32,000 nucleotides of DNA from Candidatus Iainarchaeum sp. (GTDB lineage: Archaea; Iainarchaeota; Iainarchaeia; Iainarchaeales; 0-14-0-20-30-16). Positions 1 to 32,000 of this stretch are shown in pieces. Numbering within the stretch: position 1 is the first letter of the stretch; each line of letters begins with the position of its first letter. The notes under the pieces are model-generated. The model was not told where the DNA came from. It saw only the letters and a program-made list of their open reading frames with translations, and made no database searches. The stretch is from positions 1-32,000 of the forward strand of contig JAQTTP010000005.1 in NCBI GenBank assembly GCA_028710695.1. The letters are read 5' to 3'. The position numbers and the translations under genes are program-made.

Positions 1-370
1 CATAATCAAAAAAGATTTTCATTTCATCATAAGTCATTGTTTTTGCTCTATCTACTATGACCATATCATAGTTGCTGATTTTTGAATAGTCCACAACATA
101 GTCTAGTGGTTTTATATCAACATATTTCTTTATTGTAAGAACTGTTCTATCCTCAAATAAAGCCTTAAGTTTAAACGGATCTCCAATACCATCCGCACCA
201 TATACAATTAGAATATCGGGCTGGCCCATTATCCCATAATAAACACTACACCACCCAGGAATATCTCCACATTTCACAATATTTACCCAGGTAAGGAGCA
301 TCAAAAGGACAAATATCAATAGAACCACAGGTATTACTTTCTTCACTATATTCCAAGCATTAACCGCCAT
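1..370 (-). CDS. hypothetical N-terminally membrane-anchored protein (5' part only; the gene runs off the window start)
   Basis: Not in the ORF track because it has no stop inside the window. The reverse complement from ATG (370..368) reads MAVNAWNIVKKVIPVVLLIFVLLMLLTWVNIVKCGDIPGWCSVYYGIMGQPDILIVYGADGIGDPFKLKALFEDR... and stays open to base 1. It has one hydrophobic helix near the N-terminus. It starts 18 nt after the stop of the 389..1111 gene on the same strand. Confidence 0.5.
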   Translation of the reverse strand, partial: MAVNAWNIVKKVIPVVLLIFVLLMLLTWVNIVKCGDIPGWCSVYYGIMGQPDILIVYGADGIGDPFKLKALFEDRTVLTIKKYVDIKPLDYVVDYSKISNYDMVIVDRAKTMTYDEMKIFFDY

Positions 371-388
371 AGTCACCACAATACCTAA

Positions 389-1111
389 TCATTTAAAGCT
401 TACTTCCTGGCCATTCTGCTTAACAGTAAGCAAGTCGCAGGTTCCATCAAAATAATAACCATCATTCCTAAGTTCTATATTTCCAATATAGTTTTTCATA
501 TTAATATAAGCTTTGTCAAGGACTGTCGAATATGAATTTATCACTAAAGTCCCAGAAACTCCTGCTCTTTCTAAAGTGAATTTCACATTTTTTACTATTA
601 AATTATCAACAGAAATCTTTACTTTTTGTTGGTCTTTAAATTCAACTTCCGCACCATCGCTAATTACTTTTTTCACTGTTCCAACAAGTTCATATCCCGT
701 ATCTACTGCCTTGATGGTGCCTTCAAAATTATATACTGTTGGGTTATTCAACTTTATTGTTGTACCATCAGCTCTTGTAATTATTGTTTCTCCAGAAAAA
801 GAAACCTCTTTATCTGAAAAGTTTGATTCTGCAATCCCAGATATAGAACCAACCACACTTGCTTTTTTGGGTTCTGAATTAATGTCTGTGTTTACATCTG
901 CCTGGGCAACAACATCTTTGTTATAATCTAAACTCTTACTCACATCTGTTCCTGTACCGGCCCCAGAGTCATTATTATCAAAAACAGAATCTATTGAAAA
1001 ATCTGTTCCACCGATTTTCTTTCCAAAAAAGACAAATACTAAAAGAAGAACTAAAACAACAATAAGAATTACCACTACTGCCATATTCCCTTTCTGATTA
1101 ATACTACCCAT
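389..1111 (-). CDS. hypothetical membrane-anchored or secreted protein
   Basis: 240-aa ORF. The N-terminus is MGSINQKGNMAVVVILIVVLVLLLVFVFFGKK, a short polar head followed by a hydrophobic helix of about 20 aa. The rest is beta-strand-like and rich in Thr, Val and Gly. I recognise no family motif. The KG-N junction before the helix loosely resembles an archaeal class III (prepilin-like) signal, but this is not convincing. Confidence 0.7.
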   Translation of the reverse strand: MGSINQKGNMAVVVILIVVLVLLLVFVFFGKKIGGTDFSIDSVFDNNDSGAGTGTDVSKSLDYNKDVVAQADVNTDINSEPKKASVVGSISGIAESNFSDKEVSFSGETIITRADGTTIKLNNPTVYNFEGTIKAVDTGYELVGTVKKVISDGAEVEFKDQQKVKISVDNLIVKNVKFTLERAGVSGTLVINSYSTVLDKAYINMKNYIGNIELRNDGYYFDGTCDLLTVKQNGQEVSFK

Positions 1112-1220
1112 ATAATCACTTAATTCATATAATAACTCAAACGTTGACGTATATAAAATGTTAAATAGGTTTATATTATTTTACCTTTACAGATATATAA
1201 GTATATGTAAGGTGTTAAAA

Positions 1221-1391
1221 ATGAAATTCATGAAAAGAAAGAATAATGATGGTATGGGTCCAAGATCATCTTTAGGACTATTAAGCTTTAATGAGCACTC
1301 AAAAAGTATAATAAAATTGACTCCAGAGTTAGTAATAACTATTTCTCTTGTTTTCGGAGTACTAATAATGGCTTTGGTAATGATTTTTTAA
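1221..1391 (+). CDS. secG: preprotein translocase subunit Sec61beta/SecG (archaeal)
   Basis: From the internal ATG the product is MKFMKRKNNDGMGPRSSLGLLSFNEHSKSIIKLTPELVITISLVFGVLIMALVMIF (56 aa). This matches the archaeal Sec61beta pattern: basic N-terminus, S-x-GL-x-x-F/Y-x-E, then P-x-x-V and a C-terminal TM tail anchor. An AGGTG Shine-Dalgarno sits 7 nt upstream (aaggtgttaaaaATG). The track start at 1158 adds an implausible 21 aa. Confidence 0.75.
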   Translation: MKFMKRKNNDGMGPRSSLGLLSFNEHSKSIIKLTPELVITISLVFGVLIMALVMIF

Positions 1392-1431
1392 TTCCTGAGT
1401 AGGGCACAAATAGTATTAGTTAAATCACAAT

Positions 1432-1460
1432 ATAAATAAAAAAGAGGGAAATAATTCCCT
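1432..1460 (-). terminator. hairpin plus T-run after the beta-CASP gene (minus strand)
   Basis: On the minus strand, AGGGAA-TTAT-TTCCCT (plus-strand 1445..1460) is followed by C TTTTTT ATTTAT. It lies in the 75-nt convergent gap between secG and the beta-CASP gene. Confidence 0.4.
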
Positions 1461-1466
1461 ATACTT

Positions 1467-2747
1467 TCATTTTTTCTTATTATATTCTATTACATCTCCA
1501 TTCTTTGGAGCTATTGCTTTTAAGCCAAGGTCTTCTTCTATTTTTTTGACATAAGCTGGCATTACAGTTTCGTCTCCGTGGACACAAACAACTAATTCTG
1601 GGTTCCAAGCAGAAATAACTTGGAATAAATTGTTTCTTCCTGCGTGTGCTGAAAAATCAAATTTCTTGATTTCTCCTTCCCACTTATATAAGCCGCCATC
1701 AATTTCAATCTCGCCTTCTTTAAGCAAAATATCTCCTTTAGTTTCTTGAACTTGAAAACCAGTAAGGTACACTGAGTTCTCTGCGTTTCTGCAAAGTCTT
1801 TTGAAGTAATATAAAACCGGGCCGCCCTCAACCATTCCAGCAGTTGTTACTATTATTGCTTGCTTTTTTACAAGCTCTTCTCTCTGCTTTTGAGTTTTAA
1901 CTTTTATTGTTTTGTTCATTGCCTGGCGTAAGTTATATGCTTCTTTAAAGTAATTAGGATACTGCAAATAAACTGCAGAAACTTTTTGGCCCATACCGTC
2001 TAGATATAATGGAACATTAAAGTTTTCTTCCGCAATTATTCCTAGCATTTCTTGTGCCCTTCCTAAAGCAAAGGCTGGGATTAAAACACTTCCACCTTTA
2101 TCTAATGTTTTTTTGATGCTATTTACAAAATCTCTTTCTATCTTTGTTCTGTCAGGGTGATCTCTGTCTCCATAGGTACTTTCAATTATTAGAACATCAA
2201 TATCTTTGTCTAAGTCATAATCTGCACCATAGTGTAATCTAGTTTCATCAACTTTGAAATCACCTGTGTATAGAACATTACCTTCTTTAGTTTCAAGCAA
2301 AGGCATTCCACTTCCTAATATGTGCCCTGCATCATAAAAAGTCAAAGACATATCTTTTGTGATTCTTATTGGTTTACGATAATTCATTTTTTTTGTTTTA
2401 CTATCTGCTATCTTGCTTTGTTCCTTATTATATTCTGGTTTTCTATCCTCAATTCTTGCAATCTTCTGCGCATCTTTCCACAGTATATCACAGATATCCA
2501 AAGTAGGAGTTGTCATATACAAATCTGGGTTGTTACCACCAAATAACGCAGGTATCAATCCAGAGTGATCCATATGTGCATGGCTCAATATAACTGCGTC
2601 TAGATTAACATCTGGCTTTTGCGGATACTCAATTCCATAGGGTTCTATTTTTATTCCATAGTCCAACAACACATTGGACTGTTTTGTGCTTACCAGATAT
2701 GATGCACGCCCTACTTCACGTCCGCCCCCTAATACTTTTATCTTCAT
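1467..2747 (-). CDS. beta-CASP metallo-beta-lactamase-fold ribonuclease (aCPSF2-like, no KH domains)
   Basis: 426 aa. The N-terminus is MKIKVLGGGREVGRASYLV. It carries the HxHxDH motif (SHAHMDHSG), later Asp/His motifs (TGDFK, ESTYGD), and a C-terminal FSAHAG...VHGD, typical of the CPSF73/RNase J beta-CASP family. Confidence 0.9.
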   Translation of the reverse strand: MKIKVLGGGREVGRASYLVSTKQSNVLLDYGIKIEPYGIEYPQKPDVNLDAVILSHAHMDHSGLIPALFGGNNPDLYMTTPTLDICDILWKDAQKIARIEDRKPEYNKEQSKIADSKTKKMNYRKPIRITKDMSLTFYDAGHILGSGMPLLETKEGNVLYTGDFKVDETRLHYGADYDLDKDIDVLIIESTYGDRDHPDRTKIERDFVNSIKKTLDKGGSVLIPAFALGRAQEMLGIIAEENFNVPLYLDGMGQKVSAVYLQYPNYFKEAYNLRQAMNKTIKVKTQKQREELVKKQAIIVTTAGMVEGGPVLYYFKRLCRNAENSVYLTGFQVQETKGDILLKEGEIEIDGGLYKWEGEIKKFDFSAHAGRNNLFQVISAWNPELVVCVHGDETVMPAYVKKIEEDLGLKAIAPKNGDVIEYNKKK

Positions 2748-2877
2748 TTTTATTCACGCTCCTCGAATTTGTTTTTTTTCTAGCTTTTTTCAAAAAAGCC
2801 AATAATAATAAAGCAAATAATAGGCCCAAGACTGCAATTATCAAAAACAGACCAATGCCTAATAACCAATAATCCAT
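2716..2877 (-). CDS. possible small single-pass membrane protein (53 aa; below the ORF-track cutoff)
   Basis: The reverse complement from ATG 2877..2875 reads MDYWLLGIGLFLIIAVLGLLFALLLLAFLKKARKKTNSRSVNKNEDKSIRGRT*. This is a clean TM helix followed by a KKARKK stop-transfer. It starts 14 nt after the tatD stop and overlaps the beta-CASP start by 32 nt. No homology evidence. Confidence 0.3.
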   Translation of the reverse strand: MDYWLLGIGLFLIIAVLGLLFALLLLAFLKKARKKTNSRSVNKNEDKSIRGRT

Positions 2878-2891
2878 CGTCCCACACTCTA

Positions 2892-3623
2892 CTAGTGCAC
2901 TATTTCTTTAAAATTCTTTTTTTGCATCTTTTCTAATTCCTTTAACTGTATATTAAAATCATTGCAGAATTTATTAATTACCTCTTTTAGCTCAAAAGAC
3001 GCATATGCTTTCCCAGAGATTTCTACTGGGTAGTCAGTCTCAAACAGAATCAAGTTTTTGTCTATTTTCTCGATCATTGCTTTTTGCTCATCATGAAATA
3101 AATATGTGGGCCCGAGGTTTATATAATATTCTTTGTCTGCCACTTTTCTAAGATATTTTTCAGAATTACAGAACCAATGCATAATCACTTTTTCTTGCTT
3201 GTTTTTTTCTAATATTTCCACTACTTGTCTCTGTGCATATCTAGAATGAACATTAACATAAACATCATATTCTTTTGCTAAATCCAGAACTTTTTGGAAT
3301 ATTTCATTCTGCTCTTTCTTCTGTGCGTCATCTGCAAATTTAAAATCTAATCCTATCTCCCCAATAAAGAATTTTCCTTTCTGAGTTTCCAAGATCTTTT
3401 CAAACTCTTTCAAATCTTTTTTTGTGGATTCTAAAGGATAAAGCCCAAATCCTGGGACAACCTCTTTATATTTTTCAGCCAATTCTTTTGTTTGAAAATT
3501 AGATTTCAAAGAAGTAGAGTTAACAAAAAAATAATCAAGTCCATTTTTTTTAGACAACTCTAAATATTTTTTTATTTCATCTTCTTTCAAGTGATCTAAA
3601 TGAAGATGTGCATCAAAAAACAA
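2892..3623 (-). CDS. tatD: TatD-family metal-dependent hydrolase (DNase-like)
   Basis: 243 aa with TatD motifs: FFDAHLHLD (HxH), IGEIGLDF, VNVHSR, HWFCNS, FETDYP. The start codon is TTG (plus-strand caa at 3621..3623), 2 nt after the upstream stop, with AGGGGA about 7 nt upstream. Confidence 0.9.
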   Translation of the reverse strand: MFFDAHLHLDHLKEDEIKKYLELSKKNGLDYFFVNSTSLKSNFQTKELAEKYKEVVPGFGLYPLESTKKDLKEFEKILETQKGKFFIGEIGLDFKFADDAQKKEQNEIFQKVLDLAKEYDVYVNVHSRYAQRQVVEILEKNKQEKVIMHWFCNSEKYLRKVADKEYYINLGPTYLFHDEQKAMIEKIDKNLILFETDYPVEISGKAYASFELKEVINKFCNDFNIQLKELEKMQKKNFKEIVH

Positions 3624-3625
3624 TT

Positions 3626-3868
3626 CTAATCCCCTTCATCATCTTCTTCACAACAATCTTCTTCGTCATCTTCAGAGTCATAATCTAAAGATACCTTTCC
3701 GGAGCCATTAAAATCCAGATTAAAAGGCATTATCTTTACCGCTTTTTCTGTTACCTTTGCAATATACAAGCTATTCCCACAGCAAGGGCATTCTATTATA
3801 CTCTCTGCTTTTGCATTATCATTAAATTTCCCCTCACACACTGGGCAAAGTACATTAATCTTTTTCAT
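3626..3868 (-). CDS. zinc-ribbon protein with a poly-acidic C-terminal tail (LysW/ArgW-like architecture)
   Basis: From the internal ATG 3868 the product is MKKINVLCPVCEGKF...ESIIECPCCGNSLYIAKV...SLDYDSEDDEEDCCEEDDEGD (80 aa), i.e. CxxC...CxxC followed by an acidic tail. The same SD context as secG (aaaggtgtttaaaaATG) supports this start. The track start at 3910 would overlap dedA by 56 nt. Confidence 0.65.
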   Translation of the reverse strand: MKKINVLCPVCEGKFNDNAKAESIIECPCCGNSLYIAKVTEKAVKIMPFNLDFNGSGKVSLDYDSEDDEEDCCEEDDEGD

Positions 3869-4469
3869 TTTTAAACACCTTTTTGTTTTTATAAATATAA
3901 TATATAACATATGCTAATATTATTGTAGTAGCAAGGCCTGCAACAAGCCAAGAATACTCTACAGCAACATCATAATTTTTCCCAATAAAGTATCCTAATG
4001 CAAGCAAAATTGCAACCCATATTCCAGAACCAAGAACAGTGTATAAACAAAATTTAAACAAGTTCATTCTTGCCAGTCCTGCAGGCAAGGAAATCAAATG
4101 GCGTATTCCAAAAATCAATCTTCCTGTGAAAGTAGTTATTTCGCCATGTTTTTCAAAAAAAGCATCTACTTTTGCCATTCTTGATTTAGTTAATAAAAAA
4201 TACTTTCCGTATTTGTCAATAAATGGCCTTCCAAGTAACAAGGCAAGATAGTAATTGAACAGTGCACCTAACAGGCTACCTATTACCCCACACACCCATG
4301 CAAGCAAAAGATTCATTTGACCCTGTGATGCAAGATAACCTGCAGGTATCATTATCAATTCAGATGGCAGAGGAAAGAAAGAGCTTTCAATAGCCATTAA
4401 AAGAATTATACCCCAATAGCCTAAGAGCCCAACACTGCTTACTAACCACAAAGCAATACTTTCAAGCAT
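3855..4469 (-). CDS. dedA: DedA / SNARE-associated family membrane protein
   Basis: 204 aa and multi-TM. It carries DedA-type motifs: ESSFFPLPSELIMIPAGYLA and GRLIFGIRHLISLPAGLARM. Confidence 0.85.
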   Translation of the reverse strand: MLESIALWLVSSVGLLGYWGIILLMAIESSFFPLPSELIMIPAGYLASQGQMNLLLAWVCGVIGSLLGALFNYYLALLLGRPFIDKYGKYFLLTKSRMAKVDAFFEKHGEITTFTGRLIFGIRHLISLPAGLARMNLFKFCLYTVLGSGIWVAILLALGYFIGKNYDVAVEYSWLVAGLATTIILAYVIYYIYKNKKVFKNEKD

Positions 4470-4502
4470 TATTTAATCACACTCAGGAGCCAAGTTTGCC
4501 CT

Positions 4503-5540
4503 TTATTTCTTATATGCATCTTCCACAAGCTTTTTGTTTTCGCCTTTTTCAAATGCTTTTCTAACTGGGTCCAACAAATCCACAAGGACATTTGCCACTG
4601 CGGTCTTCAAATCTAAGGGATGTAATTTCTTTTCAGCATAGATTTTTTCTAATTCTGCGTATGTTTTGAATTCTAGATTTCCGCCAAATTTTTCTGGCCT
4701 CGTAACCACAAAAGTCTTTCCAGTTCTTTTAAAATATGGAAATAATACTGCTTTAGTGAACATTAGAATTGCATTATTTTCAACTGTGTCAGTACAAAAT
4801 GCTTTCTTCATTTTGCTTTGTATAATCTCTGGAGTGTCCAATAAATCTATTTTTGATTCTTCAACAGACGAAGACATTTTATCTCCTGTTAATCCAGGCA
4901 ACATAGGATTCATAAAATGTATTCTTTGTTTATAACCGATTTTTGGTAAATATTCATGTGCTAAAACAAATATCTTTCTCTGATCTGATCCACCAAACTG
5001 GGCATCAACTTTCAAATACTCTTCATCCAAAGCTTGCAATAAAGGATATAACAAAGGTGCCATCTTTGGATTCTCTGATTGTTTTACAACCTCGGCGCCT
5101 GCTTTCTTTGCTTCTGCATTAGTAACTATATTTGCAAATCTATACATATCTTTTGTATACTCCTTGCTAAGTTGATAATCACTACCTTTAACAAATTCAA
5201 GCTTTTCAACAGGCACTTTCATTGCCTTAAGAGTTTCTTTTATTATTTTTTCATAATACTTAGACCTTAGATCTAACAACTCTTCTGGAGTTTTCTGACT
5301 GTCCAAAAAAGCATGAATATCTGCAATTAATACTTTCACTTTAGAGCCTGCTTCCAAAAAGTCAGCAAGTTTTGTAAAAGGGATTAGATACCCAATATGT
5401 ATTCTGCCAGTTGGTGCAGTACCCCAATATATTGCTAAATCTCGTTCTTTGATTACTTTATCTAGCTCTGCCTCGTTGATTACTTCTTCCAATCCTCTTA
5501 TTATCAATTCTTTCTTTTCTTTTGTATTCATAGTTATCAC
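4503..5540 (-). CDS. tyrS: tyrosine--tRNA ligase (short archaeal/eukaryal type)
   Basis: 345 aa, class I aaRS. It has a HIGH-like motif (PTGRIHIGY), a KMSKS-like motif (GDKMSSS) and GGSDQ. The track start is GTG at 5540. ATG at 5531 (MNTKEKK...) is an equally good start. Confidence 0.95.
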   Translation of the reverse strand: MITMNTKEKKELIIRGLEEVINEAELDKVIKERDLAIYWGTAPTGRIHIGYLIPFTKLADFLEAGSKVKVLIADIHAFLDSQKTPEELLDLRSKYYEKIIKETLKAMKVPVEKLEFVKGSDYQLSKEYTKDMYRFANIVTNAEAKKAGAEVVKQSENPKMAPLLYPLLQALDEEYLKVDAQFGGSDQRKIFVLAHEYLPKIGYKQRIHFMNPMLPGLTGDKMSSSVEESKIDLLDTPEIIQSKMKKAFCTDTVENNAILMFTKAVLFPYFKRTGKTFVVTRPEKFGGNLEFKTYAELEKIYAEKKLHPLDLKTAVANVLVDLLDPVRKAFEKGENKKLVEDAYKK

Positions 5541-8500
5541 TAATTATTTACATCGCCATAATCCAATTCTGAGAATCTTTTTGAGAACTCAACTAAAAAT
5601 TGCTCTGGATCTTTTATTGTAGTACCAAATATCTTTATAAATCGTTCATGAGCTTTTCTAAAACGATTTATATCCAAAAAATTACTGTATGTTAACAAGT
5701 TTTCTATTGCATTTGTAACAGAAAGTGGTCCATACTTCCAATTCTCATTATAATAAAGGTCATCAAAAGGCCTTATTGCTTCAATATATTTTGCTAACAA
5801 CTTATAATGCTCTGTAGCCCCATATTTTTGTTTTATATGTGCTATTGAAAATTGTTTTATTACTGAATCATTAGCAGCAAAACCTTTTTCTTTCAAGATT
5901 GGATCGTCTTTGAGACCATACGGGTCAGAATAGCGCAAATCCAAAACTCTTTGTCTATAAGCCAATACGTCATCATAACTTAATTTTGCAGGATCAATTG
6001 ACTTTAATTCCTCAACACCCATTTCCTTAAAACGATCTACTGGCTTCTCTGGTGGTTTTGGTAATTCATGTACTGTTCCAGAACCGGCCTTTTTTTCTCC
6101 ACCTACTGGTGCAAGGGGATTTGGAGGAGCATTATCTCTTATCTTCAAAAATTCCATTATTCTTGCTCTATCTTGTTTGAAGAATTCTTGTGGATATTTT
6201 TCCATCTTGCCATCTTGATAAAGTTGCTCCATTGTTTTAAAAAAATCAAATATTTTTTCTCTATGACTCTCCAAAAGTTCTGGAAAGTTTTTTGCAAAAG
6301 CAAATGATATATTTGTTATGACAGACGCTAAACTATGATATTCTCTACTTAAGCCCAGCCCTCTTTCTTTTTTTGCAATACCATTTAATCTCTCTGGAAG
6401 CAAAATTAAGACATTAACAATACCATCATTCAAAACCTTTTTCTTTTGTTCAGGGTTTAAATACTTGCTTTCTTGTACGCCCCTAACCCAGTCCTCTGAA
6501 CTTGCAATCCCTGGCAGTCCAATTTTTCCTTCTCTGTAAACTATCTCCTTATAGTGATTAACTGTTTTATCATCTACAAGCTCTGCTATTACTGCCTTTG
6601 CTCTTTTAAAATCAGCATCAGGAATTCCATAAAGATTATCTGGATCTGCTGCTTGTGGCTTAGGTGCTTCCTTTAGCTTTTTTTCTTCTGTCTTTTTTAC
6701 ATCTACTACAGGCTTAGGAGGTTCTTCTTTCTCGCCTTCCGGAGCCGTGTGTTCTGGATGTTTTTCATAATAATCTAGTAATATTGGCAGTGCAGTCACT
6801 CTAGACATATCGGGGGTAATGCCCACTGGCTTTAAGGTCTCAGCATTTACTTCATATTTACCAAACATTTTCTTTAAAATTACTTGATATACTTGCCTAC
6901 ACATAAGTTGTGCTAGATCTAATGCTTTGCCCGCATGCAAAGAATCAATCTTTGCAAGATCATCTTTATTCTGCTCTCTTATAATCTCAAAACTACGATC
7001 ATCAATACCTTGTTCCTCAAGGAATGCTAATGCTCTTTTTGCCAGATCAACAAGTTCTACTGTTTTCTTTGCTGTGTATTGACCTGCTTGTGCAGACCAA
7101 GTTTTATATCTTGGATCTTCTGATTTTTTCTCTTCACCTTTTTTTGTTCTTTCTACAAGACGGTCTAGCCCATCTTTTGCAATACTATTTTCTGGATCCA
7201 ATTCTAACACTTTTCTATATGCTGCTATTGCCTCTTTATCTTTTCTTTGACTTCTTAATGCAGTAGCATAGTTGATCCAAGTGCTTATATCTTTTGGATT
7301 AAGATCTAATACTTTTCTAAAATTTACCTCTGCATCAGCATATTTCCCCAAATTTAATAACTGTACTCCTTCTGATTTAAGAAGCCCACGTTTGATATTT
7401 TCTTTTTCTTTTTCTTTTTCTTCTACTTCAGCTTCTGCTAGTCTTCTATCAAGTTCTTTATCAGACATTTCTGGAAGGCTTTGTGTATGTTCACCAGGCA
7501 AAGAAGGTAATCCATCTTCTTCATAATCTGTTACTTTTAACTCTTGCCTTGGTTCTGGCCCTGGTTGTGGTGCAGGCAATAGTAATGGTTTAGCCCCTTC
7601 AGGAAGTTGTGCTACGGGTTTAGGCTCTGCTAATTTTCTATCTTCTTTTGGAGGCTCTAATCTTTTGGGTTCTTCTTGCTTTTTTTCAGGAAGTTTTTTA
7701 TTTCCCTCTTTTTTCACGCCTTCGGGTTTACCCAAAGTATCAATTAAAACAGTTTTTCCTGGTTTCTCTTCTGCACCTTCCGGAGTCAAGTCTTCAAATT
7801 CTTCTAAGATACGCCTTTTCAACATAGACATACGTCTTGTTCTTTCAGCACCCACAGGCAGTGCAAGTATAGATTCGAAGTTGTGTCTTAAATGTCCTAC
7901 TACTTTTGTAGATAAACCTGCTTGTTCTAGTTCGCCCACTTGGGCCAAAGGTTCAGCACTCTTTGGAGTTAATTTGCCTTTTGGAGGTTCTTTTATTTCT
8001 TTTTCTGGCAGTTTAGGCCTTATTTGTTTTTTATCATCTTTAGGCGGTTCAGGGCCTTTCTTTCCTGCTTCTAGTTCTTTATGCCCAAGAAATTCTCTTA
8101 TCACTCTAATCTTATCATCTGACCAGGTTATTTTTTTCTCAGCTCTAACTTTTTCTAATTCTGCAAAAAGCTGCCTCATTCTTGCTTTATAAGGTTCCAA
8201 AAGTTCTGGAACATTTCTTATAATACCTTCCAAGGCATTATATGCTCCCTCAAATATATGGTCCCTACTTAGGTGAGCAGGAGATTCTTTTATGTGTTCT
8301 AAGTCTTCAGTTACAAAATACAGATTTTCGTTAATACCATTTTTCAGAACTTGTTCTTTTTGTTCTGGAGTTAGATATTTACTGCTTTTTACGCCTTTGA
8401 CCCATTCATCAGCCGATGCTGCCACTAATTCTCCGATTTGACCCTTTAAATTCTGTTTCTCATTAAAAGATTCTCGGCTCCCAAGAGAATTCAAAGCTTT

Positions 8501-11497
8501 AATTATATCTTTAACTCTTTTCAGATCTGCTTCTGGAATTCCATAAGGATTACTAGGATCTAAAGGTCTCTTCTCTTCTTTTGGAGCCTCTGCCTTAACT
8601 TCTTCTTTTTTAGGGCCCTTTCCTTTCTCTTCCTTCTTGATTCCAGCGATCTCTCTTGCTCTTTTTAATTTTTTCTCCATTGCAGTATGAAATCCATTAC
8701 TTTCTTCCATAGCGGCTACTCTTTCTGGAGTATTCCAAGGATCTCGTTTATCTATTAAAGGATAATAGTCTGGCATTCTTTTATCTAATTGTTCTGCATA
8801 TTCTGCTGCTTGTTCTTTACTTAAAACTTCAATATTCAAACCATATAAGTCTTCATCAGCTAAATTCTTCATCTTTCCTGGTTTAAGACCTTCTTGTAAA
8901 CGTTCATAATATTCCATAAGCTTTGGCAAGGAATCTGTAGACATATAAGATTTTCCTTCTGAAACCGGAATACCAAGTTCCCTCAAAAATGCATTGTCTG
9001 TAACTCCCTCTCTTACAAATACTGTTGGCCTTAACTTTGCAATTTCTGTAAGAAGTGCAAGATTAAGTGTCCCAATAATATTATAGTGGGCATCCACCAC
9101 ATCGCCTTTAAAGCCAGATTTTTCAAGCTCTTCTAAAACCAATTCTTTCTTTAATACTGAACCTTTTATTGGAAGAGTTAGCCCGTGTTTATCAAAGAAA
9201 TCAAGAGCCTTGTAATTTAAGTCTACTATTGAGGTTATGTCTGCTCTTCTTTGCTGTTCTTTTGCGTCTAGTTCTTTTTTCTCAAATTCTTTCTTTTCTA
9301 AATCTTCTTTTTTAGTTCTATCTTTTTCTTCTAGATCTTTTGTTGCTTCAACTAGATCTTTTAATTCATGCAAACGTTGTCCTAAAAATCTAGATTTTTT
9401 TGTATTCTCAAAATGAGCTCTCAGTGGATGATCTTTATCTGCACCAGCCAAATTTTCTTCTATCTGATCAGAATACTTTCTTTCCAGTTCTCCTACATCT
9501 GCTTTTAAATTATTATAAAGGTTAACAACATCTCTTTCACTAAATCTGAACCCCGGAACTGTTCTTCTCAATTTTTTCTTTATTCCTTCTAGTTCTTTTT
9601 TGTCCTTACCGTCATAAATTCCCAGCTCAAGTAAAGCATCTACAAACTCTTCAATTCTTTCAACACGCTTTTCTTTAAGGGGTTTTTTGCCTTTTTCAGC
9701 AAGCAACAGTACTCTTTCAAGCTCTTGGACTCGCTCAAAAGGGGTCATTTTTTTATTTACTTGCTTCATTATGTTTGAATACATATACTCTGCCTTATTT
9801 GGATTTTGGCCAGTATAATGTTGCTGTGCAAGATAATCTTTCAATTTAGAATCTAAGCCCTCAGACACTTGATCAATTGCTTTATTAACTTCAGATTCTA
9901 GAGCCTCTAATTCTCCTGGGCCTGCTTCATTAAACTTTTTCTCTAAAGCTTTTGTTTTCATATGTCGTGATAAGAATCCTATTTTTCGTTCTATTCTTTT
10001 GCTTCTATTTTCTTGCACTTCCACAGGCGGTGCTGGCCCAGTCTTTTTTTCTTCTGGTTGTTTTTTCTCTTCTGGCCCATCTACGCCTGGCTCTTCCTTA
10101 AGGTCTGGCATCCTTACAACACCATCCTTATCCGGTTTTAAGAACCAATCCTCATCAAAATCCTGATCTCTGTCTCTTTCTTGCCTTTTTATATCTCCAA
10201 ATTCTTTTGGACCTTCTCTCTCTTTTTTTATTCTCGCCTTCAATTTAATTATTAAAGAATTAACCTCTGCCAACCTATTTGTTAAACTCAAGTTTTTGTG
10301 CTCTTGAGCAATTTTTTTCAATCTTTTCTTGCCTTCTTCCGGACCTTCAAAATCTAATACTAACTCCTCAAGTTCTTGATACATTCTCTTCTCGATTGTT
10401 TTTATTCTACTATAAATGTCTCTGGCTCTTTTTTGCATTACTTCAACATCACGTATTTCTCTTGTTTCTTCTCTTTCTCTTTGTAGCTTTGCTTTTGCTT
10501 CTTCTGTTTGTGGTCCAAAGATTTCAAGGAGTCCAATACCTTCAAAAACATCCTTTGCTGCGTTGTGTAATTCACCAGGCCCTTGTTTTAAACGCGGTAC
10601 CTTTACAATTTCACCATTAATAATTTCATTTTCATATTCATATTCTTCTTGTCTTGGCTGTTCCCTCACCCTTCTTCTTTCTGGCTCTTCTCTTTTTGCT
10701 TCTGGGCCTTTTTTACCCTTGCCATATAACTGTTCATATTCTTCTGGTCTTATTCTCCTAAGTACTTCAGGAGGAATAGTTTGTATAGGGGACCTTTCTT
10801 TTCTTTGTCTTGCTGGGCCTTTATATCTTAGGTTTCCTTCAGCATCAAGTTCTAATTCTTGTGGGCCCTCTCTTGCAGGGGCTTTTCTTCTTACTCTCCC
10901 CTCTTCGTCAATATCTACTTCTACCTCTCCAGGTTGTGGCTCCAATAATTCATCTATTTCCCTTTTCCGCCTGCTGCCTGGTTCTTCCATTCTTTCACGA
11001 GCGCGTGCAGGAGCAGGGGGCTCTCTTGGACCAACTGGTGGCTTTCTTTCTGGCTCTACTCTTTCAGGTTCTCTTCTCTCTGGCCTTGGCTCTGGAAGGT
11101 AATGCTTACTATTAACATCATTTATTCTTTCTAGGATTTCTCTTGCCAATACTTTGTCGTGAGCTAAAACACTTTTGAAAGTATCCAATGCAATTTTTCT
11201 TTGTTCTTGGTTGCCTGTTCTAAAATGTAAAATTAGGTTTACTAGTGGGTCTCTTTCTTTAAGTTCAACAAGTTTTTTTACGTAAAATGCAAAGAACTTT
11301 GGTCTTTTTTCAGCATAAAATCTAACTAGGTTTCCAATATTGTGTTCTAAACCGTGCCTTTCAAGCAGGGTTTTGTGGGCAGTTCCACTCTTTTCGTGTA
11401 AATCTCTAAAAACAGATCCAAAATGATGATTTTCAAGTCGTCTCGGCTCAGCAGGCATAGAAGTCACTCCATTGTAGGCATATAAACATAGATGCAC
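5540..11497 (-). CDS. giant charge-rich repeat-containing protein of unknown function with a central TPR pair
   Basis: A single uninterrupted 5.96-kb ORF of 1985 aa. The more likely start is ATG 11458 (MPAEPRR..., 1972 aa), which has GGAGTGA 6 nt upstream. By eye I see no TM helix, no signal peptide and no recognisable catalytic motif. Only the TPR-like repeats are recognisable. Strong coding character: all antisense ORFs are S/L/F-rich mirror artefacts. Confidence 0.9.
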   Translation of the reverse strand: MHLCLYAYNGVTSMPAEPRRLENHHFGSVFRDLHEKSGTAHKTLLERHGLEHNIGNLVRFYAEKRPKFFAFYVKKLVELKERDPLVNLILHFRTGNQEQRKIALDTFKSVLAHDKVLAREILERINDVNSKHYLPEPRPERREPERVEPERKPPVGPREPPAPARARERMEEPGSRRKREIDELLEPQPGEVEVDIDEEGRVRRKAPAREGPQELELDAEGNLRYKGPARQRKERSPIQTIPPEVLRRIRPEEYEQLYGKGKKGPEAKREEPERRRVREQPRQEEYEYENEIINGEIVKVPRLKQGPGELHNAAKDVFEGIGLLEIFGPQTEEAKAKLQREREETREIRDVEVMQKRARDIYSRIKTIEKRMYQELEELVLDFEGPEEGKKRLKKIAQEHKNLSLTNRLAEVNSLIIKLKARIKKEREGPKEFGDIKRQERDRDQDFDEDWFLKPDKDGVVRMPDLKEEPGVDGPEEKKQPEEKKTGPAPPVEVQENRSKRIERKIGFLSRHMKTKALEKKFNEAGPGELEALESEVNKAIDQVSEGLDSKLKDYLAQQHYTGQNPNKAEYMYSNIMKQVNKKMTPFERVQELERVLLLAEKGKKPLKEKRVERIEEFVDALLELGIYDGKDKKELEGIKKKLRRTVPGFRFSERDVVNLYNNLKADVGELERKYSDQIEENLAGADKDHPLRAHFENTKKSRFLGQRLHELKDLVEATKDLEEKDRTKKEDLEKKEFEKKELDAKEQQRRADITSIVDLNYKALDFFDKHGLTLPIKGSVLKKELVLEELEKSGFKGDVVDAHYNIIGTLNLALLTEIAKLRPTVFVREGVTDNAFLRELGIPVSEGKSYMSTDSLPKLMEYYERLQEGLKPGKMKNLADEDLYGLNIEVLSKEQAAEYAEQLDKRMPDYYPLIDKRDPWNTPERVAAMEESNGFHTAMEKKLKRAREIAGIKKEEKGKGPKKEEVKAEAPKEEKRPLDPSNPYGIPEADLKRVKDIIKALNSLGSRESFNEKQNLKGQIGELVAASADEWVKGVKSSKYLTPEQKEQVLKNGINENLYFVTEDLEHIKESPAHLSRDHIFEGAYNALEGIIRNVPELLEPYKARMRQLFAELEKVRAEKKITWSDDKIRVIREFLGHKELEAGKKGPEPPKDDKKQIRPKLPEKEIKEPPKGKLTPKSAEPLAQVGELEQAGLSTKVVGHLRHNFESILALPVGAERTRRMSMLKRRILEEFEDLTPEGAEEKPGKTVLIDTLGKPEGVKKEGNKKLPEKKQEEPKRLEPPKEDRKLAEPKPVAQLPEGAKPLLLPAPQPGPEPRQELKVTDYEEDGLPSLPGEHTQSLPEMSDKELDRRLAEAEVEEKEKEKENIKRGLLKSEGVQLLNLGKYADAEVNFRKVLDLNPKDISTWINYATALRSQRKDKEAIAAYRKVLELDPENSIAKDGLDRLVERTKKGEEKKSEDPRYKTWSAQAGQYTAKKTVELVDLAKRALAFLEEQGIDDRSFEIIREQNKDDLAKIDSLHAGKALDLAQLMCRQVYQVILKKMFGKYEVNAETLKPVGITPDMSRVTALPILLDYYEKHPEHTAPEGEKEEPPKPVVDVKKTEEKKLKEAPKPQAADPDNLYGIPDADFKRAKAVIAELVDDKTVNHYKEIVYREGKIGLPGIASSEDWVRGVQESKYLNPEQKKKVLNDGIVNVLILLPERLNGIAKKERGLGLSREYHSLASVITNISFAFAKNFPELLESHREKIFDFFKTMEQLYQDGKMEKYPQEFFKQDRARIMEFLKIRDNAPPNPLAPVGGEKKAGSGTVHELPKPPEKPVDRFKEMGVEELKSIDPAKLSYDDVLAYRQRVLDLRYSDPYGLKDDPILKEKGFAANDSVIKQFSIAHIKQKYGATEHYKLLAKYIEAIRPFDDLYYNENWKYGPLSVTNAIENLLTYSNFLDINRFRKAHERFIKIFGTTIKDPEQFLVEFSKRFSELDYGDVNN
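6135..7050 (-). repeat. intragenic protein-level repeat, unit 2 (part B about 7050..6750, part A about 6646..6135)
   Basis: Part A2 reads DPDNLYGIPDADFKRAKAVIAEL...SSEDWVRGVQESKYLNPEQKKKVLNDGI...LSRE...FPELLE...RARIMEFL. Part B2 reads RALAFLEEQG...LPILLDYYEKH. The YGIP core is also similar at DNA level: ggaattccataa occurs in both copies. Confidence 0.6.
7151..7352 (-). other. two TPR repeats inside the giant protein
   Basis: The sequence GKYADAEVNFRKVLDLNPKDISTWINYATALRSQRKDKEAIAAYRKVLELDPENSIAKDGLDRLVE fits the TPR consensus of two 34-aa units (A/Y..A...F.kaLelnP). Confidence 0.7.
8085..9215 (-). repeat. intragenic protein-level repeat, unit 1 (part B about 9215..8890, part A about 8560..8085)
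   Basis: Part A1 reads DPSNPYGIPEADLKRVKDIIKAL...SADEWVKGVKSSKYLTPEQKEQVLKNGI...LSRD...VPELLE...IRVIREFL. It aligns colinearly with part A2 in unit 2. Part B1 reads KALDFFDKHG...LPKLMEYYERL and is weakly similar to B2. Confidence 0.6.
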
Positions 11498-11555
11498 AAA
11501 TATAAAAATATATTTATCTTATTTTATATATCTTTATAAGATAAAGAAAGGAATT

Positions 11556-11861
11556 TTGAAGAGGTTACTGAAGGGATCAAAAATGATGTGGGAATATTGT
11601 GCAAATTGTGGAAGTATAAGTTTAAAGAAAGTTGACGGTTTAATGAAACAATGTAACAAATGCGGATGGAGAGGAGTTCCAGATAAAGCAGATATGGAAC
11701 ATATAAATAAAAAAGCAAGAGCAAATATTGGGAATCCAAGAATGGTTGCTGCTGCAGAAAGAAGAGCAAGTGAACCTGTAGATCCACATGCTCCAAAAGA
11801 GAGCACAAAGGATTTAAAAGAAAGACTAAAGAAACAAAGCGATGATTTCGATATCTTTTAA
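11556..11861 (+). CDS. small zinc-ribbon protein, unknown function
   Basis: The product contains MMWEYCANCGSISLKKVDGLMKQCNKCGWRG (CxxC-x15-CxxC), then a basic or disordered stretch and an acidic-aromatic end, QSDDFDIF. The true start is probably the internal ATG ATG at 11583 (92 aa). It is followed by a clean terminator. Confidence 0.7.
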   Translation: MKRLLKGSKMMWEYCANCGSISLKKVDGLMKQCNKCGWRGVPDKADMEHINKKARANIGNPRMVAAAERRASEPVDPHAPKESTKDLKERLKKQSDDFDIF

Positions 11862-11862
11862 A

Positions 11863-11894
11863 AGTAGGAGAATCCTACTCTTTTTTTATTTTTT
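11863..11894 (+). terminator. intrinsic-terminator-like hairpin plus T-run
   Basis: AGTAGGA-GAA-TCCTACT (11863..11879) is followed by c ttttttt a tttttt. It begins 2 nt after the stop codon of the Zn-ribbon gene. Confidence 0.55.
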
Positions 11895-11910
11895 CAAAAA
11901 TAAGAAAGTA

Positions 11911-11920
11911 ATATATTTAC
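11911..11920 (+). promoter_or_regulatory. TATA-box-like element positioned for a leaderless methyltransferase mRNA
   Basis: The element atatatttac is centred about 24 nt upstream of ATG 11939. No Shine-Dalgarno lies in between. The spacing fits an archaeal TATA at about -26 from a transcription start at or near the ATG. Confidence 0.3.
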
Positions 11921-11938
11921 AATAAAATAATTATACTT

Positions 11939-12727
11939 ATGGAATTAACTAGTTATTATAGAAAAACAAAGCCTACAGAAAAGGAATTAAATAAATTCAA
12001 AATAACTTATGATAAAAAATCACAAAATAGGCCCGCGTGGATAAAAATTGATGGCTTAGAAGGAAAAGTAAAATTTATAGAGATTCATTTAGGAAAAAAA
12101 GGCAGGAATGGTAGAAGAAAACAATTTTATAGAACTTATCTCCCACTTGGATTGTTTTTACCAATAGATTATACTTCTGAAGAAATGTCCAAATATTACG
12201 ATAAATTTGCAGAAACTTATGATAAAGAAATTAAAGAAACTGGATATAATACAGGGGCAGCAAAGTTTTTAATAGGCAAAATAAAAAAATATGTAAACAA
12301 AAATCCGGCCATTTTAGACTTAGGGGCGGGAACAGGCATTGTAAATGAAGTATATGCTCTTGCTAGCTTCAAAAATATGACTCTTGTAGATTTTTCAAAA
12401 GGAATGCTAGATGACGCAAAGAAAAAACCTGCCTTAAGGGGCTGTAAGTTTATTAGAGCAGATATTAGAAAACTAAACCTTAAAGGCAAATATGATTTAA
12501 TTACTAGCCATTTTTCGTTAGGAAATTATCGTTATATCAATGAGGAAGATGTAGATAAGATCTTAAAAAAATTCAAAAAAAATTTAACACAAAAAGGCAT
12601 TATTGCAATAATTGGGCACTTTAACTTAGAGCTATTTAGAAAACATTTTAAAGAATTGAAGTCAGGAATCTACACTTTAAATAAATCAAAGAAACTTTTT
12701 GCAGATTATTTTATTGGAAGAAAATAA
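11939..12727 (+). CDS. class I SAM-dependent methyltransferase with an N-terminal extension of about 85 aa
   Basis: It carries motif I ILDLGAGTGIV, an upstream YYDKFAETYD, a post-I acidic residue (LVDFS) and later DLITSHFSL. The N-terminal part is basic (GKKGRNGRRKQFYRTY). Substrate is unknown. Confidence 0.85.
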   Translation: MELTSYYRKTKPTEKELNKFKITYDKKSQNRPAWIKIDGLEGKVKFIEIHLGKKGRNGRRKQFYRTYLPLGLFLPIDYTSEEMSKYYDKFAETYDKEIKETGYNTGAAKFLIGKIKKYVNKNPAILDLGAGTGIVNEVYALASFKNMTLVDFSKGMLDDAKKKPALRGCKFIRADIRKLNLKGKYDLITSHFSLGNYRYINEEDVDKILKKFKKNLTQKGIIAIIGHFNLELFRKHFKELKSGIYTLNKSKKLFADYFIGRK

Positions 12728-12728
12728 A

Positions 12729-13892
12729 CTAATTTCCTGGTTTATTCGGCCCATCAATAAACAACTTAGTCCTATGAGTTAATACTTTAGTTGCTAAACT
12801 TGGTGCCCTGTTTTTCCTTTTTACTTGACTTAATTTCAAAAAACGATCTATTGCCATTTTTATTGTAGGAAGATCTTTTTTTAATACAGAAAACACAATC
12901 TCATCTGCCTGATCTCTATCTACAACAATATTATAATCCATAAATTCTATCCACAATTGAGTATATTTTCTTACTAAACTTTCTACATCTAAATACACAT
13001 TACGCAACAATAATGATGCAAATGTAGAATGAATATGGCTACTACAATCTGGAAGTGCTTCTGCAAGTTCTGAGATATATTTTTTCCTTTCAACATAATA
13101 ATCTGATAAAGATTTATATCGTTTAGTTAAAACCAAATAAACTGGAGTATCTGTCTTTTCACCAGGATATTTTTCTTTAGCTTCTTTTTTAAGAGCCTCA
13201 TAAGTTCTAAAAAAATCAGCAACCGTTTCATAAGATGATTTCATTACTAGACTAATTGCTGTTCTATGCAAATTTTTATACTGAGGATATTTTTCTGTAC
13301 ACTCGGCAGCAAGTAATTCTTTTTTCCGAACCAAATCAGAAGTACTTGAATTGCCCACCTTAAGTACTTGACCTTTAGTTAACCCACTCGCTACTCCTTT
13401 TGCAACTTTATCTGCAAGATCAAACACAGGGATTTGTGAATTTGTGCCCATATTATGAGAAACAAAGCCTACTTCCTGCATTAAATCAAATTCGGCTTTG
13501 ACATTATTGTAAAACGCAGAAAAATAGGAGGGCCCATATTCTTCTAAATATATTTCACGAATAGTTAATTGTCTGGCCATTTGTTTAAAGAAATAGTCAA
13601 ATCTGGGGTCTTTACCAAGTCTTTTTTTTATTTCCGAAGGTGCGTGAGCATAAATTAAGTCAATACTTGCTTTTTGTCTTCGTGTAAGATCACCTTTACG
13701 CCCGTGACCCCTGGACAATAAAATATCAGAAATAAATTTAGATGCTCGTGCTTGCTCTAAAATTTTTGCGCCTAATAATCTTCTATATTCTAGATTTTCA
13801 GGAACTGTTAAACCATATATAGAAGTGTATCTCCTTATTACTTCTTCAGGATGTTTTAATTCTGGTGGTTTTGGTTTAGATCTAATTTGCAT
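12729..13892 (-). CDS. hypothetical alpha-helical (repeat-like) protein
   Basis: 387-aa ORF with no motif I can assign. The C-terminal half shows about four degenerate units of about 40 aa. Examples are KYPQYKNLHRTAISLVMKSSYETVADFFRTYEAL and KYPGEKTDTPVYLVLTKRYKSLSDYYVERKKYISEL. It converges on the methyltransferase gene with a 1-nt gap. Confidence 0.75.
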   Translation of the reverse strand: MQIRSKPKPPELKHPEEVIRRYTSIYGLTVPENLEYRRLLGAKILEQARASKFISDILLSRGHGRKGDLTRRQKASIDLIYAHAPSEIKKRLGKDPRFDYFFKQMARQLTIREIYLEEYGPSYFSAFYNNVKAEFDLMQEVGFVSHNMGTNSQIPVFDLADKVAKGVASGLTKGQVLKVGNSSTSDLVRKKELLAAECTEKYPQYKNLHRTAISLVMKSSYETVADFFRTYEALKKEAKEKYPGEKTDTPVYLVLTKRYKSLSDYYVERKKYISELAEALPDCSSHIHSTFASLLLRNVYLDVESLVRKYTQLWIEFMDYNIVVDRDQADEIVFSVLKKDLPTIKMAIDRFLKLSQVKRKNRAPSLATKVLTHRTKLFIDGPNKPGN

Positions 13893-13922
13893 AAAAAATA
13901 TATCTTATACTCAAATATAAAT

Positions 13923-15269
13923 TTATCCAAAAATCGGAATTAAGTTAAGCACTAAAAGCAATACTACTAAAGCAATGAAAAACATCATAACTGTTTTCTC
14001 TCTTTTTTCGCCCTTCACAAAAAAGAACAAAGGAGAATACATGCTCATTGCCATTGCTCCACCATCAAATGGAACAACAGGTAAGAAGTTGAAGATTCCA
14101 ATAAGAAGATTTAACAAAAAGATCCAATAAAGCAAGGAGCTTACAAAACCGATTACCTTGTATTTGAAAGGAACACCCTCTTTATACCTCTGCTCTAAGC
14201 TTATTCCCAACACATTTTTTTCATTAAAATAAAGATTCTGATCAAAAACATTCTGATCCTTTTCAAGTTCTGCAGAAATGTATTGCTTTTCATCTTTAAG
14301 TGCAGAAATAATTTGTGTTCTAAAATCTGTCAAGCTTGAGATTGTATTTCCGTCTACAGAACTGATTTTTGTGTTTTCATCAACAAGCCCAAAGTTTTTT
14401 GAGAGCCCACCTTCACCACAAATTCCGCCATATTCATCTGCACCAACAATATAGACTTCACCATAGTTTGCAACAACAGTCTTTGTGTAATTAGAAGTCA
14501 CAGCACCAAACAAAAGCAGAAGCCCAAATACAATTACTGCAAATATTATATTTATTGCAGGCCCGGAAGCATAGATTCTTAGCTTGTCTTTAAGAGATAT
14601 TGATTTTAATTTTTTTTCATCTGGCTCTACAAAAGCACCTATTGGTAAAAATCCAAGAAGTAAAGGGCCAAAAGATTTTATCTTAACCTTTGCTTTCCTC
14701 ATCAGCACAGCGTGACTAAATTCATGTATTACCATTCCGATTATTAGCGCAATCCAGCCTTCAAAGAAAGGGATAGTTATTGGCACCTTAGGAATCTTTA
14801 CACCAGGTATTACTGGAGCAATCCCTACACATTTTGCCTGCCCAGCAACAAACAAATCGATTAGCATTATTGTCTGCACAATAAGCAGATATATTACAAT
14901 TCCGGAAAATCCAAAAAGTCCAAAGATTCCAGATATAAGTAAAGAATCTAAAAGAGATTTTCCTGCAAGGAAGTAAATTACTAAAAAGAATGCTGCAAAA
15001 AATAATAAAACATACAAAATTGTAATTAATTTGTTCTTGCCCTTTCTCAAATAAAAAAGTCCTAATGCTCCAAAGCCTAAAGAGATTCCAAAATCCCCTA
15101 ATTTATCCCAAACCGTGCCAAACTTCAGCTTATCAAATTTCTCAGCAAGTTTTGTACTTTTTACAATAGAAAAAATCAAGTATGTCTTTGCATTAGCATA
15201 CTTCTTCAAAAGATAGGTAACTATTATTGCAACTACTAAAAAAATAAGAATGTAAAAAAGAATACTCAT
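13923..15269 (-). CDS. site-2 protease, M50 family intramembrane metalloprotease with a PDZ-like insert
   Basis: 448 aa and multi-TM. It has HEFSHAVLM (HExxH) and the second M50 motif NLLIGIFNFLPVVPFDGG. A soluble insert of about 120 aa lies between them. Confidence 0.9.
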   Translation of the reverse strand: MSILFYILIFLVVAIIVTYLLKKYANAKTYLIFSIVKSTKLAEKFDKLKFGTVWDKLGDFGISLGFGALGLFYLRKGKNKLITILYVLLFFAAFFLVIYFLAGKSLLDSLLISGIFGLFGFSGIVIYLLIVQTIMLIDLFVAGQAKCVGIAPVIPGVKIPKVPITIPFFEGWIALIIGMVIHEFSHAVLMRKAKVKIKSFGPLLLGFLPIGAFVEPDEKKLKSISLKDKLRIYASGPAINIIFAVIVFGLLLLFGAVTSNYTKTVVANYGEVYIVGADEYGGICGEGGLSKNFGLVDENTKISSVDGNTISSLTDFRTQIISALKDEKQYISAELEKDQNVFDQNLYFNEKNVLGISLEQRYKEGVPFKYKVIGFVSSLLYWIFLLNLLIGIFNFLPVVPFDGGAMAMSMYSPLFFFVKGEKREKTVMMFFIALVVLLLVLNLIPIFG

Positions 15270-15275
15270 TCTTTT

Positions 15276-15758
15276 TCACTCTTTCTTTTCTTCTTGTGTT
15301 GTTGGCTTAGGTATTTCCTTTGCCTCTTCTTCTTTCTTTGGTGTTTCAAATAGAACTATGTTTAGCTTCTTTTCAAGCTTCTTTGCAGTCATATTGTCTG
15401 GCTTGAACTTTCCACCTTCTATTTTTTGCAAATATGATGCAGATATGAACAGCTCTCTTGCAAGTTCTTCAGTTTTCAAATTTGCTTTCTGCCTTGCCTG
15501 GCCTATTCTTACACCATAATTTTCAACTAAATCTTTAACTAAATTAGGATCAAATCTTGGTCTATCATCTCTTGGAGGTCCTGAATATGGTCTGTTGTTA
15601 AAATTTGGCCTATTTCCATAACCAGTATTTGGCTTAAAGCCTGGTTTTGTAAAATTTGGTCTTGCATATCCTCCACAGTCACTACATAAGTAAAGTCTAG
15701 CACCTTCCTTCTCAACAGGCCTAGTATATCTGTCCAATCCACATATTTCACATTCCAT
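15276..15758 (-). CDS. mbf1: archaeal multiprotein bridging factor 1 (zinc ribbon plus XRE-type HTH)
   Basis: N-terminal zinc ribbon: MECEICG...LCSDCGG. C-terminal HTH: IGQARQKANLKTEELARELFISASYLQKIEGGKFKP. The linker is Pro/Asn/Arg-rich with recurring RPNF/RPRF. The stop lies 6 nt before the S2P start. Confidence 0.85.
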   Translation of the reverse strand: MECEICGLDRYTRPVEKEGARLYLCSDCGGYARPNFTKPGFKPNTGYGNRPNFNNRPYSGPPRDDRPRFDPNLVKDLVENYGVRIGQARQKANLKTEELARELFISASYLQKIEGGKFKPDNMTAKKLEKKLNIVLFETPKKEEEAKEIPKPTTQEEKKE

Positions 15759-15944
15759 TTACATCCCCTACTGTATAACTAATAACAAAAATCTTTATAA
15801 TTGGATATTTCTTTCTTAATTGCTTAGGCAGGCCCTTAACCTGCTCTATTTATAAATATATAATATATACTACTAGTATAATATACAATAGTTAGAGTGC
15901 TATTCTAGTTCTAGATTGTGCAGGAGTTATTGTGTAGTTTAATT

Positions 15945-15951
15945 AGGAGGG
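15945..15951 (+). promoter_or_regulatory. Shine-Dalgarno sequence for the zinc-finger gene
   Basis: AGGAGGG lies 6 nt upstream of ATG 15958. It is the strongest SD match in the window. Confidence 0.5.
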
Positions 15952-15957
15952 AAATAA

Positions 15958-16140
15958 ATGGCATACAATAGAGACAACAACGATTATCAGCCTAGACAGA
16001 TGTATCCAGCTACTTGCTCTGAATGTGGAAAGAAATGTGAAGTTCCATTCAAGCCAATAGAAGGAAAACCAATATTCTGTAGAGATTGTTACGCAAAGAA
16101 GAAAGGCTATAAGAATAATTATAACAGAAATGAAGAATAG
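15958..16140 (+). CDS. CxxC-x17-CxxC zinc-finger domain protein
   Basis: 60 aa. CSECGKKCEVPFKPIEGKPIFCRDCY has exactly 17 residues between the two CxxC pairs, with the characteristic VPFKP...P.FCRDCY signature of that small-protein family. Both termini are Asn-rich. Confidence 0.8.
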   Translation: MAYNRDNNDYQPRQMYPATCSECGKKCEVPFKPIEGKPIFCRDCYAKKKGYKNNYNRNEE

Positions 16141-16164
16141 TTATACTTATCAGTTTTAACAATC

Positions 16165-16200
16165 CAAGAAAGCATTTCGCTTTCTTGTTTTCTTATTTTT
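16165..16200 (+). terminator. intrinsic-terminator-like hairpin plus T-rich tract
   Basis: CAAGAAAGC-ATTTC-GCTTTCTTG (16165..16187, a 9-bp perfect stem) is followed by ttttcttattttt. It lies 25 nt after the zinc-finger stop codon. Confidence 0.55.
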
Positions 16201-16279
16201 CTAATTCTTTTTAAAATAATAATAAAAATTGATATTACTAAAAAAATAATACAAACCAAGATGCACAGAGGTATTTATA

Positions 16280-17599
16280 GTGAAAATCCTATTAATTTAT
16301 GCAAAATCAAGTTTAGAAATCTCAGACCATACACAAGCCCCGCTTGGGATTTGTTATCTTGCGTCTTATATCAGACAAAAATCTAAGCATATTGTTGAAC
16401 TATTAGATGACACTATTGAAAGCAAAACCCTTGACAAAGTAGTAAAAGAATTTAAACCAGAACTTATTGGAATTTCATTTAGTGCTCTCTCTGCAAAAAG
16501 AGCATATAATATTGCAAAAAAGTTTAAAGGTAGGGCCATTTTTGTTGCTGGAGGACCATATGCTACCTTTTGCCCAGAAGAAGTTTTGAACAAAGGCTTT
16601 GATTTTGTTGTTTATGGGGAAGGTGAAAAAACTTTTTTACAATTAGTAAATAAATTAGAAGATAAAAAATCTTTGAAAAATCAAAAAGGAATAGTTTACA
16701 AAAAAGGGGGAAAAATCATTAAAAACATTCCGCAGCCACTAATCAAAAATTTGGATTCTCTTCCAACTCCTGCAAGAGACTTATTAAAAAAGAACAAGTA
16801 TATGCAAGGAGCAATAATGACATCTAGGGGTTGCCCATTTAACTGCTTATTTTGTAATTCAAGGAAATTTTGGCAGCAAACATATCGTTCAATGTCTGTC
16901 TCAAAAATATATAAGGAGTTAGAAGAACTAGTAAATAAATACAAATATAAACACATTTTTTTCAATGATGACACATTTACAATAAATCAAAATAAAGTAA
17001 TTGGGCTTTGCAAATTAATAATTAAGAAAAATTTGAAATTTACTTGGGCTGCATTGTCACGTGCAGATACTCTTTCTGAGGAAAGAATTAGTTGGATGAA
17101 AAAGGCTGGATGTAATCTGATTTTTATAGGAGTAGAATCTGGCTCAGAAAAAATCTTAAAAACAATAAATAAAAATATAAGTCTAGAACAAATAAAATAC
17201 GCGGTTCAGCTCTGTAAAAAACACAACATTACCTGCAGAACATCTTTTATTCTTGGGTTACCAGGAGATTACTCAGAACAACTGAAATCTCTAGATTTAA
17301 TGGAAGAAATTACTCCAGATAGTATAAACATCCATCTTCTTGCAATCTTTCCAGGATCTGAAATTTATGAAAATATGGGTAAATATGGCATAACATTTAA
17401 AAAATTAAAAAATTGGCAAGATTATTGTGCTTATTATTCCCTAAAATTATTCAAAATAATTAATTTCAATTACTTATCAAAAAAACAGGCAATAACTTTA
17501 TGTAAAATTTTTATAAAAAGACTTAAAAAAATTGGATATACTCATAGAGGAATGGATAGTTACAAAAAAGGCAGGACAATAAAAACATTTTTAGATTAG
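16280..17599 (+). CDS. B12-binding-domain radical SAM protein (class B-like)
   Basis: 439 aa with a GTG start and GAGGT 8 nt upstream. The N-terminal Rossmann-like B12-binding region starts MKILLIY...APLGICYLASY. The radical SAM cluster motif is SRGCPFNCLFCN (CxxxCxxC). Substrate is unknown. Confidence 0.9.
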   Translation: MKILLIYAKSSLEISDHTQAPLGICYLASYIRQKSKHIVELLDDTIESKTLDKVVKEFKPELIGISFSALSAKRAYNIAKKFKGRAIFVAGGPYATFCPEEVLNKGFDFVVYGEGEKTFLQLVNKLEDKKSLKNQKGIVYKKGGKIIKNIPQPLIKNLDSLPTPARDLLKKNKYMQGAIMTSRGCPFNCLFCNSRKFWQQTYRSMSVSKIYKELEELVNKYKYKHIFFNDDTFTINQNKVIGLCKLIIKKNLKFTWAALSRADTLSEERISWMKKAGCNLIFIGVESGSEKILKTINKNISLEQIKYAVQLCKKHNITCRTSFILGLPGDYSEQLKSLDLMEEITPDSINIHLLAIFPGSEIYENMGKYGITFKKLKNWQDYCAYYSLKLFKIINFNYLSKKQAITLCKIFIKRLKKIGYTHRGMDSYKKGRTIKTFLD

Positions 17600-17601
17600 A
17601 A

Positions 17602-18159
17602 TTATTGCTTACTTTTTCTAGTAATCTGCAAGATATACAATCTTTCAAAGAAGAAACTATCTTTGCCAATTATTTCGCTACTAAAGCCTGCTTTTGAGAG
17701 CTTCTTCTCTGTGGCTTCTAAGTCATTGTAATCTGCATGAAGCAAAAGAACAACCCCATCCTGCTTCAAGAACTTCTTAAATCCCTTCAAGAAAATGTCA
17801 ATGAAATGCCTCCCTTTCTCCAAACCATCTACAGTGATATCCTTGATATCATCAGAAGGAAGATAAGGTGGATTAAAGAATATAAGATCAAAATCTTTCT
17901 CTTGTAGGGAACTAAACATGTCACTCTGAATAAAAATTATATCAAGCCTTTTTTTCTTGGCTTCTTTCTTTGAAACCTCGAGAGCAGCAGGGTCAACATC
18001 TAAAGCAAACACTTTTGCTCCTTTCTCAGCACAGAAGAAAGAGTTATAGCAATTCCCACATCCAACTTCAAGGACTTTTTTTCCTACTAGCCCGAACTCA
18101 GAATCATAGAAATGAAGAGCCTTGTTCATCAGAAAGGTATCTTCACGGGGAGAGTACAT
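17602..18159 (-). CDS. HemK/PrmC-related (Mtq2-like) N5-glutamine-type methyltransferase
   Basis: 185 aa. It has SAM motif I VLEVGCGNC, ALDVD, and the diagnostic NPPY tetrad (FFNPPYLPS). The size fits the archaeal/eukaryal Mtq2 class better than bacterial PrmC. Confidence 0.8.
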   Translation of the reverse strand: MYSPREDTFLMNKALHFYDSEFGLVGKKVLEVGCGNCYNSFFCAEKGAKVFALDVDPAALEVSKKEAKKKRLDIIFIQSDMFSSLQEKDFDLIFFNPPYLPSDDIKDITVDGLEKGRHFIDIFLKGFKKFLKQDGVVLLLHADYNDLEATEKKLSKAGFSSEIIGKDSFFFERLYILQITRKSKQ

Positions 18160-18177
18160 AGATTATCACAAAAAAAA

Positions 18178-18540
18178 TTATTGATCGGCTACAAGTTTTT
18201 TCCTTAAAAGGATTTGCCTTATTGCTCGCAAGGTTATTTGTCTGGTTGTAAGATCATATTTTGGAGGTACTTCCACACCACGCCTAATATCATTAAATTC
18301 AGATTCTATGGCCTCCAACTGTTCTTGAAGCTTTACCATTATTTTCCGATCAGGCCTACTCTTTGCTCTTAAAGCCAGATCCAAAACTGATTTCAATCTC
18401 CTTATCTCCGCCAAACCATTTGATGAATTAATATATCTATGTACTGCCACATCCCGGGGGGCAATTAATGGCCTTTCTTTTTGAAATTCTGGTCTTTTAA
18501 ATTCAAGTTTTTCTATCCTTCTAGGTTCTACAGCCACCAT
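18178..18540 (-). CDS. hypothetical protein (helical, basic)
   Basis: 120-aa ORF lying 6 nt downstream of the 143-aa ORF and 18 nt upstream of the methyltransferase on the same strand. No recognisable motif and no Cys. Confidence 0.65.
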   Translation of the reverse strand: MVAVEPRRIEKLEFKRPEFQKERPLIAPRDVAVHRYINSSNGLAEIRRLKSVLDLALRAKSRPDRKIMVKLQEQLEAIESEFNDIRRGVEVPPKYDLTTRQITLRAIRQILLRKKLVADQ

Positions 18541-18546
18541 CTCACC

Positions 18547-18978
18547 TTATTTTTTTCCCTTGTTTATTGGTATTGGGACTCCTGAGTAATCTACTGTTAG
18601 ATTCCCAACCTTTAGAATCTTTCTCAAAAGGTAAACTTTCATATACTCTTTAAGCTTATCCTTGGTTTTATTGTCCGCTGTTGCAGGGATCAAAGAGTTA
18701 ATGAGTTTAGAAGCATTTACTCCAGTTATTTCTTTCAAAACAAGAGCAAAGTCTTCCTCTTTCTTAAGCTTTCCAGAAACAAGGCTTGTGGAGAATTCAT
18801 CCAATTTCTTAATATCTACAATTTTCCCTAAATATTCGAATAATTTACTATCAAAGCTAAGTGAAATTGATGCTAAAAAATCAGCCACATCTATTGGTGG
18901 AACATTATCATCTATTTTTAACTTCTTAACCGCTTGCCAACCTTTACAGTTAGCTATGAATTGTACTTGTTCTTCCAT
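18547..18978 (-). CDS. hypothetical protein
   Basis: 143-aa ORF, first gene of the minus-strand trio divergent from ileS. No recognisable motif. Confidence 0.65.
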   Translation of the reverse strand: MEEQVQFIANCKGWQAVKKLKIDDNVPPIDVADFLASISLSFDSKLFEYLGKIVDIKKLDEFSTSLVSGKLKKEEDFALVLKEITGVNASKLINSLIPATADNKTKDKLKEYMKVYLLRKILKVGNLTVDYSGVPIPINKGKK

Positions 18979-19069
18979 GTTTTATCACTCCTTAATCGCA
19001 ATCACAAGATTTATAAAAGAATCAACTCAATAATAACTATATAATTTCTACTTATATATATGTTTTGGT

Positions 19070-21928
19070 GTGATAATAATGGGAATAGGGCATGTTGATT
19101 TGGAAAATAAAATATCCCAATTTTGGGAAAAGAACAAAACCTTTGAAAAATCTGTTGAAAAAAGGCCAAAAGACAAAGAATACATCTTTTATGACGGCCC
19201 ACCTTTTGCAACAGGAGTTCCTCACTATGGTCACATCTTAGGTTTAACAAGCAAAGATCTATTTCCAAGATACTGGACTATGAAAGGATTCCGAGTAGAA
19301 AGAAAATGGGGTTGGGACTGTCACGGCCTACCAATAGAAAACATCGCAGAGAAAGAGCTTGGAATAAAGAACAAAAAGCAGATTGAAGAAATGGGAATAG
19401 ATAAATTCAATGAATTCTGTAGATCCAAGGTTCTATACTTTGTAAACGAGTGGGGAAAGACAGTAAAAAGAATGGGAAAATGGATTGAATTTGATAACTC
19501 CTACAAAACAATGGACTCTAGTTATATGGAAACTGTATGGTGGATATTCAAGACTTTGCACGACAGGGGTTATGTATACGAAGGCAAGAAAGTTCTAATG
19601 TACTGCCCAAGATGCCAGACACCAATAGCAAACGCAGAAATTGATATGGATAATTCTTATAAGGACATCACAGAAAAGACAATCACTGCAAAATTCAAAT
19701 TAAAAGATGAGAAAGACACTTACTTCTTGGCATGGACAACAACACCATGGACTTTAATTGGAAATGCAGCACTAGCAGTAAATGAGAATCTAACTTATGT
19801 TAAAGTAGAGTCCGGAAGCGAAAAATACATTCTTGTAAAAGAAAGACTAAAAGAAGTTTTCAAAAGCAAGCCTTACAAAGTTTTAGAAGAATTCAAAGGC
19901 TCAAAAATAGTTGGAAAGGATTATCTTCCGCTTTACAAATTAGAAACAAAAAACAAAGGCTATTATGTAATTGCGGGTGGAAACGAAGTTACATCAGAAG
20001 ATGGAACCGGAATAGTTCACATGGCAACATATGGTGAATTCGATTATGAAATGATTAAAAAATACAAGCTTCCAATATTCCAACACATTGGAAACAACGG
20101 AACTTTGGTAGAGGGGCCAAAAGAATGGCTTGGAATGTGGTTCAAAGAGGTAGATAAAAGAGTTCTAGAAGATTTAGAAAATAAAGGAATAACTTTCAGC
20201 ACAGAGGACTATGCGCACTCATACCCTTTCTGCTACAGATGTAACACACCTCTAATCTACAACGCAGTAGCATCTTGGTTTATAGATATTACAAAAATAA
20301 AAAAAGAAATTCTAAAAAGAGGAAAAGAAATCAAATGGCACCCAGCATCAAAAATGGAAAAGAGATTCTTAAACATAGTTGAAACAGCACCAGATTGGTG
20401 TATTGCAAGAAACAGATATTGGGCAACAGCAATTCCCGTTTGGAAATGTAGCTGTGGAAACCAAAAGATAATTGGAAGCATAGAAGAACTAAGTAAATCA
20501 GCAATAGAAAAAGTTCCAAAAGATCTAGACTTACACAAGCACATTGTTGACAACATCCACCTAAAATGTGAAAAGTGTGGAAAGAAAATGGAAAGAATTC
20601 CAGAAGTTCTAGACTGTTGGATGGAATCTGGGGCTATGCCTTATGCTTCAAAGCATTATCCTTTTGAAAACAAAGAAAAGTTTGATTCTATATTCCCCGC
20701 AGACTTTGTTTCAGAATATGTTGCACAAGTAAGAACCTGGTTCTACTACATGCACGTTCTTGGTGTTTTACTATTTGATCACGCACCATTCCAGCACGTA
20801 GTTGTTACTGGAAACATATTAGCAGCAGATGGCCAGAAGATGTCAAAATCAAAGAACAACTTCCCAGATCCAAGCTTAATGTTTGACAAGTTCGGAGCAG
20901 ATTCTTTAAGATTTTATTTGATGTCAAACCCAGTTATGAACGGAGAAGACATTAACTTTAATGAAGAAGTTTTGAAAGATGTAAACAGGAAAGTCTATGG
21001 ACTTCTATCCAACATAAAATCATTCTACGAACTATTCAACGACGGAAAAGGAGAGCTAGATAATACAAAATCAAAGAACTTACTTGATATCTGGCTAATA
21101 AGCAAGACTAATAACCTAATTAAAGATGTCACAAGTAGTCTAGACAATTACGACACAGTAAACACTTGTGCAAAAATATTAGATTACATTGTTGAATTAT
21201 CTACATGGTATGTAAGAAGAAGCAGAGATAGATTCAAAGGCAAGGATGCAAAAGACAAACAAGCAGCGATTAATACTTTGGGCTATGCACTAAGAAACCT
21301 TTCATTAATAATTGCACCAATAACTCCATTCATTGCTGAAGATGTACACCAAGCATTAATGAAAGGGCATAAAGAATTAGAAGAATCTGTGCATCTTGAG
21401 TTATGGCCAAAAGCAAACTCAAAAGCAATAAATACAGAAGTTATGAAAAACATGGATTTAACTAGAGATCTAGTAACAAAAGCATTGAGCGAAAGAGAAA
21501 CAGCAAAGATTCCAATAAAGCAGCCACTATCAACACTGACAATCTTTGGAGCAGATCTTGATAAAGAGTATTTAGAATTAATAAAAGACGAACTAAATAT
21601 TAAAGAAATAAAACTAAAAGCAGGAAAAGAAGTGAAAATGGAATTAGACATAAAAATAACTCCTGAACTTCTACAAGAAAGGATTTCAAGAGAGTTAATA
21701 AGAAACGTAAATGAACTAAGAAAACAAGAGAACTTAACTCTAAAAGACAGAATCGAGCTTTGTATAGACACCGAATCAGATCTAATAAAAAAGAGCGCAG
21801 AGAGATTTAAGCAAAGCATTATGGATTCTGTTCAAGCAGACAAGCTAGAGTTCAAAAAAAGCGAGAAAGCAAAAGAGTTCATAATCGATAAAGAGGCAGT
21901 AAATATTGGTTTTAAAGTAAAAAGATGA
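19070..21928 (+). CDS. ileS: isoleucine--tRNA ligase
   Basis: It carries PPFATGVPHYGHIL (HIGH), KMSKSK (KMSKS), WDCHGLP, an editing-domain TTTPWTL, and Zn-type CPRC and CYRC pairs. The track start is GTG 19070. ATG 19079 (MGIGHVD...) is a plausible alternative. Confidence 0.95.
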   Translation: MIIMGIGHVDLENKISQFWEKNKTFEKSVEKRPKDKEYIFYDGPPFATGVPHYGHILGLTSKDLFPRYWTMKGFRVERKWGWDCHGLPIENIAEKELGIKNKKQIEEMGIDKFNEFCRSKVLYFVNEWGKTVKRMGKWIEFDNSYKTMDSSYMETVWWIFKTLHDRGYVYEGKKVLMYCPRCQTPIANAEIDMDNSYKDITEKTITAKFKLKDEKDTYFLAWTTTPWTLIGNAALAVNENLTYVKVESGSEKYILVKERLKEVFKSKPYKVLEEFKGSKIVGKDYLPLYKLETKNKGYYVIAGGNEVTSEDGTGIVHMATYGEFDYEMIKKYKLPIFQHIGNNGTLVEGPKEWLGMWFKEVDKRVLEDLENKGITFSTEDYAHSYPFCYRCNTPLIYNAVASWFIDITKIKKEILKRGKEIKWHPASKMEKRFLNIVETAPDWCIARNRYWATAIPVWKCSCGNQKIIGSIEELSKSAIEKVPKDLDLHKHIVDNIHLKCEKCGKKMERIPEVLDCWMESGAMPYASKHYPFENKEKFDSIFPADFVSEYVAQVRTWFYYMHVLGVLLFDHAPFQHVVVTGNILAADGQKMSKSKNNFPDPSLMFDKFGADSLRFYLMSNPVMNGEDINFNEEVLKDVNRKVYGLLSNIKSFYELFNDGKGELDNTKSKNLLDIWLISKTNNLIKDVTSSLDNYDTVNTCAKILDYIVELSTWYVRRSRDRFKGKDAKDKQAAINTLGYALRNLSLIIAPITPFIAEDVHQALMKGHKELEESVHLELWPKANSKAINTEVMKNMDLTRDLVTKALSERETAKIPIKQPLSTLTIFGADLDKEYLELIKDELNIKEIKLKAGKEVKMELDIKITPELLQERISRELIRNVNELRKQENLTLKDRIELCIDTESDLIKKSAERFKQSIMDSVQADKLEFKKSEKAKEFIIDKEAVNIGFKVKR

Positions 21929-21932
21929 TTCT

Positions 21933-22871
21933 ATGGTTGAATATATCAAGGATGTTATTTGGAAGAACGGCCAGAAAGTAAGCGACTTTTTAGAGCAGAT
22001 GAAAGCCAATGGATATCAAAGCATAGAGCTCTATAAAGCAGCAGAAATAATCTACAAGATGAAAAAAGAGAAAGCAAAGATCTTTCTAACATTTACATCT
22101 AACTTAGGAACATCAGGATTAAGAGGGCTTTTTGCACAGCTAATAAAGCTTGGACTTGCAGACATAATTGTTACAACTGCTGGGGCTTTAGAAGAAGATA
22201 TTATGAAATCAATAGGAGAAAAATTCTTAATAACTAGATTTAATGCAGATGATATTGCATTACACGAAAAAGGCCATAACAGAGTAGGAAATATTGCAAT
22301 AACTACAGACACCTACCAAAAATTTGAAGGCTTTATAATTCCAATTTTAGAAAAAATAGCAAAAGAAAAAAAATCTTTAACAACTTCTGAATTAATTTAT
22401 GAAATTGGCAAAAACCTAAAAGATAATAATTCTTTTATAAGACAGGCATATCTAAAGAAAGTTCCAATACACTGCCCATCAATTATTGATGGCTCAATTG
22501 GATTCCAATTATATTTCGTGAAACAAAAGCATCCAGAATTTAACATAGATATTATTAGCGATTTCAAAGAAACAATGTTTTATACAACCCAGGACGACAG
22601 AAAAGGAGTAATTGCTTTAGGTGGAGGAGTTTCAAAGCACTTTGCAATTCTATCCTCCCTTATAAGTGGTGGAATGGACTATGCAGTATATATCACCACT
22701 GCAAATGCAACTTCCGGCAGTGCATCAGGAGCAACAACAAGCGAGGCAAAGAGTTGGGGAAAAATAAAAGATGATGCAGACTCAGTTACAGTAAAGGGGG
22801 ATGCAACTGTTCTATTTCCACTTGTTATGTTCTCAGTTTTAGACAGACTTAAAAAAGAAGGGGAAATATAA
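21933..22871 (+). CDS. dys: deoxyhypusine synthase
   Basis: 312 aa. It has TTAGALEEDIMK (the GG-x-EED-type NAD/spermidine site) and SEAKSWGKIK, matching the EA-x-SWGKI motif that carries the catalytic Lys. It starts 4 nt after the ileS stop. Confidence 0.9.
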   Translation: MVEYIKDVIWKNGQKVSDFLEQMKANGYQSIELYKAAEIIYKMKKEKAKIFLTFTSNLGTSGLRGLFAQLIKLGLADIIVTTAGALEEDIMKSIGEKFLITRFNADDIALHEKGHNRVGNIAITTDTYQKFEGFIIPILEKIAKEKKSLTTSELIYEIGKNLKDNNSFIRQAYLKKVPIHCPSIIDGSIGFQLYFVKQKHPEFNIDIISDFKETMFYTTQDDRKGVIALGGGVSKHFAILSSLISGGMDYAVYITTANATSGSASGATTSEAKSWGKIKDDADSVTVKGDATVLFPLVMFSVLDRLKKEGEI

Positions 22872-23887
22872 TGGCTTATTTTGAATTAAGCAAAAAGGTT
22901 CTAAAAGAATATTATAAAAAGCTTGAGCCTATTGCAGACATTATTGCTTATAATTTAAAATCAAATGAAGTTGTGGGCAAAGTTCTAGAAGCAGAGACAG
23001 GCTGCCAATTTACAATCAGCTCTATAAACTCAATAAATACAATAAAAGACAAAAAAAGAATAATTTATATTCTGCAAGGTGAAGAAAAAAAAGAAGTTGA
23101 AAAGATCTTCAACTCAGGAATCCACTCTTTTATTGTAGATAACCCAAATGACTTGAAAAATGTTGTAACTCTAAACAAAAAAGTAACTTTATTTTTAAGA
23201 ATGAAATTCAAAGAACACACAGTTTATACTGGAAAATATTTTGTGTACGGCTTCAGCTGGCAAGATACAAACAAGTTAATCAAAGAGCTTTCAAAGAACA
23301 AAAACATTGAGCTTGGGATTCACTTCCACAGAAAAACACAGAATATTGGAGAATGGAATTTAGCAGAAGAGTTCTTTGAAGCAATCGAGGAAGAAAACTT
23401 CAAGCACATAAAAATAATAAACATCGGTGGCGGAATCCCAATTGAATATGTAAATTCAATGCCAGACACAAAAGCAATTATGGCAAGCATAAAAGATTTT
23501 AAGACAAAGTTAAACAAACTTGGAGTAAAGCTTATGGTAGAGCCAGGAAGGTTTTTAGCAGCCCCCGGCATAAGACTTCATTCAAAAATAAAAAACATTT
23601 ACGACAACAACATAATTCTTGACTGTTCAATTTACAATGCCTATTTTGATACTTACCTATTCCACATGCGTTTGATGGTATTAGATGAAAACAAAGGCAA
23701 AGAAAAATATCTTCTAAAAGGAATGTCTCCTGACTCTTTAGATATATTCAGATATTCCATAATGCTTCCAAAAAAGAAAATAGGAGATTACATTACATTC
23801 CTAAATGCGGGAGCATATAATTTTTATTCAGAATTCAACAATATGGACAAAATTGAAACAAAAATAGTAAATGATTTCAAGAAGTGA
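22871..23887 (+). CDS. PLP-dependent decarboxylase, alanine-racemase-fold Orn/Arg/DAP decarboxylase family (minimal, divergent)
   Basis: 338 aa with colinear family motifs: AYNLKSN (PLP-Lys at K30), HFHRKTQ, NIGGGIP, VEPGRFL, LNAGAYNF. The GPTCDxxD position reads GMSPDSLD. The start ATG shares a base with the dys stop (TAATG). Confidence 0.8.
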   Translation: MAYFELSKKVLKEYYKKLEPIADIIAYNLKSNEVVGKVLEAETGCQFTISSINSINTIKDKKRIIYILQGEEKKEVEKIFNSGIHSFIVDNPNDLKNVVTLNKKVTLFLRMKFKEHTVYTGKYFVYGFSWQDTNKLIKELSKNKNIELGIHFHRKTQNIGEWNLAEEFFEAIEEENFKHIKIINIGGGIPIEYVNSMPDTKAIMASIKDFKTKLNKLGVKLMVEPGRFLAAPGIRLHSKIKNIYDNNIILDCSIYNAYFDTYLFHMRLMVLDENKGKEKYLLKGMSPDSLDIFRYSIMLPKKKIGDYITFLNAGAYNFYSEFNNMDKIETKIVNDFKK

Positions 23888-24723
23888 TTCCTATGTCTAG
23901 CGATTCCATGCTTTATCTAAAGAAACAAAACTTGATCCCATACACAAACAAGAATGCAAAAATTGGAATACTGGGAATACCTTTTGATTCAACATCAATA
24001 GAAGTTCCGGGCCAGAGATTTGGGCCAAGGGACATAAGAGAGCAATTTTCAAAACTTTACGGCTATGACTTTGAAACAAAGCAAAACATATATGAAAAAA
24101 TTGATGATTTAGGAGACATTGACGCTGTGCACGGAAGCTTTGAACTTACAGCAGAAAGAATAAAAGACACGATCGATCATCTAGATAAGAAGCCAATATT
24201 CTTAGGCGGAGAACATTCAATAACCCACGCAATAGTAAAATGCCTAAAGCCCGACGTTTTAGTCATATTTGATGCTCACGCAGATCTTTTTGATACTTAT
24301 CAAGGAGAAAAATATTCACATATTTCTTATTTACACAAAATTATGTCTGAAAAATTAGTAAAAAAAGCATATGTGTTCGGCTGCAGAGCATACACACAAG
24401 AAGAATTGGAGTTTGCAAAGAAATTCAAAGTGGTTTTAGTAAACCCAAAAGATGTAAAAAAAGAAGTTAAGAAAATAAAGAAACAGAACATCTACCTTTC
24501 TGTTGATCTAGATGTTTTAGAATTCAATCTTGCAATGGGCACAGGTACTCCAGAATTCGGTGGCTTATCATTAAACGATCTTTTGAGCCACATAAAAACA
24601 GTATTATCTAATAACAAAGTAGTTGGGGCAGACATAGTAGAACTTAACCCACTAATAGATTCTCAAAAGACAACCACTTTCTGTGCTGCCCAGATTTTGA
24701 AAGAAATAATACTACACATGTAG
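23884..24723 (+). CDS. speB: agmatinase / ureohydrolase (arginase family)
   Basis: 279 aa with the Mn-ligand motifs LGGEHSITH, FDAHADL, SVDLDVL and VGADIVELNP..D. The GTG start overlaps the upstream stop (GTGA). ATG 23893 is an alternative start. Confidence 0.85.
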   Translation: MIPMSSDSMLYLKKQNLIPYTNKNAKIGILGIPFDSTSIEVPGQRFGPRDIREQFSKLYGYDFETKQNIYEKIDDLGDIDAVHGSFELTAERIKDTIDHLDKKPIFLGGEHSITHAIVKCLKPDVLVIFDAHADLFDTYQGEKYSHISYLHKIMSEKLVKKAYVFGCRAYTQEELEFAKKFKVVLVNPKDVKKEVKKIKKQNIYLSVDLDVLEFNLAMGTGTPEFGGLSLNDLLSHIKTVLSNNKVVGADIVELNPLIDSQKTTTFCAAQILKEIILHM

Positions 24724-24770
24724 AGCAAGATCGGCTTTAGTTAGGTTAGGCCTGGTTTTTGCACCTACTT

Positions 24771-26027
24771 CTATGCCTTCTCGTGCTTTGGATCTTTTAT
24801 TTTAATCTTTATTTTCCTTGGAGTTATTAAAAACAATATTAAAGATACACCTATTCCAATAATTCCAATGGTTCCAAAAGCCTGTATGTTTCCGAAAGTA
24901 TCTGCTAAGAATCCAGCAAGTATTGGGCCAATTACATATCCAATATTTGTTGCAATATCTGCCTGACTTTCTATTTCTGTGCCAACAGATTCACTTTCAG
25001 AAATGTAATCTGCGTAGGTGCTATTATTTGCAGGATACGCAACACTAACAAACAGCCCAATAAATAATGCAAGAATTATTAGAACAATATGGCTTGGCAC
25101 AAAAAAGAAGCCAATTAGTGCAATGGATGCAAGCAGTAGAGCTATTATTGCAGTTCTCTTTTTTCCAAGCAAGCCAGTTACGGGCCCAATAATCCAGCCC
25201 ATAAACAAAGGAGGAAGCAAATATGCAGATATAAATAAACTTCCAAGGATTCCTAAATCTGCCCAACTTTCAACAAGCAAAGGCCCAATAGTCCAAAATG
25301 TTGCATCAATAACATTTATCATTAGGGTCATAATCAAGACAGGGAAAATAAGTTTGCCTATCTGACCCCAGATATATAATTCCCTTCTCTTAACTTCTGG
25401 CTCTTTAGGAATTACATTATTTGCTTTTCCGTTTTTAAGGGTAAACAAAAGAATTATGAAAAATATAAAGGATATACCTAAGAAAAACCAGGACATTATA
25501 AATGGAGTAAACACAACTGTTTCTTGGATAACAAACCCAGCAATAAGGGGAGATAAAAGATAACCTATTGCAGTAAACACACTTAATAACCCAAAGCTTG
25601 AGGCATGTTCCTCTTTTTTTACATATCTTCCAACAAAGTCATAACGCCCAACATTAAACAAGTCATAGTATATACCCCATATTGCCATTGCGATAATATA
25701 CAGCCAAATAGTATTGGCTTGCCACAATATCAGGGGGTAGAAAGCACATATTACAAATAGAATAAGATACATTCTCCTTACTGTTGCATTTTTAAAAATT
25801 CTACAAAGCAAGATATCAAACAAAAAACCAGCAATAGAAGAAGTTCCAATTATAATCCCCATCATTGTTTTTGAAACTGCTTCACCAGTGATAACTAATG
25901 GCACTATATACTCAAGAATTCCATCAAAGATAGTCCAAAAAAGGATCAGGAAAGCCATGGCATACAAAGCCCTGTGCTTAAAGCCATACTTTCTTATGTG
26001 GTCATATACATGTTTAAATCCACGCAT
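24771..26027 (-). CDS. MFS-type transporter
   Basis: 418 aa with about 12 hydrophobic helices in a 6+6 arrangement and a basic central loop. Basic loop motifs (RIFKNATVRR; GLLGKKR) sit at the positions typical of MFS TM2-3 and TM8-9. Substrate is unknown. Confidence 0.75.
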   Translation of the reverse strand: MRGFKHVYDHIRKYGFKHRALYAMAFLILFWTIFDGILEYIVPLVITGEAVSKTMMGIIIGTSSIAGFLFDILLCRIFKNATVRRMYLILFVICAFYPLILWQANTIWLYIIAMAIWGIYYDLFNVGRYDFVGRYVKKEEHASSFGLLSVFTAIGYLLSPLIAGFVIQETVVFTPFIMSWFFLGISFIFFIILLFTLKNGKANNVIPKEPEVKRRELYIWGQIGKLIFPVLIMTLMINVIDATFWTIGPLLVESWADLGILGSLFISAYLLPPLFMGWIIGPVTGLLGKKRTAIIALLLASIALIGFFFVPSHIVLIILALFIGLFVSVAYPANNSTYADYISESESVGTEIESQADIATNIGYVIGPILAGFLADTFGNIQAFGTIGIIGIGVSLILFLITPRKIKIKIKDPKHEKA

Positions 26028-26096
26028 GTAGATAAAAAGTGATTTAGATTTAAAATACTTGCCTTAGTAATTTAAAAAATATGCTCAATTAGTGGC

Positions 26097-26124
26097 TGGA
26101 TTATTATACTTAAAAATTAATCCA
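26097..26124 (-). terminator. weak hairpin directly after the Cys-rich gene pair
   Basis: On the minus strand, TGGATTA, a 14-nt loop, then TAATCCA begins 1 nt after the TAG stop. A T-run (atatttttt) follows only about 15 nt later. Confidence 0.25.
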
Positions 26125-26125
26125 A

Positions 26126-29100
26126 CTACCAAGGTTTGGGCTTGAACATATTAGAGTAACATAATTCTACCCCGTGGTCAGCCATGATTGCTTCAAGTTT
26201 TTGATTATACAAAACATACCAATCTTTTATGTTTACCACAACATTAGACATAAGGTCATAGCCATCTGGATCTATAGATTCAGGATAAAATGCAACAGCA
26301 CAAATATTCATATTTTCATCAAGTTCTGAAAAATTTGTCTTGTCAAAGTACACATAGTTTATAAACTCCTCAATTAAGCTACCCGCCATCTGTTCAGTAT
26401 AGTTTTTCGGAGGATCAGAAGCAGTAACATAAAACTCAAAATTACCATATATATCAGAGCCTATTGACAGAGCAAAATATTTGTCGTCATAAAGATCTGA
26501 TTCTTTTAAACACATATCTGAAACATATTCTTTCTTTCCATTTACTTCGATTACATCGCTTCCACAAAAATTATTAACTCCATAACAAAATTCTGAACCA
26601 AATACCTTTGCTCCTTTTTTACAATATTTGGGCTGAACAATATAGTCCGGAGAAATATCCTGAATTAAATCCCCAAGGATAACAGAAATAGAGCTGGCAC
26701 CACATTTATTTTGTGGTTCATAATAAATATCATATCCATCCCCATAGGTAATAAGTCCAGATTCATTTTTACCCACGCTTGGGTCAGTTGGACCACTACA
26801 AAAGTTTTTGTCTTGGTCATATTCTACACAGGCACCATTTTTACAAGTTGCGTTTTCATCATTCAAAATTTCAGAGCAATCTACTTTCTTATAATCTACA
26901 ACATTATTTTTACAAATCTGTTCTTGTAACTTTGGCTTAGATTCATAACCACAGACATCGTTATTTATATGATTTATTCCAAATTCATCATTACTTATCA
27001 CAAGAGACTTCTTAAAATAATTTTCATCATCAACATCTTCACAGGCCAGGTCCACTGAAGACATACAAACTCCAAAACTAGAGTTACATATCTGGCCAGA
27101 TTCACAGGCATCTTCTACTATTTCATACTTGTTTCCATTGCACACATACTTTGTTGCTTGAGGAAATCCAAATTCTGTTTTACACCCATTATTATACTTT
27201 GTTTGTATTCCATAAATATCAGTATAATATACTGCATAATTTGTCTGACTACAGGATTCTAATAATGGACTAGGAGCAACACAAGATCCATCAATACACT
27301 TTTCTTGTCCAACACAACTTATTTTTTTATCGCCCATTGTTTTATCATCAACACAATAATAGGTTACTATTTCAAAATCACTATTACATTTAGGTTTAAA
27401 AGAGTCTGTTTGGCCAAACCAATCTGTATACAGAACAGAGGTGTTTTTGTCCACACACTCTTGTAGATCTGGGTTTTTTTCTACACAGGCTCCATAGTCA
27501 TTATAATTCTCAACACAAAAATAATTGTCCCCATAAATATTACAGTTTATTGTTGCAGCCTCAAAATTCGTATTGTTACAATAGGTCTCAACAAGAGTAG
27601 TAGAATCTAGGCAAATATCTTTTTCAAAATATGAAAACGGCCCGATTTTATATTTTACTTCCCCAGGAACAAATGGGTCTAACCCACCATCATTGATATT
27701 ATCACAGGTTTTTACTTCTGGCTGTGGAACAACACAAGCACCATATTCACATACCATGCCTTCGGAATTACAATCATAAGTTATGTAATTAAAATCTAGA
27801 CCACTACATATTGCTTCAGATAGTATTGTCCCCCCCCAACACCCATCATTTGCATAGGTTGGAGCAAAATAATCTTTCCCGTCATAAGTATAGATGTTAT
27901 TTCCAGTAACGCTTTTTGAAGTATAATAGTCAACTACATTGGTATCTACATCACACTCAAATTTTTTGTCAGCCATTACACACGAACCATCTAAACAAAT
28001 ACTATCACAAAAGTTCATTGAAAAATCGGGTATTACACCCTCACAAAAATAATCTTTTTTAAGAAACAAAGATTCACAATAATCTGGCAGAATGTGTTCT
28101 TCACCTTTTAAGTCATTAAATACTACTTCACCATACTCGCTATTACCCCAAAAGTCACCGGGTGCAGAATCATCACAATCCAAATTTGTTGTGCTTTCCC
28201 CTGCTTCTAATTCAACACACATTCCACCTTCACATTTTTTATCTATAGCATAACAAGGTACTGTTTTTTCACCCAAACTAGGTTCACCAGAATCAAGTTT
28301 ACAATATGATTCGTCAAGTATAAAGTTATTCCAATTACATGAATCTTCTGAAACAGTAAGCCCAGCCCCTTTTAGTATTGCTTTAGAATACTCAAAAGGA
28401 GCAGGATATAAAAATCCGCCGTCAGGATCATAACAAGTGAGTTTACAGGTTGTGTTTTCATCTAAAAAGTATGAATCTCCAGTATAAACTGATTTTTCTA
28501 AATAATTATTTGTTTCATCTGTTTCTTCAACCATAAGACCTGTATCAAGATCTATTTTAACAGATATGTTTTCAGATAATCCTGCAAAAAAAGCAAGAGT
28601 ATTCATTTTTTGGGGCTCATTTATTTCAATACAAGAATCCGCCTCAATTAGTCCATATTTTCCAACACTATAATTGAGCTTTATGCTTGTCCCCTTACTT
28701 ATCACGCTGACCTGGATCTCAAAATCTGTTGTTATTTTACCAGCCCCTTTATTACAAACTTTAAAAGAAACATAATTCAAACAATTTTCACTTTTTGCAA
28801 TATCTTTTATTTCACCAACATAAAGATCTACTTCTTGTTTTTCAATTTTACAGTCGGAGTCACAGCCATCACTATCTTTGTCATTTCCATCATCACATTC
28901 TTCGCTATCTTTAATGAACCCATCTCCGCACTTTTTTTGTATACAAGCACCAGATTTACATAAATAATTTGTAGGACATTTTACCTCTTTAGATGCCACT
29001 ACTTTCTTTGAAACATCACAATAGGCTTCACTTAGATTATCTCCACCTTCTTCCAAACACGAATCTATTAACCAATTACAACCTTTTGGAACATTATATT

Positions 29101-29488
29101 TGCTTCCGTCTGGGTTATACATCGTAATTTCATTTAAATTGTAACTTGTTGTTACACCTGATTTATAGATGCTTTGATTGTCAGTATCTTTACAAACTGC
29201 AGTAATAGCTCCAATTCTACTAACGGTGGGCACCAGCTGTTTTTTTAGTTCACTACAAAGACTTACAGCATATGCTTCTTGATAATTTGATACGTTAATT
29301 AAAGGCTGATTTTCATTAATTGTTTTTATTTTATTGTGATCAATAACTGGAAGATATAGAAGTGCAGATTTGTTGCTCCATTGAGGGATTACAAAAATTG
29401 ATGCCACAAAACAAGCAACAACTAAAAAAAACAAAACCCACAATAAATACTTTTTTTTACTTACACTGTGCATCTTCACAAATATCAC
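26126..29488 (-). CDS. large cysteine-rich surface protein: signal anchor, Myxococcus-type Cys repeat, CARDB-like domain, about 8 Cys modules and a Cys-poor C-terminal domain
   Basis: 1120-aa ORF. The likely start is ATG 29473 (MHSVSKKKYLLWVLFFLVVACFVASIF), which is embedded in the last codons of the upstream paralogue. It has many Cys residues. Domain evidence is given in the separate entries. Confidence 0.85.
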   Translation of the reverse strand: MIFVKMHSVSKKKYLLWVLFFLVVACFVASIFVIPQWSNKSALLYLPVIDHNKIKTINENQPLINVSNYQEAYAVSLCSELKKQLVPTVSRIGAITAVCKDTDNQSIYKSGVTTSYNLNEITMYNPDGSKYNVPKGCNWLIDSCLEEGGDNLSEAYCDVSKKVVASKEVKCPTNYLCKSGACIQKKCGDGFIKDSEECDDGNDKDSDGCDSDCKIEKQEVDLYVGEIKDIAKSENCLNYVSFKVCNKGAGKITTDFEIQVSVISKGTSIKLNYSVGKYGLIEADSCIEINEPQKMNTLAFFAGLSENISVKIDLDTGLMVEETDETNNYLEKSVYTGDSYFLDENTTCKLTCYDPDGGFLYPAPFEYSKAILKGAGLTVSEDSCNWNNFILDESYCKLDSGEPSLGEKTVPCYAIDKKCEGGMCVELEAGESTTNLDCDDSAPGDFWGNSEYGEVVFNDLKGEEHILPDYCESLFLKKDYFCEGVIPDFSMNFCDSICLDGSCVMADKKFECDVDTNVVDYYTSKSVTGNNIYTYDGKDYFAPTYANDGCWGGTILSEAICSGLDFNYITYDCNSEGMVCEYGACVVPQPEVKTCDNINDGGLDPFVPGEVKYKIGPFSYFEKDICLDSTTLVETYCNNTNFEAATINCNIYGDNYFCVENYNDYGACVEKNPDLQECVDKNTSVLYTDWFGQTDSFKPKCNSDFEIVTYYCVDDKTMGDKKISCVGQEKCIDGSCVAPSPLLESCSQTNYAVYYTDIYGIQTKYNNGCKTEFGFPQATKYVCNGNKYEIVEDACESGQICNSSFGVCMSSVDLACEDVDDENYFKKSLVISNDEFGINHINNDVCGYESKPKLQEQICKNNVVDYKKVDCSEILNDENATCKNGACVEYDQDKNFCSGPTDPSVGKNESGLITYGDGYDIYYEPQNKCGASSISVILGDLIQDISPDYIVQPKYCKKGAKVFGSEFCYGVNNFCGSDVIEVNGKKEYVSDMCLKESDLYDDKYFALSIGSDIYGNFEFYVTASDPPKNYTEQMAGSLIEEFINYVYFDKTNFSELDENMNICAVAFYPESIDPDGYDLMSNVVVNIKDWYVLYNQKLEAIMADHGVELCYSNMFKPKPW
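28484..28828 (-). other. CARDB-like (cell-adhesion-related) Ig-fold domain
   Basis: DLYVGEI...FKVCNKGAGK...FEIQVSV...VKIDLDTGLMVEETDETNNY follows the CARDB pattern: DL.v..i...V.N.G......f.v.l......v.vD..n.v.E.nE.NN. Confidence 0.55.
28838..28930 (-). other. Myxococcus-type cysteine-rich repeat (CGNG..E.CDDGN...GDGC...C)
   Basis: CGDGFIKDSEECDDGNDKDSDGCDSDCKIEK (aa 187-217 of the 1120-aa protein) matches the consensus of the cysteine-rich repeat first described in Myxococcus surface proteins. Confidence 0.6.
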
Positions 29489-31862
29489 CTTGTTCTGTAC
29501 AATCTGTTAATTTGTTATCCACATATGGACCTCCACAAATCCATTCATGAAGATAATTCGAGCTAAATACTTTGCCGCCGACATCATTAACACAACCATT
29601 TTCAAAGTATTCTATTTCTCCTTCGCCTTCACAGTGAGTCAATCCTTTAGGATCTTCTAGGCACCAATCTTCATCAAGAGAATAACATTCTCCTTTGTAA
29701 CAATATTCTCCATCTTTAATTTCACCTGGCGCAGGGACATATTCCTCTTCAGGATTCGCGGGATCAATACAAGCCCCAAAACTACACACTAGGCCTTCCT
29801 TTGAACAATCATACTTTTCATATTTTGCAGTATTATTGTCACAAGAATATTCCAATAGGATTGTATTGCTTAAACACTTATCCTGATAATAATTTTTAGT
29901 ACCTAAAACATTGGTATACTTTATTGCTGTACTGTCATAGTATTCTCCAGATAATTCAGAGTATTCATCCACAACACAGGTTTCTTGTTGTGGCACAAGT
30001 GTTGAACAGGCACCATTTACACAAGTCTTTCCATCTTTAGAACAATCTTTTTCTAAATAAACAGAACCCTCTTGACAATCCACACTATCATATGAGCCCT
30101 CTTTACAATTATATCCCGCATTACAACTAAATTCATACAAAGTACCCATTGGCAAACAAAGGGGGTTATCTTGATTATCAATATCTGAATCACATTGCCC
30201 ACCATTTTGAACAAGCCCACAATGATCTTCAAACTTTTTAGATTCTGATCCTACATTTGTCTCCCCCAATACAGACAAGTCACATATCAAATCAAGGGTT
30301 ATTTCCCCACTGGAGAATTTGTTTGTATTTTCCCCGTCCAGATCACTACAATTTACCTCAGTATCACAATCTTCATCTTCATTAATGCATTTTCCATCAT
30401 AACAGGCACAATCTTTAGTCCAAGAAGTCAATATTGGAGTATCAGATTGGCAAGAATAATCCTTTAACTTTTTACTATAAAGAACTTCCTCTTCATCATC
30501 ATTAACACACACTGATTTAACTTCGTGTTCTATTCCATCCACGTCCCAATACTTTACAACATCACCAAGATCTTTACAATCAAATCCAATGTAATCTTTT
30601 TCAACACAGGCACCATTTTCACAAGCCATGTTTAACATATAACAAGGAATTTCCAAAGACTTTGATTCATATCCGCTTTGGGTTTTATCACATGTTTGTT
30701 CATATAGGATAACACCGCCCACAGAACAGAAATCCTCTAATTCATATTCATATCCACCCGAATTAAGGCCAATAATTTTTGAACTTTCCAAATAGGCCTT
30801 ACCACCAAGATAAGCATCTAAGTCAGTACAAGTAACTTCACAAACAGAGCCATTATTCAAATAAGTATCTCCCGAATATATATTTGAACTTTCAAATACA
30901 TTTTCTTCATCTTTTTCAGCAATTACATTTTCTGTATCAAGAACAATAGATACATCATAAACTTCCTTTAGCCCAACCCCAAACTGAGCTAAATCTAACT
31001 TTTTTGGATCCTCTAAAGTAACACATCCAGATCCGTATCCGCCATACTTTCCTTGCAGATAAGTAAGCTTTCTTTCAACATCATTTATTTTTATTAAGAT
31101 ATTAAAATCATCTAATACAGGCATATTGCCCACATTACAAATATCAAAAGTTAAGGAGTTAATACATTTTTCCTGATGTGGCACAAGATGTATTTTTTGA
31201 ACAACCAAGTCTGGTGCTTTTTCTATTTTACAAGTCTGGCTACAACCATCTCCTGATTTTACACCGCCATCATCGCATTGCTCACCATCATCTACAACCC
31301 CATTTCCGCAGAGCCCTGGAATACAAGTGCCTTTATAACAAATATAACTATCTCCGTAGTCTTTACAGTCTTTTGAAATATATGTCGGCCAATATTCAAG
31401 AAATACGTATTTTTTTTCTACGCCATCTTCAATTATTTTTTTACAATTAGCTTCATAAAGAACAGAACTACTTTTACAATAATCCGCTATTACTTTACAG
31501 CCCTTTTTTGCAGTAGTTAACCCATTGTCATAATAATTAAAGTCTTTAAGAGCATAACCAAAGGCCTTGTCTTTGCTCAAATAGCTTGTGCCATTATCTT
31601 TACAGGCAAAGGAAACATTATTTTCCTCTGCTTTTTCTTGAAGATATGTACAAAAAGAATCATCTGCAACAGTTACATCAGAAACTATTCTACTTATTGC
31701 AATTGGATTAGTTACTTTTGTGAGGTCTTTCATCTTATTGTGATCTATAACTGGAATAAAAATATAGCTTTGTTTTACAGTAAAAGAACTTAAAAATCCG
31801 AAGGCAAATATTCCTACAACTACAAGCAAAATAAGCAAGAACCCAAAATAGCCTTTATGCAA
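29457..31862 (-). CDS. large cysteine-rich surface protein, paralogue of 26126..29488
   Basis: 801-aa ORF with a TTG start ((M)HKGYFGFLLILLVVVGIFAFGFL). It is colinear with the downstream paralogue through the first 420 aa or so: TM helix, PVIDHNK, CGNG...CDDG repeat, CARDB-like domain, then the first Cys modules. Confidence 0.85.
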   Translation of the reverse strand: MHKGYFGFLLILLVVVGIFAFGFLSSFTVKQSYIFIPVIDHNKMKDLTKVTNPIAISRIVSDVTVADDSFCTYLQEKAEENNVSFACKDNGTSYLSKDKAFGYALKDFNYYDNGLTTAKKGCKVIADYCKSSSVLYEANCKKIIEDGVEKKYVFLEYWPTYISKDCKDYGDSYICYKGTCIPGLCGNGVVDDGEQCDDGGVKSGDGCSQTCKIEKAPDLVVQKIHLVPHQEKCINSLTFDICNVGNMPVLDDFNILIKINDVERKLTYLQGKYGGYGSGCVTLEDPKKLDLAQFGVGLKEVYDVSIVLDTENVIAEKDEENVFESSNIYSGDTYLNNGSVCEVTCTDLDAYLGGKAYLESSKIIGLNSGGYEYELEDFCSVGGVILYEQTCDKTQSGYESKSLEIPCYMLNMACENGACVEKDYIGFDCKDLGDVVKYWDVDGIEHEVKSVCVNDDEEEVLYSKKLKDYSCQSDTPILTSWTKDCACYDGKCINEDEDCDTEVNCSDLDGENTNKFSSGEITLDLICDLSVLGETNVGSESKKFEDHCGLVQNGGQCDSDIDNQDNPLCLPMGTLYEFSCNAGYNCKEGSYDSVDCQEGSVYLEKDCSKDGKTCVNGACSTLVPQQETCVVDEYSELSGEYYDSTAIKYTNVLGTKNYYQDKCLSNTILLEYSCDNNTAKYEKYDCSKEGLVCSFGACIDPANPEEEYVPAPGEIKDGEYCYKGECYSLDEDWCLEDPKGLTHCEGEGEIEYFENGCVNDVGGKVFSSNYLHEWICGGPYVDNKLTDCTEQGDICEDAQCK
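30876..31211 (-). other. CARDB-like Ig-fold domain
   Basis: DLVVQKIHL...FDICNVGNMPV...FNILIKI...VSIVLDTENVIAEKDEENV follows the same pattern and sits at the same position as in the paralogue. Confidence 0.55.
31218..31310 (-). other. Myxococcus-type cysteine-rich repeat
   Basis: CGNGVVDDGEQCDDGGVKSGDGCSQTCKIEK (aa 185-215 of the 801-aa protein). Confidence 0.6.
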
Positions 31863-31868
31863 AAATAA

Positions 31869-31889
31869 TCCCTCGTATAATATGAGGGA
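31869..31889 (-). terminator. hairpin plus T-run between the upstream partial gene and the 801-aa gene; its 3' arm doubles as a possible SD
   Basis: On the minus strand, TCCCTC-ATATTATAC-GAGGGA is followed by TTATTTT and then immediately by the TTG start at 31862. The GAGGGA arm lies 7 nt upstream of that start. Confidence 0.3.
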
Positions 31890-31892
31890 ATA

Positions 31893-32000
31893 CTATATAT
31901 ATTTCTTTACTTCGGCCCTTATAAACTCACTAAGCTCTTTCATCTCTGGCTTCTTACCGGTTTGCTTTACAATCTCTTGGATTATTGGGCCCATCATTGG
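31893..32000 (-). CDS. 3' end of an unidentified gene (35 codons plus TAG)
   Basis: The reverse complement from 32000 reads PMMGPIIQEIVKQTGKKPEMKELSEFIRAEVKKYI*, open to the window edge. It cannot be identified from this fragment. Confidence 0.4.
   Translation of the reverse strand, partial: PMMGPIIQEIVKQTGKKPEMKELSEFIRAEVKKYI

Follow-up and report, generated by a model that had tools for sequence, protein, structure and literature searches.

The window analyzed here, a 32,000-nt stretch of Candidatus Iainarchaeum DNA, carries on its minus strand a giant gene located immediately upstream of tyrS. The open reading frame (ORF) spans positions 5540..11497 (1985 codons counted from a GTG) and takes up 18.6% of the window with zero internal stops, just as described in the first-pass annotation (a single uninterrupted ORF covering about 19% of the window). 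The likely start codon is the ATG at 11458 (translation MPAEPRR...), preceded 6 nt upstream by the Shine-Dalgarno-like site GGAGTGA within the intergenic region 11459..11579. The resulting 1972-aa product is identical to GenBank entry MDD4983801.1, a “hypothetical protein” from a Candidatus Iainarchaeum sp. MAG. In the residue numbering used for the modules, aa 14 of the N-terminal domain falls at ATG 11458 and the C-terminal end is aa 1985. The features of the locus are as follows:

11459..11579, no strand assigned: AT-rich intergenic region with TATA-like runs, separating the giant gene from the divergently oriented Zn-ribbon ORF on the plus strand
5540..11458, minus strand: giant coding sequence, probable ATG to TAG, 1972 aa (the GTG-extended ORF reaches 11497)
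11090..11458, minus strand: N-terminal helical domain (aa 14-136), ~7 short predicted helices, low pLDDT
10505..11110, minus strand: disordered Arg/Glu/Pro-rich polyampholyte (aa ~130-331)
10220..10504, minus strand: helical segment M1 (aa 332-426), with one charged helix of 49 residues
10025..10219, minus strand: second disordered stretch, P/E/K-rich (aa 427-491)
9188..10024, minus strand: helical region M2 (aa 492-770), low model confidence
8660..9187, minus strand: module A1, globular helical domain in the AlphaFold model (aa 771-946), no family match
8069..8560, minus strand: module B1 (aa 980-1143), begins with NPYGIPEADLKR and contains SKYLTPEQK and NVPELLEPYKAR
6650..8068, minus strand: block missing from the relative (~470 residues, aa 1144-1616), comprising P/E/K linkers, domain X, the TPRs and A2
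aa 1176-1250, within the 6650..8068 block: small helical domain X
7157..7420, minus strand: TPR region (aa 1360-1447), Pfam core aa 1380-1439, two repeats
6758..7114, minus strand: module A2, predicted helical bundle (aa 1462-1580), pLDDT 70-85
6128..6646, minus strand: module B2, paralog of B1 (aa 1618-1790)
5543..6046, minus strand: C-terminal aromatic-rich helical domain (aa 1818-1985)
4503..5531, minus strand: tyrS (tyrosine-tRNA ligase), 8 nt after the giant-gene stop, same arrangement in the relative

The giant gene ends with TAG (5542-5540), with TGA and TAA next in frame; a read-through fusion with tyrS is ruled out by these three in-frame stops and by the location of tyrS in another frame. 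The stop had been noted to abut the tyrS start, and it does: ATG 5531, which begins 8 nt past the stop, is favored over the overlapping GTG 5540 by alignment with the TyrRS of the relative (both begin with MNT...) and by the JGI gene call. The same-strand run described downstream is likewise present (TyrRS, DedA/VTT, Zn ribbon, TatD and beta-CASP), and, since the upstream Zn-ribbon ORF (11580-11861) lies on the plus strand, the giant gene heads this run, as had been proposed. The intergenic region 11459..11579 probably serves as a promoter. An Rfam search detected no RNA family across the whole window.

The giant gene is native to the Candidatus Iainarchaeum (DPANN) genome, codes for protein, and is intact. 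Its frame contains 0 internal stops, whereas the two alternative frames on that strand contain 177 and 207, and the probability of such a stop-free stretch is ∼1e-71 (in 100 shuffled versions of the window, the longest ORF reached only 180 aa). Its relative synonymous codon usage correlates with that of the host genes at r=0.96, as opposed to 0.38 and 0.70 when the giant gene is read in its off-frames. The independent Logan assembly of SRR22315507 includes a contig that is 100% identical to window positions 3239-4610, adjoining but not covering the giant gene, which means that the organism is present in the raw reads of that run. Exact-protein look-ups returned no match for P0001, TyrRS, TatD, beta-CASP, or the upstream Zn-ribbon ORF, and that for DedA led to the Logan contig. 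A nonfunctional locus (an artifact of assembly, a gene in decay, or a spurious ORF) might be suspected from the long low-complexity stretches of the protein and from its being a database singleton except for one fragmentary relative. However, given the stop statistics, the host codon usage, the identical Logan contig beside the gene, and the frame kept in the relative at 43% identity with conserved motif blocks, such an origin is extremely improbable.

The architecture of the protein (N-terminus MPAEPRRLENHH, C-terminus ...ELDYGDVNN) mostly follows the one outlined in the first-pass annotation, apart from the proposed duplication of the A module and the single 400-aa low-complexity block. The N-terminal domain appears HEAT/ARM-like by eye only, and family searches with this segment gave no match. 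The low-complexity sequence is indeed disordered but falls into two stretches (aa ∼130-331 and ∼427-491) with a helical segment of ∼95 aa between them. Arg accounts for 14 to 17% of the residues over aa 101-300, and the motif D-x-[ED]-G-x-[VL]-R recurs at aa ∼200 and ∼221 of the N-terminal disordered stretch, with a third copy, D-x-D-G-x-V-R, at aa ∼459 in the second one. M2 ends with a predicted 71-residue helix, whose E/K-rich center (aa ∼722-750) resembles an ER/K single alpha-helix; in the low-confidence model, this helix and the 49-residue helix of M1 have charge fractions of 0.53 to 0.54 and large hydrophobic fractions of 0.25 to 0.29. As for the two-part module thought to be duplicated, the B part is (B1 at aa ∼980-1143 and B2 at aa ∼1618-1790 share 36% identity, with an E value of 2e-23 and a z score of ∼30), whereas A1 and A2 are not significantly similar (z=2.6; 8 shuffles out of 300 scored as high).

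The C-terminal domain has the core FS[IL]AHIKQKYG[AS]TEHY..YIEAIRPF; a PLD-type HxK motif in its AHIKQKYG segment was rejected by eye owing to the wrong spacing to Asp. Composition-based segmentation delineates 11 charged, hydrophobic-poor stretches, and ∼30% of the chain looks disordered, with linkers rich in P, E, V, and K (e.g., aa 1144-1175, 1251-1292, and 1591-1616). AlphaFold models, which were built on 1 or 2 sequences (pLDDT, 64 in the C-terminal third and 45 in the remainder), suggest three helical domains at pLDDT of 70 to 88, joined by linkers below 50, in aa 1441-1985 and, with low confidence, only helices plus long unstructured stretches in aa 14-1175.

The TPR pair, previously singled out as the sole recognizable element, comprises two repeats at aa 1380-1439 that score above the Pfam gathering thresholds for TPR_1 (41.3 bits; cut-off, 27.8), TPR_2 (39.6 bits; cut-off, 27), and TPR_8 (32.5 bits; cut-off, 25.7), and designed consensus TPR proteins from the PDB match the same stretch. 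Beyond this pair, Pfam and NCBIfam searches with the whole protein and nine segments produced only sub-threshold noise, including a dismissed tRNA_synt_1c_R2 hit to a K/E-rich stretch (E=0.18). Every PHROGs match had an E value of at least 0.05; there was no match to the PADLOC anti-phage defense profiles or, by tblastn, to phage records, and pattern and tblastn searches of the IMG/VR viral contigs found no relative. PDB sequence searches gave nothing further, the best E value in PDB profile searches with modules B and C was 0.3, and Foldseek searches against PDB and BFVD gave best E values of 0.13 to 1.5 at TM scores below 0.2, so that neither segment profiles nor AlphaFold models compared by Foldseek yielded a confident family or fold match. 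No protein of this kind was found in literature searches. Thus, apart from the TPR pair, the library and fold searches agree with the original view that the protein could not be assigned to any described family.

When 1.84 billion cluster representatives were searched exhaustively by phmmer with the C-terminal 545 aa as the query, 2 matches and a single relative, a contig-truncated JGI fragment, were retrieved. Word-index searches with the full-length protein and with a linker-free concatenate of its globular parts each returned only the giant protein itself, and a search with N+A1 returned nothing, the source protein included; this method also missed P0002 despite 31 shared exact 5-mers, so its negatives are weak. 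Back-translated and HIKQKYGxTEHY DNA patterns retrieved nothing from the genome_contigs and metagenome_contigs collections; as the JGI contig, a known positive, was missed as well, both collections probably lack both genomes.

In the fragment of the relative, the frame stays open for at least 436 codons, with indels that are multiples of a codon, and the giant gene itself has no frame disruption. The two proteins share 42 to 52% identity, compared to 78% for the TyrRS pair, and the divergence rate of the giant protein is roughly threefold that of the neighboring housekeeping genes. The C domain is the best-conserved part (52% identity, versus 34 to 38% for B2), and linker lengths differ. The relative's fragment begins with sequence orthologous to the B1 tail; between the aligned flanks there are 656 nt in L001 and 2069 nt in the window, and the X-TPR-A2 block of ∼471 codons between B1 and B2 is absent from the relative. 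As the TPRs sit in this block, they cannot define the giant-protein family. The linkage to tyrS, flagged for checking in the first-pass annotation, recurs as a giant-tyrS-dedA gene order in the sole relative found; because this relative is fairly close (TyrRS 78% identical), the synteny says little about functional linkage. Judging from sequence comparison, the giant gene founds a very narrow, fast-evolving, lineage-restricted protein family, and, with two members, conservation within it cannot single out functional surfaces.

To our knowledge, nearly all giant genes in small-genome DPANN-type organisms encode surface proteins. The DPANN/CPR giant surface proteins, including the DUF4215 ORFs 26126-29488 and 29457-31862 of the window, resemble the giant protein in size, lineage specificity, and fast evolution. 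However, the giant protein has no anchor, is all-alpha in the models, contains only 0.1% Cys, 6.5% Ser plus Thr, and 0.2 sequons per 100 aa, and has a net charge of about 0 (-2) with 38% charged residues, whereas the two large TM-anchored ORFs in the window contain 6 to 7% Cys and 0.6 to 1.25 sequons per 100 aa and have net charges of -78 and -89. This membrane-less, Cys-poor profile supports the initial impression that the protein differs from the usual surface adhesins. No signal peptide or TM helix was detected (Kyte-Doolittle means over 19 residues peak at 1.01), a motif scan found no GxxxxGK[ST], HExxH, or CxxC, in line with the by-eye reading, and Pfam found no beta-rich adhesin domains (Ig-like, CARDB, PKD, DUF4215, etc.). 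We infer that the giant protein is soluble and located in the cytoplasm.

The reading that we favor, with a probability of roughly 0.4, is that the giant protein acts as a native cytoplasmic multivalent scaffold or tether for protein-protein interactions. About ten helical modules (N, M1, M2, A1, B1, X, the TPR pair, A2, B2, and C) would be strung on disordered P/E/K/R-rich polyampholyte linkers of 25 to 200 residues. Constant docking would be provided by the conserved C-terminal domain together with B1 and B2, and the TPR block would add a further docking site that is optional and specific to the lineage. Charged linkers, along with the helix rich in E and K, would space these units flexibly or stiffly, and the D-x-[ED]-G-x-[VL]-R copies in the N-terminal disordered region would serve as short linear binding motifs. 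The scaffold role is favored by the TPR pair and the duplicated B module, counted as interaction modules, by the lack of a catalytic signature or an enzyme family, and by evolution that proceeds module by module, with well- and less-conserved domains and a block that is either present or absent. Composition and the predicted architecture are compatible with the condensate-forming or scaffold class.

Such a layout may have analogs among disordered multivalent scaffolds. The C-terminal half of RNase E, polar hubs of the HubP/FimV type, and eukaryotic AKAP-like proteins carry modules or motifs on charged disordered linkers, sometimes with a TPR-type docking unit, and scaffolds of this type are poorly conserved in sequence outside the docking units. 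The giant protein seems to share their beads-on-a-string arrangement but is unrelated to them in sequence and fold and has no catalytic, LysM, or TM domain. Its P/E/V/K linkers and the E/K helix are likewise reminiscent of titin PEVK springs and the ER/K single alpha-helices of myosin VI and X, although this likeness is compositional only and the giant protein has no Ig, Fn3, or motor domains. With TPR-repeat proteins (PF00515/PF07719/PF13181) it shares two canonical repeats, but these make up ∼3% of the chain.

A location outside the cytoplasm would suit some of the same data. Proteins that face hosts or viruses typically show rapid divergence and large indels as well, and surface proteins have wall-spanning regions with Pro/Lys/Glu-rich spacers. 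The roughly threefold rate contrast with the neighboring housekeeping genes, the 471-codon difference between close relatives, the very narrow distribution in the phmmer search, and the similar spacers of the giant protein could therefore point to a protein exported by a nonclassical route and acting at the surface, at the cell-cell interface, or in a host or partner cell. We consider this unlikely for a protein that has neither a signal peptide nor a TM helix or C-terminal anchor, whose Cys, sequon, and Ser/Thr contents are opposite to those of the two anchored giants in the window, and whose predicted all-alpha modules include no beta-rich adhesin, Ig-like, or CARDB domains. Moreover, Iainarchaeota are reported to be possibly free-living (PMC10936187).

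The gene neighborhood could suggest instead an organizer associated with RNA, ribosomes, or aminoacyl-tRNA synthetases and functionally tied to the downstream tyrS, TatD, and beta-CASP RNase genes, whose Arg-rich disordered region would serve in RNA binding, with its helical modules as docking sites for enzymes, by analogy with the disordered C-terminal scaffold of RNase E and the Arc1p/AIMP scaffolds of multisynthetase complexes. The direct abutment of tyrS in both genomes, the presence of the TatD nuclease and the aCPSF-type beta-CASP RNase in the same-strand run, and the high Arg content and recurrent short motifs of the N-terminal disordered region are all consistent with this role. Nevertheless, it appears doubtful, as acidic residues offset the basic ones to a net charge of about 0, synteny with one close relative is expected by descent alone, the sole hint of a synthetase (tRNA_synt_1c_R2) is noise, and Pfam searches with the whole protein and its segments found no RNA-binding, GST-like, EMAPII/OB, or other tRNA-binding domain. 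A self-assembling structural protein (a cytoskeletal filament, a coiled-coil network, or a phase-separating condensate former), which is a more specific version of the scaffold or cytoskeletal idea in the first-pass annotation, would fit the polyampholyte composition, the two long predicted helices, the large disordered fraction, and the investment of a small genome in a 6-kb gene. This we regard as quite improbable: the long predicted helices, charge-rich and hydrophobic-poor, look more like spacers of the single alpha-helix type than like coiled coils with heptads, short-helix globular modules make up most of the chain, and cytoskeletal proteins are usually widespread and slowly evolving, unlike this one. 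Pfam, NCBIfam, PDB sequence, and Foldseek-PDB searches found no FtsZ/tubulin/CetZ, actin/crenactin, ESCRT-III/CdvB, or bactofilin family, and Pfam and NCBIfam found no SMC/AAA match; although large, charged, and helix-rich like the SMC/Rad50-like ATPases, the giant protein shows no Walker A/B motifs, SMC_N match, or long antiparallel coiled coil, its longest predicted helix being 71 residues.

Returning to the scaffold or tether, one bolder extension, which we put forward as a long shot, is that the giant protein is the founding member of an unrecognized class of archaeal intracellular mega-scaffolds, with new helical B and C folds and polyampholyte spacers, that tether or compartmentalize core machinery. 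Its targets might include the translation or RNA-processing enzymes encoded by the neighboring genes, inside an ultrasmall cell, and it would then be a functional prokaryotic counterpart of the eukaryotic scaffold or condensate hubs. In a DPANN genome of ∼1 Mb, a gene of 6 kb takes up a considerable share of the resources; if intracellular, membrane-less, and all-helical, its product would indicate an unexpected internal organization in ultrasmall archaea and would introduce no fewer than two new domain families, B and C. At present, it is one among many lineage-restricted hypothetical proteins, and its value is that of a well-delimited candidate with a module map, one ortholog, conserved motifs, and a rate contrast. 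The antisense ORFs inside the giant gene, which have no family matches, are a by-product of its purine-rich coding strand.

The giant minus-strand ORF at 5540..11497 (1985 codons from GTG, the codon from which residues are numbered here) is a real, native, and intact gene. It takes up 18.6% of the window and has no internal stops, versus 177 and 207 in the two other frames of the same strand, which bears out its first-pass annotation as a single uninterrupted ORF occupying ~19% of the sequence. When the window was shuffled 100 times, no stop-to-stop ORF exceeded 180 aa; judged from composition, a run of 1985 codons free of stops would arise by chance with a probability of ~1e-71. An artefact is essentially excluded. 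The gene correlates with nine other window genes in relative synonymous codon usage (RSCU; r=0.96), which marks it as native to this DPANN archaeon (Iainarchaeota; window G+C, 34%), and it shares their strong preference for AGA as the Arg codon. The probable start codon is ATG 11458 (MPAEPRR...), located 6 nt after a GGAGTGA site; the resulting 1972-aa protein is identical to the deposited MDD4983801.1, [quoted passage not shown] from a 62,980-bp contig.

The giant gene ends in three consecutive in-frame stops, TAG-TGA-TAA (5534-5542, minus strand), with the ATG of tyrS 8 nt past the TAG or, if the alternative start GTG 5540 is used, with a 1-nt overlap, as initially described. Since its upstream neighbor, across an AT-rich divergent spacer of ~120 bp, lies on the plus strand, the giant gene heads the same-strand run, in the gene order originally reported:

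Directly downstream of the giant gene, minus strand: tyrosine-tRNA ligase, tyrS (NF006330, 318.7 bits versus a cut-off of 220)
After tyrS, minus strand: DedA/VTT membrane protein (family match)
After dedA, minus strand: small Zn ribbon (family match)
Further in the run, minus strand: TatD-family nuclease (family match)
1467-2747, minus strand: beta-CASP RNase (aCPSF1 model positions 176-629 only, the catalytic part)
11580-11861, plus strand: Zn-ribbon ORF (CxxC...CxxC; family hints), next upstream of the giant gene

The beta-CASP RNase is aCPSF2-like, without N-terminal KH domains; with the Cas14 MBL/beta-CASP model it reaches 237 bits, far short of that model's cut-off. At 11524-11861, ORFs overlap on both strands, family hints exist for the plus-strand Zn ribbon only, and those of 90-94 aa on the minus strand are probably not genuine. 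Antisense ORFs within the giant gene, which arise because its coding strand is purine-rich, had no family match, and neither Rfam families nor tRNA genes were found in the window. A 1372-bp Logan contig from an independent assembly (run SRR22315507) matches 3239-4610 at 100% identity, and a second contig (20-50 kb) with the same DedA protein is listed in the Logan index.

The giant protein is a modular, all-alpha polyampholyte of soluble type (E, 13%; K, 11.7%; L, 10%; R, 7%; P, 6.5%; Cys, 0.1%) with a net charge of ~0. Its maximal 19-residue hydropathy of 1.01 indicates that it has no TM helix or signal peptide, and a motif search found no P-loop, HExxH, or CxxC, so that the first three of these absences and that of HExxH, all noted by eye, hold. 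Matches in Pfam, NCBIfam, and PDB sequences are limited to two TPRs at aa 1380-1439, likewise the sole element recognized earlier. Nine segments searched separately, as had been proposed, had no significant match in Pfam or PHROGs, PADLOC was likewise negative, and no PDB entry matched the B- or C-module profiles; the modules apparently constitute new domain families. For aa 1441-1985, AlphaFold modeling on a 2-sequence alignment (mean pLDDT, 64) yielded three all-alpha domains at pLDDT 70-88, with intervening linkers at <50:

aa about 1462-1580: A2, all-alpha
aa about 1627-1790: B2, all-alpha
aa about 1828-1980: C domain, all-alpha

The weak single-sequence model of aa 14-1175 (pLDDT 45) consists solely of helices and long unstructured stretches (aa ~130-331 and ~427-491). 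A composition scan delineated 11 stretches rich in charged and poor in hydrophobic residues, which correspond to the linkers. Charged residues make up 53-54% of the longest two helices in the prediction (49 and 71 residues) and large hydrophobics only 25-29%, which matches single ER/K helices more closely than heptad coiled coils. Judging from their similarity (36% identity, E 2e-23, z about 30), B1 (aa ~980-1143) and B2 (~1618-1790) are clear paralogs; profiles detect exactly two copies of the B module and one of the C domain in the window. Thus, the duplication of a two-part module suggested at first pass stands for B but lacks support for A, where z is 2.6 and 8 of 300 shuffles attained the score. 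The disordered N-terminal part (window ~10120-10900, minus strand) carries three copies of D-x-[ED]-G-x-[VL]-R, which could be a linear binding motif:

aa ~200, minus strand: DEEGRVRRKAP
aa ~221, minus strand: DAEGNLRYKGP
aa ~459, minus strand: DKDGVVRMPD

A related NGEIVKVPR is found near aa 295.

The family is very narrow and fast-evolving. An exhaustive phmmer search with aa 1441-1985 against 1.84 billion representatives of 50%-identity clusters retrieved two proteins only: the one from which the query was taken and P0002 (E 4e-55, 41% identity), each a singleton cluster. Genome and metagenome contig scans, in collections apparently without either genome, revealed no relative, and literature searches brought up no account of a protein of this kind. 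Negatives of the word-index search do not mean absence, as it missed the source protein of a 312-aa sub-query and a relative sharing 31 exact 5-mers. P0002 is encoded on a 2,626-bp JGI contig (3300045118, Ga0438315_0045696) in a frame open to the contig 5' end and therefore represents the C-terminal part of some larger protein. Next come tyrS, which abuts it as in the window, and dedA, so the position before tyrS-dedA is kept in the one relative, whose gene ends in two in-frame stops (1305-1310 of that contig). Between the two contigs, TyrRS is 78% identical and the DedA N terminus similarly close, versus 52% for the C domain and 34-38% for B2, so the giant protein has diverged at roughly three times the rate of its neighbors.

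The first 60 residues of P0002 score 167 against the B1 tail and 76 against B2, share NVPELLEPYKAR with the former, and are, by this comparison, orthologous to it; about 25 residues then lead to B2 and C. In nucleotides, the relative has 656 nt where the window has 2069 nt, which means that the block comprising X (a small helical domain), a linker, the TPRs, and A2 (about 471 codons) is present in the window and absent in the relative. Accordingly, the TPR, the only recognizable domain, and A2 are accessory, and the idea of A+B as a conserved two-part unit has to be dropped.

The composition of the giant protein is opposite to that of two other large ORFs of the window, in keeping with its early description as unlike surface adhesins:

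26126-29488, minus strand: TM-anchored ORF, 1120 aa (DUF4215, weak CARDB match)
29457-31862, minus strand: TM-anchored ORF, 801 aa (DUF4215, weak CARDB match)

Both have a TM anchor at the N terminus, a Cys content of 6-7%, a strongly acidic net charge (-78 and -89), and 3-6 times the giant protein's sequons. As they also have in common a "PVIDHNK" motif just past the anchor, they are probably paralogous surface proteins; the second may continue past the window.

This contrast suggests a cytoplasmic location for the giant protein, which may serve there as a scaffold or tether for multivalent interactions, a combined reading with a probability of about 0.4. Its TPRs, duplicated helical modules, short repeated motifs, and length-variable linkers would form docking modules on spacers, a design that, along with the lack of a catalytic signature, fits the scaffold part of the initial hypothesis. 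Self-assembly into a filament or condensate, also part of that hypothesis, is possible, but neither a family match nor a convincing coiled coil was found. Export by a non-classical route to the interface with a host or partner would be consistent with the fast evolution and the X-linker-TPR-A2 indel and is disfavored by all else; Iainarchaeota may live free (PMC10936187). A rival role in TyrRS function or RNA metabolism is suggested by the adjoining tyrS and the Arg-rich disordered region; however, searches turned up no domain for binding RNA or tRNA, and just one close relative contributes to the synteny.

As a putative scaffold, the giant protein is similar in design, without homology, to the RNase E C-terminal half and polar hubs, which are disordered multivalent scaffolds, and its spacers resemble, again without homology, PEVK and ER/K spacers. 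In contrast, it lacks the defining features of SMC/Rad50, surface or S-layer giants, known cytoskeletal families, and multi-synthetase scaffolds, and it belongs to the TPR superfamily over only 60 residues, which are missing from the relative. It seems unlikely that the protein stands for a new class of intracellular organizers in archaea.

Three other minus-strand ORFs have no Pfam match: 389-1111 (240 aa, N-terminal TM anchor), 12729-13892 (a basic 387-aa protein, also without an NCBIfam match), and 18178-18540 (120 aa, beside a DUF2666 gene). The plus strand carries a compact gene string in which starts and stops overlap or abut; it looks like polyamine and aIF5A-hypusination genes joined to an aminoacyl-tRNA synthetase gene:

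19070-24723, plus strand: IleRS, deoxyhypusine synthase, PLP-dependent Orn/Arg/DAP-type decarboxylase, and arginase/agmatinase-family protein

Follow-up and report, generated by a model that had tools for sequence, protein, structure and literature searches.

Overlapping genes for two paralogous cysteine-rich proteins, candidate paired surface adhesins, in an iainarchaeal genome

Results and discussion

In a 32,000-nucleotide stretch of a Candidatus Iainarchaeum contig (the window), two overlapping genes, A and B, encode paralogous, cysteine-rich proteins with a common N-terminal plan. We consider it most likely (probability roughly 0.55) that A and B are co-expressed, type-II anchored ectoproteins of DPANN (Diapherotrites/Iainarchaeota-type) origin that form a paired, disulfide-stabilised adhesin stalk. 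The first-pass annotation had suggested a cell-surface or host-attachment apparatus, which is plausible from the sequence. It had also assigned the pair to an archaeon with a small genome, in agreement with the deoxyhypusine synthase encoded in the window, the 0.9 Mb assembly and, as nearest named relative, a MAG of Candidatus Diapherotrites.

The gene pair and its junction

29457..31862, minus strand: gene A, open reading frame of 801 aa with a TTG start
26126..29473, minus strand: gene B, 1115 aa from the ATG at 29473
29457..29473, minus strand: A/B overlap (ATGCACAGTGTAAGTAA), 17 nt; B starts within the final codons of A, in the +1 frame
31863..31892, minus strand: leader from the gatE stop codon to the TTG of A, 30 nt, with a hairpin (CCCTC-N9-GAGGG)

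Both the open reading frames and the junction sequence, which reads GAA G[ATG CAC AGT GTA AGT AA], bear out two adjacent minus-strand genes with a 17-nt overlap. More than one start codon is plausible for B, and the overlap measures 17, 26 or 32-38 nt depending on the choice; for instance, the in-frame GTG at 29488 gives an open reading frame at 26126..29488(-) of 1120 aa and an overlap of 32 nt. The 17-nt geometry (ATGAATGTGTCAAGTAA) recurs in a second pair, which this genome carries on contig C3, and at two loci of relatives, L002 and L003 (4/4 pair loci examined). From this arrangement A and B may be translationally coupled, a more guarded reading than the near-certain co-translation of the first-pass annotation. 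The TTG start of A agrees with orthologues beginning M-N-K-G-Y-F-G; L002 also has a TTG start and shares the leader of gene A, with an identical 3' half (GAGGGATTATTTTTTG). The 3' arm of the leader hairpin is Shine-Dalgarno-like. The window pair lies downstream of gatE and a surface-glycan cluster (epimerase, dehydrogenase, flippase).

Paralogous genes that adjoin each other in a metagenome-assembled genome could reflect a mis-assembled or collapsed repeat, or one gene split by a frameshift error. We checked this, and such an artefact is extremely improbable. The window is colinear with an independent Logan assembly (run SRR22315508), with 99.99% identity across 11,403 bases that take in gatE, A, B and the MFS gene, so the pair is not a collapsed repeat. 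A and B share no long DNA repeats, the longest being one of 29 nt (90%) and one of 48 nt (71%), and the same junction recurs at the three other loci, which come from different samples. B also begins with its own anchor helix, so that a read-through fusion would place its cysteine-rich body on the wrong side of the membrane.

Shared N-terminal architecture

Gene A encodes, in order, the anchor helix, the PVIDHNK motif, a degenerate module (M0), a Myxococcus-type repeat, a CARDB-like domain, modules M1 and M2, an irregular cysteine-rich stretch, and modules M5 and M6. Gene B follows the same N-terminal plan and then continues with seven regular modules and a weak one before its orphan C-terminal domain.

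31782..31850, minus strand: A anchor helix, residues 5-27, preceded by M-H-K-G; sole hydrophobic helix
29387..29449, minus strand: B anchor helix, residues 9-29, preceded by K-K-K; sole hydrophobic helix
31734..31754, minus strand: A PVIDHNK motif, residues 37-43, juxtamembrane; repeat D4
29330..29350, minus strand: B PVIDHNK motif, residues 42-48
31317..31610, minus strand: A M0, residues 85-182, degenerate module copy (module HMM E 1.8e-3 in A_w, the window protein)
28937..29200, minus strand: B M0, residues 92-179, degenerate module (module HMM E 3e-7)
31218..31316, minus strand: A Myxococcus-type cysteine-rich acidic repeat, residues 183-215 (TIGR02232, 38.8 bits)
28838..28936, minus strand: B Myxococcus-type repeat (DUF4215), residues 180-212 (TIGR02232, 36.4 bits; PF13948, 31.6 bits)
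30858..31214, minus strand: A CARDB-like beta domain, residues 217-335 (PF07705, 11.3 bits, below cut-off)
28469..28828, minus strand: B CARDB-like beta domain, residues 216-335 (PF07705, 14.4 bits, below cut-off)
29460..30836, minus strand: A module region, residues 343-801: M1 343-421, M2 427-494, irregular Cys-rich stretch 495-626, M5 627-700, M6 724-801 (module HMM, alignment)
26822..28441, minus strand: B M1-M7, residues 345-884, seven tandem modules (module HMM E 1e-13 to 1e-20 each)
26129..26818, minus strand: B distal end, residues 886-1115, with an eighth, weak module at 890-974 and a terminal domain poor in Cys

The N-terminal architecture proposed for this tandem paralogous pair held up overall, with the CARDB assignment coming through a paralogue. 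In BLASTP, A and B are 32% identical over 545 aa (E 8e-53) and colinear from residue 1, confirming their paralogy and common plan; beyond this part, the matches are weaker and run from module to module. Each protein has one hydrophobic segment, which is N-terminal and follows K or KKK (Kyte-Doolittle 19-residue mean 2.9-3.0), and no further segment in either exceeds 1.6 on the same scale, consistent with the predicted N-terminal anchor helix. The PVIDHNK motif was found in both proteins and is invariant across the B alignment. The cysteine-containing domain of about 130 aa that had been described next does exist, although it is not a separate domain: the module HMM identifies it as a degenerate module copy (E 3e-7 to 7e-8 in the B proteins).

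One Myxococcus-type repeat per protein, as originally read, exceeds the curated cut-off of TIGR02232 (myxo_disulf_rpt, 20.8 bits) in both A and B; for Pfam DUF4215 (cut-off 27) B is above and A, with 17.8 bits, is below. Each copy has the form CG[ND]G..E.CDDGN...GDGC...C known from Myxococcus repeat proteins (TIGR02232; DUF4215, PF13948), which carry an array of repeats, whereas A and B carry a single copy in an archaeal host. Matches outside the A/B family share just this repeat of about 35 residues. Beyond it, A and B are unrelated to the Myxococcus repeat proteins; the repeat and the six-cysteine module compare with a profile-profile probability of 0.3%. The subsequent beta domain, of about 110 residues, aligns end to end with that of CARDB surface proteins (PF07705, 'cell adhesion related domain found in bacteria'), covering profile positions 1-3 to 96-100 of 101. 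The CARDB call fails the curated cut-off (22.7 bits) in both window proteins but is upheld in the colinear paralogue B_C3, from the second pair, whose homologous region alone passes with 26.4 bits.

A six-cysteine module

The "novel modules" of the first-pass annotation proved to be one unit of about 70 residues, which is the main building block of A and B and has six conserved cysteines in the module alignment. We found no Pfam or NCBIfam model for it; the unit had no prior annotation and is new here. The AF2 model of B M7 is compact and all-beta (pLDDT 92.6), and no structural neighbour was found in the PDB.

We found matches to the module in 2,396 representative clusters; the named ones are all DPANN archaea. 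Several of these also carry DUF4215, so the domain combination is less unusual than had been claimed. Among the relatives are multi-module hypothetical proteins of DPANN (Micrarchaeota, Anstonellales, Ca. Bilamarchaeum dharawalense, Woesearchaeota MAGs), which share the module in 3 to 25 copies and reach 3,760 aa. Unlike A and B, they have other N-terminal parts (a lectin-like Laminin_G_3 domain in some, P0032 and P0033) and lack the PVIDHNK / M0 / myxo / CARDB head.

A sister pair beside pilin genes

The first-pass annotation missed the sister pair elsewhere in this 0.9 Mb genome (contig C3, 95576-101064), which adjoins pilin genes. This pair, with orthologues in L002 and L003, resembles the window pair in A/B order, overlap, domain plan and module, whereas it differs in its leader, its ATG start, the C-terminus of B and its place after pilin genes rather than gatE. 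The identities to the window pair are 42% for A and 33% for B; despite so low an identity between the pair types (~33-42%), all four loci have the 17-nt overlap. In the tree, the A proteins group together (99/99) and so do the B proteins (83/83). The A/B split therefore predates the duplication of the pair, and inheritance or duplication involved entire pairs.

Modular pilins are known from bacteria, and archaeal class III signal-peptide proteins are processed by PibD (reviewed in PMC6098224). A and B might be pilin-like subunits with a PibD-cut class III leader (M-H-K-G / M-N-K-G), pilus-borne adhesins whose conserved hydrophobic helix puts giant ectodomains into a type IV pilus or at its tip. 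The C3 and L003 pairs come directly after a run of pilin-like genes (four or five) together with a gene for a PibD-type peptidase (Peptidase_A24/Arc_PepC), and the relatives in G004 and G001 are also close to pilin-like genes. Like modular type IV pilins and tip adhesins, A has a short basic K-G leader and then about 20 hydrophobic residues leading into a large ectodomain; A-type and type-1 B proteins start with K-G, an aromatic residue and ~20 hydrophobic residues, and the G004 pilin operon has small proteins starting M-K-G-F-F. Between A_w and A_C3, conservation is highest at residues 1-60 (67%, compared with 35-50% elsewhere), an unusual conservation of the helix that recalls pilin core helices. 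However, B_w has K-K-K-Y with neither Gly nor Ala at -1, the G004 relative likewise lacks both residues there, and the peptidase-adjacent pilin-like proteins of this genome all have K-G-Q with Glu at +5, whereas A and B lack both Q(+1) and E(+5). The window pair follows gatE, away from pilin genes, the pilin loci of G002 and G001 have no such pair, and ectodomains of 90-125 kDa are hard to fit as repeating subunits. We regard a pilin role as unlikely, though deserving of some weight.

Divergence at a conserved locus

The close relative L002 has a gatE with 89.5% identity to the window's and a conserved leader, but its A and B proteins are only 41% and 39% identical to their window counterparts: the pair turns over rapidly at a conserved locus. 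The full A/B architecture was found in 4/41 genomes searched, all in the source genome's own GTDB family, f1. The congeners G001 and G004 have single, unpaired relatives, so the pair is not obligatory in the wider family.

B is about 300 residues longer than A, and its last ~230 residues are an orphan. The distal end had no Pfam match and no match at E<=0.001 among 150 other genomes of the order or in B_C3, and residues 340-1115 gave no matches in a word-indexed search. A Cys-poor end of ~190 aa had been described; a B-specific end is indeed present, but the module-irregular part spans ~885-1115 and only its last ~145 residues are Cys-poor.

These patterns bear on two further readings. First, A and B could be general S-layer-like envelope proteins that form the cell wall and are no specific adhesin. 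They are large, acidic, N-terminally anchored and predicted to be exported, the pair adjoins the glycan-synthesis cluster, and two pairs occur within 0.9 Mb. This is nevertheless improbable: an essential wall protein would be expected to be more widely conserved than 4/41 genomes of one family, and the divergence beside gatE is extreme. A shows no enrichment in N-glycosylation sequons (0.6 per 100 aa vs 0.71 genome-wide), and Pfam and NCBIfam profiles gave no S-layer family match.

Second, the pair could have another extracellular role, for example as a decoy or shield against viruses or as a binder or inhibitor of secreted host proteins, in which case its fast evolution would signify an arms race and not attachment. 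The rapid divergence, cassette-like relocation and orphan tip of B are in keeping with this, and NCBI annotates one cluster relative of a protein with the module as Kazal-type inhibitor domain-containing. However, Pfam inhibitor, toxin and enzyme domains are absent from A, B and seven module-rich relatives. The present evidence fits either such a role or adhesion, and we give the former a low probability.

A putative paired stalk

In the adhesin stalk that we favour, A and B would lie N-in, C-out (type-II) with the N-terminal helix in the membrane, and would be expressed together from their overlapping genes. From the membrane outward would come PVIDHNK, the degenerate module, the Myxococcus-type repeat, the CARDB-like beta-sandwich and the chain of six-cysteine modules; the lineage-unique C-terminal domain of B would form the membrane-distal tip, a candidate ligand-binding end. 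A and B would most likely pair into a two-subunit, disulfide-stabilised stalk on the cell surface. Export, topology, disulfide formation, A-B association and adhesive function are what we infer here, and gene linkage is the sole pointer to the association. Pfam and NCBIfam profiles revealed no recognised binding domain in A or B, whether lectin, integrin-like or of another kind, and the full-length AF2 model was poor (pLDDT 57.7).

A surface location is suggested by the lone N-terminal hydrophobic helix after Lys, by the cysteine content and negative charge of A and B (55 and 67 cysteines; net charges -78 and -90) and by a DsbA-like protein encoded in the genome, which is membrane-anchored and has a CPWC site. 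The module HMM matches along both proteins, the six conserved cysteines, the compact beta model and the many-copy relatives (up to 25) argue for a stalk-like build. The divergence of A and B beside conserved gatE and leader, the orphan tip of B and the restriction of the architecture to family f1 point to a variable, exposed character. Finally, the second pair on C3, the grouping in the tree and the shared 17-nt overlap suggest that the pair acts as a unit.

Overlapping genes A and B and their start sites

The pair consists of two overlapping open reading frames (ORFs):

29457..31862, minus strand: gene A, 801 aa from a TTG start
26126..29488, minus strand: gene B, 1120 aa from a GTG start, or 1115 aa from the ATG at 29473

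Their products align colinearly from residue 1, with 32% identity over 545 residues (BLASTP, E 8e-53). At the junction, GAA G[ATG CAC AGT GTA AGT AA], the genes overlap by 17 nt, with the ATG of B falling within A in the +1 frame. We found the identical geometry at all four pair loci: the window, a sister pair on contig C3 of the same assembly, and loci L002 and L003 from other genomes. The overlap sequence at the three type-1 loci is ATGAATGTGTCAAGTAA. A downstream start inside the upstream coding sequence, kept among relatives, is what a coupled pair should display; all four loci show it, and translation of A and B may be coupled.

The TTG of gene A lies 30 nt past the stop codon of the upstream gene. 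Gene callers placed the start at a later methionine, giving a protein of 758 aa; this next methionine is 43 codons downstream, beyond the hydrophobic helix. We favor the TTG because orthologues start with M-N-K-G-Y-F-G at the same aligned position and because the L002 orthologue uses TTG too and has the same leader in front of it. This leader, which spans the 30 nt from gatE to A (window 31863-31892; L002 4022-4051), is made up of a hairpin, then GAGGGATTATTTT and the TTG start. It is kept between genomes whose A proteins share only 41% identity, and it may be a recombination boundary or a regulatory element. The TATA-like sequence AAATATATATA lies upstream of it. A scan for sigma-70 promoters and terminators gave background levels, and the sigma-70 model does not apply to archaea.

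The first-pass annotation named a mis-assembled, collapsed repeat as the finding that would overturn the tandem pair. This reading is contradicted by an independent Logan assembly of run SRR22315508, which matches the window contig at 99.99% identity along a colinear stretch of 11,403 bases that takes in gatE, A, B and some of the gene for a major facilitator superfamily (MFS) transporter, and by the shortness of the DNA repeats between A and B (at most 48 nt at 71% or 29 nt at 90%). An artefact is thus nearly excluded.

Head domains and predicted membrane anchor

The shared N-terminal head had been described as a signal-anchor helix, one Myxococcus-type repeat and a CARDB-like domain, and profile searches bore out most of this. 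The repeat passes the cut-off of TIGR02232 (myxo_disulf_rpt; 20.8 bits) in both proteins, with 36.4 bits in B and 38.8 bits in A. For the Pfam model DUF4215 (PF13948; cut-off 27), B scores 31.6 bits and A, at 17.8 bits, falls below. Typical members of TIGR02232 and DUF4215 carry the repeat in tandem arrays, whereas A and B each contain a single matched stretch. The CARDB assignment (PF07705) held in part. The window proteins align with the profile nearly end to end but score below its gathering cut-off of 22.7 bits (B 14.4, A 11.3); among the colinear paralogues on C3, B reaches 26.4 bits and A, at 21.7 bits, remains just under. As the window proteins fall short and the same region of the C3 B protein passes, we call the domain CARDB-like. 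AlphaFold2 (AF2), run on full-length A with a 7-row alignment, gave a model (pLDDT 57.7, pTM 0.32) too poor to confirm a CARDB fold, so we did not use it for fold searches or for claims about shape.

Each protein has a single hydrophobic segment, located at the N-terminus as the first-pass annotation had it and preceded by lysines. By the positive-inside rule, a lysine-flanked N-terminal helix is oriented N-in, C-out, so this segment is predicted to be an anchor or an uncleaved signal. The presence of such a helix at the start of B is also the ground on which we rejected a fusion of A and B by +1 frameshift.

A and B are very acidic (net charge -78 and -90) and contain 55 and 67 cysteines, respectively. 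The cysteine count is odd in all four A proteins, and all of these residues lie outside the membrane helix:

window 29457-31862: A, 55 cysteines
L004 (region of C3) 9577-11964: A, 51 cysteines
L002 4052-6439: A, 51 cysteines
L003 6724-9108: A, 51 cysteines

An odd number leaves at least one cysteine of A unpaired within its chain, and such a residue could form an intermolecular bond. The count is also odd in the C3 B protein (61); the ectodomain of the window B protein has 66.

A single six-cysteine module

We cut the A and B proteins at a recurring C..G.C motif and aligned the pieces, which yielded 28 instances of a module of about 70 residues with the pattern C-x-D ... G ... D-x-C ... L-x-E-x2-C ... 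C ... C-x2-G-x-C. Every instance has five of the cysteines, and at least 90% also have the sixth. A hidden Markov model (HMM) built on the module matches 5 stretches in the window A protein and 9 in B. These include a degenerate copy, M0 (E 3e-7 in B), inside what had been read as a separate N-terminal Cys-containing domain. The arrays of novel Cys-rich modules proposed earlier are therefore recurring units, but all belong to one repeat family that takes in the N-terminal domain as well. Across the genome, the HMM matched nothing beyond the four A and B proteins.

Module M7 of B, modeled with AF2 from the 28-instance alignment, is predicted to be compact and mostly beta (mean pLDDT 92.6, pTM 0.76). 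Neither the sequence profile (0 matches) nor a Foldseek search with the M7 model (best E 1.7, TM 0.34) identified a relative in the PDB. The module is absent from Pfam, NCBIfam and the PDB, and Pfam had no match over it in seven module-rich relatives. We rejected the reading of the module as a diverged Myxococcus repeat (hhalign probability 0.3%). We hypothesize that the module represents a new fold, and word this cautiously because fold search performs poorly on small disulfide-rich domains and because the structures compared were those in the PDB.

Distribution among DPANN archaea

The full architecture is rare. Among 5.8 billion clustered proteins there are three full-length relatives of A besides A itself, and the remaining matches cover the myxo repeat only. 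A search of 41 related genomes found the full A/B architecture in 4, every one of them from the GTDB family to which this genome itself belongs. Among records with a name, the nearest is a Candidatus Diapherotrites metagenome-assembled genome (MAG).

The module itself has a wide distribution. A profile search of a protein library clustered at 50% identity retrieved 2,396 representative proteins at E<=0.001 (91 at E<=1e-30), with up to 25 copies per protein and protein lengths of up to 3,760 aa. All matches with an organism name are from DPANN archaea (MAGs labelled Micrarchaeota, Anstonellales, Ca. Bilamarchaeum and Woesearchaeota), and nearly all are annotated as 'hypothetical'. Within the phylum, the module is present in 45 of the 215 genomes searched. 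A word-indexed search with B residues 340-1115 gave no match, and the distant relatives surfaced only by HMM profile search. For the last 230 residues of B, there was no match at E<=0.001 in 150 other genomes of the order, nor in the C3 B protein. We place A and B among the modular cysteine-rich surface proteins of DPANN archaea; searches of the literature on DPANN DUF4215, cysteine-rich or surface proteins turned up no description of the A/B family. The six-cysteine unit makes up most of both proteins, and about 2,400 representative clusters match it. Treating it as a defined domain family would provide an annotation for thousands of 'hypothetical' giant DPANN proteins.

Two pair types and turnover at the loci

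The sister pair on C3 is 42% (A) and 33% (B) identical to the window pair, and its orthologues at L002 (JGI) and L003 (ENA) share 60-70% identity with it. In a maximum-likelihood tree of the shared 430 residues, the A proteins group together (99/99), as do the B proteins (83/83). The A/B duplication is therefore the earlier event, after which pairs were duplicated or inherited whole. Two related genomes of the same GTDB family, G001 and G004, contain single, unpaired relatives. A chimeric bin as the source of the two pairs was ruled out, as gatE and the PibD-like peptidase are single-copy and contamination is 0.67%.

The window pair lies downstream of gatE and is followed by the MFS transporter; genes for a UDP-GlcNAc 2-epimerase, a UDP-sugar dehydrogenase and a polysaccharide flippase lie further upstream. 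The C3 and L003 pairs occur directly 3' of four or five pilin-like genes (K-G-Q ... E) and a PibD-type peptidase gene. In the L002/G002 congener, the pair again follows gatE. There gatE is 89.5% identical to that of the window and the 3' half of the leader and the TTG start are kept, whereas A is 41% identical to the window A and 69% to the C3 A, and B is 39% identical to the window B and 60% to the C3 B. At the pilin loci of G002 and G001, the pilin-like genes run straight into CDC48, with no pair. Thus, the locus is conserved and its cargo differs. Two histories fit: either both pair types were present in the ancestor and the G002 lineage exchanged one for the other at its gatE site, or the gatE-site copy in the window genome diverged very fast after duplication. 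Under either history, sequence comparison indicates that A and B evolve much faster than the neighboring genes. With 33-42% amino-acid identity between pair types, synonymous sites are saturated for dN/dS.

Two further genes were observed near the C3 pair. Between the pilin-like genes and A, a protein of 172 aa that combines an N-terminal helix with a Cys-rich ectodomain (C3:94970-95488, plus strand; L004 8971-9489) has no Pfam match and is absent at the equivalent place in L003, G002 and G001. About 7 kb upstream of the pair, a 153-aa ORF (L004 2259-2720, minus strand) matches Exosortase_EpsH of the exosortase/archaeosortase family (E 3.9e-8). Neither A nor B carries a sorting signal at its C-terminus.

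A possible role at the cell surface

We propose, with a probability of about 0.55, that A and B are N-terminally anchored, disulfide-stabilised stalk proteins that are made together and act as a surface adhesin; we infer both their association and the adhesion. The longer B chain would bear a variable tip, and a membrane-anchored DsbA-like protein (CPWC) could form the disulfides. This protein (L025, G000:C15:104398-107889, ORF 1477-3180, minus strand) is 567 aa long, has a Lys-rich N-terminus and a single transmembrane helix, and ends in a DsbA-like thioredoxin domain that bears the CPWC site; it is a candidate extracytoplasmic disulfide oxidoreductase. We did not find a VKOR homologue in the genome.

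The main rival is that A and B are pilin-like. For archaeal type IV pilin-like proteins, with their class III signal peptide, FlaFind-type patterns, attributed to Szabo et al. 2007, reportedly require that a short, charged leader end in [KR]-[GA] where the hydrophobic stretch begins. The A leader does contain K-G (M-H-K-G-Y-F-G), the A helix is unusually conserved (67% for residues 1-60 versus 35-50% elsewhere) and the sister pair adjoins pilin genes. However, the window B protein reads K-K-K-Y-L-L and so lacks the Gly or Ala, and the window pair does not sit at a pilin locus. The pilin-like ORFs beside the C3 peptidase all have KGQ or RGQ with E at +5, whereas A and B lack this Q/E signature: their +1 residue is Y or F, and the Glu is missing. 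We therefore consider a pilin-like nature unlikely. S-layer proteins, or proteins with other extracellular roles, are less likely readings than the adhesin.

The prevailing view is that DPANN archaea live in attachment to other cells. To our knowledge, almost none of the molecules that make this contact have been described. By its co-inheritance, conserved overlap, far faster change than its neighbors and lineage-unique distal tip, the A/B pair is a concrete and compact candidate.

The adhesin reading can be extended: A and B would be the two chains of a heteromeric receptor with which an episymbiotic archaeon recognises its host and which diversifies rapidly. The conserved A helix and the juxtamembrane PVIDHNK segment would mediate pairing at the membrane, and the longer B chain would present the lineage-unique tip. 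Whole pairs would act as cassettes that are swapped or moved between two fixed landing sites, one following gatE and the other following the pilin operon, and this exchange would alter specificity for the host or surface. A DPANN-wide adhesin superfamily would have its stalk built from the six-cysteine unit, which would itself be a new protein fold. Taken as a whole, this extension is doubtful.

Other features of the window and genome

Three further large Cys-rich ORFs of the genome have no six-cysteine module and may represent other surface-protein families:

C3:63548-65893, minus strand: 782 aa, 7.7% Cys
C13:16710-19397, minus strand: 896 aa, 4.7% Cys
C19:89984-91441, minus strand: 486 aa, 6.6% Cys

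The window also encodes a giant, largely unannotated protein of 1985 aa (5540-11497, minus strand), in which Pfam recognizes only one or two TPR repeats at residues ~1380-1440. Genes for deoxyhypusine synthase, a PLP-dependent Orn/Arg-type decarboxylase and an arginase-family (agmatinase-like) protein lie in a row at 21933-24723 (plus strand) and form a compact polyamine/hypusine cluster.
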